From Bacillota bacterium (lineage in GTDB: Bacteria > Bacillota > Ch66 > Ch109), in contig JBMNLH010000001.1 in the NCBI GenBank assembly GCA_050952625.1, positions 81,056-145,055 of the forward strand: a stretch of DNA of 64,000 bases, in the 5' to 3' direction. Under the pieces are notes generated by a model. The model was not told the DNA's origin and did no database searches. It saw only the letters and a program-made list of their open reading frames with translations. Below are positions 1 through 64,000 of this stretch, piece by piece (position 1 is the stretch's first letter; each line of letters opens with the position of its first letter). The position numbers and the translations under genes are program-made.

Positions 1-207
1 CTTAATGAACTAGTAAGATTGCTTACATCCAGGGTTGGCCCGGTTTCAGAAGCCTGTAAGTCCGTCTTAAGTGAATTGCTTTTAACTTATGGACCGGTTC
101 GGGTAACGGCCAGAATTTTAGAAGGCTTAGCTGAATTTGATCAGGGCTTTTGGTTGGCACGTCAAGCCAAAGACTATTTGGACGGAGAATTTAATCGACT
201 GAATTAG
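1..207 (+). CDS. C-terminal fragment of a hypothetical protein running in from upstream of the window
   Basis: The frame is open from base 1 and reads LNELVRLLTSRVGPV...NRLN*; the track only shows it from a TTG at 19. I recognise no family. Confidence 0.3.
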   Translation, partial: LNELVRLLTSRVGPVSEACKSVLSELLLTYGPVRVTARILEGLAEFDQGFWLARQAKDYLDGEFNRLN

Positions 208-218
208 ACTGAATTAAC

Positions 219-290
219 TAAGAAAAAGTTAATTAATCCGGTAATAACAAGAAGGCTTAAAGCCCTAACTGGGTCTGTTAAGCCTTCTTA
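219..290. terminator. Putative bidirectional terminator hairpin between convergent genes
   Basis: Inverted repeat aagaaggcttaa...ttaagccttctt between the + ORF ending at 207 and the - ORF ending at 335. Confidence 0.4.
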
Positions 291-334
291 ATCTGAGTTC
301 AAAAGCCCTTTACTTCGTAAGTGAGGGTTACCTA

Positions 335-952
335 CTAATCTAAAGGCACTAACTCAGCTTTGATCGGGGGCTGTTCGCTTTGATAAGATGTCCACCAGGG
401 GTGGCCTTTTTCCCAGACACAGCTTCTTCCTTTTTCTTGATTTAGAATTACTGAATTTGGCTGAGTTAACCGGTGACCAGATAATTGTTTCTGACTGGAA
501 CTGATATCAAAAAATTCAAGACTATACAAGGAACATTCCCAAAACTCATTTAGAGCAATATCCGGTTGATTATCAGCGTTAAAAGTACTGCCCCCGATTA
601 TTTGTAAATCATCTGAGTAATTAACGGTTAATTTTTGGATACCCGGAAAGAGTTCGCAACCGTTGCGGTCATAGACTTCCAGGTGCCAGAGGTTATCCCC
701 CAAAATTTGGTGAGTCAGGGTCATCTCCAGCTCATTGACGAGCAGCCAAGGCGGGTCATTATGCTTTATGTGGTCTGCCCGTTGATAGACCTTAACCTGC
801 CACTTATCGCCATCATCCCAGTCTGGTTTGGGTGAAATCAACCAGTTAAAGCCAAGGTACAGAACACCAAGCATCACGACTAAGCCTAAACCATACCCAA
901 TCCATTTTCTTGGTAATTTTAAGTTAATTGTTTTGAAAAGTTCCATTCTCAT
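335..952 (-). CDS. Hypothetical N-terminally membrane-anchored protein, translationally coupled to the upstream repeat protein
   Basis: 205 aa ORF with a single N-terminal hydrophobic segment (GYGLGLVVMLGVLYLGF). Its start abuts the stop of the 954..2105 ORF. Confidence 0.5.
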   Translation of the reverse strand: MRMELFKTINLKLPRKWIGYGLGLVVMLGVLYLGFNWLISPKPDWDDGDKWQVKVYQRADHIKHNDPPWLLVNELEMTLTHQILGDNLWHLEVYDRNGCELFPGIQKLTVNYSDDLQIIGGSTFNADNQPDIALNEFWECSLYSLEFFDISSSQKQLSGHRLTQPNSVILNQEKGRSCVWEKGHPWWTSYQSEQPPIKAELVPLD

Positions 953-953
953 C

Positions 954-2105
954 TTACCCCCTTCCGCTAATTATTTGGTCAATCAGTCTTCGACTTAGGA
1001 CCTGGTGCTGGGTAGCTGAAGCCGGATACCAGAGAAAATCAGGATGATCCCGGCGACTGTCACCCACGGTATTCCATCCGCCATCAATGGACCTTTCCCA
1101 GCCGCCGGCTGTTGGACGACGCTGATCGCCAGTGATCCAGTAATAGTAAACCTTCATTGAGGATCTAGTGCCCTGGTAATCTGGATGGGCCGTATAAGCA
1201 AACCAGACTCGGCAACGGACATGGGTGCGGTCCGGCTGGTTTCGGTCCGGCTGGTACTCCATTTGGTAACGGTAAGCCGGGTAGTTCCAGATTTGCGGAC
1301 TGTTGGTTTCTTGCGTCCCGCCTCGGATATCCATAATTATGGGTCGGCGTTTCTCACCAATAAAGTCAATCAGCACGCGGTGAAACTGGTGGGGGTAGAT
1401 ATCGTCAATATCATCCCCGGGGCCGTCATAGCGGCTCCCATAAAACGCGACCGCCGGGTCCCACCAGTGCCATTCCGCCAAAAGCCCTTTCATATCGCTC
1501 GGGTTAAATTGAATTCCGGCCAGGGTCCGTGCGCTTTGGGGTTCGGGTTCCAAGACGGAGGCGGCGGCCCAGCCATTGCAATGACCAAACCATTCTTCAC
1601 CTGGTCCATCAGCGTAATGATGCTGCCTTTCCCAGGCGCGGCTTTCTGGATTAGGCAATCCCTGGGCGACAGCGAGAGCATCATATTTGTCCATGGGCCC
1701 TCGGGGATCATAAAGGTGATAAGGCAAACTAACGTGGAATGGCCACCACCAACCAGACCAAGGTAAGTTTTGCACTTCTCCTTGATAGATAAGGTTTCCG
1801 GGATCGGTTTGAGTTGTAATGAGCTCTGGATTTAAGGGATCGGTCTGAGTCGTAAGCAGTTCAGGGTTTAAGGGATCGGTTTGAGTCGTAAGGAGTTCAG
1901 GGTTTAAGGGATCGGTCTGAGCGGACGGCACAACTTCTGGCGGTGGGTCAAAGTTAAGGACATTACCGTACCAAAGTGCCAGGCAAATCAGGCAAATGCC
2001 CGTGATGCTCAATATGGCAACCTTGGCTATCGCTGGAATACTCTTTAAAGCAGGTAGGAAAGAAGGTTTTTTTCGTTCCATTAGCTCACGCCTCCATAAA
2101 ATCAT
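954..2105 (-). CDS. Membrane-anchored secreted protein with three 12-aa tandem repeats (TTQTDPLNPELL) and a C-terminal Cys/His-containing globular domain, possibly peptidase or transglutaminase-like
   Basis: 383 aa ORF with an N-terminal TM helix, TTQTDPLNPELL repeated three times, and a GHCNGWAAAS motif. The family assignment is a weak guess. Confidence 0.5.
   Translation of the reverse strand: MILWRRELMERKKPSFLPALKSIPAIAKVAILSITGICLICLALWYGNVLNFDPPPEVVPSAQTDPLNPELLTTQTDPLNPELLTTQTDPLNPELITTQTDPGNLIYQGEVQNLPWSGWWWPFHVSLPYHLYDPRGPMDKYDALAVAQGLPNPESRAWERQHHYADGPGEEWFGHCNGWAAASVLEPEPQSARTLAGIQFNPSDMKGLLAEWHWWDPAVAFYGSRYDGPGDDIDDIYPHQFHRVLIDFIGEKRRPIIMDIRGGTQETNSPQIWNYPAYRYQMEYQPDRNQPDRTHVRCRVWFAYTAHPDYQGTRSSMKVYYYWITGDQRRPTAGGWERSIDGGWNTVGDSRRDHPDFLWYPASATQHQVLSRRLIDQIISGRG
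1797..1925. repeat. 36-bp tandem DNA repeat (~3.3 copies) encoding the TTQTDPLNPELL protein repeats
   Basis: The unit gggatcggt(c/t)tgagtcgtaag(c/g)agttcagggtttaa is visible in the sequence around 1800-1920. Confidence 0.7.
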
Positions 2106-2156
2106 CCTTTCTTAGAATTTATTACGCTAACTTAAAACTTAGAATAAATTATTAAA

Positions 2157-3512
2157 CTAGTTAGTGTCCGACTGGACAACTGGCTTCATCTTTTCCAATG
2201 GAACGAGTAAGAGGTACCCCCAGGTTAGGATAATGCTCAAGGTAGCACTGGCGACAATTGCCCACCAGATGCCGGCTGCTCCCATTCCGAGCACATTTGC
2301 CAGATAATGGGCCCCCGGAACCCGGATAATCCAGAGAGTGATAATGGAGATGATCGTTGGAGGCATGACCGCCCCGGCTCCTCGTAAGATACCGCTTAAG
2401 GCAAAGGTCCAGCCTAAAGGAAAGTAAGATAGGCTTATTATGCGTAAATACCGAACACCTTCCGCGATAACCTCCGGTTCACTGACAAACATGGCGATCA
2501 GGTAGCGGGCAAAAACATAAAACAGAACCGAAACACTTAGGGCCAAGACGCCGACAATCAGACTGGAAGCCCGAATGATGTGCTTGATTCGGTCACCTTT
2601 TTGAGCCCCGATATGCTGGCCGGTAACTGTACTGGTGGCCATGGAAATCGCCTGAAACGGAGTCATGATCAAAGCGTCTATTCGGGTACCGGCCGCGAAA
2701 GCCGCCATAACGGTTGTACCCAAGCTGTTGACCACGGAGCTAACCACTAGCATGCCGACTGAGACGGCAAATTGTTGAATACCAAAGGGGAGTCCCAGCC
2801 TAATAACGGTTCCGGTAAGCTGACGATCATAGGTAAAAGAAAAGACTGAGAGCGAGCTACTTTGTTTTTTTAAGTAATTGGCTCCCAGGAAGAATAACAA
2901 GGCCTGAGAACACAATGTTGCGACAGCAGCCCCGCTGACTCCCCATTTAAACACAATGATAAAAAGAGGGGTGAGCAGGGCATTTAGGAACAAAGAATAA
3001 ACTAAAAAATATAAGGGGGTCTTGGTGTCGCCGAATCCCCGCAGTAATCCCACGACCAAGTTATAGCTTAAAATAAAGTAGAAGCCTAGAAAAAAGATAT
3101 TCAAGTAGTTTTTGGCCAGGGGAAAAACTTCAGCCGGGGTTTGGACCAGCCTCAATAGCGGCCCGCTGACGAGAATGCCCAGAATCGTTAAAACTACTGC
3201 ACTTACTGTCACCAAGGTATTTGAATTATCCATCAACTTTTTCAGGTCATCAAAGCGACGAGCCCCCACATACTGCGAGACCAGGATACTAACGGCCATG
3301 GAAAAGCCAATAACGACTGAGATGATAATAAAAATGATAAAAATACTGCCTGAAACAGCGGCCAGTGCTTCTGAGCCCACGAAGCGACCTAACCAAATGC
3401 TGTTGATGACATTGTTTAGATTCTGCAGCAAACTGCCAAGCAGTAGGGGCAGGGAGAAGTTGATTATATTTTTTAATAAATTGCCTTCGGTTAGGTCCCA
3501 GTGTTTTTCCAT
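2157..3512 (-). CDS. MATE family multidrug/sodium efflux transporter
   Basis: 451 aa with about 12 TM segments and a MATE-type N-terminus (NFSLPLLLGSLLQNLNNVINSIWLGRFVGSEALAAVS) and internal duplication. Confidence 0.85.
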   Translation of the reverse strand: MEKHWDLTEGNLLKNIINFSLPLLLGSLLQNLNNVINSIWLGRFVGSEALAAVSGSIFIIFIIISVVIGFSMAVSILVSQYVGARRFDDLKKLMDNSNTLVTVSAVVLTILGILVSGPLLRLVQTPAEVFPLAKNYLNIFFLGFYFILSYNLVVGLLRGFGDTKTPLYFLVYSLFLNALLTPLFIIVFKWGVSGAAVATLCSQALLFFLGANYLKKQSSSLSVFSFTYDRQLTGTVIRLGLPFGIQQFAVSVGMLVVSSVVNSLGTTVMAAFAAGTRIDALIMTPFQAISMATSTVTGQHIGAQKGDRIKHIIRASSLIVGVLALSVSVLFYVFARYLIAMFVSEPEVIAEGVRYLRIISLSYFPLGWTFALSGILRGAGAVMPPTIISIITLWIIRVPGAHYLANVLGMGAAGIWWAIVASATLSIILTWGYLLLVPLEKMKPVVQSDTN

Positions 3513-3704
3513 CAGTTTAGCCTTTCTCTCCGACCGAGTTCCTTGCTAAATTATACCCGTTGTCGAGTGATCTGTATATGCTCCAATAAATTCGAGGCAG
3601 ATCCTATTCCGTTAAGCAGTATCAAGGCAGTATCTTATTTATTTCTGTTTCTAGAACATGTGTTAAAATAAATAGTATCAACGACTTGGAGGCAGGCGAG
3701 ATTA

Positions 3705-4253
3705 ATGTGGGACAAAATAAGTAGATTTTATCCGCCCTGGTTAGAGATTTTTCCCCTGGCATTGGTGGTTTTTGCTCTGCTTTATACCAACGCCTGGTAT
3801 GATGCTTTACCATCAACTGTCCCCACCCATTTTGGGGCCGACGGTCAGCCGGATGGCTGGAGCAGTAAAAGCTTTGTCAGTGTTTATTTACTTCCGCTGA
3901 CCAACTTATTTATTTATCTAATGATGGTCTTTATTAACCTCTTTTTAATTATCCGGCCAGATGACCCGAGACGAGTGGTCAATTTAATGGAGAAAGAGAA
4001 AGATGCTTTGGGTCCGGAACGTCTGGAAGCCATTCGGACCTTTACGGCGCGGGGACTTTGGCTAATTAATACTTTAACGATTGGTTGCCTGGCTTATCTG
4101 ACTTACGGCAGCATCAATGTCGGCCTAGGCCGGCAGGAAGGCTTGGGCTGGGTGATGTGGGTATTTTTTGGGGCCTTTATCATCGTCAGCCTGGGGATGA
4201 CCATTAAGGTTTTGGCTTTATCTAGCCCGCCTACCTCGAAAAAAGGCACTTAG
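3705..4253 (+). CDS. DUF1648-like integral membrane protein
   Basis: 182 aa with four predicted TM segments and a PTHFGADGQPDGWSSK motif typical of DUF1648/SdpI-like N-terminal domains. Confidence 0.55.
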   Translation: MWDKISRFYPPWLEIFPLALVVFALLYTNAWYDALPSTVPTHFGADGQPDGWSSKSFVSVYLLPLTNLFIYLMMVFINLFLIIRPDDPRRVVNLMEKEKDALGPERLEAIRTFTARGLWLINTLTIGCLAYLTYGSINVGLGRQEGLGWVMWVFFGAFIIVSLGMTIKVLALSSPPTSKKGT

Positions 4254-4497
4254 AGATCGGCTTGTGTTTTATTCGGTCCAAAAAAATAACCCGGCAAAGT
4301 GGGGGCGATTGGTTGGTCCTCTATTCGAGAGGCGACCCCTGCCTCTAGACTATTGTGTTGAACATAGTCAGGAGGCAGCCTACAAACGCTTGACTCAATT
4401 GGTTTGGGAAAATTTGAGACTGGAACTAATCTATTAATGGAACTTTGCTGTTAAGACCAATTAATGAAACGAAATAGTGGCCTACCGCCGGCTATCG

Positions 4498-4617
4498 CTA
4501 CTTGAGGATGAAATTAAGCAGCGGGTAGCCAATAGACAATAACACGATCACCAGAATTAGGGCCCCAAACGTGAAAGCAATAAATTGGGATGATCGATCG
4601 TACCGTTTATTCAGCAA
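4498..4617 (-). CDS. Candidate small hydrophobic peptide (39 aa, single TM), below the ORF-track threshold
   Basis: A TTG start lies 7 nt after a GGAGGTGG Shine-Dalgarno. It encodes MLNKRYDRSSQFIAFTFGALILVIVLLSIGYPLLNFILK, with a charged N-terminus followed by one TM helix. Confidence 0.3.
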   Translation of the reverse strand: MLNKRYDRSSQFIAFTFGALILVIVLLSIGYPLLNFILK

Positions 4618-4765
4618 TTAACATCCACCTCCAGGAAAAAGTTGTTCAGAAAGAAGTTTTTCAGTTAATCATTAATCAGTTCTATTTCTTTATAGACGGG
4701 TTAGATTCCTGCTTTGTGAGGCATTTCTCTTAGGGATGCTTGTGTTTTAACTCGGTCATACCATA

Positions 4766-4800
4766 AGAAAAGCTGTTAACGTTTAAACGTTAACAGCTTT
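4766..4800. terminator. Perfect palindromic hairpin, a likely bidirectional terminator
   Basis: aaaagctgttaacgtttaaacgttaacagctttt is a 14-bp perfect stem flanked by A and T runs, downstream of the - gene ending at 4946. Confidence 0.55.
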
Positions 4801-4945
4801 TCTAGCTAAGCATAGGAAACCTGTACCCCTTGGCAACAAAAGTTATTTCAATAAACCCGTTCGGTATAACCGATCAGGTTCGGTTTAAATACTTGGTTGA
4901 TTAACCTAGGGAATTAACCTTGTCTTATGCCAGATCCTGCTTGGA

Positions 4946-5284
4946 TTAATAACTGGAAGCACTCCTAAAGCAGTTCCAGCAATAAACCGGACGGTCACCT
5001 CGCGGTTTAAAGGGTACCTGAGTTTCACAACCACAACTGCTGCAAATTACATCGAACATTTCTCTTTCGGAATTAAACGACCGGTTGGCTTGACCTCTGC
5101 GATTTCGTCGGCACTCAGGGCACCGTGCTGGCAGATTTTGAAATCCCTTTTCCGCATAAAACTCTTGCTCGCCTACTGTGAATACAAAATCGTTGCCACA
5201 GTCTCTGCATTGTAACACCTTGTCTTCGAATTCCACTGGATGATCCCCTTTCCAAATAAAGCTCCTCCTGAATATAACCACCAC
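4946..5284 (-). CDS. Zinc-ribbon domain protein (zf-trcl-like) with two CxxC pairs
   Basis: CRDCGNDFVFTVGEQEFYAEKGFQNLPARCPECRR plus a second CSSCGC...CWNC cluster. The pattern matches the probable zinc-ribbon family seen in Clostridia. Confidence 0.55.
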   Translation of the reverse strand: MVVIFRRSFIWKGDHPVEFEDKVLQCRDCGNDFVFTVGEQEFYAEKGFQNLPARCPECRRNRRGQANRSFNSEREMFDVICSSCGCETQVPFKPRGDRPVYCWNCFRSASSY

Positions 5285-5507
5285 GTTCAGCTTTACCTAA
5301 AAAGGGGTAAGAGTGAACTAGATGATTTGGAAGGCCAATATTAATATTATCACCTTAATCTAAAATTGTAAAACCCAAAATACCTCGATTTTTCGACAGT
5401 CAGCCTATGCTTGTTCGGGAAAAATCTTCTCGGAAAAGGCTAAGAATAGTGTATACTATATTAAACTATTTAAGAAATAAAGCGACGCTTGTGTTATACT
5501 GGCAGAC

Positions 5508-6919
5508 TTGACTGGGATCGACAATAATTATAGATTTTCCAGTGATCAACGAAACTTTAACGAACCTTTTGAGGATGGTAGATTGACAATGAAAGAAATC
5601 CCCCACAATGCTTCCAATCCCCCGGCAACTGGCCCTGGTCGTGTTCGCTACCTTCTCTCTGCGGTCTTGTTAATTACCATAACCATTCATTATTTGCAAC
5701 GGGTAAACATTAGTATCCTGCTGGCGGATCCTCAGTTTCTAGCCGACCTGGGGTTAACCGGGGAAACAGCCAAACAGGGATTGCTGATGACTTTTTTTTT
5801 ATTGCTCTATGCGCTCACTAATTTTATTGCCGGTCCGCTAGGGGATCGGTTTGGCCCCCGGCGGATTATGGCCCTCGGCGTGTTCGTATCAGCGGGATAG
5901 CCATGGTCGTGGGCGGGGTAGCTTCCGCTTTTGGGATCATGCTTTTTGCGCGGATCCTGCTAGGAATAGGGAATGGGATCCATTATCCAGCCCAAGGCGT
6001 GTTTGTCCGACGCTGGTTTCCGCCCTGGGAAAGAGGAAAAGCGAATGCCATCAATAGTATCGGCAGTAATCTAGGGCCGATTTTGGCGATGCCGTTGTTT
6101 GTTTTAATTGCCAATAATTGGGGATGGGAGGCTTGCTTTTTTTCAGTCGCCTTATTGGGCTTGCTAGTGGCTTTGCCCGGAGTCTGGTTTCTAACCAGTG
6201 ACTTGCCAGAAAAAAGTCCGTTTATTGGCGCAGCCGAAAAGGATTACCTGCATAAAAATGTGGGAGGGAGTTTGCCCGGCGGCCAGGTGGCTAGAACACC
6301 ATTTAGAGTGCAAGTGGGAAAAGTCTTGGAAATTCCTTGGCTAGGCATGTATATTGTTACCTATGCCTCTTTTCTTTCAATCTGGTTTGGGCTGCTGACC
6401 TGGCTGCCGCAGTATTTTACCATGGCTAGAGGCATTTCTTTTAAAACCATGGGTTTTGTATCATCTCTTCCCTACATTTTAGGGATCATTGGGTTGACTT
6501 TTGCTGGCGTTGTTTCGGATCGAATTGGCCGGCGCGCCCCCTTCGTGGTTGTCGCTTTGGCGGGCTCTGCCAGCCTGTTGTACTGGGCCGCCGCCACCTC
6601 ACAGATCTATCCCTGTATTATCTTAGTATCCTTGGCGACCGGTGTGCTCTCTCTTTTTATGGGGGTATTTTGGGCGATGGTCCAGACCCTCCTGCCGATT
6701 AATCTAGTCGGTTTAGGGGTGGGGATGATTTCTGGAGTTGGCAACTTTATTTCTGCGCTAACCCCCCTAATTATCGGCGGTTTAATTCAGCTGACCGGCA
6801 GCTATTTAGCCGGGATCCTGTACTTGGTGGTCTTTGGTTTGGTGGGCGCAGTTTGCAGTTGGGTTTTAGTTCGGGAAGAAAAAAAGACCTTTCAGGTCAA
6901 GACAGTCGGGGTAAACTAA
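5508..6919 (+). pseudogene. MFS transporter (ACS/hexuronate-like) interrupted by a frameshift at about 5894-5900
   Basis: The N-terminal 130 aa in frame 0 end ...MALGVFVSAG*. The protein continues in frame 2 (IAMVVGGVASAFGIMLFARILLGIGNG...), giving 12 TM helices in total. Adding one G to the GGG run at 5894-5896 fuses the two frames. Confidence 0.65.
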
Positions 6920-6922
6920 GAA

Positions 6923-7381
6923 TCATCGAGGCATTCGGCCGGTTACCTCAAGGTATTTGCGATGCAGCCAGTGAATCGATCTGACCGGTTCAGCAAACAT
7001 TAGAATACACCAGCCATAAACCAGCACCAAGTTGTTCTGTAATCCGACTTGGACCGCCTCCTCAGACACAGCTCCTGGCTGCAGCCAGATTGCTTCAATA
7101 CCCTGTGTGATCAGATCCTGGATTAGGGTCCGATTCTCGCTGGCTGGGGTGACGACGACGGCTGCTTTGGGTGCTTGCGGAATACTGGAAACTGAGCCGT
7201 AGTAGGTTAAACCGTTATAAGTTCCAGGAAAACGGTTAACCGGGAAAGCCGAGTAGCCGCCCTTTTTGAGATGATTATAGGTCTGCCAGCCGAATCCTTT
7301 TTGGTTTCGGGAGACGCCAATAACTGCATACTCAGGGTAACTCATGAATTGATTGATACTATCCAGGCTAGAAGCAGACAA
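6923..7381 (-). CDS. CoA-binding domain protein (YccU/YneT-like)
   Basis: 152 aa with AVIGVSRNQKGFGWQTYNHLKKGGYSAFPVN, typical of the CoA_binding_2 family. Confidence 0.65.
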   Translation of the reverse strand: MSASSLDSINQFMSYPEYAVIGVSRNQKGFGWQTYNHLKKGGYSAFPVNRFPGTYNGLTYYGSVSSIPQAPKAAVVVTPASENRTLIQDLITQGIEAIWLQPGAVSEEAVQVGLQNNLVLVYGWCILMFAEPVRSIHWLHRKYLEVTGRMPR

Positions 7382-7482
7382 ACTATTCCCTCCTAATCAT
7401 AATTTTATTAACAATTTAAATTAAATGTATTAATCAAAAAGCCGTAACAATTCGATTTGCTACGACTTTTTTACCTATTTAT

Positions 7483-7841
7483 GATGAGTAAACCTGTAAG
7501 CGGAGTTCTGTCCCTCTAACGAGGTGATGATCATCTATCTGGGATGCCAGTTGCCTGACACCTCAAGCGACCTACCCGGAAGCGGAGCGGGCAACTCCAT
7601 CGCTTCTCTATTCGGTCTTGCTCCGGGTGGGGTTTACCGAGCCAGCCAGTCGCCTGACTGCTGGTGAGCTCTTACCTCACCTTTCCACCCTTACCGGTGT
7701 AAACCGGCGGTTTGTTTCTGTGGCACTTGCCTTAAGGTCACCCTCACTGGGCGTTACCCAGCACCCTGCCCTGTGGAGCTCCGACTTTCCTCGAACACAG
7801 CCTTTCGGCTTTTGTGCCCGCAATCATCCAGTTTACTCACC
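7483..7841 (-). ncRNA. rnpB: RNase P RNA (rnpB), bacterial type A
   Basis: The reverse complement contains GAGGAAAGUCGGAGCUCCACAGGGCAGGGUGCUGGGUAACGCC, GGUAAGGGUGGAAAGGUGAGGUAAGAGCUCACCAG, GGUAAACCCCACCCGGAGCAAG and ACAGAACUCCGCUUACAGG. The P1 helix pairs GGUGAGUAAAC with GUUUACUCAUC. It is not in the ORF track. Confidence 0.85.
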
Positions 7842-8135
7842 TGATTCAGTGATTTAACGCCAATATAGATTAGCATATGGAAAAGATGTTGTCAAGGAGA
7901 CTTTCATTACTATTTGTGCCGCCAGCGGTCGCGGCGGAATGGAGGTTACTATGAAATGATATCCTTGGTTAAAAAAGGATAGTTTTCTTAAAGGCGAGGG
8001 TATTGCTAGCTGATGAGAAGTGAAAAAATCCTGATGGCAATCAAAAACGAGAAGGAATGGTCCAAACGACGTCGAATTATATACATTCTAGAAAGCAATT
8101 ATTGTCACAATTTGTAGCAGGTTGGGGGACGGAAG

Positions 8136-8492
8136 ATGATTAATGAAAAACAAAAAGATCCAACTAATCAGTCGGTTAGTGATTTGACCAGATTTGGCCG
8201 TCGGCACATTAAGGTTATTGGCGAGTCAACCTTGGCCAACTTGGAGATAAAATTAAAAGATTGGTTGCAAGAAGGACACATTGTGCGACATCTTCAAATT
8301 GATCATTTGCCCGAACAACCGTCCTGCGAAAAGTGGCAAGCCATTGTGACTTACTATATAAACAATGGGGCGGATCGGCCGCCCAAGCGCAAGTGTTACC
8401 GGTGCCTTGACCGGGATGGATGTCCGCGCTATCAGGCATATCTGCAACGCAAAGAGGAGTATAACCACTTTACAAATTCTTCATGTAATTAA
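8136..8492 (+). CDS. Hypothetical protein with a Cys-rich C-terminus
   Basis: 118 aa ORF with no family I recognise. The C-terminus carries CYRCLDRDGCPRY. Confidence 0.3.
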   Translation: MINEKQKDPTNQSVSDLTRFGRRHIKVIGESTLANLEIKLKDWLQEGHIVRHLQIDHLPEQPSCEKWQAIVTYYINNGADRPPKRKCYRCLDRDGCPRYQAYLQRKEEYNHFTNSSCN

Positions 8493-8762
8493 TTAAATAA
8501 TAGCCGAGGATAGCGGCAATTGGAATGGTAATAATATGAATAATCCACCAGCGTCCAGCAGATATTGTCAACCATTTTATGTATTGACTCAATCAAGACA
8601 CCCCTTGGTATTTTGTTTTCGCAGTATTAATGATGAATTGATTGCGCGCCGTTTTTAATGAAGGTCAGTGATTGGCGGTTTGCCTAAAGAGTAGAATTCT
8701 GGTAAGTTGTTTAGCTTTTAGGAGTCCTTCCATCATGGGAGGACTCCTATGGGTTAACCTAT

Positions 8763-9263
8763 TTAGTGAGTATTAACGCTATTGGCCCCGTATTTACGGA
8801 GAACCGAGGCGGCTTCGTTTACTTTGCTTGGGTCAGAATGAACCGAGACCATTATTTTACCGGAACGAATGTCTTGTTCCAGTTGGCGGCTTTCAGCTTC
8901 GGGAATTCCCCAATCAATTAAACTACCAGCAATACCACCGGTCGCCGCTCCGCCCAAAAGACCAGCAATTGGCCCAGCAGCAAAAAGAGGACCCAATCCC
9001 GGGATAGCCAGAGCACCTACCCCGGCCGCTAATCCAGCCAGACCGCCAAGTACTCCTCCAGTAGTGGCACCGTCAGATACAGAATCATTGCCAAATTCCA
9101 TATCGCGGCGGCCTTGGGCACCTGCTCGATTGGCATTGCCCCGAGCGACTTCATCTTTAGCGACAATAGAAATCTCGTTATCGAAGCCTTTCTGGCGCAG
9201 TTCATTAACCGCCTGTTCGGCTTTGCTACGGGTATCGAAAGTACTAACTACTAAGTTTGGCAA
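8763..9263 (-). CDS. YflT-like general stress protein with a glycine-zipper C-terminal region
   Basis: The N-terminus FDTRSKAEQAVNELRQKGFDNEISIVAKDE resembles the YflT/general stress protein 17M domain. The Gly/Ala-rich zipper is followed by WGIPEAESRQLEQDIRSGKIMVSVH. A hairpin terminator lies at about 8720-8750. Confidence 0.5.
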   Translation of the reverse strand: MPNLVVSTFDTRSKAEQAVNELRQKGFDNEISIVAKDEVARGNANRAGAQGRRDMEFGNDSVSDGATTGGVLGGLAGLAAGVGALAIPGLGPLFAAGPIAGLLGGAATGGIAGSLIDWGIPEAESRQLEQDIRSGKIMVSVHSDPSKVNEAASVLRKYGANSVNTH

Positions 9264-9661
9264 AAAGCATTTACCTCCTTTTCAATAAATAGTAACTTGC
9301 ACTTTTCGCGTAACCGAACTTAGTATTCCCCGGTGTTAGAGATATATTCGGTTTAAACCTTTTTTTAATCCAAAATTTATCCGACGTTCCTATATCAGGT
9401 TTCATCCCCAGTAATTTGCTTAGCGGTTTAATTGCTCTTTTGTTTGAATTTTTGTGCTAAACTCATTACGTTATTTGAAGCTCTTATGGGAGTCTTCATA
9501 AGTTATTTTGCATAAACGATCCTTAGATTTTTAGATAAAAACAGGAAATATAATGATACATGTCGAATTTTTATCTCTAGCGAAATAAATATATTATTTC
9601 AGGAGATTTTAATGATACAAGAGTAAAAGATTACCCGAAAAAGAGGTGATTTTACCCCGTT

Positions 9662-10480
9662 ATGCATTCGCGGACGATCAACCGATCGGTTAAACGATAT
9701 TACCGACAAGGACGAGTCGAGGAGTTTCTGGACTGCCTGGTTCGGGAGTTTCCCGTCACTCTCTACTTCAATGACCACGAACTAGTTACATTGTTGTGTA
9801 CACCGGAGTATTTAGAAGATCTGGCGGTTGGTTTTTTAGTCTCCGAAGGGCTGATGCGGAGCCGAGAAGAATTGGAGTCAGTGGTAGCTGATTATGATAA
9901 AGGTCAGGTTTGGGTCAAGAGTTCGGCTGCCCACTTTATCGCAGAAAAGACATTTTTAAAGCGCTACCTGACTACCGGCTGTGGGAAAGGCACCAGTTTT
10001 TACAACCTAAACGATGTCCAAAGCTGTCGTCCAATAACCTCAGGGTTGCACGTGGACTTGGGACAGGTACTAGATCGAATAAAAGACCTGCAAACCAATT
10101 CCCAATTATTTCAAATCACAGGGGGAGTCCATAGTGCCGCTTTGGCCACGGCCGAAGAAGTTATTTTGTATCGAGAGGACATTGGCCGACATAATGCCGT
10201 TGATAAAATATTGGGATACTGCTTAAGACAAGGACAGGAACTAGCTGAAAGGATAATGCTGACCAGTGGACGTTTATCTTCTGAGATGCTGTTAAAGGTA
10301 GCCAAGGCCGGCATTCCCATGGTTGTTTCGCGTTCCGCCCCCACTGATCTGGCCGTCGAATTAGCCGACCAACTAGGCATTACCTTAGCGGGATTTGCCC
10401 GGGGACCGCGTTTTAACGTGTACAGCCATCCAGAGCGGATAGTTGGGTTGAGGGATGGAGGCATAGGGACGGAGACATAG
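9662..10480 (+). CDS. fdhD: Formate dehydrogenase accessory sulfurtransferase FdhD
   Basis: 272 aa with GGVHSAALA...GRHNAVDKILGYCL...MVVSRSAPTDLAVELADQLGITLAGFARG, the typical FdhD/NarQ pattern. Confidence 0.8.
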   Translation: MHSRTINRSVKRYYRQGRVEEFLDCLVREFPVTLYFNDHELVTLLCTPEYLEDLAVGFLVSEGLMRSREELESVVADYDKGQVWVKSSAAHFIAEKTFLKRYLTTGCGKGTSFYNLNDVQSCRPITSGLHVDLGQVLDRIKDLQTNSQLFQITGGVHSAALATAEEVILYREDIGRHNAVDKILGYCLRQGQELAERIMLTSGRLSSEMLLKVAKAGIPMVVSRSAPTDLAVELADQLGITLAGFARGPRFNVYSHPERIVGLRDGGIGTET

Positions 10481-10612
10481 GATGAGATATTGGGATATGA
10501 GAGGTTAAGTAAAAACTTATGCTTAAGGGTAAGGCGGCTGGGCGTTAGAGATAAAGCAACTGAAGAAATAAATATTATTTATTATTAATAAAGTAACGAG
10601 AAGGAAGAGATC

Positions 10613-11134
10613 ATGGGACAGCGATCAGTAGTGGAATCGGCAGGAGGGAGAGTCCCTCTTTTTTCTGTAGTAGGGGCTTCCAACTCCGGAAAAAGCACAC
10701 TTTTGATTAAACTTGTTCAAGCCCTAAAGAACAGGGGCTATCGGGTAGCGGTTATTAAACATTCGCGAAATTTTGAAGTAGATCAGCCCGGCAAGGACAG
10801 CTGGCGTTATCGGGCTGTTGGAGCTGGACCGGTAATTTTGGCGGGTCCGGAGCAGATGGTCCTCTTTCGGGCCTGGGAAAAAGAATGGGAACCCGAGGAG
10901 ATTGCTCAGAGCTTGACAGATGTAGATCTGGTGATTACAGAAGGCTATAAAAAGGGAAAGCGGCCCAAAATTGAGGTCTTCCGTGAAGATAACTCCCGCG
11001 AGTTGATCTGTCCGCCCGAGGATCTGATCGCCGTGGTCAGCGATGTTAATAAGGATTGGGGAGTGCCGGTTTTTGACCTGGAGCAAATTAAAGAATTGGC
11101 AGATTTTGTAGAAGCCCGATTTCTAAAACGGTAG
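10613..11134 (+). CDS. mobB: Molybdopterin-guanine dinucleotide biosynthesis adapter MobB
   Basis: P-loop FSVVGASNSGKSTLLIKL followed by YRVAVIKHS, at a MobB-like size of 173 aa. Confidence 0.75.
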   Translation: MGQRSVVESAGGRVPLFSVVGASNSGKSTLLIKLVQALKNRGYRVAVIKHSRNFEVDQPGKDSWRYRAVGAGPVILAGPEQMVLFRAWEKEWEPEEIAQSLTDVDLVITEGYKKGKRPKIEVFREDNSRELICPPEDLIAVVSDVNKDWGVPVFDLEQIKELADFVEARFLKR

Positions 11135-11146
11135 AAGGGTGGGTCC

Positions 11147-13084
11147 GTGCTGGCGTTAATGAATAAAATCAAGGTTACTTTGTTGCCAGAAGACAGAGAA
11201 ATATGGGTTCCTCAGGGAGAAATGCTTAGTGAGGCTTTACTGATGGCCGGGTTTGCCCTGGAAACGCCTTGTGCCGGGCACGGGGTTTGTGGCAAATGCA
11301 AGGTTCAAGTCATGGGTGCTCTGGCTGCTTCTACTTCCGCCAGTGGCGAATCTGCCGGTCACCTCGAACTCTACGCGGCTGAGTGGCAGCACCTAAGCTT
11401 GGAAGAGATACAGCAGGGCTACCGCTTAGCCTGTCAAGTGGTTTTACAAGAGGATGTCCAGGTGAGAATATCCTCTGAGTTTCGGGAAGTATTACGGAAA
11501 ACAATTGATATAACGAGTACTGGAAATGGCAGTAAATTCCCATTGTGTCCACTAGTCCGCAAAGCGTTTTTGGTGCTGCCGGAGCCGACGCTGGAAGACC
11601 GTCTGGGTGACTGGGAACGAATGGAACGTGGCCTGGTGGAAAAAGGCTTTTTGCCTCGACCGGATCAGATGGAACGGGGACTGCAATTAGATGGAGCGGT
11701 TTTACAGGAACTCCCCCGGGTATTAAGGGTCAATAATTATCAGGTTACAGCGGTTCTTTATGACAGTAAGCTGATTGCAGTTGAAGCCGGCGATACCACT
11801 GCCAGCAGCTATGGGATAGCCTTAGACATCGGCACCACGACGATGGTTGGAGGTTTAATTGATCTAGCAACCGGGGAACAATTGGCCGTAACCAGCCGCA
11901 CCAATCCTCAGCGTTCTTTTGGGGCTGACGTTATTTCTCGCATTTCTTTTGGCAGCCAAGGGAAATCGCAGCTTGAAGAATTGCAGAGCCGACTGCTAGA
12001 AGCGGTGAACCAGATGATTGATGAGTTAATAGAAACAGCTCAGGTTGACCGAAAGCACATCTATGAAGCTGTCGTGGTGGGAAATACGGCTATCCACCAC
12101 CTGTTTTTAGGACTTGACCCCACCTACTTGGGACAGGGGCCTTATGTACCAGTAGTTACCCGGCCGCTGCGGGTGAAAGCGCGCCAATTGGGAATTCACC
12201 TGCGTGATTCGAGCTACCTTTATTTGCTCCCGAACATCGCTGGCTTTGTGGGCGGGGATGCCGTTGGGGTAATCTTGTCGACCGGTTTATATCAGAGTTC
12301 GGATATTAGACTGGCGGTGGACATTGGTACTAACGGCGAAATCGTTCTCGGCAGTGCTCAGCAATTATTGGCCTGTTCGACCGCCGCCGGACCGGCTTTC
12401 GAAGGAGCGCGAATTAAGCATGGCATGCGGGCAGCTGAGGGAGCGATTGAAAAGGTGATAATGGAAGAAGACGTAAAAGTCGCCGTCATCGGGTCCGTTC
12501 TCCCAGTGGGGGTATCCGGCTCCGGGCTGATTGATGCGGTAGCAGAAATGCTGCGGTTAGGCATTATTGATCATACCGGGCGGATTCTAAGTCAGGCTGA
12601 ACTCCCCGCTGAACTGCCGGAGTCGATTCGCCGTCGGGTGGTGAAGGATAACAACGGTCGGGAATTTATCCTGGTATGGGGCGAGGAATCGGGCAGCAGT
12701 CGGCCGATTACGATTAACCAGGAGGATATTCGTGAGCTGCAGTTAGCCAAAGGCGCGATTACCGCGGGAATTAAGGTCTTACAAAAAGAACTGGCCATCA
12801 AAAAAGACCAAATTGCCGAGGTTTACCTAGCCGGGGCTTTTGGCAGCTGTATTAATCCGGTAAGTGCCATGGCGATTGGCTTGATTCCGGCCATGCCTCC
12901 GGGTCGGGTCAAGGCTGTCGGTAATGCCGCCGGGGCCGGGGCCAAACTGGCCTTGTTATCACGTTCAGCCCGGAAGCAGGCCGCAGGAATTGCCAGGGAA
13001 GTCAGGTATATTGAACTTTCCGGCCGGCCTGATTTTCAAGAAGCTTTTTTAAATGCCATGTATTTTCCAAATTTACGCCGGTGA
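11147..13084 (+). CDS. RACo-like corrinoid activation/regeneration protein (N-terminal 2Fe-2S ferredoxin plus ASKHA/DUF4445 ATPase)
   Basis: The N-terminus carries the plant-type ferredoxin motif CAGHGVCGKCKV. A large ASKHA-fold domain follows (DIGTTTMVG, DIGTNGEIVLG). The architecture matches RACo/AcsV-like reductive activators. Confidence 0.7.
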   Translation: MLALMNKIKVTLLPEDREIWVPQGEMLSEALLMAGFALETPCAGHGVCGKCKVQVMGALAASTSASGESAGHLELYAAEWQHLSLEEIQQGYRLACQVVLQEDVQVRISSEFREVLRKTIDITSTGNGSKFPLCPLVRKAFLVLPEPTLEDRLGDWERMERGLVEKGFLPRPDQMERGLQLDGAVLQELPRVLRVNNYQVTAVLYDSKLIAVEAGDTTASSYGIALDIGTTTMVGGLIDLATGEQLAVTSRTNPQRSFGADVISRISFGSQGKSQLEELQSRLLEAVNQMIDELIETAQVDRKHIYEAVVVGNTAIHHLFLGLDPTYLGQGPYVPVVTRPLRVKARQLGIHLRDSSYLYLLPNIAGFVGGDAVGVILSTGLYQSSDIRLAVDIGTNGEIVLGSAQQLLACSTAAGPAFEGARIKHGMRAAEGAIEKVIMEEDVKVAVIGSVLPVGVSGSGLIDAVAEMLRLGIIDHTGRILSQAELPAELPESIRRRVVKDNNGREFILVWGEESGSSRPITINQEDIRELQLAKGAITAGIKVLQKELAIKKDQIAEVYLAGAFGSCINPVSAMAIGLIPAMPPGRVKAVGNAAGAGAKLALLSRSARKQAAGIAREVRYIELSGRPDFQEAFLNAMYFPNLRR

Positions 13085-13316
13085 AGATTCCTCTAGCGGG
13101 GATGGGCATACCATAAAAATTCGAGGTTGTCCGAAATATGTAGCGAAAACGTTGGTATAAGTAAACCATCTAGCTATGAGTCAAAGAAACAGGAATTTCC
13201 AAGTAAGGTAGGAATATTATTCTACAAAGAAAGGAACGGGAACAATAATAAATCAAAATGAAACTGGTTTTGGAAAAAACCCGGTTGTTCCGTCCAAAGC
13301 CAAGGCAGATGTCCCA

Positions 13317-14540
13317 TTGTCGCTCCAACGAGCCAGGGTGCTGACTGCCTGTTCCCACCGCCAACCCGATCAGGTGCCCAAAGGGGAATTCGGGATTGAG
13401 CCGGGTTTGCGGCAGCGGCTGCTTGGGTTGTTGCGCAAGGAACAAAGAATAATAAGCCATCCGGATAAAAACGTACCTGCTCCTGCGGGTAGTTGGCAAA
13501 ATCAAGGGAGCGACCAGGCCAACAAATTATTGACCAAGAGCAAGTCAAGCGAGTCAGAGGAAATAGAACCACCAAAAAGCAGTTTTATCCACGCGGAATC
13601 GCCAAAGGACCAGACTGATCGAGAAATGGCCGAACTGATCTCGGTGTTGGCCGGGTTGGACATGGATCTTACCGCTGCGAACCCATATTTCGCGCCCCGT
13701 CAGGATTTAGGGCCTGACCCCCGCGGCCGGCGGCGGTGGCTGGATTTCTGGGGAAATGAAGTAATTGAGGTTGGGGCGTCCACCGGCGTAGTTAGACCGG
13801 CCTGTTCTGGAATCAAGGAACTGCTGAACTACGCTTTCCCCCAGTTGGAGACAGTGGATTTTGCCATGATTAAGCGGTGGTCGCAGGAGACCCCGTTTTT
13901 TATTTTCAGCCAGGTGCCAGGACCGTTTAGCCTGCTGGCCGGGTTAACCTCGTTTCTGGATTTTTTACGGTTTACGGAAACTAACCAGTTGGAATTAAAG
14001 CAATTAGCCGCAGCAGCCGGCCAATGGCTGGGGGACTTGCTGCAAGCGTGCATTACCGCTGGAGCCCAGGGAATAGTGATTACCGAGGACCTGGCTTATA
14101 ATCGAAGCCCCTGGATACACATAAAGGTATTGCGTCAAGTATTTTGGCCTGCTTTAGCGGAGATGGTCGAGTTAGCGAAAAAGGCCGGGGTGCCGGTTTT
14201 ACTGCATTGTGATGGAGATGTCCGTTCCCTGCTGCCCGAGGTGGCGGACCTGGGTTTCAACGGAATTCACTCCCTGCAGCCTTCAGCCGGAGTTAATCTT
14301 GAGGTAGTTAAGGCTGAGTATGGTTCCCGACTTTGCCTGATGGGCAATCTCGATTGTGATTACCTCCTGCCGCAGGGAACTGTAGCAGAAGTTGAGGCAG
14401 CCACTCGGGAGACCTTGCGGGTGGGCAGCCCCGGCGGCGGATTTATCCTGAGCAGCAGTGCTGGCATCCTTTCCTCAGACTGGCCAGCGGAAAACGTGCT
14501 GGCCATGTACCGAACGGCTGCTTCAGGCAAGTTTTTCTAA
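13317..14540 (+). CDS. Uroporphyrinogen decarboxylase (URO-D) family protein, MtaA/CmuA-like methylcobamide methyltransferase, with a low-complexity N-terminal extension
   Basis: The C-terminal 300 aa read VLLHCDGDVRSLLPEVADLGFNGIHSLQP...LMGNLD, the URO-D/MtaA fold signature. The first ~100 aa are low complexity, so the true start may be the internal Met near 13623. Confidence 0.6.
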   Translation: MSLQRARVLTACSHRQPDQVPKGEFGIEPGLRQRLLGLLRKEQRIISHPDKNVPAPAGSWQNQGSDQANKLLTKSKSSESEEIEPPKSSFIHAESPKDQTDREMAELISVLAGLDMDLTAANPYFAPRQDLGPDPRGRRRWLDFWGNEVIEVGASTGVVRPACSGIKELLNYAFPQLETVDFAMIKRWSQETPFFIFSQVPGPFSLLAGLTSFLDFLRFTETNQLELKQLAAAAGQWLGDLLQACITAGAQGIVITEDLAYNRSPWIHIKVLRQVFWPALAEMVELAKKAGVPVLLHCDGDVRSLLPEVADLGFNGIHSLQPSAGVNLEVVKAEYGSRLCLMGNLDCDYLLPQGTVAEVEAATRETLRVGSPGGGFILSSSAGILSSDWPAENVLAMYRTAASGKFF

Positions 14541-14787
14541 GGAATTGTTATGTTAATGGGAATTGTTATGTTAACGCTCAGGTTGACCTAGAGCCAGTTA
14601 TTGTCATTGATGGTTGTGTCCTTGGGGCATGGATGGTTAACAAGCCTTGGATTAAAAAGACAAGAGTATACTAGGAACTATGACATACGGCAGCAGAAAA
14701 AAGATCTGGGCGGGCTAGAAAAGATAGCAGGGAATCCGGAAGTAATTCCAGATTCCCTGTCTTATGGATTGGCACATTATTTATGAA

Positions 14788-15651
14788 CTAGCCGCGGATG
14801 AACATCTGAGTCCAGTAATGCTTGTACGATCCGCCAGCAGCGTAACCAATGCCGATCTGGTTATAGTTGGCGTTCAGGATGTTTTGCCGGTGACCCGGGC
14901 TGTTCATCCAGCCTTGAACCACCTGTTGAGGGGTGGTTTGCCCAGCCGCAATATTTTCCCCGGCAGCGGTAAACTTAATCCCGAAACTCCGCATCATATC
15001 AAACGGAGAACCATAGGTCGGTGAGTTGTGATCAAAATAGTTTTTATCCCGCATATCTTGAGACTTGATCCGAGCAACTCGAGACAGTTCCGTGTTTAAC
15101 TTCAGGGGAGCTAGACCAGCTTTCGCTCTTTCGGCATTAGTTAAATCCAGCACCTGTTGTTCAAAGGAACTGATGTTAGACTGTTCACCAGGCGTTGGTT
15201 CACTGGGTGCCGGTTCGCTAGGAGTCGGCTCGTTCGGAGTCGGTTCACTGGGAGTCGGCTCACTAGGCGTCGGTTGACTTGGAGCCGGTTTATTCGGAAC
15301 CCATTTATCCGTAGGTTGACTTGGCTTTGCTTTACCATTTGTCCATTGATTATTCGGAGTTAAACGGTATTTGAAGTTAAATTGACAGTTGGCCGAATCG
15401 TTTCCCGGCAGGCAGATAATTTGTCCGGCGCAAAGTTGGTCTGCGTTCTTCAGTTGCGGATTGGCTTTTATTAGATCACTAATTTGCAGATTGCATTGAT
15501 TGGCGATTTTCCACAGCGTATCACCCTGAGCTACTTGGCAGTTGTTTGCTCCAAAGGCTAATGATCCCGGTAAGATCAATGCCAGACTGAGGAGCAGGGC
15601 AACTACGATTCTGGGAGGTCTTCTTTTTGGGAACAGGTGCTTTGGCGACAA
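14788..15651 (-). CDS. Secreted LysM plus CAP (SCP/YkwD-like) domain protein with a Pro/Thr/Ser-rich linker
   Basis: Signal peptide, a LysM motif (VAQGDTLWKIANQCNLQISDLIKANPQL) and a (PT/PS)EP repeat linker. The C-terminal CAP domain reads GHRQNILNANYNQIGIGY. The start is TTG with a GGAGG RBS. Confidence 0.75.
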   Translation of the reverse strand: MSPKHLFPKRRPPRIVVALLLSLALILPGSLAFGANNCQVAQGDTLWKIANQCNLQISDLIKANPQLKNADQLCAGQIICLPGNDSANCQFNFKYRLTPNNQWTNGKAKPSQPTDKWVPNKPAPSQPTPSEPTPSEPTPNEPTPSEPAPSEPTPGEQSNISSFEQQVLDLTNAERAKAGLAPLKLNTELSRVARIKSQDMRDKNYFDHNSPTYGSPFDMMRSFGIKFTAAGENIAAGQTTPQQVVQGWMNSPGHRQNILNANYNQIGIGYAAGGSYKHYWTQMFIRG

Positions 15652-16062
15652 GAGAACCCCTCCTCTAAAAAAATATGTTGATAGGCAAAGTCGCTTGTTT
15701 CTGACTGCTGCCTACCTGGAAGTTATTCTAAGGTTGTCGGTAAAAAACGTCAATCGGATAAATATTGGTAATAGGGTAGGAATAAACTTGAATGCTTGTC
15801 TTTTAACGGTTGATAGGCTAGCAGGTAAATAGTGGCAGGGGCATGGAGCTAACCCGAAGGTTAGCCAAAGATGGGGAATTCATTAAGCAAGAGCCAACAA
15901 TTGTTGGTGATTATCTTTAACTTACGCTTGTGTTTTAATTCGGTCAGCAGACTAAGCTGGGAACGAACCGAGACCGCTTCGAGCAGGCATCAAATCCGCC
16001 CAGCGAGCTTAGACATTGATGCCTGCTAATCCTCAGCCGTCTCCGTTCAGAGCTTATGACAT

Positions 16063-17388
16063 TTATTTTCCCAGCGGGTTGATCACCAGGCCGGTAATCA
16101 GCTTGGGATAAAAATAGGTTGATTTTTGCGGCATCTTATCCCCGGCTGCGGCGACCGCGGTAACCTCCTCCACTTGGGTAGGGTTTAGGAAAAAGGCTAA
16201 CTGATCAACTCCTGAATTAACCAGATTTAAGGCCTCTTCCTCGCTTCGGGTATAGGTCAGGTGGTCCTGGTTTTTCCGCTGTTCACTGCCGATTCCGAGC
16301 ATTTGGTCAAGGATTAAGTTGTCTAAAATTGCTACATCCAAGTTCCGCCAAGCTGCTGAGCGTTTAGGATCAAGCAGGTCTTGAGGGGAGCATTCTGGTC
16401 GCATGGTCAGCAGATACAATACCCGGTCCCGTGAATACATCCCAAAAGCGTGGCCGGACTTTCCTTTTTCTTCAAGCAGCTTAAAGAAGTCAGTGATGAT
16501 TTGTTGATTTTCTTCCTTGCCGGCTGGTATCGGAAAGGCTTTTAAATCAAAATAGGCATTAAGCTGTTCCTTGAGTCGGGGAAAATCTAGATTGCGGATG
16601 TTTTTCACCAGGCGGTGAGTGGGTAGGATCAACATACCGGGATCATATAGGTTTACTAAGGTCATTAAAACAGTGTCATAACCGGTTAAACCTTGGGACT
16701 GCATTTCCTCGGCGTAGCTCAGAGCCGTTTCGTAACGATGGTGGCCATCCGCGATATAGACCGGCTTATTGGCCATATAATTGACTACTGTAGTTAGTGC
16801 CGTGGGATCGGTAATCACCCAGAGTCGATGGGTCTCTCCAGCCTCATCGGTGAATTCCACATCAGCTGGCCTGTTTTGTCGCGCTTCGCTTAAGGTTTGA
16901 TTAATTAAATTTTCAGCGTCTGCATACAGACCAAAGACTGGGCTGAAGTTTGCTTGACAGGCCCGCATTAGCTGTAATCGATCAGCCTTGGGTTTGGAGA
17001 GAGTTTCTTCATGCGGTAAAATATTTCCTTTGGAATAAGGTTCCAGATGAATTCCACAAATAAAACCGGTGCGAACCTTTTTTTCCCCACGCAGGTCAAA
17101 TTCTTGTTCGTACAAGTATAAGGCCGGTTTTTCTTCTCGAACCAGGATTTCTTCTTCTTGCCAGCGGGTAAAATAGCTGGCAGCTCTAGTGTAACGGTTA
17201 TTTTTTTCATCATCCTGCGCAAAAATTTGCCCTAATTCAAGGCGGATAATGTTACTGGGATCGTTAGCATAATAGCGAGCTTGAGCAACACTGTCGATAA
17301 TATCATACGGCGGGGTAACTACCTGAGAAAGGTCTCCAACCTTGGCTCGGTTGTAGCGGATTCCCCGAATGGGAATGACAGTAGCCAT
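16063..17388 (-). CDS. DUF1015 family protein
   Basis: 441 aa. The N-terminus MATVIPIRGIRYN and overall size fit DUF1015. Assigned from memory. Confidence 0.55.
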   Translation of the reverse strand: MATVIPIRGIRYNRAKVGDLSQVVTPPYDIIDSVAQARYYANDPSNIIRLELGQIFAQDDEKNNRYTRAASYFTRWQEEEILVREEKPALYLYEQEFDLRGEKKVRTGFICGIHLEPYSKGNILPHEETLSKPKADRLQLMRACQANFSPVFGLYADAENLINQTLSEARQNRPADVEFTDEAGETHRLWVITDPTALTTVVNYMANKPVYIADGHHRYETALSYAEEMQSQGLTGYDTVLMTLVNLYDPGMLILPTHRLVKNIRNLDFPRLKEQLNAYFDLKAFPIPAGKEENQQIITDFFKLLEEKGKSGHAFGMYSRDRVLYLLTMRPECSPQDLLDPKRSAAWRNLDVAILDNLILDQMLGIGSEQRKNQDHLTYTRSEEEALNLVNSGVDQLAFFLNPTQVEEVTAVAAAGDKMPQKSTYFYPKLITGLVINPLGK

Positions 17389-17527
17389 AATATCCTCCTT
17401 ATCCCTTGTCAGTACAAAGCCTAACCTATTTTAGTATAAGTTTAGCTGTAATTCAATGGGTTCGAAAATTAGCAAAACGAAAAGATTTTTGGTAAAATGC
17501 AAGAAGACTAAGTGGAATAAGGGTGGA

Positions 17528-18268
17528 ATGGGACAGGTGTTAGTTGATTACCATATTCATGGGATCGGCCATCGGACCAATAAACATACAGCTCCGGAAC
17601 TAGCTAAGTATATTGAGCAGGGGATAGCCCAAAACTTGACCGAAATTGGTTTTGCCGATCATGATGAATATCTGCTCGAACTAGATTTTTCAAGTTTTCT
17701 TTACCTGCAAAAGCGTTATTCGCAAATCAGGCTTCGCCTTGGCTTGGAAGTTGATTATCGACCGGGACAGGAAATACTGTTGAACCAGCGGCTAGCACCC
17801 TATCAATTCGACTACCTGATCGGGTCGATCCATTTTATCGGTGATTGGCCTTTCGATCATCCAGCTTATACCGCCGGGTATGCTGCCTGGGACATTGATG
17901 AATTGTACAAGACATATTTTTCATTAGTCACCCAGATGGTGAGATCCGGGCAGTTTGATATTGTGGGACACCTGGATCTGATCAAAGTTTTTGGCTACCG
18001 ACCACGACGTTCGGTCCTCGACTTGGCCGGTTCGACCCTGTCAGCTATCCAAGAAAGCGGAATGACGGTAGAAATTAATACGGCTGGTTGGTACAAGCCG
18101 GTGGGTGAGGTCTACCCGACCCGGGAACTCCTGGAGGAATGCTTCCGTTTAGGAATTCCAATTACTTTGAGCTCGGACGCGCATGCGGCCCAAGATGTCG
18201 GACGAGATATTGCGTGGGGCCCGCGAAATGGCCTGGGCCGTCGGCTACCGGCAGGTCGCGGTATTTGA
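17528..18268 (+). CDS. PHP-family histidinol-phosphatase (HisJ/HisK-like)
   Basis: VDYHIHGIGH metal-binding N-terminus with downstream His/Asp motifs (GHLDLIK, SSDAHAAQDVG). The start is taken at the internal Met after an AAGGGTGG RBS; the ORF is open from 17456. Confidence 0.6.
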   Translation: MGQVLVDYHIHGIGHRTNKHTAPELAKYIEQGIAQNLTEIGFADHDEYLLELDFSSFLYLQKRYSQIRLRLGLEVDYRPGQEILLNQRLAPYQFDYLIGSIHFIGDWPFDHPAYTAGYAAWDIDELYKTYFSLVTQMVRSGQFDIVGHLDLIKVFGYRPRRSVLDLAGSTLSAIQESGMTVEINTAGWYKPVGEVYPTRELLEECFRLGIPITLSSDAHAAQDVGRDIAWGPRNGLGRRLPAGRGI

Positions 18269-18553
18269 AAAGCGACAGAGGAGTCTGCTGCCTTTGTGAG
18301 TAGACTCTCATATCACTAAGCAGCCACCAGAACAGGCAAAATTAATCGCGCCGTGTTTTAACGCGGATCAGCGATTGATGGTCTGCATCAGCGAACAGCG
18401 GCGGAGGAGGATCTGCCGGCATCACTGGAGCCTGAAGGGCGAGCTTGATGCTGGCTCTAAGCGATAGGTCCGATCACAACCTGGTCTGCTGACCGAGTGA
18501 TAACACAAGAATTTCGAATACATAAAAATTACTATGAAAGGAGTAGACTGATT

Positions 18554-18907
18554 ATGTTGGCTTATGATACAGCTCATCGTTTAGCCCGGGAACTAACTGA
18601 AACCGAGGAGTATCAGGCACTGATTCAGGCTCGGGATAAGGTTTATGAGTCAGAGGCCAATAAGACGATGCTGGAAGACTTTCAGAAAAAACAAACCGAA
18701 TTAAACAAGGCGCACCTAGCTGGGGAACAAATCCCGCCGGAAAAGGTTGAGCAATTGCAAAAATTAATGGAAGTGATGATGATGAATCCGGTGATCAGGG
18801 ATTATCGAATCGCCGAACTAAAAATAGTCCGGCTGATGGGAGACATTGAAAAAATCCTCTGGGATGCGGTCAGGCCGGGTTTGATCTTCACCGAGGGAAT
18901 GGAGTAG
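18554..18907 (+). CDS. YlbF/YmcA family regulatory protein (UPF0342)
   Basis: MLAYDTAHRLARELTETEEYQALIQARDKVYESEANKTMLEDFQ is the typical YlbF helix pattern. An AAAGGAG RBS sits before this Met; the ORF is open from 18497. Confidence 0.65.
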   Translation: MLAYDTAHRLARELTETEEYQALIQARDKVYESEANKTMLEDFQKKQTELNKAHLAGEQIPPEKVEQLQKLMEVMMMNPVIRDYRIAELKIVRLMGDIEKILWDAVRPGLIFTEGME

Positions 18908-19205
18908 TCACGCTTTAGTAACCTCAGTTTCCTTAATTAGCCACCCACGTTCCAAGGACACAACTATCTATGAAAATAGCGGACATATGTCATCCTGAGC
19001 GTTAGCGAGGGTCTTCCTTCTCAGCGTGACAGGATTCTTGTTTCACCAGAATAACACGATATTAAAACTATTTATCAAAACCATTTTCTTTTTAAAACCA
19101 CTTAACCTGGAGGCATACAATATATCTCCGGGTTTTTTGTTTACGAATCGAAGAAAATCTTTATAATTATTGTTGTTTAAAGTCGCGAATAAGGGGGACA
19201 GAGGA

Positions 19206-20066
19206 TTGTATCAAATTGTCGGAAAAAAAGTACTGGCTCCAGGGATCAAACGTTTTGAGGTGGCAGCCCCGTTAGTAGCCCGGAATGCCCAGGCCGGTCA
19301 GTTTATTATGCTGCGGTTAGACGAGTATGGGGAGAGGATTCCCTTAACCATTGCTGATTTGGACCCGGATCAAGGGACCGTTACGATAATTGTTCAAGAG
19401 ATCGGAAAAAGCACTGAATTGCTCGGCCGACTGGAGGCGGGCGACTTTATCCTTGACTTTGTCGGACCGCTGGGTAAACCCTCACATATTAAAAAATTTG
19501 GGCGAGTAGTCATGATTGGCGGAGGGGTAGGTATTGCGCCGATCCATCCCATCGCTCGGGAAATGAAACGAGCCGGCAACGAGGTGATATCGGTTCTAGG
19601 GACGCGCAGCCGTGAGTTACTGATTATGGAAGAGGAAATGAAGCTGGCCAGCACAGAAGTGCTCATTACCACCGATGATGGGTCATATGGCCGTCAGGGT
19701 TTTGTCACTGATGTGCTCAAAGATCTGATTGCCAATCGAGGACCGCTAGACTTAGTAGTTGCGATTGGCCCAATGGTCATGATGGAAGCGGTCTGTCGGG
19801 TAACCCGGGGGCCGGGAATTCCGACCGTTGTTAGTCTTAACCCGATTATGGTGGACGGGACCGGGATGTGCGGGGCGTGTCGGGTTCAGGTCGGGTCGGA
19901 CACGAAGTTTGCCTGCGTTGACGGACCAGAATTTGACGGACACCTGGTCGATTGGGAACTGGCCAAACGTCGGGCCCGCCTGTTCATCCAAGAGGAAAAA
20001 CGAGCCGTCGCCGAACACGCGGCCAAACGGGAGAGGGGGAGATGTGGATGCGGCTGCCATCAGTAG
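19206..20066 (+). CDS. nfnA: NfnA/SudB-like FAD/NAD(P)-binding ferredoxin-NADP+ reductase small subunit
   Basis: PyrK/GltD-small-like sequence: RFEVAAPLVARNAQAGQFIMLR, GGGVGIAPIHPI, and a C-terminal Cys cluster CGACRVQVGSDTKFACVDGPEF. It is paired with the downstream nfnB. Confidence 0.8.
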   Translation: MYQIVGKKVLAPGIKRFEVAAPLVARNAQAGQFIMLRLDEYGERIPLTIADLDPDQGTVTIIVQEIGKSTELLGRLEAGDFILDFVGPLGKPSHIKKFGRVVMIGGGVGIAPIHPIAREMKRAGNEVISVLGTRSRELLIMEEEMKLASTEVLITTDDGSYGRQGFVTDVLKDLIANRGPLDLVVAIGPMVMMEAVCRVTRGPGIPTVVSLNPIMVDGTGMCGACRVQVGSDTKFACVDGPEFDGHLVDWELAKRRARLFIQEEKRAVAEHAAKRERGRCGCGCHQ

Positions 20067-21487
20067 ATGAATTAAAGAAAGCGGCGAAAAGCACCACCAA
20101 ACGGCCTATGCCCAGCCAGGACCCCCAATTGCGGGTGAAAAATTTTCGGGAGGTTGCCCTGGGGTATACTGAGGAGGATGCCCTCCTGGAAGCCAGCCGA
20201 TGTCTCAATTGTAAAAAAGAATACTGCCGGGAGGGTTGTCCGGTTGAAATTGATATTCCGGCTTTTATTAAACGAATAAAAGAACAGGACTATTTGGGAG
20301 CGGCCCGGACAATTAAAGAAAAGAGCAGCCTGCCGGCAATCTGCGGTCGGGTTTGTCCCCAGGAAAGCCAGTGTGAAAAGTATTGCGTCCGCGGCCAAAA
20401 AGGTGAGCCAGTAGCCATTGGCCGGTTGGAACGGTTTGTGGCTGATTACGAGTTAGCTCACGGCAGTTCAGCGGCCGGCAGTCTGGAAAAGCCGGTCAGC
20501 AACGGGCACCGGGTGGCCGTGGTGGGTTCGGGTCCAGCGGGTTTAACGGTTGCCGGTGATCTGGCCCGCAAAGGTTATGCCGTAACCATATTTGAAGCCT
20601 TGCACGTGGCTGGCGGGGTGCTAATGTATGGGATTCCTGAGTTTCGACTTCCCAAAACAATCGTGCAGCGGGAGATTGAAGGGATCCGGCAGTTGGGAGT
20701 AGATATTCAAACCAATGTGGTCGTCGGCCGAACCATTACCGTGGAACAGCTTTTAAGCGAAGGGTATGAGGCAGTCTTTGTGGGTACCGGGGCTGGCTTA
20801 CCGTATTTTATGGGGATTCCGGGAGAGAACCTGAATGGCGTCTATTCGGCCAATGAGTTTTTAACCCGGGTCAACTTAATGAAGGGCTATCTTTTCCCGC
20901 AGTACCTGACCCCGGTCAAAGTCGGCCGCCGGGTCGCGGTCCTGGGAGCCGGCAATGTGGCGATGGACGCAGCCCGCACTGCCTTACGGTTGGGGGCGGA
21001 AGAGGTTTATATTGTCTATCGCCGGTCCGAAGCGGAGATGCCGGCCCGGCACGAAGAGATCGAATGTGCCAAAGAAGAAGGGGTGCAATTCAGGCTGTTA
21101 ACCAACCCAGTCGCCATCAATGGCGATCAGGAAGGTTGGGTTAAAAAACTGGTTTGCCTCCGTTATGAACTGGGCGAACCAGATGAATCCGGCCGACGTT
21201 CCCCCATCCCCATCCCTGGCTCCGAGCACAGTCTGGAAGTGGAGACCGTGGTGGTAGCGATCGGCCAGGGGCCAAACCCATTAGTTGCTTCGACTACCGA
21301 AGGGCTGGCGGTTAACAAGCGGGGTAATATTGTGGCCGATGAAAATGGTCAGACTTCACGGCCAAGGGTGTTTGCCGGGGGGGACATCGTGACCGGCTCG
21401 GCAACCGTTATTCTAGCCATGGGTGCCGGGAAAAAAGCAGCCGTCGCCATTGACCGGGCCTTACGCGAGGGGAGAGGAGAGTACTAA
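20042..21487 (+). CDS. nfnB: NfnB/SudA/GltA-like NADPH-dependent glutamate-synthase-type oxidoreductase large subunit
   Basis: Two 4Fe-4S Cys clusters (CLNCKKEYCREGCP, CGRVCPQESQCEKYC) and FAD/NAD Rossmann motifs (VAVVGSGPAGL, VAVLGAGNVAMD). The start is the in-frame ATG overlapping the end of nfnA; the ORF-track start at 19952 lies inside nfnA. Confidence 0.85.
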   Translation: MWMRLPSVDELKKAAKSTTKRPMPSQDPQLRVKNFREVALGYTEEDALLEASRCLNCKKEYCREGCPVEIDIPAFIKRIKEQDYLGAARTIKEKSSLPAICGRVCPQESQCEKYCVRGQKGEPVAIGRLERFVADYELAHGSSAAGSLEKPVSNGHRVAVVGSGPAGLTVAGDLARKGYAVTIFEALHVAGGVLMYGIPEFRLPKTIVQREIEGIRQLGVDIQTNVVVGRTITVEQLLSEGYEAVFVGTGAGLPYFMGIPGENLNGVYSANEFLTRVNLMKGYLFPQYLTPVKVGRRVAVLGAGNVAMDAARTALRLGAEEVYIVYRRSEAEMPARHEEIECAKEEGVQFRLLTNPVAINGDQEGWVKKLVCLRYELGEPDESGRRSPIPIPGSEHSLEVETVVVAIGQGPNPLVASTTEGLAVNKRGNIVADENGQTSRPRVFAGGDIVTGSATVILAMGAGKKAAVAIDRALREGRGEY

Positions 21488-21603
21488 ATCCTGAATATAT
21501 CATTTCGCAAGTAGCGTGAGAATTGAATTCCTTGCTAAATGGGCCTGAGACGGGAGTTAACCGGCTTCAGGCTCATTTTTTTGTTTATCATATAACCTGA
21601 AGT

Positions 21604-22959
21604 GTGGGTAAGATGGTAAACTATAACGAATGGTTATGTATCAGTTCACCTCAAACCAACACTTGTTTTCCGAAAAAGCGTATAATCAAGGGTAAACTAT
21701 TTTATAATGGCTTAGCATTTTTCAAGAAGTGGGAGTCTTTTGATTCAGATCAAAACAGTTTCGAAATTCAGCCAGTTGGTAAATCATTGACTGGGGGTAT
21801 TAGTTTGATCTATTTAGATAATGCGGCTACCTCCTGGCCCAAGCCAGAGGTTGTCTATCAGGCGGCCGATCAGTGCCTGAGGGAATATGGAGCTAACCCC
21901 GGTCGGGGCGGTCATCGGTTATCCCTGCAGGCGGGACGGATGATTTTAGAGACCAGAGAACTGCTGGCGACTCTTTTTAATATTCCAGATTCATCCCGGA
22001 TCATCTTTACCGGTAACGTTACCGAAGCCCTGAACTTAGCCATTAAAGGGTGGCTGCGGCCGGGTGATCATCTGGTCATGACCTCCATGGAACATAATGC
22101 TGTGGCTCGGCCGGTTTTCGGCCTTCAAGAACTGGGGGTTAGTCATTCTGTGGTTCAGTGTTCACCGGAAGGTCGGTTAGCTGTGCGCGATCTGGAAAAA
22201 AGCCTGCGCCCAAACACCCGGTTAATCTGCATTAATCATGCTTCCAATGTAACGGGGACTATTCAGCCGCTTGAAGAAATTGGCGATCTGGCGGCGCGGA
22301 AAGGGATACCGTTGCTGGTAGATTGCGCTCAGACCGCCGGCGTGCTGCCGATAGATGTTGAAAAGTGTCAGATAAGTTTGTTGGCTTTTACTGGTCACAA
22401 AGGTTTGTTCGGCCCTCCGGGGACCGGCGGGTTGTATATTGCCGAGGGAATCAACCTGAGACCGCTTAAAGAAGGTGGGACCGGCAGCAAATCGGAACTG
22501 TTGTCACAGCCTGAAGACCTGCCCGAACGGTTTGAAAGCGGTACCCCTAATACCTCTGGTCTGGCCGGACTAGGAGCTGGAGTTAAGTTTATTCTCGATC
22601 AAGGAATAGACACAATCCGACGGCATGAACAGGAATTAACCCGACAGCTTCTGGATGGGCTGCAGCGGCTAGAGGGAGTAACCATTTACGGGCCGAGAGA
22701 TTATACAGAACAGACCGCGGTTATTTCTTTGAATATCGAGGGTCGGGATGCGGCGGAATTCAGTTTTTTATTAGACCATTTATTTGATATTGCAACGAGA
22801 GCTGGTTTGCACTGCGCCCCCTTAGCCCATCAAACCCTGGGTACCCTGGAAACCGGCACCCTGCGGCTCAGTCCGGGTTACTTTAATACCGCAGAAGAAA
22901 TGAATGTTCTGCTAGAGGCCCTGCATTCAATTGTCAAGGATCAGTCGCCGGGGCGATAA
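21604..22959 (+). CDS. Class V aminotransferase / cysteine desulfurase family protein (PLP-dependent)
   Basis: NHASNVTGTIQPLEEI, the lysine region FTGHKGLFGPPGTGGLY, and the C-terminal active-site region HCAPLAHQTLGT. The ~60 aa N-terminal extension looks atypical. Confidence 0.7.
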   Translation: MGKMVNYNEWLCISSPQTNTCFPKKRIIKGKLFYNGLAFFKKWESFDSDQNSFEIQPVGKSLTGGISLIYLDNAATSWPKPEVVYQAADQCLREYGANPGRGGHRLSLQAGRMILETRELLATLFNIPDSSRIIFTGNVTEALNLAIKGWLRPGDHLVMTSMEHNAVARPVFGLQELGVSHSVVQCSPEGRLAVRDLEKSLRPNTRLICINHASNVTGTIQPLEEIGDLAARKGIPLLVDCAQTAGVLPIDVEKCQISLLAFTGHKGLFGPPGTGGLYIAEGINLRPLKEGGTGSKSELLSQPEDLPERFESGTPNTSGLAGLGAGVKFILDQGIDTIRRHEQELTRQLLDGLQRLEGVTIYGPRDYTEQTAVISLNIEGRDAAEFSFLLDHLFDIATRAGLHCAPLAHQTLGTLETGTLRLSPGYFNTAEEMNVLLEALHSIVKDQSPGR

Positions 22960-23043
22960 CCCGAGGCAACTAGATCCGGGGATAAGGATAAATCAAACGG
23001 TTCTCTTTTACCGTCTTACTCTTAAATAAACAGGTGATAAGAT

Positions 23044-23304
23044 ATGGCTAACGAAAACCTGGCTTATACAGTATTTACTTTCGTCTCCACCCACCATGCC
23101 TTGAAAGCCGAGCAGGTTCTGAAACAGGAACGCCTTCAAGGGACGATTATGCCAGTGCCCCGCGAATTATCTTCCTTATGTGGACTAGCTATTCGTGTTG
23201 AGCCGGGCCTGCGCGAGCAAGTGGAATCCGTCTTACGCAACAAAGGGGTCGGAATAGATGAAATAGTCGAGTTGAAACCGCGCTTTAGACCGAAACATCA
23301 ATGA
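23044..23304 (+). CDS. DUF3343 family small protein (putative S/Se carrier)
   Basis: 86 aa with VFTFVSTHHALKAEQVLKQERLQGTIMPVPRELSSLCGLAIRVEP, matching the DUF3343 pattern commonly found beside cysteine desulfurases. Confidence 0.6.
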   Translation: MANENLAYTVFTFVSTHHALKAEQVLKQERLQGTIMPVPRELSSLCGLAIRVEPGLREQVESVLRNKGVGIDEIVELKPRFRPKHQ

Positions 23305-23446
23305 ACTCGTCAAGCTTCACGGAAAAGCTTTATTCACTGAAATTCTTGGATAGTGCCGAACATCGATCCGGTTTTCAACTCAGATAATCAATAACCTTGA
23401 GCTAGCCCGCGGATTATAGACTTATTCAGAGATTTGTGCTACTCTA

Positions 23447-23525
23447 AAAAGTGAACTATTCAGCTTCGCTGAACACCGAGGCTTCAGATGGAGACTTTAC
23501 TTCACCTGAAGCTGTAACCAAAGCA
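23447..23525 (+). repeat. Dispersed intergenic repeat family, copy A (palindromic core gttcagcttcgctgaac)
   Basis: agtgaactattcagcttcgctgaacaccgaggcttcagatggagactttacttcacctgaagct has close copies at 33571 (+), 25416 (-) and 28676 (-). Confidence 0.6.
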
Positions 23526-23684
23526 ACCCACTTACAGAAGCGGGAGTCTTGTGATTCCGATGAATTATATAATTATTCGGCATGAATCGTTGAAACAGGA
23601 ATATCTTTGAGGTATTCTTTCATAAGGAAAGGAACGAGGAAAGGAACGGTCGATAATGCGTAATGGAAAGGAGACCGTGAGAAA

Positions 23685-24440
23685 ATGCTTGAATTACGCT
23701 CTGTTAGCCTGACTTTAGGCAACGGAAATGGCGGCAGCAAAGAGGTTTTGAGCCAAATAGACCTCACTTTGGAAGACGGCAAATTTTACGCGGTCACCGG
23801 GCCTAATGGCGGAGGGAAAACCTCTTTGGCTAAGGTCATTATGGGTATTTATCAACCGACAGCTGGTCGGATTTACTATAAAGGGGAAGATATTACGGAT
23901 CTTAGTATTACGGAACGATCCCAGCGGGGGATCGCCTACGCTTTTCAACAGCCGCCTCGCTTTAAGGGAGTACGGGTTAGAGATTTATTGAGCATTGCCG
24001 CTAATAATTCGTTAAACGAGAAAGAATATCACTGTCTGATGCACGAAGTCGGTCTCTGTCCGGAAGACTACTTGAATCGAGAGATTGATTCGAGCCTGTC
24101 CGGTGGCGAAATGAAACGAATTGAGATTGCTTCCTTGTTGGCCCGTCCGGCAGAGGTCTGTATTTTTGATGAACCGGAGGCCGGGGTCGACTTGTGGACC
24201 CTCCGGCAGCTAGTCATGATGATTATTGAACGGCACCATCTGCGCAATATTACGACCCTAACGATTACCCATAATGAACGTTTCTTGTCAATGGCTGATG
24301 AAGTCCTGCTGCTGGCTGAAGGACAGATTAAAGAACGAGGCAAGAGAGATAAGGTTTGGCCGCTGATCAAGGACGATATCGCCTGTCAATGGAGACAGAA
24401 GTGTGGAGGCGAGGCTAGTGACCCTGACTGCTATCGATAA
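23685..24440 (+). CDS. sufC: SufC-like Fe-S cluster assembly ABC ATPase
   Basis: Walker A GPNGGGKTSLAKVIMG, ABC signature LSGGEMKRIEIASLL and Walker B IFDEPEAGVD, at 251 aa. Confidence 0.8.
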   Translation: MLELRSVSLTLGNGNGGSKEVLSQIDLTLEDGKFYAVTGPNGGGKTSLAKVIMGIYQPTAGRIYYKGEDITDLSITERSQRGIAYAFQQPPRFKGVRVRDLLSIAANNSLNEKEYHCLMHEVGLCPEDYLNREIDSSLSGGEMKRIEIASLLARPAEVCIFDEPEAGVDLWTLRQLVMMIIERHHLRNITTLTITHNERFLSMADEVLLLAEGQIKERGKRDKVWPLIKDDIACQWRQKCGGEASDPDCYR

Positions 24441-25347
24441 ACAATTACTTGCATCTGTGGCGGATCTGCATGAGATTCCAACTGGTGCCTATAATATTCG
24501 GAAGGATGGCGAAGGGGTGGCCCGTCAGTCCACGGCGAATATTGAGATTTTACCGAAGACAGATCCTAAGCAGCCGGGGATTGATATTATCGTCAAACCG
24601 GGGACCAAAAACGAGTCGGTCCATATTCCGGTGATTATGACTCGAACCGGAATGCATGATCTGGTCTATAATACTTTTGACATCGGGGAAAACGCTGATG
24701 TTTTGGTCGTGGCCGGCTGCGGAATTCACAACGCTGGGTGTGACTCATCCCAGCATGATGGAATCCACGAAATCTTGGTGCGCCGGGGTGCGCGGCTGCG
24801 TTATGTGGAGAAGCATTATGGCGAAGGACCAGGGGAAGGGCAGCGAATTCTTAATCCGCAGACGATTATCAAGATTGAAGAAGGAGCCGTTGCGGAACTG
24901 GAACTGGTGCAAATCAAAGGGGTGGATAGTACCCGCCGGATAACGCGGGCTGAAATACACAACCGGGGCAGCCTGCGCATGGTCGAGAAGCTGCTCACCC
25001 ATGGTCAGCAAACAGCCGAGTCAGAGATGGAAATTTTCCTGATCGGTAAAGAGGCTAATGCCCAAATCATTGCCCGCTCCGTGGCCCAGGATGATTCCCG
25101 TCAGGATTTTCGGGCTAGTTTAATTGGACAAAACTACTGCCGCGGGCATGTGGAATGTGATTCGATCATTATGGATCAGGCCAAGATTGCGGCTTCGCCG
25201 CAGCTTCGAGCAGAACACATCGAGGCCGAATTAACCCATGAAGCGGCAATTGGCAAAATTGCCGGTGATCAATTGATTAAACTGATGACCCTAGGCCTGA
25301 CGGAAAAGGAAGCAATTGACACCATTTTGAACGGTTTCCTTAGTTAG
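24403..25347 (+). CDS. sufD: SufB/SufD family Fe-S assembly protein
   Basis: 314 aa with a beta-helix-type sequence and the SufBD C-terminus (AELTHEAAIGKIAGDQLIKLMTLGLTEKEAIDTILNGF). The start overlaps sufC. Confidence 0.7.
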   Translation: MEARLVTLTAIDKQLLASVADLHEIPTGAYNIRKDGEGVARQSTANIEILPKTDPKQPGIDIIVKPGTKNESVHIPVIMTRTGMHDLVYNTFDIGENADVLVVAGCGIHNAGCDSSQHDGIHEILVRRGARLRYVEKHYGEGPGEGQRILNPQTIIKIEEGAVAELELVQIKGVDSTRRITRAEIHNRGSLRMVEKLLTHGQQTAESEMEIFLIGKEANAQIIARSVAQDDSRQDFRASLIGQNYCRGHVECDSIIMDQAKIAASPQLRAEHIEAELTHEAAIGKIAGDQLIKLMTLGLTEKEAIDTILNGFLS

Positions 25348-25415
25348 GACAGGTCTAGCAACTAAACCCTGTCCCGAAGGTTTAGCTGAATCAAAAGACG
25401 TCGACTTTTATATAA

Positions 25416-25530
25416 GTGGGCGTTAAGTGGGGATACCTTGTTTAGACTTCAGGTAAAGTAGTGTTTCTAGGAGTAGTGTTTCTATCTGAAGCCTTGATGT
25501 TCAGCGAAGCTGAGCGAGATCACTCCAAGC
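25416..25530 (-). repeat. Dispersed intergenic repeat family, copy B (reverse orientation)
   Basis: accttgtttagacttcaggt...tctgaagccttgatgttcagcgaagctga is the reverse complement of the copy A/D core, with a ~30-nt internal insertion. Confidence 0.55.
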
Positions 25531-25576
25531 AGCGGTTTACGCCGCTGCTTTCGCGTAGTTAAAGGGGGCAACACCA

Positions 25577-26476
25577 GTGAATCTTAATCTATTCATCACC
25601 TTTGTTCGGGTTATCGAAAAAAAGAGTTTGTCTGGGGCCGCCCGAGATCTTTTTTTAACGCAGCCAGCGGTAAGCAAGCAGATTCAGACACTGGAGGAAC
25701 TGTATGGGGTTCAATTAATGGAGCGGGTCGGCCGGCGAATTCGCCTGACAGAAGCTGGTGAGATTTTTTACCAGCATGCCCTGGAAATCCTGGGTATTTT
25801 GGAAGAACTAAACGATGACTTAATCCGAACAACGGCAGGTGTGCGGGGCCGTCTGCTGATCGGAGCCAGTACTGTTCCCGGGCATTATATCCTCCCTTCA
25901 TTTATTGGACGGTATAAACGCCAGTACCCGGAGGTTAAAGTGAGCCTGGAAATCGGCGATACCGGCAGTGTCGTTAATTCTTTGTTAGAACAGCGGGTTG
26001 ACTTGGCCGTCGTCGGAGCAACAGTGAAGAACCATAAATTAGTAAGTACCTTATTTGCGGATGATCGGTTACGGTTGATTGTACCAGCGGCTCACCCGCT
26101 GGCCACCCGGACCTCAATCCAGATTGAGGAAATAGTTCAAGAAAACCTGATCTGGCGCGAGAAAGGTTCCGGAACACGGCGCGTGCTGGAAGATCGGCTC
26201 GCTGATCAGGGAGTAAACCTGGATAAATTGAATATCTTACTCGAGTTAGGGAGTACCGAAGCAGTAATTACAGCTGTGGAAGAAGGTTTGGGGATTGCCC
26301 TGGTATCTCAGTGGGCGATCGGCAAAAGTACCGCCTTAGGCCGGATCGCTAGTCCCGAATTGGAGGGGATTGATCTTAAACGGAATCTTTACCTGATTTA
26401 CCGGCGTCAAAAGATTTATAGCCGGGCGATGCAGGCATTTCTAGATCTAAGCAAACTTGATCTAAGCAAAAATTGA
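25577..26476 (+). CDS. LysR family transcriptional regulator
   Basis: N-terminal HTH (LNLFITFVRVIEKKSLSGAARDLFLTQPAVSKQIQTLEE) followed by a LysR substrate-binding domain. Confidence 0.85.
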   Translation: MNLNLFITFVRVIEKKSLSGAARDLFLTQPAVSKQIQTLEELYGVQLMERVGRRIRLTEAGEIFYQHALEILGILEELNDDLIRTTAGVRGRLLIGASTVPGHYILPSFIGRYKRQYPEVKVSLEIGDTGSVVNSLLEQRVDLAVVGATVKNHKLVSTLFADDRLRLIVPAAHPLATRTSIQIEEIVQENLIWREKGSGTRRVLEDRLADQGVNLDKLNILLELGSTEAVITAVEEGLGIALVSQWAIGKSTALGRIASPELEGIDLKRNLYLIYRRQKIYSRAMQAFLDLSKLDLSKN

Positions 26477-26564
26477 GCCAGTCCTGGCCGGTTAATTTAG
26501 ACCGAGCTCGGAGACAATAAGGCCAAGAAGCAGACTTTTTGAGTGATTAGAGGGGGTTAAAGCT

Positions 26565-26840
26565 GTGGCAAAGCAAAATTGGCCGGTAGTCTCCAAAAGG
26601 GATTTTTTGGGACAAGGTGACTGGTCGCGAGAGTATTACGAAGGATTGCTGGTAGTTAACCACGGTGAGCAAGGCTACGATTTAGGAGTAGAATTAGAGG
26701 GTGAGCAGGTTTTAAAGGTGGATAGAGCCTCAGCCGATGAGATTAAGGACCGGGTTCAGTATTGGGGAGCCCGCTTGGAGGATATTCGAAAAGAGTACGG
26801 GGTACGGGATAACCGCACCGCTGAGTTCTACAGGGGTTAA
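26565..26840 (+). CDS. Hypothetical small protein
   Basis: 91 aa ORF with a GTG start after a GAGGGGG RBS. I recognise no family. Confidence 0.3.
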   Translation: MAKQNWPVVSKRDFLGQGDWSREYYEGLLVVNHGEQGYDLGVELEGEQVLKVDRASADEIKDRVQYWGARLEDIRKEYGVRDNRTAEFYRG

Positions 26841-27138
26841 CAACTGCTACGATTTTATAGATTAATATAATCAACAGCTCTACAATATCTATATGAAACT
26901 AAGCGAATTTTTCGTGCTTCATCTGCTTAAATATACGAATCTTGGGTTATGACTCAGTCATCAAACTAGTTTGGGAACGAAAATTAAGGGAATGTAAACT
27001 TTTAAACGCTGACCTTTGATGGCGTCTCACCTTAGCTGGTTGGGACTGCCATTTTTTTGTTTAGTGCTTGACCGAACTTCAGGTCTACGTTACATTATGA
27101 TTAGATTACTGCAGAATGATAGATGGAGGTGTCGTTGT

Positions 27139-27423
27139 TTGCCTTTATCCGAAGGTTCAACCCTATCGACTATCTTGTGGTTTTTCGTTGTCCCGTTTGC
27201 CCTTTTAATCGGGATAATTGTATTGCCGCAACGAAATCGCCAAAAGAAACAAAAAGAGTTTATCGAAAGTTTAAAGGTGAAGGATAAAGTCGTCACCTAT
27301 AGTGGCATTATTGGAGTCATTGAAAAGATCGGTCAAAGAACAGTTATTCTTCGGGTCGATGAGAAAACACGGATGGAGTTCCTCAAAGAAGCAATTACCA
27401 AATTGGCTAAGGATTTGGATTAG
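27139..27423 (+). CDS. yajC: Preprotein translocase subunit YajC
   Basis: One TM helix followed by PQRNRQKKQKEF...LKVKDKVVTYSGIIGVIEKIGQRTVILRVDEKTRMEF, the YajC signature. The TTG start with a GATGGAGGTG RBS is proposed; the ORF-track Met at 27016 would add a non-YajC extension. Confidence 0.65.
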   Translation: MPLSEGSTLSTILWFFVVPFALLIGIIVLPQRNRQKKQKEFIESLKVKDKVVTYSGIIGVIEKIGQRTVILRVDEKTRMEFLKEAITKLAKDLD

Positions 27424-27691
27424 ACTTGAATTAGATTTAAATTGGCATTAAGCGATAATTATCGGATAAAATGTTTATGTTTGGTTTATTATTCTCACTG
27501 CGGGCCGAAAGCCCGCTTTTCATTGTTTAACCTCGTGCGGCAAGAAGTCTCCAGCTTGACAAACGGGTTAGTTTGGTATTACCATCTATTTTGTTGCTTT
27601 ATGAAGAATACTCGGTTAGAATATGCTCATAAACATTATTGCTATTATTTAGGCTCTTAATAAATTGAATAATGGGGGATTATAATCAGGT

Positions 27692-28642
27692 ATGAAACTG
27701 CCAGAATTGCAGATTGGCAATCTGATAGCCCGGCTCCCAATTATCCAGGGAGGGATGGCTGTTCGCATCTCTACTTCTCGCTTGGCGGCAGCCGTGGCTA
27801 ATGAAGGTGGCATAGGGATTATCGCTATAACCGGGATGAGTGTTGAGGAACTAAAGGCTGAGATTCGGAAAGCGCGAGAATTGACCAAGGGAATTATCGG
27901 GATAAACTGCCTTTTCGCCGTGCGTGATTTTGCTACCTTAGTAAAAGCAGCGATTCAGGAAGGAATAGATTTGGTCGTCTCCGGAGCCGGATTCTCCCGA
28001 GACATGTTTCAGTGGGGGAAGGAATCAAACACACCCATTGTCCCGATTGTTTCTTCAGCGCGACTAGCCAAAATCGCCGAGAAGTTAGGCGCAGCCGCGG
28101 TCGTAGTTGAAGGTAAAGAGGCCGGGGGACACCTGGGAACTACTGAACCAATGAAAAAAATCCTGCCCGAGGTCAGGGCCGCGGTCAGCATTCCGGTTAT
28201 TGCGGCCGGTGGAATTATTGATGGAAGGGATATTGTTGAGGCCTTCAAACTGGGAGCCAATGGGGTTCAAATGGGCACCCGCTTTGCGGCCAGTGAAGAA
28301 TCTGGAGCTTCACGTGAGTTCAAGGAGCTTTATTTGCGCGCTGCCTTAGAAGATGTTGTTTTAGTCAAAAGCCCGGTCGGTCTCCCTGGGAGAGCCTTGA
28401 AAAACCGGTTCTGGGAAAGAATTAATCAGGGTGAAGATCTAAGTCCGGAAACTTGTCGCGCCTGCTTAAAACACTGTTCTGGTGATTATTGTATTATGGA
28501 AGCTTTAGAGAAAGCCCAACAGGGAGACATGGAGAACGGCCTCGTCTTTTCCGGGGAGCTAGTTCAAAGAATCAAAGAGATATTGCCAGTCAAGAAAATA
28601 TTTCAAAACTTGCTGCAGGAGATTGAGACTTCTCCGGGATAA
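27692..28642 (+). CDS. Nitronate monooxygenase / FabK-like enoyl-ACP reductase (NPD family, FMN TIM barrel)
   Basis: IQGGMAVRISTSRLAAAVANEGGIGII, GINCLFAV, AGGIIDGRD and GANGVQMGTRF. Confidence 0.75.
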   Translation: MKLPELQIGNLIARLPIIQGGMAVRISTSRLAAAVANEGGIGIIAITGMSVEELKAEIRKARELTKGIIGINCLFAVRDFATLVKAAIQEGIDLVVSGAGFSRDMFQWGKESNTPIVPIVSSARLAKIAEKLGAAAVVVEGKEAGGHLGTTEPMKKILPEVRAAVSIPVIAAGGIIDGRDIVEAFKLGANGVQMGTRFAASEESGASREFKELYLRAALEDVVLVKSPVGLPGRALKNRFWERINQGEDLSPETCRACLKHCSGDYCIMEALEKAQQGDMENGLVFSGELVQRIKEILPVKKIFQNLLQEIETSPG

Positions 28643-28675
28643 GTTTATCTGCATCAAAAGACTTATCCTTCTATA

Positions 28676-28760
28676 AGCAGGGTTACCTTGTTTAAATTTC
28701 AGGGTGAGGCAGAGTCTCGTCCGAAGCCTCGCTGCTCAGCGAAGCTGAACGAGTTCACTA
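28676..28760 (-). repeat. Dispersed intergenic repeat family, copy C (reverse orientation)
   Basis: ggttaccttgtttaaatttcagggtgaggcagagtctcgtccgaagcctcgctgctcagcgaagctgaacgagttcac. Confidence 0.55.
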
Positions 28761-29013
28761 AAATACGAAGAATTACAAGTTGAGCAATCTGTTATTGGGA
28801 ACCAATAGTTCCCATTTTTGTTTTTGTTGATTGTTTATTTATGTGTGCAATTTAGCACAATTTTGTTGCCAAGAGAGTTTTTTTCTAGAAGGATAAAGCT
28901 CATTAATGTCGAAGTATTAATTTAGAAACTTGTTAGGATTAGAATCAATTTTCAAATTAGTCAAAAAATTATAACCCTTAAAAACTAAGCTTACATAAGG
29001 AGTGGGTAAAAAG

Positions 29014-30012
29014 TTGCAGCAAGACATTACTCAAATTAGAAATGGGATGTATCAGGCAGGGTATATCTGTGATGACAAAACTGCGACAACCTTATTTTTA
29101 GCAGAAGCCCTGCATAAGCCGATCTTGGTGGAGGGTCCGGCCGGGGTCGGGAAAACCGCGATCGCCCAAGCTTTTAGCCGCATGAAAGGTCTGCCCTTGA
29201 TTAGACTTCAGTGTTACGAAGGAATTGATGAATCCAAAGCTCTATACGAATGGGATTACAAACGACAATTACTCCATATTCAGGCGGTAGCCAATCAAAC
29301 AATTGATGTAAAAGAAGTCGAAAAGGATATTTTCTCAGACCATTTTCTACTGCGTCGGCCTTTGCTGACCGCCATCAGTTGTCCCACTCCCACCGTTCTG
29401 TTGATTGATGAGATTGATAAGGTGGATTTTGAGTTCGAAGCAATGTTGCTAGAACTCCTCTCGGAATTTCAGGTAACCATCCCGGAATTTGGCACTGTTA
29501 AGGCGGAACACCTACCTTTTGTTTTTCTGACATCCAACGCCACCCGCGAGTTATCTGAAGCTCTTAAACGACGCTGTCTGTATTTGTATTTAGATTTCCC
29601 GGTCCAAGAACTGGAGGAACAGATCCTGCTGTTGAAAATCCCGGAAATCCCGCAACAGTTAGCCGGGCAGATTGCCTCTGTTGTCCGCAAGATCCGGCAG
29701 GTTCAGCTGAAAAAATTGCCGAGTATCGCTGAAAGCATTGACTGGGGACGTTCGCTGATTAGCCTGGGTAAAGATGACCTGGATGTGGAAACTACTTTAC
29801 GCACCTTGAATATACTAGCTAAATACAAAGATGATTTGCATAAATTAGACCAGATGGTACAAACCCAGAAAAACTTAAACTTTCAGCCCGTACTAGGATC
29901 TTCGCTGTCAACTGGTTCAACCCCGGTGCCGGAAGCCAAAAGTAGTGAGGCCCCAAGTAAACCTGCCCTGACAATGAAGACAATCGAAAAATACTACAAG
30001 AATAAAAAGTAA
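29014..30012 (+). CDS. MoxR-family AAA+ ATPase (CoxD-like)
   Basis: Walker A ILVEGPAGVGKTAIAQAFS and Walker B LLIDEIDKV, at 336 aa. The exact start is uncertain: GTG 29002, TTG 29014 or ATG 29047. Confidence 0.75.
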   Translation: MQQDITQIRNGMYQAGYICDDKTATTLFLAEALHKPILVEGPAGVGKTAIAQAFSRMKGLPLIRLQCYEGIDESKALYEWDYKRQLLHIQAVANQTIDVKEVEKDIFSDHFLLRRPLLTAISCPTPTVLLIDEIDKVDFEFEAMLLELLSEFQVTIPEFGTVKAEHLPFVFLTSNATRELSEALKRRCLYLYLDFPVQELEEQILLLKIPEIPQQLAGQIASVVRKIRQVQLKKLPSIAESIDWGRSLISLGKDDLDVETTLRTLNILAKYKDDLHKLDQMVQTQKNLNFQPVLGSSLSTGSTPVPEAKSSEAPSKPALTMKTIEKYYKNKK

Positions 30013-30029
30013 ATAGCGAGGTTTTGGGT

Positions 30030-31148
30030 ATGGCCTTTTTCCATGTGATGCAGCGGTTTTGTGAAGATTTACGTCGGGAGGGAATCCCAGTTACGCCCAG
30101 CCATTCTGAGGACTGTTTTCGGGCTCTCTCTTTAATTGACTGGTCCGTTGAGGATTTTTTCTATTCCTCTTTGTTTGCCACGCTGATTAAAGATTATAAC
30201 TATAAGCCTCTCTTTGACAATGTCTATAAACGTTATTTTAAATCTTGTATCAATCTGGAGAGTCTTAAGCAGCAGTTACTTAAAAAAGGCGAACTGTCAG
30301 ACCCAGAGAGAGAAGCACCGGAGGACAGCGTAGCACTAGAGGAAGTAAACGCTCAGGCGGCGGAAAATCAAGGGTCCTTTAAAAACAAGAGTACCACAAC
30401 TCCAGATGGCCGGAAGAATCCTTTGGCGCAGGATTTTCGTCTGGATAGCTTAGAGGATATCCGACGAATGGAGGCCCTCTTCCCCCTAATGGCCAAAAGA
30501 CTCGCTTCGAAAATGATCATCAAAAACAAGCGAAACGATCAGAACTTTATTAACTTCCGTCGGACCATGCGCAAGAGCATGTCTACCGGTGGGGTACCGG
30601 TGGATCTGATTACCCGGCGGAAGCAAAAAGAGAAACCGGTGTTGTTCTGTTTGTGCGACGTTTCCGTTTCAGTACTGCAGTTCAGTTGCTTTGCCTTGGC
30701 CTTGTTAGCTTCGTTGGAAAAGTTCTTTCAACATGTCCGCAGTTTTGGCTTTGTGGATGAGATTGACGAAATCACTCACATGTTAAAGCATGCTGATCCG
30801 AAAACCCTGCGGGCTAATGTGTTGAAGAATGCCAAAGTGATTGGGATTCGGGGGTACAGCAACTACGGCATATCCTTTAAGCACTTTTTCGAGCGGTATG
30901 GCGGGCAGTTGTCGCAAAAGACAACGGTGCTTATTTTTGGGGATGGCCGAAACAACTGGTATGATGATGAGGCCTGGGTCCTAAAAGAGATGCGGAGTCG
31001 ATCGAAAAAGATCTACTGGTTTAACCCGGAAGAAGAAGAAAACTGGTTTACCGGCGACAGCCGGATGAAGGAATACCTGAAGTACTGTGATCGCTCCTTT
31101 GAGGTAACCAATCTGCTGCAGATGGAAGATGCATTTTGTCAGTTGTAA
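30030..31148 (+). CDS. VWA domain-containing protein (CoxE-like partner of the MoxR ATPase)
   Basis: About 370 aa. The C-terminal VWA domain has a MIDAS-like CDVSVS (DxSxS) motif. Its size and position after MoxR fit the CoxD/CoxE pairing. Confidence 0.65.
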   Translation: MAFFHVMQRFCEDLRREGIPVTPSHSEDCFRALSLIDWSVEDFFYSSLFATLIKDYNYKPLFDNVYKRYFKSCINLESLKQQLLKKGELSDPEREAPEDSVALEEVNAQAAENQGSFKNKSTTTPDGRKNPLAQDFRLDSLEDIRRMEALFPLMAKRLASKMIIKNKRNDQNFINFRRTMRKSMSTGGVPVDLITRRKQKEKPVLFCLCDVSVSVLQFSCFALALLASLEKFFQHVRSFGFVDEIDEITHMLKHADPKTLRANVLKNAKVIGIRGYSNYGISFKHFFERYGGQLSQKTTVLIFGDGRNNWYDDEAWVLKEMRSRSKKIYWFNPEEEENWFTGDSRMKEYLKYCDRSFEVTNLLQMEDAFCQL

Positions 31149-31156
31149 CTGCCACG

Positions 31157-31335
31157 GGGACGGTTCTTGTGGCTGGTAAACGGGCGTGAGGGGTGAGAGG
31201 TGAAGAGAAAGACGCGGTCGCGGCGGGGTCGGTTCTTATGGCTGGAAACAGGCGTGAGAAGAAAGACGTAAGGCGTAAAATATAAGGCGTAAACGTAAAA
31301 CGTAAGACGCAAAGACATTAAACCTAGAAAACGCT
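31157..31335. repeat. Imperfect ~30-bp direct repeat followed by a GA-rich / periodic cgtaa low-complexity tract
   Basis: gacggttcttgtggctggtaaacgggcgtgag is repeated as gtcggttcttatggctggaaacaggcgtgag. A periodic (a/g)cgtaa tract of about 60 bp follows, upstream of the PNPOx-like gene. Confidence 0.4.
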
Positions 31336-31457
31336 ACGTAGCTATGAAACCGTAAGTCTTAAATAGTAAGCGACGGTTAAAGAACGTTTGTGCGAGATTA
31401 TTTTATAGAATGAGTTATGTTATTAGAACGACATATAGAAAGAACGGGAGTGATCGC

Positions 31458-31931
31458 GTGAGTCCAGTTGTGGGGGATCGGTTGCCGGCGAATATCTATG
31501 AGTATTTTCGGCCCAAGATCATGCGGACCGGCGTTGTTTCCACTGTTGATGAGGACGGCTACCCGCGGGGGGCCCCGATGTCTTTGTTTTATGCGCTGGA
31601 TGATCAGACCTTGCTCATGGGGGCGCAAAACCGTTCGCAAACTTTTAAAAATGTTGAGCGGACCGGGAAAATAGCCCTGACTTTCCTGGGTGGGGGAGAT
31701 GTCGCTTTCACGGTTCGGGGTAAGTGCCGGGTCTTCAAAACCACCATGGAAACCAGTAAATACCTGGGCGTCCTGGTGGTCGAGGTGGAAGCCGTGAAGA
31801 GTGATGTGGCGATAGACGTTGAGGTTACCGATGGAATTCAGTACACCTACCGGTCCCAGAAGTGGGAAGATTTTGTTAACCGGGTGTTGGACGAACTGCG
31901 GGGGTATACGTTGGCGGACGTTAAAGGCTAA
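31458..31931 (+). CDS. Pyridoxamine 5'-phosphate oxidase-like FMN-binding split-barrel protein
   Basis: About 157 aa with the general split-barrel flavin-binding fold pattern (GYPRGAPMSLFYALDDQTLLMG...). A GTG start is proposed; the ORF is open from 31410. Confidence 0.5.
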   Translation: MSPVVGDRLPANIYEYFRPKIMRTGVVSTVDEDGYPRGAPMSLFYALDDQTLLMGAQNRSQTFKNVERTGKIALTFLGGGDVAFTVRGKCRVFKTTMETSKYLGVLVVEVEAVKSDVAIDVEVTDGIQYTYRSQKWEDFVNRVLDELRGYTLADVKG

Positions 31932-31979
31932 AACTGGCTAAAACGTCAATTATTGACCTTCTTAAAAAACACTATGATC

Positions 31980-32370
31980 GATTTCCAGGTACTTCAGATA
32001 CTGATAGTGCTGTTTTGCAATTTTCCTTGTAATGACAGTGCTGCTAGCCTCTGCGCTGAAGGGATACGGTTTCGTCCTTCTCTCGTTTTCCCTGTATTGA
32101 TAGTGCAGCTAGCGACAAAGGTCTAGTTGCATAGTAATAACCATGACTAGGTTGTTATGTCCATCAAAAGTTAAATCGTCTAGTTGCCTAGTAATAACTC
32201 GGCAGAAGAAACTTAGCCCAGCCTAAGCAGGGCGTTGTCCATGTTTGGCCGTAACCACACATCCTGCGCTGTAACCTACATAGATTGCTATATGTCGGTG
32301 GGCACGGTTAAAGCCATAATCATACGTCCTGCGCTATTTAACCAACAGCTGTAACCTATTAGAAGCAATC
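31980..32370. repeat. ORF-free intergenic region containing several internal imperfect direct repeats
   Basis: Repeated pairs include tgatagtgc(t/a)gctagc, ctagttgc(a/c)tagtaataac and gcc(g/a)taa(c/t)ca(c/t)ac(a/g)tcctgcgct. No ORF exceeds 60 aa. Confidence 0.4.
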
Positions 32371-32427
32371 AATTAGTCAGTCAAGAAGCTCCTTTTTCTT
32401 CCATTGTATACAGAGAGAGCGGGAAAA

Positions 32428-33529
32428 TTACAGAACCCTGGTCGTTGCCTGCCGGCTGTACCACCGGCCCAGCCTTTGCAATGCTTCCAGCTGCTCCCGT
32501 TGGCCGGCTTTGGTCCGTTTAAGGGCTTTTTGCAAAATGCGGGCAGAGTGTTCCATGTCCTCACGGTTTACTGGGTACGGGTGGCCGTCTTTCCCGCCGT
32601 GGGCAAAGGAGTAGCGCGCCGGGTCCCGGTAGCTGGGCTGAATCCCATAGGTCAGCTCTGCAACTAAGGCTAAAGCCCGCAGGGTACCGGCCCCGATCCC
32701 GGCAATGCCTAACAGGGCTTCAAAACTGCGGGGTCGTTGGTCGTGAGCAATGGACAAGGCCTTGTTTAAATAGGTCGAAGAGGGAATGGAGTGCCGGGCG
32801 GGCAGCGTCAGACTGGGAACTGTTTTCTTGAACAACTCCAATTCCCGGATCACACTGGCCGGGGGATAGGACACCAAATCAGTCGCGATCTGCCGGATAT
32901 CTTTGTTTTCTCCGGCGACCAGGTTTAAGGTCCGGGCAGTCGCATCACAGCAGATAGCTGAGTGCGGCTCGCACACAAAATCCTCCACCCCTCGGCTGAG
33001 CCAGTGGTAACGCCGGGCCTGCCGGTTATCCTCATTCATCCCTTGTTGAATTACGGTCCAATCGCCGCCCGGAGTAAAGACAAAAAAGTGATGATAGATT
33101 TGGTAGCCGTCCTGGACCGCTGAGCTGTCTACCTTAGCTGCCATGCGGCTGGCATACTGAAAATCCGCCACCTGGTTAGCGAAGCTAAACCGGTCACCTC
33201 AGCCGGGCAATCTCGTTTGGCGTGTTACGAGATACTCGGCCTTTGCCGCCGGCCAGGAAGATCCCCAGGTCAGCCTGCGCCTCTTTCAAACCTTCCTTAA
33301 GGGCCCCGCACACTGTCGTCGTTACTCCTGACGAATGCCAGTCAAAACCCAGCACACAGCCCAGGCTTTGAAACCAGTAAGGATCGGCTAGCCGTTTCAG
33401 AACCTCAAACGGACCGTACTCTTCTACGATAACCTCAATAATAGCTGCTCCCAAAGTCTTCATTTTAGTGAATAGCCAAGCCGGACATTTTCCGCCATGC
33501 AGCGGCAGGTTGGCAATCCCGGTTCGCAT
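32428..33529 (-). pseudogene. DUF763 family protein split by a frameshift between 33172 and 33200
   Basis: The N-terminal part (33194..33529; GIANLPLHGGKCPAWLF...WFQSLGCVLGFDWHSSGVTTTV) and the C-terminal part (32428..33171) are collinear but in different frames across a 22-nt gap. The family assignment is from memory. Confidence 0.5.
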
Positions 33530-33570
33530 ATCTTATCCCGTTCCTTTCTTTACAGGAAAATATGGTTTCA

Positions 33571-33660
33571 AGTGAACACGTTCAGCTTCGCTGAACATCA
33601 AGGCTTCAAATGGAGACTCTACTCCACCTGAAGTTTAAACAAGGTAACTCCCACTTACTC
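33571..33660 (+). repeat. Dispersed intergenic repeat family, copy D
   Basis: agtgaacacgttcagcttcgctgaacatcaaggcttcaaatggagactctactccacctgaagtttaaacaaggtaact. Confidence 0.6.
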
Positions 33661-33807
33661 AAGAACATATGCTTGACGTCACATATACAGTTTTCCGCCG
33701 CGCCTCTATGATTTCTTAATTGATTATAACACTATTTAATCCCGCGAACAAATGTTTGTTTGAGCAATTGGAAAAATTAAGTTAGAATTTGGAGTAACCA
33801 AGCATTA

Positions 33808-35280
33808 GTGAGAACAAAGACAAAACGGTCTTCAAGGCGAGGTATCCTATGGCGAGTCAGGATGGAGGTACAGGAAAGAAGATACCGAATCTGGCGGTGG
33901 ATTTTTCAGCAGCCAGACCACAGTACATCATATAAATGTTTAGCTGAACATTTTAAAGTCTCCGAGAAAACGGCGAAACTAGATTGTCTTGAACTGGTTA
34001 AAGAAGGCTATTTAAAACGTCATTGGGGCGGGGTAACCTTGACAGAAAAGGGACTTAAGGCCCTGTCCCAGGCAGGGTCGCTGGGACTTGATAGCACTAT
34101 AAAACGAAAACATCTACGCCAGTTAGTGATCTTACGGGTTTTAGCCAGGAGACGAGCTAGCCGAAAGAAAAGTGAACGCACCCTAACCCTAAAAGACATT
34201 TCGCGGTTAGCTGGGTGGGACATAGATTGCCCTGAAGAAAAAGCTTATCCCAGTTTAGATAGTTTGAGTAATGATCTGGCCGAGTTAACCTCAATTGGTC
34301 TGGTTGAACGAACCGAACAGGGCTGGCAGTTGGGCAGCAGTTTAATGCCGCCGCTTTATTTGAACGATGACCAAATGCTTCAGCTGCACCATTACTTAAA
34401 TACTTTGCCGGCGTTTCTGCCGCTGGATGCGGTCCAGATGACCAGAATTAAGGATAAATTGCAAACAATCTTGCTGACAAAAGAAAATATGCTCCCAATT
34501 GATCAACTTAAACTGGCGACTAGGGAAGTGGTCCATGGTTATTCTTCACCACCACCGGCTGATGCTAACATTGTCCGATTGGTCGAGGAAGCTGTCGCCA
34601 AAGGGTTGGTCCTGGAACTGCTCTATCAAGGCAGAAAGATCAAGATTAACCCAATCGGTTTAGTCTATCATTGGCGGCGGGGGTTCTGGTATATCATCTC
34701 CACCCCCAAAAAGCGGCAGCGAACCAACTTACAGATACTACGCCTGGATCGGGTGACTACCGCCTATAAAACTGAACAACAATTTACTCGTTTGCCGGCG
34801 CATAAAAGCAGGATATCGAACTTCCTGGCGGAATACTGGGGCGTTAGCAATGATCGAAGGTTCGAGGTGGAGATTCGTTTTTTTAATACCAAATGGAATG
34901 TTAACGCAGTCGAAAATATGTTGGGTGAAATTGCCCAACGGCAGTACTGGGCCAAAACCTGCCGGACCGTACCGCAGCCCGATGGCTCGGTTGTCTTAAA
35001 GGATACCATTACTGGGCTGTCTGAGTTTACAGCCTGGTTAAGAACCTACGGCGATGCAATCGAGATAATCTCCCCGGCTTGGCTGCGGGAAACACAAAAA
35101 GAAACCGCCCAAAAAATGCTAGCTGTCTATAAGAAGAAGACCGGCCAAATAAATAATCAGGCGGAAAAGCTATTTGACCAAGACATGATCAATAAAGCTG
35201 ATAGGCCTGAGCCAAGAGATACGACTGAGCAGAGGGGAGCCGAACAGAGAGACCGGAGCCGAGCAGAGAGATGGAGGTGA
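33808..35280 (+). CDS. WYL-domain transcriptional regulator (HTH-WYL-WCX), first of a tandem pair
   Basis: N-terminal DeoR-like HTH (YKCLAEHFKVSEKTAKLDCLELVKEGYL), a WYL core (GLVYHWRRGFWYIIS...LQILRLDRVTTA), and a C-terminal WCX-like extension. The true start may be the ATG at 33862. Confidence 0.7.
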   Translation: MRTKTKRSSRRGILWRVRMEVQERRYRIWRWIFQQPDHSTSYKCLAEHFKVSEKTAKLDCLELVKEGYLKRHWGGVTLTEKGLKALSQAGSLGLDSTIKRKHLRQLVILRVLARRRASRKKSERTLTLKDISRLAGWDIDCPEEKAYPSLDSLSNDLAELTSIGLVERTEQGWQLGSSLMPPLYLNDDQMLQLHHYLNTLPAFLPLDAVQMTRIKDKLQTILLTKENMLPIDQLKLATREVVHGYSSPPPADANIVRLVEEAVAKGLVLELLYQGRKIKINPIGLVYHWRRGFWYIISTPKKRQRTNLQILRLDRVTTAYKTEQQFTRLPAHKSRISNFLAEYWGVSNDRRFEVEIRFFNTKWNVNAVENMLGEIAQRQYWAKTCRTVPQPDGSVVLKDTITGLSEFTAWLRTYGDAIEIISPAWLRETQKETAQKMLAVYKKKTGQINNQAEKLFDQDMINKADRPEPRDTTEQRGAEQRDRSRAERWR

Positions 35281-35307
35281 GCCGAACGGCACCGAGCAGG
35301 AACGGAG

Positions 35308-36456
35308 TTGGCGAGACAGACAGATAAGGCACTAACCAGGTTGATTAGTTTGATCAAGATTCTCGAAAAACATCCAAAAGGCTTATCCGCTAATCAATTG
35401 GCCGACTTAACCGGATACCCGGCAGCGGTGATCCTGGATGACCTAAACTGGATCGTGCTGCAATCGGAATTTGCCGCGCACTACACTCTGTACGTTGATG
35501 ATTTCCCGGAAGAAGAATTAGACATAGAGACAGGAAGCGAAGCTTTACCTGAAGCCTTACATATTGAAACAGACAGTATCAAGGCAATCAATAACAGTGT
35601 AAAACATAGTGAGCTAATACAAGCTGAGACAGATAATAGCGACGAAGCAGATTATTCAGTGACTGACCCGGATCTTAAGTGGCTGCTTGTGCAAAGGCAG
35701 ACCTATACCCCCGGTTTAAATCTGTCTCTTGAGGAAGCGGTCCCTCTGTTATGGGCTTTAATGGAACACCCTCCAGGCCAAGAGCTGGCCTTATTCCAAA
35801 AAGAACTCAGGCGGCGAATTTTACCAGATCATATGGCTGAGCCAGCGGAAAACTGGATTCAGTTTATGGGAACCAAAGCGGGGATGGAAACACCCGACTG
35901 CCGTTACCTTGACCAATTGCGGGCGGCAATCTACCGGGAGCAGCTAATAGAGGTTAGATATTATGCTAAACAGTACCGGCAAACCAAACGGGCCCGCCTG
36001 CAACCGCTGGGGCTGGTGCTCTATAACGTAACCGGCACCTGGTACCTGGTCGCCCGAGAATACCCCGGGAAAGATATGACGGCCCGGGAAATAATCTTGC
36101 ATCTGGGGAGGCTTGAATCACTTCGGGTATTAGATCAAACGGCTAGCTACCCGGCTGATTTTTCGCTAACCGATTTTCTTAGAACTAGATGGGGAATGGA
36201 TATGTCAGATCCAGTCAAGGTCAAGGCCAGAATCTATCCGCAGGCCAATGTTCTGGAGAAGATCAACCGGGAAATGATAAAGCGCGGCCTGCCGGCCCCT
36301 GCGGAACAGGCTGACGGAACCTATCTATGGGAAGGCGAAGTGCGGGGAATTAATAATTTTACCCGGTGGATTCTTGGCTTTGGCTCAGCCGTTGAAATCT
36401 TAGCCCCGGCCAAGGTCCGGCGCGAAGTTATTTCGATAATCCGCAATATATGTTAA
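35308..36456 (+). CDS. WYL-domain transcriptional regulator (HTH-WYL-WCX), second of the pair
   Basis: HTH (GLSANQLADLTGYPAAVILDDLNWI), a WYL core (LQPLGLVLYNVTGTWYLVAREYPGKDMTAREIILHLGRLESLRVLD), and a WCX C-terminus (TRWILGFGSAVEILAPAKVRREV). Confidence 0.7.
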   Translation: MARQTDKALTRLISLIKILEKHPKGLSANQLADLTGYPAAVILDDLNWIVLQSEFAAHYTLYVDDFPEEELDIETGSEALPEALHIETDSIKAINNSVKHSELIQAETDNSDEADYSVTDPDLKWLLVQRQTYTPGLNLSLEEAVPLLWALMEHPPGQELALFQKELRRRILPDHMAEPAENWIQFMGTKAGMETPDCRYLDQLRAAIYREQLIEVRYYAKQYRQTKRARLQPLGLVLYNVTGTWYLVAREYPGKDMTAREIILHLGRLESLRVLDQTASYPADFSLTDFLRTRWGMDMSDPVKVKARIYPQANVLEKINREMIKRGLPAPAEQADGTYLWEGEVRGINNFTRWILGFGSAVEILAPAKVRREVISIIRNIC

Positions 36457-36645
36457 GTCAACCCCTACTTAATTGAAGTGGGGGTATTTAGTTTGAAAGG
36501 CAAACATCGCTTTGTCCTCCCCTTCACCGCCTCACGTCTCAAATCTGACATCTCACTCCTTACTCCTCACTTATCACTTCTTACACCTTATACATCACCC
36601 CTTGCCTCGCTCCTCGCACCTCATCCCTCACCCCGGTCGAATTTA

Positions 36646-36710
36646 GGAAACTTTTTTTCGGCTGAGTGAGTTTATAATCAGGTTTAAACTGCAAGCCTGA
36701 TTATATTAGG
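36646..36710 (+). promoter_or_regulatory. Conserved promoter-like element (…tttataat) overlapping a 9-bp perfect inverted repeat, a candidate operator
   Basis: ggaaactttttttcggctgagtgagtttataat has a second copy at 46280-46312. It is followed by ataatcagg-N13-cctgattat. Confidence 0.4.
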
Positions 36711-36739
36711 CTAGAGATTTTAGCGAGGTGAGGTTTTAA

Positions 36740-36922
36740 TTGGTGCGTAAAACTTGTCCTTATTGCGGCAAAGACTCTTTTAGTGCCTGCAGTACTGGCG
36801 AGTGGATCTGCCCGCATTGCTTTCGGGATATATCTAAGGTAGAACCCAAACCAATCAATTACCCGATCCTGCAGGTAGTTCAGAACAATCATTGCGACAA
36901 GGACCGCGAAGTAGTTGATTAA
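36740..36922 (+). CDS. Small CxxC…CxxC zinc-ribbon protein immediately upstream of cas10
   Basis: 60 aa, a GTG start after a GAGGTGAGG RBS, with CPYCGKD...CPHCF. Confidence 0.4.
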   Translation: MVRKTCPYCGKDSFSACSTGEWICPHCFRDISKVEPKPINYPILQVVQNNHCDKDREVVD

Positions 36923-37047
36923 AGCAGCGTAATTTGAAAAACAGAATTAACCATTAGTTAAAATAATTCGTTGATAGTTGGAAGGAAAATGGATGATCGT
37001 GTCGAAATTTCCATATAAATGCAGAACGGAGACGTTCAAATCCTAGT

Positions 37048-39462
37048 ATGTTAACCGTTAACCGTCAGGAGGTGAGAAAAATAGATTGGTTGTCTGACAA
37101 TAATGAAACTAATTTTAAAAACCTATTATACGGGGCCCTTTTTCATGATATCGGCAAGTTTTATCAGCGCACCCGTGATAAACAGGCGGAGAAGGAGATT
37201 TTCCAGGCTTATCAATGGTATGTAGAGAGCCTGGGTCGGGAATACCTCTCCCACGAACAATGGAGTGCCTACTTCATCCGCACTGTTTTAAAAATGGAAG
37301 CAGCCGCAACCCTGGCTTTAAAGCACCACCACCCGGAAACTGACCTGGAATACCTGATCGCAATTGCCGACAAGTTGTCCGCAATGGAACGGGATGAAGA
37401 AGGCCCGGCCAGTAACGGTAAAGCCAATGTGGCAGCGGAACCCCTGTGTTCTGTTTTATCTTCTATCCGGCACATTAGAGATGATAGCGAGCCGGCCATT
37501 AGTTTTAAACGCTTGAAATTCGAACCCTTGGTTGATCCTTACCCGGTTTCCGATAAAAATGCAGCCCTTAGCCCGGGGGACTATCAGGCCTGGTGGGAGT
37601 GTTTCGCAACGGAAACCAAGGAGACTGTGAAGCAGCCGGTCGGTGCTGGCAAACAGTTTCACCGTCTATATCAGTTGCTTTACCAGTACACCCAGACAGT
37701 GCCTTCAGCCGCCTATTATTCCAAACCAACTATCTCCTTGTTTGACCATTCCCGGACCACTGCAGCGATAGCCACGGCCCTTTACCGGCAGGGGCTTAGC
37801 CAGAATGACCTGGAAAGGTTGCACCGTCTTTTGGTGTATGGAGGCAAGAAGCGGGGAGCGGAAGAGCCGGTCCTGCTCTTGGTTGGCGGCGATATTTCGG
37901 GCATTCAGGACTTTGTGTTTGATGTGTCAGCCAAAGGAGCAGCCAAAGGCCTGCGGGGCCGGTCCTATTATCTGGCCACTCTTGGCGAGGCGATTGCTCA
38001 GTTTATCTTGACTCACGAGGGTCTTACCCCCTGTAACATTTTATATTCCGGGGGCGGCCATTTCTATTTGATTCTGCCGGTTCGGGCCATGTCACGCTTA
38101 GCCGATTACCAAAAACAGATCGACCAGATCCTGTTTGCGGCCCATCAAGGGAAGTTGTCGGTCATTCTAACCGGGATTCCCTTGACCCAGACTGATTTTT
38201 ACCCGGAGAATTTCGGCGAAAAGTGGCAGCAGATCGGTCTAGCAGCCCAAAAAGCCAAGCAGCAGAAATTCCTCGAATTGATCCGGCAAAACCCGGAACA
38301 AGTGCTGGGTCCGAGTTATGAAGGCCAGCAGGTTTGCGTCATTTGCGGCAGTTCAATGCCAGTGGGAGAAGAAAAATGCTCTTTCTGCGAAAGCTTTGAA
38401 CAGCTAGGCGATAACCTGGCGCGGGAGCGGACGTATCTTTTGGAGTACTACTTTAAGCCCCGTCCGGTAGACCAGATGTCCACAGTGGAAGATGTCTGGG
38501 CTGGTCTGGGATATCGGCTGGAGTTTTCCAACAAACCAGATGCCCAGGCCATTGTTTCGGTAATCAATCAACCAGCCTTGGCCGATAAAGCAGTTGATCG
38601 TGTGGTTTGGCTGGCGAATACTGCTCCGCATAACCCGGATGGCAGTCTGCTGACTTTTGAGGAGATCGCGGCGCAAAGTACCGGGGATCACATGTGGGGA
38701 GTCCTGCGCGGTGATGTGGATAATCTGGGCAGGGTTTTTCGGGAAGGCCTGGGCCAGGATCGCTCAATTTCCAAGATTGCCGCCCTCAGTCGAGAGATGT
38801 CCTTTTTCTTTAGCTTTATTTTTAATCAGGTCTGTCTGCGGTACCGGCAGTCGGTTTATGTCATTTATGCCGGGGGAGACGATTTCTTTTTGGTAGGTGC
38901 CTGGAGTGATTTGCCAACGATCGCGGCGGAAATCAACCGGGAATTTCACCGATACAGCTCCGGGAACCCTAACCTCACCCTATCTTGTGCGATCAGTATC
39001 GCATCGGGGATGACCTATCCTTTGTTTAAGGTGGCCCATACCGCCGGGGAACAACTGGACGAACAGGCCAAAACCACCCGAATGGTTAAAGGGGTTCTCC
39101 ATCATAAAGATAGTGTATGTTTTCTAGGCCAGCCCTTTACCTGGGGAGAATTGGAGGAAGTCAGACAAGTCAAGAACTTGATCAAAAAAGCAATCCAAAA
39201 TGAAGGGGTGGCTAAATCGCTCATCTTCTTGATTAATACAGCTTACGCTGAGCAGCGGCAATACCAGCAGGGCAGATACCCGATCAATCGAATTTGGCGG
39301 CTGGTCTACGCCCTGACCAGACTGGCTGCGCGACATGGGCAAGCCGCTAACACCCTGAAAGAATTGGAAAGCCGGCTGTTAACCAGCCAGACAATGCTGT
39401 ATGCCAACAGCCTTTACGCGGCCCGCTGGGCCGAAAAAGAATTGAGAACAAGGGGGGACTAA
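37048..39462 (+). CDS. cas10: Type III-A Cas10/Csm1 (HD nuclease plus cyclase/Palm domains)
   Basis: An N-terminal HD motif (LLYGALFHDIGKF) and a GGDD cyclase motif (VIYAGGDDFFLVGAW), at 804 aa, leading the csm2-5 operon. Confidence 0.9.
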   Translation: MLTVNRQEVRKIDWLSDNNETNFKNLLYGALFHDIGKFYQRTRDKQAEKEIFQAYQWYVESLGREYLSHEQWSAYFIRTVLKMEAAATLALKHHHPETDLEYLIAIADKLSAMERDEEGPASNGKANVAAEPLCSVLSSIRHIRDDSEPAISFKRLKFEPLVDPYPVSDKNAALSPGDYQAWWECFATETKETVKQPVGAGKQFHRLYQLLYQYTQTVPSAAYYSKPTISLFDHSRTTAAIATALYRQGLSQNDLERLHRLLVYGGKKRGAEEPVLLLVGGDISGIQDFVFDVSAKGAAKGLRGRSYYLATLGEAIAQFILTHEGLTPCNILYSGGGHFYLILPVRAMSRLADYQKQIDQILFAAHQGKLSVILTGIPLTQTDFYPENFGEKWQQIGLAAQKAKQQKFLELIRQNPEQVLGPSYEGQQVCVICGSSMPVGEEKCSFCESFEQLGDNLARERTYLLEYYFKPRPVDQMSTVEDVWAGLGYRLEFSNKPDAQAIVSVINQPALADKAVDRVVWLANTAPHNPDGSLLTFEEIAAQSTGDHMWGVLRGDVDNLGRVFREGLGQDRSISKIAALSREMSFFFSFIFNQVCLRYRQSVYVIYAGGDDFFLVGAWSDLPTIAAEINREFHRYSSGNPNLTLSCAISIASGMTYPLFKVAHTAGEQLDEQAKTTRMVKGVLHHKDSVCFLGQPFTWGELEEVRQVKNLIKKAIQNEGVAKSLIFLINTAYAEQRQYQQGRYPINRIWRLVYALTRLAARHGQAANTLKELESRLLTSQTMLYANSLYAARWAEKELRTRGD

Positions 39463-39463
39463 G

Positions 39464-39925
39464 GTGGGCATGAATCGACCACCCATTCCGGGGGGACCCG
39501 GGGGCAGACCAAGAAATACAAGCGGAGGTCGAAGTAACCTTGACAATTCCGCGGTCCGGGATGCCCTGCAAAACGTCAGGCAACTGCTGGATAAAGACCA
39601 GGACCCGTACGGAGAGTTATTAATCCAAACAGCCGAGGCAATGGGCCGGCACCTAGCCAATAACCGGATGACCACGGCCCAGATCCGGAAACTCTTCTCC
39701 GAAGTGCGGAAACTTAATTTTAAAGACGACGGGCCTTACAAGACCAATATGATGCGGGCCAAACTGGCCTATACTGCCGGCCGTCACCGCGAAGTTGGTG
39801 ACCTCCAGCAGGTATTAGACAAAGCCTTAATCGAAGTGGGGACCAGCGAAGAAAAATTTAACCGTTTTGAAAACTTTTTTGAAGCCATTGTGGCCTACCA
39901 TAAGAAATACGGCGGTAAAGATTAA
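39464..39925 (+). CDS. csm2: Csm2 small subunit
   Basis: A ~150 aa helical protein between cas10 and csm3, with a Gly/Pro-rich N-terminus followed by a helical core. Confidence 0.75.
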   Translation: MGMNRPPIPGGPGGRPRNTSGGRSNLDNSAVRDALQNVRQLLDKDQDPYGELLIQTAEAMGRHLANNRMTTAQIRKLFSEVRKLNFKDDGPYKTNMMRAKLAYTAGRHREVGDLQQVLDKALIEVGTSEEKFNRFENFFEAIVAYHKKYGGKD

Positions 39926-39970
39926 GAACGAAGAATTAGGGGTTAAGAAGACAGGGAGGAGGCTTAAGCG

Positions 39971-40804
39971 GTGACTGAACTAATAATGGAAGGCAAATTA
40001 GTCATGACTGGCCTGATTAAGGCCTGCACCGGACTGCATATCGGCGGGTCCCCGACTGGTTTAGATATTGGCGGCGTGGATAAGTCTGTCATTAAGGACC
40101 CAGGAGGTAAGCCCTATATCCCCGGCAGTTCGCTCAAGGGGAAAATGCGCAGTCTGCTGGAAAAAAGTGAAGGACTGGTTACTTCGTCCAGCCTGGTAGT
40201 TACTAAAAAAGGCGGGATCCACGACACCATTCGGATGCACATGTGCAATTCGCCAACTTGTGCTGTTTGCAATATTTTCGGCCGGACCAACGGGCGAAAA
40301 AAATTAGCTGACGAATCAGATCTAAATATTGAGAACGGGACCCTGCCGCGTTTGATAGTGCGGGATGCGTATCTGGTTGAGGACAGTATCCCGCGGGAGA
40401 TGAAAGAACACTTGGATTTGGAATGGACCGAGGTCAAGTTTGAAAACTCAATTGACCGTATTACATCTGCCGCTAACCCCCGACAGACTGAACGGGTGCC
40501 GCGGGGAGCAGAGTTTAGTTTTCAAATGGTCTATACGGTTTATACTCCGGCAGACCGAGATGACTTCAGCAAGGTGACCAAGGCCTTACGGCTGTTGGAG
40601 GATGACTACCTGGGCGGGGCCGGCAGCCGGGGTTACGGACAAATCCTTTTTCATAACCTGAAGCTATATTGGAATTCAGTCAATGACTATGAAACCGGGA
40701 ATATTAATCTAGCGACCAAAGAGCCCTGGCTAGCGGCGGATACCCTCAGCCAGTTGATGGAACAAATGGTTGAGGCCGGGGGCGTGGCCGGGCTTAAAGA
40801 ATAG
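39971..40804 (+). CDS. csm3: Csm3 (Cas7 backbone RAMP)
   Basis: GLHIGGS...KPYIPGSSLKGKMRSLLE G-loop motif plus the RAMP C-terminus GSRGYGQI. Confidence 0.9.
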   Translation: MTELIMEGKLVMTGLIKACTGLHIGGSPTGLDIGGVDKSVIKDPGGKPYIPGSSLKGKMRSLLEKSEGLVTSSSLVVTKKGGIHDTIRMHMCNSPTCAVCNIFGRTNGRKKLADESDLNIENGTLPRLIVRDAYLVEDSIPREMKEHLDLEWTEVKFENSIDRITSAANPRQTERVPRGAEFSFQMVYTVYTPADRDDFSKVTKALRLLEDDYLGGAGSRGYGQILFHNLKLYWNSVNDYETGNINLATKEPWLAADTLSQLMEQMVEAGGVAGLKE

Positions 40805-40816
40805 CGGGGCGATAGC

Positions 40817-41809
40817 ATGAAAGCACACATCGTGAAAATGCATTTTACAGCGCCCCTGCACTTAGGCAGCAAGGAAGCAATGCTGGAGAACACCCTGCAG
40901 CATATCCCATCCGATGTTGTTTTTTCCGCGCTGTGCAACGTGTATCGCCACCTCTACGGCAAACAAGCTTTAGAGTCGCTGCTGGCGGAACAAGCACAGT
41001 CGGCCGGCTTCCTATTGTCATCAGCCTTTCCTTATTACCGGGATGCCTATTTTTTGCCCCGGCCTTTAAACTTTGACTTAACCCGCTATGGCTTTGAACC
41101 GAAAAAGGCCAAACGGGTGAAATATCTGGAATATAACCTGATGCACCGGGTGTTGGCGGGTAAGTTTCAAGCCGCGGATTTGGAGAATTATGTCGCTGAG
41201 GCGGTGCAGGGCCTGCTTTTGCCCCGGGAGTATCAGGGTCTGAAAATCTGCCGCGAGGTTGAAATACCGCGGGTCGCCCTGGACAGCCTGACTGCTGCGT
41301 CAAATATCTATTACTTTAACCAGGTGACCTTTACCCGGGAGGCCGGTCTTTACTGTCTGGTCCGGTGTGCGCCGGAATTATGGGGCCGGCTCAGGACCTG
41401 TTTTCGTGTCTTGGGCGATGAAGGAATCGGCGGGGACCGGACTTCCGGCAAGGGAGGATTTACCGTCGAATTTCCAGGCGAACTGGCTTTTCCGCAACTG
41501 GGTCAGCCGGCCAGCCATGTCTTATTGTCCCTGTATTATCCCAGTTCTGATGAGGCGGGAAGCCTGGAGGCTGAGTATTCGTTAATCAAACGTTCTGGTT
41601 ATGTCTACTCTTCAGAGGAAACCGGCCTGAGAAGGAAAAGCGTCACCATGCTGGCCGAAGGGGCAGTAGTCTACGCTGATTCTCCTCCAGTTGGGAAGCT
41701 CGTGGACCTGACACCGCCCGGGTTTGACAAGCACAAAGTCTGGCGCAATGGCCTGGCCTTCACGGTGGCGTCAGCCCTGGGGAAAGGAGGAGGGGAAGAT
41801 GCCGGGTAA
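40817..41809 (+). CDS. csm4: Csm4 (Cas5-group RAMP)
   Basis: 330 aa between csm3 and csm5, with a C-terminal Gly-rich region (GDEGIGGDRTSGKGGF). Confidence 0.8.
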   Translation: MKAHIVKMHFTAPLHLGSKEAMLENTLQHIPSDVVFSALCNVYRHLYGKQALESLLAEQAQSAGFLLSSAFPYYRDAYFLPRPLNFDLTRYGFEPKKAKRVKYLEYNLMHRVLAGKFQAADLENYVAEAVQGLLLPREYQGLKICREVEIPRVALDSLTAASNIYYFNQVTFTREAGLYCLVRCAPELWGRLRTCFRVLGDEGIGGDRTSGKGGFTVEFPGELAFPQLGQPASHVLLSLYYPSSDEAGSLEAEYSLIKRSGYVYSSEETGLRRKSVTMLAEGAVVYADSPPVGKLVDLTPPGFDKHKVWRNGLAFTVASALGKGGGEDAG

Positions 41810-42950
41810 ACTCAAGTATCGCCTGGAGGTCTTGACCCCGGTGCATATTGGCAGCGGGCAAAAACTGCTGCCGGCGGATTATATTCTTGATCCCGAGACG
41901 CAGGAGGTTATTCGGGTCGACCTAAATGCCCTGTTTAGTGACCGCTCTTTTCCGGTCGGACGTTTTATCGCGGCGATTAAAGAGCCTGGCTTTAGTCTGC
42001 AGCGGAAATTTTATCAGTCAGGGCGCATGTATCCCCTGTACCGGCTGGCAGCAGCCGATACGCTAAACGAGCTTAACCAGCACATTGGCCGCCCGGCCGG
42101 GGCCATTCTCGAACACATAAAGGAGGCCGGCCAGCCCTATCTCCCGGGGAGTTCGCTGAAAGGAGCCTTGCGTAGTCTGGTCGTTCGCTGCTTGATTGCG
42201 CAAAACCCTGATTCTTACGAAGAAAGGCTCAGACAAAACATGCAAGGAGACAGGAGAAGCCGAAAGGAGTTTTTCTCCACTTCCGCTGAAGAACGCGTAG
42301 TCGGCAACCCCAATTTTAGTCTATTTAAGTCCCTGCAGGTTAGCGACAGCTCAACGTTAAACCCACAGCAGCTTCAATTGGGCTGTACGCGGGTCCTTTC
42401 CTTAACCCGACGTGGGTTCCGCTGGAAGGACCTGGGTCAGAACACGAACGTGGATCGTCCAGAGATGGCAACGCCGATTTTTTTTGAAGCCATTCCGGCT
42501 GGGACCACCCTAACCGGCACCTTAAAGGTAGATGAGACCTTGCTCAAAGGAGAAATGGCGCAATTGCTCAGGTACCCGCCGGCCAGCAGAACCGCCCTGC
42601 TGGAACTAACGCGGATCTGCCGGGAAGGCAGCCGGGAACTGTTGCGCAATGAAGAGGAGTTTTTCACGAAAATTTCCTTTGCCCCGGGTGTTCAGGCGGT
42701 CAAAGGTATACTGTCGATTGAGCAGGACTGCAACGCTAATCAGATGATTATCCCCTTGGCCTGGGGGACTGGTTATCTGGCCAAAGCGATGGGCTGGAAG
42801 ATTGATCCCGATTTGTTTCGGGAGGTGCGAGACCGATTCAGACTGGGCCGGCCGGGGTTTGAATTTCCAAAATCTCGAAAGATTATTTTCACGCAGGGTA
42901 AACCGTCTGGTTTAATGGGCTGGGTTAAGATCACCCTGGGAGAGGAATAA
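41799..42950 (+). CDS. csm5: Csm5 (Cas7-group RAMP)
   Basis: MPGKLKYRLEVLTPVHIGSG...PYLPGSSLKGALRSLV. The ATG at 41799 is preceded by GGAAAGGAGGAGG; the ORF-track start at 41724 lies inside csm4. Confidence 0.85.
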   Translation: MPGKLKYRLEVLTPVHIGSGQKLLPADYILDPETQEVIRVDLNALFSDRSFPVGRFIAAIKEPGFSLQRKFYQSGRMYPLYRLAAADTLNELNQHIGRPAGAILEHIKEAGQPYLPGSSLKGALRSLVVRCLIAQNPDSYEERLRQNMQGDRRSRKEFFSTSAEERVVGNPNFSLFKSLQVSDSSTLNPQQLQLGCTRVLSLTRRGFRWKDLGQNTNVDRPEMATPIFFEAIPAGTTLTGTLKVDETLLKGEMAQLLRYPPASRTALLELTRICREGSRELLRNEEEFFTKISFAPGVQAVKGILSIEQDCNANQMIIPLAWGTGYLAKAMGWKIDPDLFREVRDRFRLGRPGFEFPKSRKIIFTQGKPSGLMGWVKITLGEE

Positions 42951-42953
42951 CTG

Positions 42954-43882
42954 ATGCTCAAGGTAATTAAAGTTAATATCGAACTCAAACCCGTCGAACC
43001 TATTGAACTGCCAGTTTATAAAGGTTCCACCTTTCGGGGGGATTGGGCCAGGTACTTAAAGAGATGGTCTGTATCCGGCGGGACCGGCAGTGCCGTCGGT
43101 GTTCCATAAGTAATAAATGCAGCTATACCTTCGTCTTTGAAACCGCAACTTATTATGCCGGGCAGCCTCGGGATTCCGGGGGTGTGCCGCAGCCGTTTGT
43201 CTTGGAACCACCTCTGGAGGAAGAAACCAGATACGAAGTTGGCCAAACAATCAATTTCAGTTTAGTTTTGATGGGGCGGGGGGTAGATTATCTGCCCTAC
43301 TTCCTGTCCGCCTTTGATTTTATGGGGGAGCGGGGAATCGGACGCCGGCGGGGTCGGTTTGAGTTGTTCCGCGTGACTGACAGCTATTCGGGAGAGGTAG
43401 TCTACGACCGGGAAAGCGGTGAGGTTAACTCGCTGTTGACCCCCCGAAACCTTTCAGACCTGCTTCTGAAAAGCGAGGCGTGCCAAAGCTGTTGCCTGAC
43501 TCTGCTCACCCCGCTTCGTTTAAAACAAGGGGGCAGCCTGACCGAACAATTCAACTTTGAATTACTCATTCGAGCTATTCTAAGGAGAATAACCTATCTC
43601 AACCAGTATTTCGGTGATCAAGAGATAGAACTGGATTATAAACAGCTTATCGATCAGGCCAAAGAGATCAAAACCAGGGCCAGAAATATAGCCTGGCGGG
43701 ACTGGGAAAGGTATTCAAGCCGGCAGGATACCCGGATGAAACTGGGCGGAATAGTTGGCGACATAGAGTTCGCCGGAGAAATTACCCCTTTTTGGCCTTT
43801 TCTGTTAATGGGGCAGGAAATCCACATTGGCAAGAATACTACCTTTGGCCTGGGAAAATATTTAGTGGAACGATCAGGCTGA
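42954..43882 (+). CDS. cas6: Cas6 (crRNA endoribonuclease) of the III-A module, with a frameshift in a G6 run at 43035-43040
   Basis: Frame 0 from the ATG at 42954 gives MLKVIKVNIELKPVEPIELPVYKGSTFRG, then hits a stop. The track ORF (43043..43882) continues ...GQVLKEMVCIRRDRQCRRC... and carries the Cas6 G-rich loop GEITPFWPFLLMGQEIHIGKNTTFGLGKY. Inserting one G yields GSTFRGGLGQVL. Confidence 0.8.
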
Positions 43883-44343
43883 GAGATTGAGAATGTTGAG
43901 TAGATGTTGGAAGGATAAGTAATATTTATGTCGAATTCTAATATTATCTATTTTATTTTACCAGTTTCATATTCGATAGGTTTTGCCTATCGTAATTGAT
44001 AGATAAGTAAGTGAGCCTTTTGGCCTGATTTTATAACGTTGCCCTGCACGAACGAATAGTAATCAAAATTGCAAATTCGACTCCATATAATATAAGCAAT
44101 TTATATTTATTGAAGTAATGCACTTATTATTATCGCTAACCTGTTTAAGGCTAAAAATCTCTGGGAGGTTAGCGATAATGAGTAATTCAAAGAAATATGC
44201 TGAAATAAAGAGCAAGGAGGCAATAATTTTATTTGGGATGAACTGGAAAAGAGGTGATTTTCAAGTCTTTGTAGCAGGTTTTTTTGCGGTTAGCGGAATG
44301 GCACCTCGCAGCCCAGTATTATCAAGGCCTCCGGACAGCCGCT
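43883..44343 (+). promoter_or_regulatory. CRISPR array 1 leader (AT-rich), with a conserved 12-bp stem hairpin at 44131-44177 and 58 bp next to the first repeat shared with the array 2 leader
   Basis: tatcgctaacct...aggttagcgata, and gcggttagcggaatggcacctcgcagcccagtattatcaaggcctccggacagccgct, both have homologs at 60825-60867 and 60978-61035. Confidence 0.6.
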
Positions 44344-46179
44344 GTGAGAATGATTGACCCGCTCAGAGGGGATTGCGACGATGTACTTCTCGAAATTATC
44401 ATCGGCTCGCTTGTGCCAGTGGTGAGAATGATTGACCCGCTCAGAGGGGATTGCGACGGCATTAACCTCCTCCTCCTCCTCTTCTAATTCAGTTAATCTG
44501 TGAGAATGATTGACCCGCTCAGAGGGGATTGCGACCTGTCCCCGTAAATACGAGGACTTCTCTCAGATACCTGAGGTGAGAATGATTGACCCGCTCAGAG
44601 GGGATTGCGACAATTCCTCCTTGTTTTTTTTCGGTTGGTTTAGAGATTTCGTGAGAATGATTGACCCGCTCAGAGGGGATTGCGACTGTCACCTTTGTCA
44701 GCGTCCCCGCCATCATTGCCGGAGCCGCGTGAGAATGATTGACCCGCTCAGAGGGGATTGCGACACCAGATGCGGCCAGCATGGATCCACCGCTTGCTAA
44801 AACGTGAGAATGATTGACCCGCTCAGAGGGGATTGCGACTTTTCCTGTAATTCTGGCAATGATAAGATGTATCCAACTGTGAGAATCATTGACCCGATCA
44901 GAGGGGATTGCGACAAATAGCAATTAGAATTATTACCATGAAATTTCGGATCTGGGTGAGAATCATTGACCCGATCAGAGGGGATTGCGACTTACTAGAA
45001 TAAACACTTCTCCGCGCGATTTTTTTCCTGGTGAGAATCATTGACCCGATCAGAGGGGATTGCGACACTGGAGAGGAAGAAATAATGCTCATAATGGCAT
45101 TGACTTGTGAGAATCATTGACCCGATCAGAGGGGATTGCGACCCACTGCCGACCGGCAGCAAGCAGATTTTCATCCCCGTGAGAATCATTGACCCGATCA
45201 GAGGGGATTGCGACAAGGATTAAAGAATATAGCTCCTACAACTTTGTTGTGTGTGAGAATCATTGACCCGATCAGAGGGGATTGCGACGATATTTTTACG
45301 ATTAGTCCTATCCCCTGCAGCATCGGTGAGAATCATTGACCCGATCAGAGGGGATTGCGACGACTGCCCGCCGACCGCACTCGATGGCCGAAACCATTTT
45401 GTGAGAATCATTGACCCGATCAGAGGGGATTGCGACTTCTCCTTCTTTTTTGGTTTCGTTTCGTTTTCGACGGCTGGGTGAGAATCATTGACCCGATCAG
45501 AGGGGATTGCGACCAAAAGCAAGCTTACGACGGGATATGTTTTAGCTAGTGTGAGAATCATTGACCCGATCAGAGGGGATTGCGACAACTGAAGGTTTAC
45601 GTTTTTCTTGTTATCCCAGCTAATTGTGAGAATCATTGACCCGATCAGAGGGGATTGCGACCTATTGTTGCAGCACCACCACAACGCTCACAAATAAAAA
45701 GTGAGAATCATTGACCCGATCAGAGGGGATTGCGACCTAATGCCATAACTTCTCAACTCATCAATTGATTTCGGTGAGAATCATTGACCCGATCAGAGGG
45801 GATTGCGACATATTTTTCCTCCCATGGCTGGAACGGGTCAGAACGGTGTGAGAATCATTGACCCGATCAGAGGGGATTGCGACACACAAACTCTGGAACC
45901 CTCTCCCCGTCCTGCCTCTTTGCGTGAGAATCATTGACCCGATCAGAGGGGATTGCGACCTTGAAACTCATCGCACATCGCTCACTTTCTCTTATTTGTG
46001 AGAATCATTGACCCGATCAGAGGGGATTGCGACTTTTAGAGCAGGTCGCTTAGCAGGATTTTTCTCCTTTTTTGTGAGAATCATTGACCCGATCAGAGGG
46101 GATTGCGACACTCACTGTTCCCTTTTTATGCCCCATGATGATATCCCAAGGGGAGAATCATTGACCAGATTCGCCGAAT
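44344..46179 (+). CRISPR. CRISPR array 1: 25 repeats of 36 bp plus one degenerate terminal repeat; spacers 36-42 bp
   Basis: Repeats 1-7 read gtgagaatgattgacccgctcagaggggattgcgac; repeats 8-25 read gtgagaatcattgacccgatcagaggggattgcgac; a degenerate copy lies at 46150. First repeat starts include 44344, 44422, 44500, 44576 and 44651. The leader is at the cas6 side, so the array is transcribed on the + strand. Confidence 0.95.
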
Positions 46180-46279
46180 TATTTACTTTACCCAAAACAA
46201 CTAGGTGGGTTAGATGGCAAGCTAATTCAGGTTAATGGCAGCCTCAGTTATTGGGGCTTTTTTTATTGCCCCCTATCTG

Positions 46280-46312
46280 GAAACTTTTTTTCGGCTAGTT
46301 GAATTTATAATT
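46280..46312 (+). promoter_or_regulatory. Second copy of the conserved promoter-like element upstream of the HNH-motif gene
   Basis: ggaaactttttttcggctagttgaatttataat matches 36646-36679 at about 30 of 34 positions and ends in TATAAT. Confidence 0.4.
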
Positions 46313-46368
46313 TATTAGGGTGATCGGTTAACTTGTCATTGCAACTTCTATCAAGGAGGTTAAAAGAA

Positions 46369-47229
46369 ATGGGTTTTCTAAAGGATTTAGGCAGTCTCAC
46401 CGGCAGCATTGCAGGGGTGGTTTTGTCTACTCCAGTGACTTTGGCTGGTGGTTTTTTTGATAGTGATACCTTAAAGGAGGCGGCTCGCGGGATACACTAT
46501 GTTACCGCCAGTACTGGTTCCTTAATCGGTCAAACCGTCAGTGGCGGTCTGGATGTGGTGGAAGGAGTTTTAACTAGGAATGACAGGATAAGTCAGCAGG
46601 GTCTTGATGAGGTTGGTGATTCTTTTAAAACTGTTATCAATGGGGTAATTGGTGGTACCGCTAGTCTCTTGGATAATAGTGGTAAAGTAATTACTGGGGT
46701 ATTTGAGGGTGATACGGCCACCGCAATGCAAGGAGCTAAAAATCTTGCTAAATTTGGCATAATTACGGCCATCGGAATTGGGCTGGCTGATGCGATTGGG
46801 ATTGTTGATGTAAATGGGAATGAGACGGTAGCCCACGCTCAAGTACCTAGTAGTTTTAGTTATGATCAAGATGATGCTGTTTTGGATTATTCAGATATTG
46901 GTGAACCGCATGGGCTAGTACCGGACGTTCCGGTTGATGACATTCCTGGAGTTGATAATGGTATGGCTCATCCATCCGCTACGGAGGTATTAATTGATCT
47001 GGGTTGCCAGGATGGAACGGAGCATGTCGTGGATCCGCCCCGGGATCCGGGGATGGTCCAGGCATTTTTAACGGAGCATGGATATACTGAGACTCCTGAT
47101 GGTTACGAGGTCCATCACATTATTCCTCTGTCCGAAGGTGGAGCCGACCATCCGGCTAACATGGTATTAGTTTTGGAAGAAGAACATGATCAGATTACGG
47201 CGGCCCACCAGAGGTTTTATCAATGGTAA
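46369..47229 (+). CDS. Hypothetical protein with a Gly-zipper-rich N-terminal region and a C-terminal HNH-type nuclease motif
   Basis: The ATG at 46369 follows an AAGGAGG RBS. The C-terminus EVHHIIPLSEGGADHPANMVLVLEEEHDQITAAH fits the HNH HH-N-H pattern. The N-terminus has GxxxG-like runs (ITAIGIGLADAIGI). Confidence 0.5.
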   Translation: MGFLKDLGSLTGSIAGVVLSTPVTLAGGFFDSDTLKEAARGIHYVTASTGSLIGQTVSGGLDVVEGVLTRNDRISQQGLDEVGDSFKTVINGVIGGTASLLDNSGKVITGVFEGDTATAMQGAKNLAKFGIITAIGIGLADAIGIVDVNGNETVAHAQVPSSFSYDQDDAVLDYSDIGEPHGLVPDVPVDDIPGVDNGMAHPSATEVLIDLGCQDGTEHVVDPPRDPGMVQAFLTEHGYTETPDGYEVHHIIPLSEGGADHPANMVLVLEEEHDQITAAHQRFYQW

Positions 47230-47438
47230 TTAAGGTTTAACTTGAGATGGTTTCTAGTTATATTTAAAGCATACTAGTTAAGTCGGTTTAAAAAGTTAAC
47301 CATTGATATTCTTTAAAAATTAGAAGGGAAATGGATGAATATGTCGAATTTCCAGTATACAGTATTGATATGGTCGAATAACTAGTAGGTATTGCGAAAC
47401 AACTTAATTATTGGGATTTAGCGTAGAACGGAGGCCTA

Positions 47439-49151
47439 ATGATAATGGAGAAAAAACCGTGGAAGCTAATTACCTTTATCGGGATGGGTTATTATCAGCC
47501 GACGAATTATAAGATTAAAGGAGTAGAATATCCTGACACCAAATATTTTCCCTTAGCTGCGGCTAAATGGTTGATTGAGCAAAGGGGAGATCAAGGAAAA
47601 ATTGTAGTACTGGTCACTAAAGAAGTTATTGAAGATACAAAAAACCAGAATTTACAGGGATTTAAGGAAGCCTTATTACTTGACCCACAATTTAAACATC
47701 TAAATGTGCAGCAAGAAATATTTCCTTGGAAAGAAGAAAGCGAGCTCTGGGAAATATTTAAGATAATCGTTAATTCGGTAGAGAATGGCGAAACCGTATA
47801 TTTTGATATTACTCATTCCTTTAGATTTATCCCGTCCATCGTTTTGTTGGCTTTGATTTATTTAAAAGAGGTTAAAAGGATAGACCTTCAGTCGGTGTTC
47901 TACGGAAACTTTGAGGCAACGAAATCAGGCTTTGACTATGCACCCGTATTTGATATTCTCCCTTTTGTCGATCTCGCGGAATGGCTGTTTGGGGCGCGAG
48001 TATTTAAAGAATTTGGGTTAGGCAGTATTTTAGGTGACAAAATTAAGACGGTGCAGGCTGAAATACGGAGAAAAAGCAAAGAAGGGCCGGAGAAGTTAAT
48101 TAAGCTGGGGACCCGCTTGAATAATCTTTCAAGTGCTTTAGCTGTGGGTAATGCCATAGGTGTGGGTGAAAACGCCCTGAAATTGACTAATTTTATAAAT
48201 CAAAATAAAGATAAAATAGAAACGGAAGTAAGGGAGTATGTCCCGCCATTGGTGCCGTTAATAGAGGGTATTGTGGATGAATATGCTCAATTTGGGCTTG
48301 AGGATATTCAGTTAAATATGAAGGAATTAGAGAGAGAAGAAAGTTTAATTCGCTGGTATCTAGAAAAAAAAGATATCGGAAAAGCCCTGCAACTGTTTAG
48401 GGAATTTATAGTAAATACTGTTTTATATATTAATGCTGGGTCGACTCGTGAGTGGCTAAAACTGGATAATAGATTGCCCGTAGAACGGCAATTACATAAT
48501 TTAAAGGTCGCTAATACAGAGGTTGGTCGCCTCTGGGATGAAATTGCATTCGAAAGAAATTCAATTGCCCATTGTGGTTTTAATAATCAAGACAAATTTA
48601 ATCCGAATAAAGAGTATCGAAATTTACAGTTGGTTACCAGGCCTGACCATAATCTTGAGGAATGGATTTCTAGAATTGCTTCAGAGGTACAAGCTTTAGC
48701 CTTCGATGAAGGATCGGTCCTGCTAACACCATTGGGGCTGTCGAAAGGGTTATTATTTACCTTATGGCAGAGATATCCTGATATTGAGCGGACCATAATT
48801 CTCACATCGGCAGAGACGGTCAACAGTATCGAAGAAGTGAAAAAGATAACCGGATACTCAGGGGAGATCAAGATCTGCCTAGTTCAAGATCCATTTACTG
48901 CTTTTGACCAGATTGAAAATAAGTGGAAGGAAATAAAAGATTTTCTTAAAAGTAATATTATTGTTAATATCACTGGCGGTACCACAGCACTTCAATATTT
49001 GGTGGAAAAAATACAACAAAGGCTTATTAACCAGGATGTGAGAATAACTACGGTTGCGGCTATTGATCGAAGGCCCGTGCAGGAACAAAAAGAAAACCCA
49101 TGGGTAGCCGGACAGATAATTAAATTAAAGGAAGACCATCAGGAAGATTAG
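47439..49151 (+). CDS. csx1: Csx1-family CARF-HEPN ribonuclease with an additional C-terminal Rossmann/CARF-like domain
   Basis: N-terminal CARF with the DxTH motif (VYFDITHSFRFIPS), a HEPN Rx4H motif (FERNSIAHCGF), and then ~190 more aa with VLLTPLGLSKGLLFT...TIILTSAE...VNITGGTTALQYL, which looks like a second CARF-type fold. Confidence 0.75.
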   Translation: MIMEKKPWKLITFIGMGYYQPTNYKIKGVEYPDTKYFPLAAAKWLIEQRGDQGKIVVLVTKEVIEDTKNQNLQGFKEALLLDPQFKHLNVQQEIFPWKEESELWEIFKIIVNSVENGETVYFDITHSFRFIPSIVLLALIYLKEVKRIDLQSVFYGNFEATKSGFDYAPVFDILPFVDLAEWLFGARVFKEFGLGSILGDKIKTVQAEIRRKSKEGPEKLIKLGTRLNNLSSALAVGNAIGVGENALKLTNFINQNKDKIETEVREYVPPLVPLIEGIVDEYAQFGLEDIQLNMKELEREESLIRWYLEKKDIGKALQLFREFIVNTVLYINAGSTREWLKLDNRLPVERQLHNLKVANTEVGRLWDEIAFERNSIAHCGFNNQDKFNPNKEYRNLQLVTRPDHNLEEWISRIASEVQALAFDEGSVLLTPLGLSKGLLFTLWQRYPDIERTIILTSAETVNSIEEVKKITGYSGEIKICLVQDPFTAFDQIENKWKEIKDFLKSNIIVNITGGTTALQYLVEKIQQRLINQDVRITTVAAIDRRPVQEQKENPWVAGQIIKLKEDHQED

Positions 49152-49205
49152 GTGACCTGAAATTCTAAAAGTGATCAAAGCAGGCAAAATTTTTTTGTCT
49201 AGATT

Positions 49206-50492
49206 ATGAGGTGGAATGTGGCTAGAGTTCTCATTTCAGGCATAGGTACTGGCCAGCTTAATGGTCAGGATGATTATGGGCTTGAACACCGAAGAAAATA
49301 CCGAACAGCAACTTATCTTATTGATCAGAAAAAATATGAAACAGAGTTTATAGCCAGTGCATTAATAGAACATTACCAAATTGAAAAGGTGTTTCTTGTT
49401 GGTACCGTAAAATCAATGTGGGAAAATGTATATGAGTATTTTGCTGGTGCTAACCTGGATGAAGAATATTATTTCCATTTGGTTGAAGCAATTGAAAAAT
49501 CAAATTATTTAGATCAATGCTTTGACATGGACTATCTTGGCAACGTGAACGAAGCAATGAACTGTTTTCTTAAGTCGAGTGACTCACGTTGTTTTTTAAT
49601 TAAGTACGGCTTGAATGAAGAGGAAATTATCTATAATTTCGGGATATTTCAGGATATCGCGGAGTTGTTGGAAAGTGGAGACGAGGTGTTTCTGGACATA
49701 ACTCATTCTTTTCGGTCATTGGCTCTATTTCAATACACAATGGTCAATTACATAGACAATTTGTCACACAAAAACATTGAGGTTAAGGGCGTGTTTTACG
49801 GCATGCTCGAAACTGCTCGGGAGATGCAGGGCATTACACCGGTGGTTAATCTTAAAACAGTGTATGAATTAAGCAATTGGGTAAAAGCCATTCATGAGTT
49901 AAAGAGTTACGGAAATGGTTATATAGTATCGGATTTATTAAGAGATTATGATAAACGACTAGCTAACAAGATCAAAATGTTTTCGGACCTGGTTAATTTA
50001 AACTACCTGGCTGGGGTAAAAAACCAAGTGGACAATCTGTCGAGATTAAACTTTGAACACATAAATGGGCCGGGCAGTATGGTGGCAGAGTATCTAAATC
50101 GTTATGTTAACCGGTTCGCGTCAATCAGAAATGAGTGGGAGTTCCAGTTTGAAATGGCAAAGTGGTATTTTGAAAATAAACGGTATGCTACGGGTTATAT
50201 TGCTTTGATAGAATCGATATTAACTCGAATTTGCGAATTGTTAGCTTTAGATCCTAAAATTAAAAACAATAGAGATGAAGCGAAAAATATTCTCTATAAT
50301 AACCGATCAGGTGCTAATTTGAGAGAGGTCAGGTATAAGTTCGATGCGATTAATAGAATCCGTAAGAATGTGGCGCATGTCCTTGATGATCGGGACGAAA
50401 GGAATTATTTGACGGATGTGCGGCAGTCAGCTTATTACATCCGGAGTTTAGAAGGATTATTAAAGCGTCTGTCGGCTGATGATTTAAGGTGA
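49206..50492 (+). CDS. csx1: Csx1-family CARF-HEPN ribonuclease (paralog 2)
   Basis: CARF with VFLDITHSFRSLALF and a HEPN Rx4H motif (INRIRKNVAHVLD), at 428 aa. The start may instead be the GTG at 49221. Confidence 0.75.
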   Translation: MRWNVARVLISGIGTGQLNGQDDYGLEHRRKYRTATYLIDQKKYETEFIASALIEHYQIEKVFLVGTVKSMWENVYEYFAGANLDEEYYFHLVEAIEKSNYLDQCFDMDYLGNVNEAMNCFLKSSDSRCFLIKYGLNEEEIIYNFGIFQDIAELLESGDEVFLDITHSFRSLALFQYTMVNYIDNLSHKNIEVKGVFYGMLETAREMQGITPVVNLKTVYELSNWVKAIHELKSYGNGYIVSDLLRDYDKRLANKIKMFSDLVNLNYLAGVKNQVDNLSRLNFEHINGPGSMVAEYLNRYVNRFASIRNEWEFQFEMAKWYFENKRYATGYIALIESILTRICELLALDPKIKNNRDEAKNILYNNRSGANLREVRYKFDAINRIRKNVAHVLDDRDERNYLTDVRQSAYYIRSLEGLLKRLSADDLR

Positions 50493-50927
50493 GCCTTTAT
50501 GATCTGATTCAAGCTAGATCCAAAACAGGTGGCTTTTCTGACCTTACCCGGTAAGGTTGTATTGCATGGCAACCTAACGGGGTTATTTTTTGAAAAAGGA
50601 GTGGCTTAAATTTTTTCATTCATTGAAGCTTTCCTTTTGCCCGTTTGTAGACTTTTCTGCTAGTTGAACTATATCTACTTGTTTGCTCTTTATAAATGTT
50701 AATAAATCTTGACGAATGATGTCGAATTGTTTTTTTGAAATAGAATCTGCTATAAATTAAATCCTAGTAATATAGTCTACTTTAAATTAGCGAGATATTG
50801 ATTATGTTAATAGACTATTAAAAGAGGAAAATCAATAAATAATGTCGAAATACCATAATGTAGTATGCAATTCTGCGGTATTACGTAATTTTTTTTTCTC
50901 GGTAAAGGAGTACAAAGGGGTGTTGGC

Positions 50928-51917
50928 ATGCCGGATCTTAACCAATTAATAGAGGCATCGGCGATTCAGTGTAAAACATTTAATTGTACTGTGCTAACTC
51001 CGCTGTTCCTGCATGGTTGGCAGGAGACAGTGGTGACTGGCCACGGGAGACCAGTAAATAGGCCGGTCAGCGCAGAGTTCCGAATCCCCTCAATGAAAGG
51101 GGTATTGCGTTACTGGTGGCGGACCTTACAACCACTTAAACTTCAAGCTTTGCAGCAAAAGGAACAAGAATTGTTTGGCGGAACTAGCGGTGATAAAGGA
51201 CAAAGATCCCCTTTATTGCTGAAAGTCAGCATATTGGATAGAGGTCCAAGCTCAGAAAATATGAACACATCATCCCTGTGTCCGCATAAAGGTGGCATGC
51301 CATCACTGGCCCTGCCTGCGGACCGAGAGTTTGCTTTTGAGCTTGCAGTGCATCAGCGCAATGCCGCGAGATTATCTGAATACGAAGCAATATGTCAATT
51401 CATGTTTCTCTTGGCTGGTTTCGGACAAAGGTCTCGTCGGGGAGCGGGGTCGCTTCAGGTTGAAGGGCTATGTTGGCAAAACATTAAGGAGTATCAAAAC
51501 TCTTTGCGGGAAACTTTGCAATCCCTAAATTGCGCGAATGATTTTGAGTTTCCAAATGGTAATACGGGCGGATGTTTGCTACAACGCAAACGACGGGAGT
51601 CAACGGAGGCGAGGGGGGCTTTTCACCCGATTTTGCAGCGGGTCTGGGTTGGATCCGATTCTCGGACTGCAGAAGAGGCTAGACGCCAAATCAGTAATGC
51701 CGGCCATCTAGCTAATCCTAGTGGAAAAGCCCAGTATTTAGGCAATGTAGGGGGCAAAGGGATTGCTCGTTTAGCTTCGCCTCTTTTGTGTACGGTTAGA
51801 AAAATCGGAGAAGCCTACTGCCCCATTGTGAGTGAAGTCAGCAGCCCGCATCTAGGGAAAAACGTATACATACAACGACGAAACGAGTTTTTAGAGGCTC
51901 TGGGGGTGAAGGTGTGA
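50928..51917 (+). CDS. cmr1: Cmr1 (Cas7-group RAMP) of the III-B module
   Basis: TVLTPLFLHGW...IPSMKGVLRYWWRTL and a G-rich loop GFGQRSRRGAGSL, as the first gene of the cmr operon. Confidence 0.7.
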   Translation: MPDLNQLIEASAIQCKTFNCTVLTPLFLHGWQETVVTGHGRPVNRPVSAEFRIPSMKGVLRYWWRTLQPLKLQALQQKEQELFGGTSGDKGQRSPLLLKVSILDRGPSSENMNTSSLCPHKGGMPSLALPADREFAFELAVHQRNAARLSEYEAICQFMFLLAGFGQRSRRGAGSLQVEGLCWQNIKEYQNSLRETLQSLNCANDFEFPNGNTGGCLLQRKRRESTEARGAFHPILQRVWVGSDSRTAEEARRQISNAGHLANPSGKAQYLGNVGGKGIARLASPLLCTVRKIGEAYCPIVSEVSSPHLGKNVYIQRRNEFLEALGVKV

Positions 51918-53659
51918 GTGAGGTCGGCAATTTGCTGGTTTTTAGCGTAGGCCCAGTTCAGAGTTTTATTGCCTCGGCCAGGAAGATTGAGGATTTATGG
52001 AGCGGGAGTTACATTCTTTCCCATCTAGCTGAACAAGCCATGAGCGTTATCTTGGAACAGGCGGAAGCTAAACAAGTTAAGGCAGAAATGATTTATCCTC
52101 CGATGAAATCATCAACCGGTCCGCAGCATCAGCAAGCTGGAAACCGGGTAGCTCATATTGAAGTAGCGTCACAGCCTAACCGGTTTATTTGTTGGTTGGA
52201 AGCAGACAGTCAAACGGTATCAGTAATAGCTCGACAGGCAGAAAAAAAGGTCCGGGACAGTCTGGTTGACCTGGGCGAATACGCCTTGCGCCGCGTTTTC
52301 CCTAAAGATGCTAATCGGGATTATATGTTGGACCTGCACCGGCAGCAGGTGGATAACCTGCTGGAAGTTTACTGGGCCACGGAGCCGTTTGCTCTGACTG
52401 ATGACTATAATCAAGCTCGAAACCAGGTGGAAAAGCGGTTGGCGGCGGTAAAAAACGCCCGTCCCTATCATCCCTATCGGCAGCAGGGATTGGTGTGTAC
52501 CCTCTGCGGGGAACAGCAGGCCTTAATTTCCCGATGTTTGCCTGATCAAGAATGGATTACGTACGCTCTCATGAAAGAAACATTGGCCGGTACTTGGAAT
52601 AAACGGCATGATCAGTTTAAAGCCCCGCTGGAGTTAGATGCGGATGACCAGAAGGTGGGGCGGATAAAAGACAACGAGGGTTTGTGCGGCATTTGTCTGA
52701 GCAAACGGCTAGCTCGGGATTACTTTAAAGATAAGTACCAGGCCCCCAATGCCTTTGCGCCTTTCCCTTCGACCCAGGATATCACCGGTGGCAGCAAGTA
52801 TTACGCCATTTTAATGATGGACGGGGACGACATGGGTAAGTGGGTTTCCGGGCAAAAGAAAAACCCGCCAGTAAAAGTAGATATGCAGTATCAGCAGGAT
52901 TTGAGCAAAAAATTGGAGGAGTTTGCCCTCACCTCAGTTCCTAAATTGGTGAATGAGTTTGAAGGTAAACTCATTTATGCCGGGGGAGACGATGTCTTGG
53001 CTTTTGTCCCGGTCCGACACGCCCTGAACTTAGCCCGTTCACTGCGCCTGGCTTTCAGCGATCCCCAAAAAGGGTTAGACCCGGAGGCCACTGCTTCGAT
53101 CGGGGTGGTGGTGGTTCACGCCAAAGCTCCGCTGGCAATGGCCTTGGAGTATGCCCGGCAAATGGAAAGCAAGGCCAAAGCCTATCGGCACGCTAATGGT
53201 CGGGCCAAAGACGCACTGGGATTAGCGGTGATCACCCATAGCGGCGAGATTCGGGAAGCTATATTACCTTGGGCAATGGATGGCCAGCGATATACTGGGG
53301 AAAAAGCCCAATGTTCAATTGGTTATTTGCTGGCTTTGTTTCAGTTGGTAGAGACTGATCTCTCGGTCAGCTTCATTGAGCATTTTGCCCAGGCTTTTTT
53401 ACCGCTGCTCGGGGCGGATTTGAAAGGCCAGCGCAAGTTTAAAGTCTTAGACGAACCAGAGTTAAACCAAAAACTGCTGTGTAGTGAGATGCACCGGGTA
53501 TTGGAGCGGTCAAAAAAAGAAGACTCACGGCGGCAGGATTTGGCTAAGCAGGCGCAAATCATGATTCAACTCCATGAGCTAATGCCTTCTGGCCTGCAAT
53601 TCATCCATCTGTTAGAAATGGCGCGGTTCTTTAAGCGTACCGGAGGTGATAAGTCATGA
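51914..53659 (+). CDS. cmr2: Cmr2/Cas10, a minimal HD-less form with a Zn finger and GGDD cyclase palm
   Basis: 581 aa with no HD motif. A treble-clef CxxC…CxxC (VCTLCGEQQ…GLCGICLSKR), YYAILMMDGDDMGKW, and the GGDD motif (LIYAGGDDVLAFVPV). Confidence 0.8.
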   Translation: MSEVGNLLVFSVGPVQSFIASARKIEDLWSGSYILSHLAEQAMSVILEQAEAKQVKAEMIYPPMKSSTGPQHQQAGNRVAHIEVASQPNRFICWLEADSQTVSVIARQAEKKVRDSLVDLGEYALRRVFPKDANRDYMLDLHRQQVDNLLEVYWATEPFALTDDYNQARNQVEKRLAAVKNARPYHPYRQQGLVCTLCGEQQALISRCLPDQEWITYALMKETLAGTWNKRHDQFKAPLELDADDQKVGRIKDNEGLCGICLSKRLARDYFKDKYQAPNAFAPFPSTQDITGGSKYYAILMMDGDDMGKWVSGQKKNPPVKVDMQYQQDLSKKLEEFALTSVPKLVNEFEGKLIYAGGDDVLAFVPVRHALNLARSLRLAFSDPQKGLDPEATASIGVVVVHAKAPLAMALEYARQMESKAKAYRHANGRAKDALGLAVITHSGEIREAILPWAMDGQRYTGEKAQCSIGYLLALFQLVETDLSVSFIEHFAQAFLPLLGADLKGQRKFKVLDEPELNQKLLCSEMHRVLERSKKEDSRRQDLAKQAQIMIQLHELMPSGLQFIHLLEMARFFKRTGGDKS

Positions 53660-54795
53660 AACAGCTTTTTATGCAACCAGTAGATACCTTCTTTTTCCGT
53701 AATCAAAAGGATTTTACCCCCGGGGTGAATTCGATGGCTGCTTCAGTTTTTCCGCCCCGCCCGGGAACGGTCTACGGAGCTTTGCGCAGTGCTTATATCA
53801 ACCAATACAGCACTTTCGAGCAGTTTCGTACCGGGTGTGAGGGCCAGGTTAAAGAGTGGATGGGAACCCCGGTCGAACCGGGTCGGTTTCGGCTGCGCGG
53901 GTGTTTTCTTCACGATCAACAGCAGCCGATCTTACCGTTGCCTCTGGATTACCAAGTTGTCGAAACTGAGCATACGGGCGAAGCAGCCGAAATAGCCTAT
54001 CCGCTGAAACTGACCTTAGACGTTGTTCCCGCTTCTGATGGACGTCAGTACCGACTCTACGGGGTTCGGGATGAAAAAAGCGGCTCCAGCGCAGGAGCTT
54101 ATCTCCCGTTGTCAGACTGGAAAAAAGCATTGCTTGAGCCGTCAAGCGTACATATTTATCGAAGCAGCCACTGGATGATCCAAGAGGACAAGCTCGGAAT
54201 CGCCCGGGATTGGGCCACCCGAACCGCTAGAGAGGGCATGCTCTATCAAATTAAAACAAACCGTTTTATTGAAGCGAAAGAACCGGCCCGAAGCCCGGGC
54301 TTGTTAGCGGTCTGTACGGATGCTCCGGATTTTTCCGAGATTTCCTTGGTCCGGCTGGGGGGACGGAATCGTCCCTGGGCACTTAAATCCATACCGGACG
54401 AGTTTGGGATGTTTAAAGCCAAAGAGGAACGGTTAATTGAAGAACGGATTGCCAGCAGCCAAATTGCCCGTTTGATACTGTTGACCCCAGCCATTTGGCG
54501 GGAAGATTCGTCGTTCTATCAACAGCAAGCTGGAGTTTTTCAACTGCGGCCGGGCCTCTCCTTCCCTGTTTTGGCCGAAGCAATCGGCCGGCCAGTATTG
54601 GTCGGGGGATGGGACATTGTCCGGAATGCGCCGAAACCAAGGATTCAGGCGGTCCCAGCCGGCACGGTTCTCTATCTGCGAGTATCGAAAGAACAGGCCT
54701 CAGCTTTGGTCCAAGGCTTGAAAGAAACGATGGTTAGTGATGAGTTGGCTTACGAAGGTTATGGCTGGGCAGTTTGCGGACCAGTCAAATTATAA
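53656..54795 (+). CDS. cmr3: Cmr3 (Cas5-group RAMP)
   Basis: The N-terminus LFMQPVDTFFFRNQKDFTPG...PRPGTVYGALRSAY is the Cmr3 hallmark. Confidence 0.75.
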   Translation: MKQLFMQPVDTFFFRNQKDFTPGVNSMAASVFPPRPGTVYGALRSAYINQYSTFEQFRTGCEGQVKEWMGTPVEPGRFRLRGCFLHDQQQPILPLPLDYQVVETEHTGEAAEIAYPLKLTLDVVPASDGRQYRLYGVRDEKSGSSAGAYLPLSDWKKALLEPSSVHIYRSSHWMIQEDKLGIARDWATRTAREGMLYQIKTNRFIEAKEPARSPGLLAVCTDAPDFSEISLVRLGGRNRPWALKSIPDEFGMFKAKEERLIEERIASSQIARLILLTPAIWREDSSFYQQQAGVFQLRPGLSFPVLAEAIGRPVLVGGWDIVRNAPKPRIQAVPAGTVLYLRVSKEQASALVQGLKETMVSDELAYEGYGWAVCGPVKL

Positions 54796-54807
54796 GGGGG
54801 TAGGAAT

Positions 54808-55710
54808 ATGTTTAACCTTAAGAAAATGCTATTTTTGCACGCTATTACTTCAGTTCATGCCGGCAGCGGAAGTGAACTGGGTTTAGTGGATTTGCCGATC
54901 CAGCGGGAAAAACACACCGGTTATCCGAAAATTGAAAGCTCTTCCCTGAAAGGGGCGGTCAGAGCCACGGTTAGTGCGGTTGTCAACAGCGATGTTAAAT
55001 CCCCTGAGGATAAAGAGATGATTGAGGTGGTCTTTGGTAAAGAGGGCGATGAGAAGAAGAACAATGCGCAGGCCGGAGCAATTTCCCTGTCGGATGCGCG
55101 GCTTCTGCTTTTCCCCGTGCGTTCGCTACGCGGCGTGTTTGCCTGGGTTACTTGTCCGCTGGTGCTTAAACGGTACAATCAAGAACTAAAACTATACTGC
55201 CCTGACCAACCGCTGTTGCCGATTCCAGAAACAAAAACCGCGGCCGGAGAGGCGATTATCGTTAATCCTCGAGAAACTCAGAAACAGGTGGTGCTTGAGG
55301 AATACACGTATGAAGTAAAGGTGGATGACGCCTGCCGGAAATTGGCAGAATACTTACAAGAAAAGGTTTTTCCTGGATTAGATAATGGAATTAGGGAACG
55401 GCTGTTAGTCCTGCCAGATGATGATTTTACGGATTTTGTGACCTTATCGACCGAGGTTAATGCCCGCATTCGGATAGACCCCGAGACCGGTACCGTTAAA
55501 GATGGGGCCCTCTGGTATGAGGAGAATGTTCCCCCAGAGAGCGTTTTTTACAGCTTCTGTTTTATTGGCCAGGGCCGCTTAACCGGCCAGGAGAAAAAAG
55601 CAGAAGAAATCTGGCAGTACCTCAAGCGGGATGATATATTTCCAGAGGTCTTCCAACTGGGAGGCAACAGCACCCTGGGCAAAGGCATTTTGCGTCGAAT
55701 CTGGCGTTAA
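54808..55710 (+). CDS. cmr4: Cmr4 (Cas7 backbone RAMP)
   Basis: AGSGSELGLVDLPIQREKHTGYPKIESSSLKGAVRA and a C-terminal G-rich loop GGNSTLGKGILRRIW. Confidence 0.85.
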   Translation: MFNLKKMLFLHAITSVHAGSGSELGLVDLPIQREKHTGYPKIESSSLKGAVRATVSAVVNSDVKSPEDKEMIEVVFGKEGDEKKNNAQAGAISLSDARLLLFPVRSLRGVFAWVTCPLVLKRYNQELKLYCPDQPLLPIPETKTAAGEAIIVNPRETQKQVVLEEYTYEVKVDDACRKLAEYLQEKVFPGLDNGIRERLLVLPDDDFTDFVTLSTEVNARIRIDPETGTVKDGALWYEENVPPESVFYSFCFIGQGRLTGQEKKAEEIWQYLKRDDIFPEVFQLGGNSTLGKGILRRIWR

Positions 55711-55734
55711 TTTACGGAATTAGGGGGGCGGACA

Positions 55735-56196
55735 ATGAGCAAGGAAAAAGCAAAGGCAAAAGCAAAAGAAAAAGCTGCCGCTACGCGGGTGGGCATTGAA
55801 AACGGCCGGGCTGCTTATGCCTTTCAAAAGATTAACGATTACGTGCAGGATAATATTAATAATGAAAAGGGGCTGAAGGAGTACCGTTCCTATCTGAAAA
55901 AACTTCCGGCCATGATCCAGGTAAATGGGTTAGGCCAAACCCTGGCCTTCTGTTTTGCCAAAGGAGGACAATATCAAGTTATTTACGGTCAGCTTGAGGA
56001 GTGGATTCGGCAGCAGCAATCGACCTTGATCAAGCAGTATGATAATAAACCAGCCAAGAAGTTTGTGGAACTAGTCGTGATGATGGATAGCCGCGATTAC
56101 CGAATCATAACCAATGAGGTTATTGCGGTGCTTGATTGGATGCGGCGTTTCGCTGACGGGCTGATTCGCCCGCTGGTTAACGAGCAGGAGGGTTAA
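55735..56196 (+). CDS. cmr5: Cmr5 small subunit
   Basis: A 153 aa helical protein between cmr4 and cmr6 (YRSYLKKLPAMIQVNGLGQTLAFCFAKGG). Confidence 0.7.
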   Translation: MSKEKAKAKAKEKAAATRVGIENGRAAYAFQKINDYVQDNINNEKGLKEYRSYLKKLPAMIQVNGLGQTLAFCFAKGGQYQVIYGQLEEWIRQQQSTLIKQYDNKPAKKFVELVVMMDSRDYRIITNEVIAVLDWMRRFADGLIRPLVNEQEG

Positions 56197-56211
56197 GGGG
56201 GTGGAGGATTC

Positions 56212-57438
56212 GTGTACTATCATCCCAAAGATACGCAAGACATCTTTGAAAAGAAAATTAGTAATTTGAACGAGAGCGTAGATAATTTATGGTACCGAGT
56301 GCATTATTTTCAACAGAACTCGTTGCATGATAAAAGTCAAAATAGATTGGTTAAACTGCCGAAGAATTTGCGTTTAAATCGGCCCACCCAGTCGTTTCTT
56401 AACCAGCGATTGCAGCAACGGGCCCAGTTGTTAAGCCATCTGCAGGCCAGTTGTGAGTTGGCCGGGCTGAAGGGATTTTTACAAGGAAGACTAATCCACG
56501 GACTGGGCGGGGCGCATGTCCGGGAAACCTCGCTGACGCTGCATCCCCTCTACGGTCTGCCTTATATCCCGGGTTCGAGTCTGAAGGGAGCGGTCCGCAA
56601 CTGGGTTTTACAGGCTTTTTTTCAGGGTGACGAAGATTCCTTGAAGAAGGAAACTCATTTAGATCAAACGAAGGCTGAAATACGGACAATCTTTTTTGAC
56701 TTGTTTGGAAGCGAGGAACAAGCCGGATTGGTTGAGTTTTTTGATGCCTTTGTTGAGTCTGATTTTTCTCTGCAACCGGATATTTTGACTGTTCATTTTC
56801 CTAAGTATTACAGTGGCGAGAAATCGCCGACCGATGATCAGAATCCCAATCCGGTCGATTTCTATACCATAAATTGTTCTTATCTACAGTTTTTCTTGGC
56901 GGTTAAGAAGGGGCGATCAACCCGGTCCAGCTTAAATAGTGCTCAATTGATGGAATTAGCCGTAGCTTGGACGCAAAAAGCTTTGAGCGAGTTGGGGATT
57001 GGCTCCAAGACTTCAGCGGGCTATGGCTATTTTTCCAAGTTTGAGCAAATTAAGGTTAATAACCTTCGCTCAATTACTGCTGTCAATCAGTCTAGTCGAA
57101 AAAACACTGACAACAAGTCAGCGGATAGTTCAGTAAAAGGCCCGGCCCCGGCCAAGGACAAAAATAGTCCGGTTGGTCAAGTGGAAAGTCAACCAATGGA
57201 TCTAGGACCCGGGCTAATATTGGTCCGGCTAATTAACCAGTTGGCTGAGAAAAGTGAGCAGGACCGCAACCGCAGCAAGGGAGAAGTCTACCAACAGGTA
57301 CTGGCTTTGGCTGAGCAAGGGGAACTGGAACCAGCCCGATCGCTTAAAGCGTATTGGGAAAGGTCCGGTGATTGGAAAAAACCGAATAAAAAGCAGCAGC
57401 AGAAGATAGATGCGATAAGAAAGATATTAGGAGAATAA
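56212..57438 (+). CDS. cmr6: Cmr6 (Cas7-group RAMP)
   Basis: GLPYIPGSSLKGAVRNW G-loop and a C-terminal GIGSKTSAGYGYF. Confidence 0.8.
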   Translation: MYYHPKDTQDIFEKKISNLNESVDNLWYRVHYFQQNSLHDKSQNRLVKLPKNLRLNRPTQSFLNQRLQQRAQLLSHLQASCELAGLKGFLQGRLIHGLGGAHVRETSLTLHPLYGLPYIPGSSLKGAVRNWVLQAFFQGDEDSLKKETHLDQTKAEIRTIFFDLFGSEEQAGLVEFFDAFVESDFSLQPDILTVHFPKYYSGEKSPTDDQNPNPVDFYTINCSYLQFFLAVKKGRSTRSSLNSAQLMELAVAWTQKALSELGIGSKTSAGYGYFSKFEQIKVNNLRSITAVNQSSRKNTDNKSADSSVKGPAPAKDKNSPVGQVESQPMDLGPGLILVRLINQLAEKSEQDRNRSKGEVYQQVLALAEQGELEPARSLKAYWERSGDWKKPNKKQQQKIDAIRKILGE

Positions 57439-58409
57439 TGATAACAACAAAGCCTTATTCTATTACCTATTCCCGTTTTCGCTTCACCCTTCGGGCAGAA
57501 GAAGATGCTCGCTTACCGGCTTATTTGGGCTCAACCTTGAGGGGAGCTATGGGCCGGGCTTTCAGGCGAGGGAGTTGTCTAAGTTTGCGCAGCCACTGTT
57601 CAGACTGTATGTTCTCCTCACGCTGCGCCTACGCCTATATTTTTGAAACCTCACAGGCTTCAACGATAAACAAAGGAGCCGGGGTTGAGCATTTTTATAT
57701 TCCTCACCCCTTTGTTATCGAGCCGCCCCTGGACGGAAAGACCATTTTCAAAGCAGGAGAGGAACTGACATTCGATCTGCTGCTGATCGGCAGCGGATTA
57801 CACTTTTTCCCTTTTTTCATTGCCGCCTTTGCCCAGGCAGCGGCGGAGGGTCTGGGGGCAGGACGTCATCGTTTCCGCTTGGAAAACGTGGCCCAATGGT
57901 TGGATGATGAGTTGGTTTTACTTTGGAATGGGGGTAATAGGCTGCTTGGAAATCCAGTCGCTCAGGTCTTAACCAATGATCTTGAGGCTGGAATTGACTG
58001 TAGGGAAATTACCCTGCACCTGCAAACCCCGCTGCGGATAAAAGAACGCGGTCACCTGGTGAATGAAATAAGCTTTCCTTTGTTAATCCGCAGTATTTTT
58101 CGCCGCCTGGATTTATTGGGTCGCGTTCATGGCGATGGTCCGCTAATTCTGCCGTATACCGATTATCTTCAACAGGCGGCGGCAGTTAGTGCGGTGCCAG
58201 AAGCTAATTCATTATACTGGACAGAATGGCGGCGTTATTCCAATCGCCAAAAGGTTCACATGAATATGGGAGGATACTGTGGCAGTATCCGGTATCAGGG
58301 TGATCTCGGCCCTTTTCTTCCTTACCTTAAAATGGCAGCCGTCCTGCACCTGGGCAAAGGAACAGTGTATGGCCTGGGCAAAATCGCCATTGAGGTTACC
58401 GAGAGGTGA
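57438..58409 (+). CDS. cas6: Cas6 (second copy, associated with the Cmr module)
   Basis: GSTLRGAMGRAF, a Cys cluster CLSLRSHCSDCMFSSRC, and the G-rich loop GGYCGSIRYQGDLGPFLPYLKMAAVLHLGKGTVYGLGKI. It is paralogous to the Cas6 at 42954. Confidence 0.8.
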   Translation: MITTKPYSITYSRFRFTLRAEEDARLPAYLGSTLRGAMGRAFRRGSCLSLRSHCSDCMFSSRCAYAYIFETSQASTINKGAGVEHFYIPHPFVIEPPLDGKTIFKAGEELTFDLLLIGSGLHFFPFFIAAFAQAAAEGLGAGRHRFRLENVAQWLDDELVLLWNGGNRLLGNPVAQVLTNDLEAGIDCREITLHLQTPLRIKERGHLVNEISFPLLIRSIFRRLDLLGRVHGDGPLILPYTDYLQQAAAVSAVPEANSLYWTEWRRYSNRQKVHMNMGGYCGSIRYQGDLGPFLPYLKMAAVLHLGKGTVYGLGKIAIEVTER

Positions 58410-58590
58410 TTTCAGCCAGATGAGGATAGTCTGCGAATGTATATTCTGTGTAAGTCGTGCCGAAAAGATATTACCACAGCCGGCAAAGAGAAACTTTATG
58501 AACTGGATGAACGATACTATATTGTGTGAAATTGTTAATTCATAACCTCTGGTTTGATCCAAAACAGATGGTGGTTATAAAAAGTGAGAA

Positions 58591-58926
58591 ATGGCTAATT
58601 TGAGGGGGATGTCTTGTCACGCGTCCATCACTTCTGTCCACGGCGGCCAACCGGGCAAAAATTTTGGGGTTCGGATTAAAGTGCTTATCCCAGAAGGATT
58701 AGTCAAGGAACCAAGTCGGTCCCCAACCCACCACCTTGGAAATTGTGCTGATGAATCAATTACCCCTTCCCATACCACTTTCCTAAATAAAAGCGATGGC
58801 AGCCAGAAAAACAGTTTTCCAGCGGCCAATAATATAAGGGGTTATGGGCAAGAACATTTGGATGATCTTGACTATGATGATAACGATGATGACGTGTTAT
58901 TTTCTGATTACATTAAGAATATCTAG
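58591..58926 (+). CDS. Hypothetical acidic low-complexity ORF; may not be coding
   Basis: 111 aa with an Asp-rich C-terminus and no recognisable family. Confidence 0.2.
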   Translation: MANLRGMSCHASITSVHGGQPGKNFGVRIKVLIPEGLVKEPSRSPTHHLGNCADESITPSHTTFLNKSDGSQKNSFPAANNIRGYGQEHLDDLDYDDNDDDVLFSDYIKNI

Positions 58927-59013
58927 CAAGGACCCAAGCAGGCCCTAAATGCTATAAAAACTAATTAAAAGCCAATTAAAATAGATTATCTTTGAATTAA
59001 GGAGATCGTTTAT

Positions 59014-59703
59014 ATGGTAGATCAAAACCTTTCACGGGTAGTTCAACAGCATTATCTTGCCCAGCGGTTGGCTCGACAAAGTACCGAGAAGATAGCACGT
59101 GTGCTTGATGATTTAATGGATAATTCCACCAGCGGTCAAAGTATGCTTAGCTGGGATTTTTTAGCAAAAGCCAAACAGCAGGTAGAGGACTGTTTACATA
59201 ACGGCCAACAGGCAGTAAAAATAGCAGTGCTGGTTCCAGTGGGTTTGTTTGGATTAACCCAGGGGTTTGATATGCCAGACCTGGACATATCTTTGCTCGG
59301 GATCGGAAACCACCGATTTTTTCTTTGTCATAGTGCTATCGGCTTGGCGGTTTTACGCTACTTCTATCGACGGTGGGTTGAATCGGAGGATGGGCGATTT
59401 TCTTCTCGCCTGGGACACAAGGTGGCCGGGGTAGCACTTGGCAGTTGTGCCTTGGGTGTAGGTTTGCATTTAGCGATTGATGTTTTTCAGCCGAAATCAG
59501 TCGTCTTCCCGTTTTTTGGCTCTTTAATCAATGGAACGTTAGTTGACGATAATATTTGGCTGTTAGGCAATTCTTTGTGGGCCTTTAAAATAAGTCATGA
59601 TGTTTTTGCCTTGTCCCTGGCGGATGAGTTAACTCAGGCCAGGGAATGGGTGCAGAATCATTTTGAAGGGTGGAATGTCCGTGCAGTTTTTAATCGGGAT
59701 TGA
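59014..59703 (+). CDS. Hypothetical membrane protein (3-4 TM helices with conserved His residues; possibly a YdjM-like membrane hydrolase)
   Basis: A ~70 aa soluble N-terminus, then TM helices (IAVLVPVGLFGLTQGF; GNHRFFLCHSAIGLAVL; VAGVALGSCALGVGLHLAIDVF). The end overlaps the start of the next ORF. Confidence 0.4.
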   Translation: MVDQNLSRVVQQHYLAQRLARQSTEKIARVLDDLMDNSTSGQSMLSWDFLAKAKQQVEDCLHNGQQAVKIAVLVPVGLFGLTQGFDMPDLDISLLGIGNHRFFLCHSAIGLAVLRYFYRRWVESEDGRFSSRLGHKVAGVALGSCALGVGLHLAIDVFQPKSVVFPFFGSLINGTLVDDNIWLLGNSLWAFKISHDVFALSLADELTQAREWVQNHFEGWNVRAVFNRD

Positions 59704-60634
59704 CCTGATGTCCCGCGAAGAAAAGATTGCCCTACTGGCCCAGTTAAAAGCAATTACTGGGTTTAATCTAATCAAGCAAGGGTCCAGCGAGTTCGTGTTG
59801 AAAGCAAAAAACGGACTGTTTTGGGCCGGAAAAAAATTGGCCGATCTGACCGGTCAAGTTGAAGCGGTTGAAAAACTGGAAAAATGGAATAGCCAAAGCA
59901 ATTGGAACCCAAATTTGCTCCAGAAGGAGATGGCCTGTCAGCAGAAAGAACTGGAATTATTAAGTGATCGGGGAGTCGAGGTCCGCCTCCGGCAAGAATT
60001 AGCCCGGTTGGCCGGAGTTGCTCCGGAGGCTGATCTAGAAACGATTGCCCAACATTTGGTGAAGCGTCTGGCTGAGCTGTATCAGTTGGACGAATGGCAC
60101 TTTCAAAATGATACGGCCCTGGAGGAAAAAGTCTATTCTGCCTGCCTGGAAGAACAAATAAATATTTTGAAACAGAAACTCAATTCGCTGGATCGGGAAG
60201 AAGAAATTCAGATGCAAGAAGCCCTTGAACAACAAATCAACCAATTGAGCCGGGCGGAACAGGAGGCGATAAAGCAGGCCATGGGATTGGATGAGCTTTC
60301 CGCGGCGTCAATGATGACTCTGTTGAAAACCACTTCGGGAGTGGCCTTAGCTCAAGTCATTTTATCCGGGACCGGGTTTGGCGTCTATCTTTTTCTAACG
60401 ACCATGATCAAAGCCCTATCGTTAATGTTGGGAGTTACTTTTTCTTTTGGCACTTATACGGCAGCCACGACCGCGATGGCCTTTTTATTGTCTTTTCCTT
60501 TTCTTCTCCTGGTGGTTGCCTTATCCGGCGGCTTTATCTGGCATAAAACGTCAGTTAAAATAGATGAGCAATTGACGAAAATCGTCTTTCTGGCGGGTCG
60601 GGCAAAAGTGGCTTATATTGAGACGGCAGGTTAA
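59663..60634 (+). CDS. Hypothetical protein with a ~230 aa predicted coiled-coil cytoplasmic domain plus two C-terminal TM helices
   Basis: The N-terminal region is rich in heptad-like E/Q/L/K stretches. The C-terminus reads VALAQVILSGTGFGVYLFLTTMIKALSLMLGVTF...AFLLSFPFLLLVVALSGGFIW. The start is ambiguous: TTG 59663, or ATG 59675 or 59708. Confidence 0.45.
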   Translation: MKGGMSVQFLIGIDLMSREEKIALLAQLKAITGFNLIKQGSSEFVLKAKNGLFWAGKKLADLTGQVEAVEKLEKWNSQSNWNPNLLQKEMACQQKELELLSDRGVEVRLRQELARLAGVAPEADLETIAQHLVKRLAELYQLDEWHFQNDTALEEKVYSACLEEQINILKQKLNSLDREEEIQMQEALEQQINQLSRAEQEAIKQAMGLDELSAASMMTLLKTTSGVALAQVILSGTGFGVYLFLTTMIKALSLMLGVTFSFGTYTAATTAMAFLLSFPFLLLVVALSGGFIWHKTSVKIDEQLTKIVFLAGRAKVAYIETAG

Positions 60635-60639
60635 TCATA

Positions 60640-61035
60640 TCTGGCGAATTAATATGTTTGAAGGTATTTAGGGATTAGGCTATAATTTTATTGTAAATTA
60701 TTTAATGCTCTAAAATTGAGACTGCAAGTATATCAAGAACATTTATATTATAGGATATTATACATATTATATATAGAGTAATAGTTGAGGTGTTTTGTAT
60801 AAGTGTGACTTGCATTTAAATCTACCGCTAACCTGTTTGGACTGTCAAAAACGCGGGAGGTTAGCGATATTGAGAAATAATGAGTATTTGGAAGAAAAAA
60901 GGGGGTATAAGCAGTTATTTTTGTTTTGAATAAAATGGTAATAGGTGTTTTTAAGTTTGATTTATGATGGTTTTTTGGAGGTTAGCGGAACGCTACCTCG
61001 CAGCCCAGAATTATCAAGGCCTCTGGACAGCCGCT
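60640..61035 (+). promoter_or_regulatory. CRISPR array 2 leader (AT-rich), homologous to the array 1 leader including the hairpin at 60825-60867
   Basis: cgctaacctgtttgg...gggaggttagcg, and ggaggttagcggaacgctacctcgcagcccagaattatcaaggcctctggacagccgct immediately before the first repeat. Confidence 0.6.
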
Positions 61036-62446
61036 GTGAGAATCATTGACCCGATTAGAGGGGATTGCGACCTGATGTACCAATCGACAGTCGTTCATGC
61101 GCATGTGAGAATCATTGACCCGATTAGAGGGGATTGCGACCTTAATACACAGGTGATTCAGTCCGCAATGTCATGTGAGAATCATTGACCCGATTAGAGG
61201 GGATTGCGACCATTTATGAGCGCCTTCAGGATCACTAATCTTCCTCAATGTGTGAGAATCATTGACCCGATTAGAGGGGATTGCGACCTTTAATAATCCT
61301 TATTTACTCACTATTTACTGTTTCAGTGAGAATCATTGACCCGATTAGAGGGGATTGCGACTTTCCTGACAGCAAGTACTCCCAATACATTATCAGTCGT
61401 GAGAATCATTGACCCGATTAGAGGGGATTGCGACTAATCCGCCTGTAAGGCCCTAAGTTATTCCCACGTGAGAATCATTGACCCGATTAGAGGGGATTGC
61501 GACTCTTCGATTCTTGTCCCTGCTTAATCCTTGTTGTACAGTGAGAATCATTGACCCGATTAGAGGGGATTGCGACATCTTATCCACCGCTTCGCATCGA
61601 GCATTCTACTGCGTGAGAATCATTGACCCGATTAGAGGGGATTGCGACACATTCTGTCACTGAGCAACCGAGTCCATTAATTACGTGAGAATCATTGACC
61701 CGATTAGAGGGGATTGCGACCTTTACTTTGATCTGACTCGCTCCGGCACTATCTTCGTGAGAATCATTGACCCGATTAGAGGGGATTGCGACCTGTCATC
61801 CAGCTCCGGCAATCGTACACTGAGTGAGAATCATTGACCCGATTAGAGGGGATTGCGACAAAACACGTCTTCCTCGTGATCTCAATCAGTGAGAATCATT
61901 GACCCGATTAGAGGGGATTGCGACTTAAGACATCTGTCTATAGATATACATTGCCTTATGTGAGAATCATTGACCCGATTAGAGGGGATTGCGACTTTCA
62001 GCTTTTGTTCAAGGTTTTGGATTGTATCTTTTAAGTGAGAATCATTGACCCGATTAGAGGGGATTGCGACCTTGGATAATAAAGGAGCCGTAATCCGTAA
62101 CTACTGTAAGTGAGAATCATTGACCCGATTAGAGGGGATTGCGACTTCCAGGCCCCGAGAGGGGCTATTTTTTGCGCGCTTTGTGAGAATCATTGACCCG
62201 ATTAGAGGGGATTGCGACTTCAGTAGTTTGTTTCCACGCTCCCTCATACCATTTTTGTAAGAATTATTGACCCGATCAGAGGGGATTGCGACGTCATTTG
62301 TTCGGTCTACCCCTTTCTATTTCATCCTCTAAGTGAGAATGATTGACCCGACCAGAGGGGATTGCGACTATCCTGTGCCGCCGATGATAGCAGCTTCTAC
62401 AGGCTTCTCCGTGAGAATTATTGACCCGACCAGAGGGGATTGCGAC
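61036..62446 (+). CRISPR. CRISPR array 2: 20 repeats of 36 bp; 19 spacers of 29-42 bp
   Basis: Repeats 1-17 read gtgagaatcattgacccgattagaggggattgcgac. The last three are variants (gtaagaattattgacccgatcag…, gtgagaatgattgacccgaccag…, gtgagaattattgacccgaccag…). Repeat starts include 61036, 61105, 61175 … 62411. Confidence 0.95.
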
Positions 62447-62721
62447 TAGGGAAGCTGAAAAGAAGGGGACAGGATGATGGCCAAAACGGAATGCTTCGGG
62501 AATCATTTGACGCTACAGCTGCCGCTTATGTCCAAGCTTTACCAATAGAGTTTGGTATTGAAGCGACATATCTGGTCATATCTTCCTGATCATGTTACAA
62601 TATTCATATGTTACAATATTTTTATAGTCGAATTGTAATATTTTTAAATGTTGTAAGATGCAGTGTATTATTTAGCGTATTACCCGGGTTAATTTCTAAT
62701 CGAATTTCCAATCGGTCGGGA

Positions 62722-62755
62722 ATCAAGCGGAGCCCCAACAAGGTCCGCTTTTTTA
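62722..62755 (+). terminator. Putative rho-independent terminator downstream of array 2
   Basis: agcggagccccaacaaggtccgcttttttagcc is a GC stem followed by a T6 run. Confidence 0.4.
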
Positions 62756-62833
62756 GCCGAGCCACATCATAGTTAAAGGGGGGAAGAATAAATAGGAGTA
62801 AATAACCGGCTGCAGAAAGGGAGGTTGTTTTTG

Positions 62834-64000
62834 GTGAGGAAACTCAGATTAGGTCTTGTATTAGCGTTGGTCATTAGTCTAGTATGTTGTCTCCCGGCAT
62901 TGGCCGATGAGGGAATGAATCTGAAAATTAATGAACGGGATATTTTTGTACCAAATGCCTATGTAGACAATGGAACCACCATGATTCCGCTTGATATTCT
63001 TTCTAAGATTGCCGGCACCAGTGATCAATGGATTGACGACAATAAGGTTGCCATAACCGGCAATAACAAAACAATTACATTGACTATTGGGAGTACACAA
63101 GCAGTTAGTGGAGATGAGACTCTAACTATTACCCAGGCTCCGGTCAAGACGGACACTGATGTCTTTGTTCCCTTGCGTTTCTTAGCTAGTGAATTCGGTT
63201 TTACTGTCAACTGGGATCAAGAGAATCAAAAGGCCTTGCTAGACCGCGTGCAAACCCGCGATGGCATGACTGCGATGGAGTTATTGATCAAGTCCAATCA
63301 AGCGAGTCAAGCTGTTAACACCTTTGCCATGGACGGGACAATGCAAATTAGTCTCAAGGCAGTAGCAGATGGAGAATCAATGCTAGATCCATCGATGAAT
63401 ATGACAACTTACTTAGAGGGTTCGGTACAAAATGAGCCGCTGCAGGCTTACATTAAACAAAAAGTGGCTATTAGCGGCCAGCAACCAATTGAAGATATGG
63501 AAGATATGGTCGTGGAAACCTATATGACCGAGGATAAGATGTACATGAAAGCCCCCGGACAGGGATGGATGGCAATGGATCTGCCTTTCCCCAGCGACTA
63601 TATTAAAGAACAGCAGGAGCTTCAATCTAATCCGCTAATAGCAGCAGAACAGATGCAAGAGATGGGGCTGGTCTTTAGTTTTGGCGATGACGTAAGTATT
63701 GATGGAAAAGATTATTATGTGGTCAACACCATAATTGATCAGGAAAAGTTTCAGGATGTCTATCAGCAAACCTTAACAGAAGTTCTGGGCACGATGGAAC
63801 CGGAATCAGTTGAAGATGCGGCCGTTTTTGAGCAAATGAATAAGATATTTGACGGGGCGGATATCAATTATTTCTACACAGTTTATATTGATAAAACAAA
63901 CCTTATCAGTAGTATAGTTGATTTTGATTGCCAACTAAACCTGAACATCAACCCAAAGGAATTTGCAACGGATGAGGAAGCAGCCAGTGAGGATATTCCA
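62834..64000 (+). CDS. Secreted copper-amine-oxidase N-terminal-domain (stalk-like) protein; partial, running off the window end
   Basis: A GTG/TTG start after an AGGGAGG RBS, a signal peptide (LGLVLALVISLVCCLPALA), and the cell-wall-binding repeat signature DVFVPLRFLASEFGFTVNWD. I checked the frame codon by codon and it stays open to base 64000. It is absent from the ORF track because no stop falls inside the window. Confidence 0.6.
   Translation, partial: MRKLRLGLVLALVISLVCCLPALADEGMNLKINERDIFVPNAYVDNGTTMIPLDILSKIAGTSDQWIDDNKVAITGNNKTITLTIGSTQAVSGDETLTITQAPVKTDTDVFVPLRFLASEFGFTVNWDQENQKALLDRVQTRDGMTAMELLIKSNQASQAVNTFAMDGTMQISLKAVADGESMLDPSMNMTTYLEGSVQNEPLQAYIKQKVAISGQQPIEDMEDMVVETYMTEDKMYMKAPGQGWMAMDLPFPSDYIKEQQELQSNPLIAAEQMQEMGLVFSFGDDVSIDGKDYYVVNTIIDQEKFQDVYQQTLTEVLGTMEPESVEDAAVFEQMNKIFDGADINYFYTVYIDKTNLISSIVDFDCQLNLNINPKEFATDEEAASEDIP

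What the first reader, a model, noticed from the sequence alone, without database searches (positions are those of the whole stretch)
58591..60634. Uncharacterised membrane-protein module between cmr-cas6 and array 2: a coiled-coil protein with two C-terminal TM helices plus a His-containing polytopic membrane protein
These genes sit inside the CRISPR locus on the same strand, with overlapping reading frames that indicate an operon. None matches a known Cas family. The 59663 product has a long helical cytoplasmic domain and a C-terminal TM hairpin. The 59014 product has 3-4 TM helices with conserved His residues. Membrane-associated effectors of type III signalling have recently been described (Cam1, Csx23, CorA-associated). 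This pair could be an undescribed membrane-targeting accessory module, or an unrelated cargo insertion.
Basis: inference. Interest (0 to 1): 0.65.

Follow-up and report, generated by a model that had tools for sequence, protein, structure and literature searches.

The report
CRISPR-linked membrane hydrolase and sensor-like gene pair
Between the cmr-cas6 genes and a CRISPR array sits a conserved, undescribed two-gene cassette: a predicted membrane metal-hydrolase and a membrane-anchored helical protein distantly related to the phage sensor JukA, found beside CRISPR or cyclic-oligoadenylate genes in about half of informative loci.

Summary
ORF-A (59014-59703, 229 aa) and ORF-B (most likely 59681-60634, 317 aa) are real genes with overlapping reading frames. 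They match no Cas, Pfam, NCBIfam or PADLOC family above threshold. The third ORF (58591-58926) is not an independent gene. It is the 3' remnant of a 267-aa HIRAN-domain gene that is intact upstream of the identical A-B pair in another strain.

A is a divergent member of the YdjM/DUF457 predicted membrane metal-hydrolase superfamily. Its Asp/His motifs are invariant. B has a helical soluble domain and a highly conserved C-terminal hydrophobic region. B is remotely homologous to JukA/YaaW (hhalign 97%). B-like modules elsewhere are fused to NERD, PLD, dynamin and DUF4145 domains.

A is followed directly by B in 93 of 107 loci, most often with a 23-nt overlap. Of 25 sequence clusters with at least 10 kb of flank, 13 have a CRISPR array, type III gene or CARF gene nearby. 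The others sit next to dynamin-like, McrBC-like, Avs2 or unrelated genes.

Neither protein has a detectable cyclic-nucleotide sensor domain. The best reading is a modular sensor-plus-membrane-enzyme defence cassette that is preferentially linked to type III CRISPR loci. Direct activation by cOA is unproven. I rate it a new variant of a known kind.

The parts
58591..58926 (+). 3' remnant (111 codons) of a HIRAN-domain gene. It keeps the C-terminal part of the HIRAN domain and an acidic tail (...DDLDYDDNDDDVLFSDYIKNI). It is probably a pseudogene fragment.
   Evidence: Window 58603-58923 matches residues 161-267 of the 267-aa protein P0287 at 98% identity. Nothing upstream of that in the window matches residues 1-160. 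The intact 267-aa gene carries Pfam HIRAN and sits directly upstream of the identical A protein in L129. HIRAN genes lie 0-307 nt upstream of A in 5 clusters. The region is absent from the close relative L015.
59014..59703 (+). ORF-A, 229 aa. It has an N-terminal soluble helical region of about 65 aa, followed by a hydrophobic helical core with the invariant motifs PDxDIxxLGIGxHRxFLFHS and HLxxDxxQPKSVxFPFFGSLxxGTLVDDxxW. It is a divergent YdjM/DUF457-like predicted membrane metal-dependent hydrolase.
   Evidence: The database search found 171 homologues at 40-60% identity; alignment A1 is. Of 34 family members, 29 hit Pfam YdjM PF04307, best E-value 1.1e-6. The motifs align with E. coli YdjM. 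AF2 gives pLDDT 77.8 and an all-helical model. The gene has an AAGGAG SD.
59681..60634 (+). ORF-B, 317 aa from GTG 59681 (the longest ORF starts at TTG 59663). It has a short N-terminal motif MxFLxGIxxMSREEKxxLLAQL, a helical soluble domain of about 200 aa, and then a highly conserved Gly/Thr/Ser-rich hydrophobic region (GFGAYLFLTTxxKAxSLLLGxTFSFGTYTAATS...) and a basic tail. It is a remote JukA/YaaW-like module.
   Evidence: Homologues are (449 representatives at E<=1e-3). AF2 gives pLDDT 63. Hydropathy is. hhalign against a YaaW/JukA alignment gives probability 97% and E 8.6e-11. Distant relatives hit the PADLOC JukA model.
59681..59703 (+). 23-nt overlap between the end of A and the start of B. 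This implies translational coupling.
   Evidence: The same 23-nt overlap occurs in 14 of 50 clusters, and all 50 fall within -51 to +31 nt. SD-like GAAGGGTGG lies upstream of GTG 59681.
60635..61035 (+). AT-rich spacer and putative leader between the stop of B and the first repeat of array 2.
   Evidence: GC is 0.34. Promoter-like hexamers lie at 60658-60686 and 60742-60770.
61036..62470 (+). CRISPR array 2. It has about 20 repeats of GTGAGAATCATTGACCCGATTAGAGGGGATTGCGAC. The end coordinate is approximate because the last repeats are degenerate.
50928..58409 (+). Type III-B module, cmr1-cmr6 plus cas6, immediately upstream. Cmr2 (51914-53659) has GGDD and no HD domain.
   Evidence: Pfam hits are.
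47439..50492 (+). Two CARF proteins of the TM1812/DxTHG family (570 and 428 aa) with HEPN-like R-x4-6-H motifs. These are the locus's canonical cOA effectors. Homologues of the 570-aa protein lie next to A(-B) in five other clusters.

Best explanation
HIRAN(optional)-A-B is a compact, modular membrane defence cassette. It travels preferentially, but not exclusively, inside type III CRISPR/CARF neighbourhoods.

B is a membrane-anchored, JukA/YaaW-like sensor or adaptor. Its variable cytoplasmic helical domain detects an infection-associated cue, or docks a partner such as the acidic tail of the HIRAN protein or a CARF protein. Its invariant hydrophobic region couples to A.

A is the effector: a YdjM/DUF457-type, PLC-like metal-dependent hydrolase embedded in the membrane. 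The positive-inside rule places its Asp/His cluster at the outer-leaflet side. Once activated, A attacks a membrane phosphoester (a phospholipid or a lipid-linked substrate) and compromises the envelope, which blocks phage development.

In this window the cassette was recombined in between cas6 and the leader of array 2, and the HIRAN gene was truncated in the process. It most likely acts alongside the cOA-activated CARF-HEPN RNases, as a second co-inherited line of defence, rather than as a direct cOA receptor.

Shown: gene reality, conservation, coupling, remote homologies, genomic linkage and the recombination junction.
Inferred: complex formation, topology, enzymatic activity, substrate, trigger and the defence role.
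For: - Obligate pairing: A is followed by B in 93 of 107 loci, with a conserved overlap.
- A has eight invariant Asp/His residues arranged as in YdjM (PDxD...HRxFxHS...HLxxD). Pfam YdjM hits occur in 29 of 34 members, and there are weak Zn_dep_PLPC hits.
- B versus a YaaW/JukA alignment gives hhalign probability 97%. PADLOC JukA hits for 4 of 4 distant B-like proteins are.
- B-like modules are fused to NERD, PLDc_2/MkoB-like, dynamin GTPase and DUF4145 domains. This parallels the published 'conserved JukA sensor plus variable effector' pattern, which includes GTPase and phospholipase fusions (bioRxiv 10.1101/2022.09.17.508391).
- In B, the hydrophobic region is the most conserved part and the soluble domain is variable.
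- Distribution is sporadic: 37 loci among 185,579 species representatives, all of them MAGs.
- Neighbours are defence genes: type III, CARF (Csm6, Card1, APE2256, beta-CASP-CARF), Cas1-2, LeoA/LeoBC-like dynamins, McrBC-like, Avs2, SIR2, WYL.
- 13 of 25 well-flanked clusters are CRISPR-linked.
- The truncated HIRAN junction and three alternative arrangements around near-identical A genes show a modular, mobile cassette.
- No CARF, SAVED or other sensor domain was found.
Against: - No experiment supports a defence role.
- Most A members, including the window's (12.8 bits against a 29-bit cutoff), fall below Pfam's YdjM threshold. The YdjM family itself has no demonstrated activity.
- The AF2 models are of moderate (A) or low (B) confidence, and neither matches a solved hydrolase fold.
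- None of 128 B-like proteins hits Pfam PF03981. The hhalign match covers only 92 columns and includes a hydrophobic stretch that could inflate the score.
- Very tight, sometimes overlapping, linkage to CARF genes (L095, L050, L043, L011) argues for a closer tie to cOA signalling than simple island co-residence.
- Two of A's four putative TM helices are only weakly hydrophobic, so the topology and the outward-facing active site are uncertain.
Confidence: 0.45

Rival explanations
1. A-B is a genuine type III CRISPR ancillary effector. A Cas10 product (cOA or SAM-AMP) is sensed by a non-canonical fold in the soluble domain of B or the N-terminal domain of A. Alternatively, it is sensed by an adjacent CARF protein that docks on B. 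This switches on membrane damage by A-B, functionally like Cam1, Csx23, Cap1 or CorA.
For: - CARF genes lie within 3 kb in 8 of 25 well-flanked clusters. Some are operonic: the A and CARF genes overlap in L095, are 20 nt apart in L050, about 60-90 nt apart in L043 and 114 nt apart in L011.
- Arrays are within 10 kb in 10 of 25 clusters, and type III core genes in 5 of 25.
- Near-identical A genes stay inside CRISPR loci through three different rearrangements.
- Cmr2 here has the cyclase motif only: GGDD and no HD.
- Non-CARF sensors have precedent in the literature, for example Csx23, the Cam2 REC domain and CorA (PMC11229360).
Against: - 12 of 25 well-flanked clusters have no CRISPR or CARF feature within 10 kb.
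- The cassette also pairs with dynamin-like GTPases, McrBC-like genes and Avs2.
- Most of the linked CARF proteins carry their own effector domains: HEPN, Card1 nuclease or beta-CASP.
- A distant A homologue is found in a phage.
Confidence: 0.27
2. A is a membrane-bound phosphodiesterase that degrades cyclic oligoadenylates, acting as an off-switch or ring nuclease for type III signalling. B is its anchor or regulator. The phage homologue would then act as an anti-CRISPR.
For: - There is a weak relationship to the PLC/P1-nuclease-type metal phosphoesterase families.
- The cassette sits next to cOA-pathway genes, including Crn1-related APE2256 CARF proteins.
- An A-like gene is present in Moorella phage MTATph1.
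Against: - Charge distribution (positive-inside rule) places the conserved Asp/His loops on the side opposite the cytoplasm. This is inference only.
- Many loci lack any cOA pathway gene.
- Linkage to JukA-like, HIRAN and dynamin components is not explained by this model.
Confidence: 0.07
3. A-B is non-defence cargo: a membrane-maintenance or stress module, like SOS-regulated YdjM. It is simply carried in variable genomic islands where CRISPR loci also accumulate.
For: - The closest named family, YdjM, is an inner-membrane protein of unknown, possibly stress-related, function.
- Several loci are flanked by metabolic genes.
- The cassette was clearly joined to cmr-cas6 by recombination.
Against: - The family is extremely sporadic: 37 of 185,579 species representatives.
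- CRISPR arrays, type III core genes or CARF genes lie near 13 of 25 well-flanked clusters. By my rough estimate (inference, no control set run), that is 10-fold or more above what random placement would give.
- The cassette recurs beside unrelated defence systems.
- B-like modules are fused to NERD, PLD and dynamin domains.
- The soluble domain of B diverges rapidly while the hydrophobic region is invariant.
Confidence: 0.1

Closest known systems
YdjM / DUF457 family (Pfam PF04307; E. coli inner membrane protein YdjM), with a weaker link to Zn-dependent phospholipase C (PF00882)
   Same: ORF-A shares the motif series PD(I/L)D ... HRxFxHS ... HLxxD...P..V in the same order, inside hydrophobic helices. 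29 of 34 family members give YdjM HMM hits. A few members give weak Zn_dep_PLPC hits.
JukA (YaaW; Pfam Ubiq_cyt_C_chap PF03981 + DUF3944), sensor of the Juk anti-jumbo-phage system (bioRxiv 10.1101/2022.09.17.508391)
   Same: The similarity is collinear, from the helical 'ALEE..F' region through the Gly-rich hydrophobic C-terminus. hhalign gives probability 97% and E 8.6e-11 over 92 columns, and phmmer hits are collinear. The N-terminal motif resembles DUF3944; this rests on reading the sequences by eye. Both are a conserved module combined with variable effectors, including GTPase and phospholipase-type fusions, and are often near WYL regulators.
   Different: No B-like protein reaches Pfam PF03981. 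The window's B does not hit the PADLOC JukA model. B is longer and its C-terminus is more strongly hydrophobic, so it is probably a true membrane anchor. Its partner is a YdjM-like protein rather than JukB. It is linked to CRISPR and CARF genes, and it occurs in anaerobic Bacillota and other MAGs rather than Proteobacteria.
Membrane effectors of type III CRISPR signalling (Cam1, Cam2, Cam3, Csx23, Cap1, CorA)
   Same: They are encoded in type III loci, are membrane proteins, and presumably act on the envelope.
   Different: The known effectors carry, or are proposed to carry, a cytoplasmic sensor domain, except Cam3, which the authors suggest may be an accessory protein: CARF, CARF-like, REC, the Csx23 C-terminal domain or the CorA cytosolic domain. 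None is detectable in A or B. A has the motifs of an enzyme rather than only pore helices. The unit is two proteins, and half of its occurrences are outside CRISPR loci.
Eleos / dynamin-like LeoA-LeoBC defence system
   Same: B gives a weak partial hit to the PADLOC LeoBC model (E 8.8e-5, model positions 323-492). LeoA/LeoBC-like GTPase pairs lie directly upstream of A-B in several loci, and one B-like protein is fused to a dynamin GTPase.
   Different: B has no GTPase domain. The match covers only the helical and hydrophobic part. A has no counterpart in Eleos.

Membership tests
YdjM/DUF457 (PF04307), tested on ORF-A | Match to the family HMM above Pfam's gathering score | tested here: not met
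   The window protein scores 12.8 bits (E 0.085) against a cutoff of 29. Across the family, 29 of 34 members hit with best E 1.1e-6, and one (P0060) has a precomputed PF04307 hit. A is a remote relative, not a curated member.
YdjM/DUF457 (PF04307), tested on ORF-A | Conserved Asp/His motif series (PDxD ... HRGxTHS ... HxxxD) within hydrophobic helices | tested here: met
   D89, D91, H100, R101, H106, S107, H152 and D156 are invariant in 34 sequences. They align to the LPDID...GHRGFTHS...SHILAD motifs of E. coli YdjM.
YdjM/DUF457 (PF04307), tested on ORF-A | Polytopic inner-membrane topology | tested here: inconclusive
   Kyte-Doolittle analysis shows two strong hydrophobic helices (66-86, 136-159) and two weak ones. 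Family mean KD values are 0.65-1.37. The charge bias fits N-in with 4 TM helices. No dedicated predictor was available.
YdjM/DUF457 (PF04307), tested on ORF-A | Metal-dependent hydrolase activity | not testable with these tools
   This needs biochemistry. To my knowledge, and in the papers searched, the activity is also undemonstrated for the family itself.
Zn-dependent phospholipase C / P1 nuclease fold, tested on ORF-A | HMM match or structural similarity to solved PLC or P1 nuclease | tested here: not met
JukA/YaaW (PF03981 + DUF3944), tested on ORF-B | Match to Pfam PF03981 or the PADLOC JukA model | tested here: not met
   None of 128 B-like proteins hits PF03981 at E<=0.01, whereas E. 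coli YaaW scores 7.6e-16. The window's B does not hit PADLOC JukA. Four of four distant B-like fusion proteins do, at E 7e-4 to 9e-7.
JukA/YaaW (PF03981 + DUF3944), tested on ORF-B | Profile-profile homology | tested here: met
   hhalign of a 133-sequence B-domain alignment against a 6-sequence YaaW/JukA alignment gives probability 97.0% and E 8.6e-11, aligning B 175-276 with YaaW 113-205. The match is partial and includes a hydrophobic stretch. A single-sequence comparison was not significant.
JukA/YaaW (PF03981 + DUF3944), tested on ORF-B | Operonic pairing with a variable effector; defence-island context | tested here: met
   A-B are adjacent in 93 of 107 loci. B-like modules are fused to NERD, PLD, dynamin and DUF4145 domains. 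The JukA pattern is as described.
JukA/YaaW (PF03981 + DUF3944), tested on ORF-B | Relocalisation to the infection site and recruitment of the effector | not testable with these tools
   This needs microscopy in an infected host.
Type III CRISPR ancillary (cOA/SAM-AMP-activated) effectors | Encoded within or next to type III cas loci | tested here: inconclusive
   This holds for the window and for about half of informative clusters. 13 of 25 have an array, type III gene or CARF gene within 10 kb, and 12 of 25 have none.
Type III CRISPR ancillary (cOA/SAM-AMP-activated) effectors | A ligand-sensing domain (CARF, SAVED, or another demonstrated sensor) | tested here: not met
Type III CRISPR ancillary (cOA/SAM-AMP-activated) effectors | Activity dependent on the Cas10 cyclase product | not testable with these tools
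   This needs in vivo or in vitro assays. The adjacent Cmr2 does have GGDD and lacks HD.
Known Cas protein families | Match to any Cas family model | tested here: not met
   None of the three ORFs hits any Cas family, while all flanking cmr, cas6 and CARF genes are recognised.
Eleos LeoBC (dynamin-like) | Dynamin-type GTPase domain | tested here: not met
   There is only a partial LeoBC hit (E 8.8e-5, model positions 323-492 of 601) and no GTPase domain in B.

The most novel reading that the evidence does not exclude
The A-B complex is a new class of type III CRISPR ancillary effector. It would be a two-subunit membrane enzyme: a YdjM/DUF457-type metallo-hydrolase gated by a JukA-like subunit. 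It would be switched on by the Cas10 signal, either through a previously unknown nucleotide-binding fold in B or through docking of a neighbouring CARF protein. This would give the first function for the widespread YdjM/DUF457 superfamily. It would also link the Juk-type 'sensor at the membrane' logic to CRISPR signalling.
Probability: 0.22. Interest if true: 0.82.

Novelty: new variant of a known kind. Interest (0 to 1): 0.62.

Why it matters
If the cassette is a defence module, three things follow.

1. It adds an enzyme-type membrane effector to the repertoire linked to type III CRISPR loci. The known membrane effectors of these loci are pores or channels.
2. It gives a testable functional context for the YdjM/DUF457 superfamily, whose activity is unknown.
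3. It extends the JukA 'conserved sensor plus swappable effector' design to anaerobic Bacillota, to new effector types (YdjM-like, NERD, PLD, dynamin) and to CRISPR neighbourhoods.

The recurring, sometimes overlapping, linkage to CARF genes makes a concrete question testable: can cOA signalling be relayed to a partner that has no sensor domain of its own?

Tried and rejected
- A PDB sequence profile search for A gave only a chance SDR match.
- The third big-database search, using the B alignment, added almost nothing because the word index saturated.
- I first thought ORF0 might match the 111-aa ORF upstream of A in L001. There is no similarity. ORF0 turned out to be a HIRAN remnant.
- A literature hit of 'DUF457' in the Cap1 paper was a false lead. 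The term matched DUF4579, and Cap1 is unrelated to YdjM.
- Papers on CRISPR-linked genes, type III accessory families and new effector families describe no comparable pair in the passages I read. Their supplementary tables were not checked.
- hhalign of the A or B alignments against single E. coli YdjM or YaaW sequences was not significant. Only the alignment-versus-alignment test for B was.
- A Pfam enrichment scan of 142 neighbour ORFs showed dynamin-type GTPases as the most frequent families, and no Cas family in the top 25. Cas and CARF neighbours were then found with seed searches.
- The second neighbour batch (49 ORFs) was never scanned as a batch; ten selected neighbour ORFs were scanned individually.
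- The consensus promoter and terminator scan gave no clear promoter for A and no terminator after cas6. Whether A-B is co-transcribed with cmr-cas6 remains open.
Full report
**Observation**

The window carries a type III-B operon: cmr1-6 and cas6 at 50928-58409. It is preceded by two CARF proteins and followed by CRISPR array 2, whose first repeat is at 61036.

ORF-A (59014-59703, 229 aa) has a strong Shine-Dalgarno sequence (AAGGAG).

For ORF-B, the longest ORF starts at TTG 59663. Homologue N-termini (MLFLxGI...) and the NCBI gene call (317 aa) place the start at GTG 59681. B then overlaps the last 23 nt of A.

None of the three ORFs reaches threshold in Pfam, NCBIfam or PADLOC. All the flanking cas genes are recognised.

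B is helical, with strongly hydrophobic segments at 219-257 and 258-290. A has two strong and two weak hydrophobic helices and invariant histidines.

**The 58591 ORF is a gene remnant**

An exact-sequence look-up placed ORF0 in a 90% identity cluster that also contains 267-aa proteins. Window 58603-58923 matches residues 161-267 of the 267-aa protein P0287 at 98% identity. Nothing upstream in the window matches residues 1-160.

In contig L129 the intact 267-aa gene carries a Pfam HIRAN domain. It sits directly upstream of an A protein identical to the window's. That cassette lies downstream of csx19/RAMP-cas6-cas1-cas2 rather than cmr-cas6.

HIRAN-domain genes lie 0-307 nt upstream of A in five sequence clusters. 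Reading the sequences, the two HIRAN proteins I compared end in a similar acidic tail (...DD(V/D)LF(S/R)(D/N)Y(I/L)...).

The unit is therefore HIRAN(optional)-A-B. In the window its 5' end was lost at the junction with cas6.

A third arrangement exists in the close relative L015, whose A gene is 97.6% identical in DNA. There, A is preceded by a CRISPR repeat, an APE2256-family CARF protein and a Csm6.

**ORF-A**

The database search found 171 homologues at 40-60% identity. They are all unnamed and come mostly from Bacillota/Syntrophomonadaceae, Limnochordia, Ignavibacteria, Thermosipho and other MAGs.

The alignment shows two near-invariant blocks: PDxDIxxLGIGxHRxFLFHS and HLxxDxxQPKSVxFPFFGSLxxGTLVDDxxW.

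Taken individually, 29 of 34 members hit Pfam YdjM (PF04307, formerly DUF457, a predicted membrane-bound metal-dependent hydrolase). The best E-value is 1.1e-6, and a few members hit Zn-dependent phospholipase C weakly. The motifs line up with E. coli YdjM (LPDID...GHRGFTHS...SHILAD), although a profile-versus-single-sequence hhalign is not significant.

The AF2 model (pLDDT 77.8) is all-helical and matches no solved enzyme fold.

Lys/Arg counts per loop across the family favour an N-in topology. That would place the Asp/His loops on the outer side of the membrane. This is inference only.

I conclude that A is a remote YdjM-superfamily protein and is very likely a metal-binding enzyme. It is not a curated member of PF04307.

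**ORF-B**

The word-indexed search found only 14 relatives. An exhaustive profile search found 449 representatives at E<=1e-3, of which 86 were at E<=1e-30.

Many of these are longer proteins in which the B-like module is fused to other domains: NERD, PLDc_2 (MkoB-like), a dynamin GTPase or DUF4145.

Four of four such distant relatives hit the PADLOC JukA model. E. coli YaaW (which is JukA; Pfam PF03981 + DUF3944) gives collinear phmmer alignments to B-like proteins. An alignment-versus-alignment hhalign gives probability 97% and E 8.6e-11 over 92 columns, aligning B 175-276 with YaaW 113-205.

Against membership, none of 128 B-like proteins hits PF03981, and the window's B does not hit the JukA model. 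B's weak hit to LeoBC (E 8.8e-5) covers only helical and hydrophobic positions.

The most conserved part of B is the Gly/Thr/Ser-rich hydrophobic region. The soluble domain varies.

The JukA preprint describes a conserved sensor combined with variable effectors, fusions to GTPase and patatin-like phospholipase domains, and WYL-rich neighbourhoods. The B-like family shows the same pattern.

**Genomic linkage**

I collected 113 loci: 37 from GTDB species representatives (all MAGs, out of 185,579 species), 61 from metagenomes and the rest from exact look-ups. They form 64 clusters at 90% identity of A.

B immediately follows A in 93 of 107 loci that have room for it. Its start lies within -51 to +31 nt of A's stop in all 50 clusters measured, and the overlap is 23 nt in 14 of them.

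Features within 10 kb, among the 25 clusters with at least 10 kb of flank:

| Feature | Clusters (of 25) |
|---|---|
| True CRISPR array (repeats inspected) | 10 |
| Type III core genes | 5 |
| CARF gene within 3 kb | 8 |
| At least one of the above | 13 |

The CARF partners include TM1812/DxTHG-type CARF-HEPN proteins homologous to the window's 570-aa protein, Csm6, Card1, an MBL/beta-CASP-CARF fusion and APE2256 (Crn1-related) proteins. In some loci they are operonic with A or B (L095, L050, L043, L011).

From general knowledge, I would expect a random gene to lie this close to an array or CARF gene in only a few percent of cases. The enrichment is therefore an order of magnitude or more. 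That baseline is an estimate; no control set was run.

The other half of the loci show no CRISPR feature. Instead they carry:
- LeoA/LeoBC-like dynamin pairs directly upstream (L039, L042, L043, L050, L071)
- McrBC-like and helicase genes
- a UvrD/TPR giant protein
- SIR2 and TPR genes
- tandem-WYL regulators
- a TPR/PP2C/kinase/VWA operon
- ordinary metabolic genes

More distant A homologues, with different partner proteins, occur on Rhodothermus marinus plasmid pRMAR01, between cas1-cas2 and avs2, and in Moorella phage MTATph1.

**Interpretation**

The window's Cmr2 has GGDD and no HD domain, so the III-B module must act through signalling. However, the locus already encodes two CARF proteins with HEPN motifs.

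Neither A nor B has any recognisable nucleotide sensor. The cassette is modular: there is a recombination scar in the HIRAN gene and three alternative arrangements around near-identical A genes. It also co-occurs with several unrelated defence systems.

I therefore favour, at about 0.45, a self-contained sensor-plus-enzyme membrane cassette that is co-inherited with type III CRISPR loci, in which B is JukA-like and A is a YdjM-like hydrolase.

In that version, A-B is a true cOA-responsive membrane effector that works through a novel sensor fold or a CARF partner.

A ring-nuclease role (about 0.07) and non-defence cargo (about 0.1) are less likely.

**Novelty**

I found no description of this pair in the papers on CRISPR-linked genes, type III accessory families, new type III effectors or Juk that I searched or read. 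No model for either protein exists in Pfam, NCBIfam or PADLOC.

Both components relate only remotely to known families. I classify the cassette as a new variant of a known kind: a sensor-effector defence cassette and CRISPR-linked membrane module. All functional statements remain predictions.

Noticed in passing
window 37048-43882 and 44343-46109: A second type III module lies upstream. It has an 804-aa Cas10 with both HD and GGDD motifs, Csm4-like and RAMP genes, and its own Cas6. It is followed by array 1, which has about 24 repeats and begins near 44343, earlier than the TRF call at 44879. The window therefore holds two type III systems that share nearly the same repeat.
   Followed up: partly
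window 46333-47229: A 298-aa protein sits between array 1 and the CARF genes. It has a C-terminal HNH motif and a weak partial hit to the NCBIfam IscB model (E 7e-4). Its role is unknown. A segment similar to window 47215-47382, spanning the end of this gene and the downstream intergenic region, recurs next to a CRISPR repeat in L015.
   Followed up: no
window 47439-49151: The 570-aa CARF protein appears to have an N-terminal DxTHG CARF domain, a central RNSIAH HEPN-like motif and a second, Csa3-like CARF region near residues 458-520. Homologues of 410-603 aa lie next to A(-B) in L016, L050, L095/L094, L043 and L074/L035.
   Followed up: partly
P0204, P0222, P0231, P0241, P0252, P0226 (proteins): The B-like module is fused to NERD (N-terminal), a dynamin GTPase, a PLD/MkoB-like domain or DUF4145 in proteins of about 500-900 aa. 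A larger family of about 600-aa proteins has the B-like module at the N-terminus, followed by a coiled-coil region that resembles JetC/LmuB.
   Followed up: partly
L118 9725-10995 (Moorella phage MTATph1, OR602862.1 171286-172556): A 176-kb phage encodes a distant A homologue that keeps the Asp/His motifs. The next gene encodes a small protein whose sequence looks like a J-domain-like segment followed by a C-terminal TM helix (by eye; no domain search was run on it). This could be a phage counter-defence, superinfection-exclusion or lysis function.
   Followed up: partly
L117 8417-9851 (Rhodothermus marinus DSM 4252 plasmid pRMAR01): A cultured organism carries a distant A homologue (234 aa). 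It is preceded by an unrelated 241-aa protein with one hydrophobic segment, and it lies between cas1-cas2 and avs2. This would be a tractable strain for experiments.
   Followed up: partly
L050 3443-9832; L095 1-4484: A variant arrangement runs: B-like gene, then an 899-aa protein with two WYL-type regulator repeats (judged from sequence), then A, then a CARF protein of 580-600 aa, then the cmr genes. A and the CARF gene are 20 nt apart in L050 and overlap in L095.
   Followed up: partly
L086 342-9964: A divergent A, with no B, is the last gene of a tightly packed same-strand operon. The operon encodes TPR proteins, a PP2C phosphatase, a Ser/Thr kinase and a VWA protein. It looks like a different conflict or signalling system that uses the same membrane enzyme.
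   Followed up: no
L116 1-8932 (same contig as L043): Upstream of the dynamin pair and A-B are two large unannotated proteins (560 and 610 aa) and an OmpA-domain protein. Downstream are an APE2256 CARF protein, a second CARF protein, a TPR/AEP-TOTE protein and cas1-cas2. This is a dense defence island.
   Followed up: no
L001 9538-10041: The P0007-type cassette has a different 167-aa upstream gene whose end overlaps the start of A. It has an acidic, aromatic-rich C-terminal tail reminiscent of the HIRAN proteins' acidic tail. The tail may be a shared docking peptide.
   Followed up: no
window 1793-1921 and 15183-15290: There are short tandem repeats with periods of 36 nt and 15/45 nt, far from the finding. 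They were not examined.
   Followed up: no
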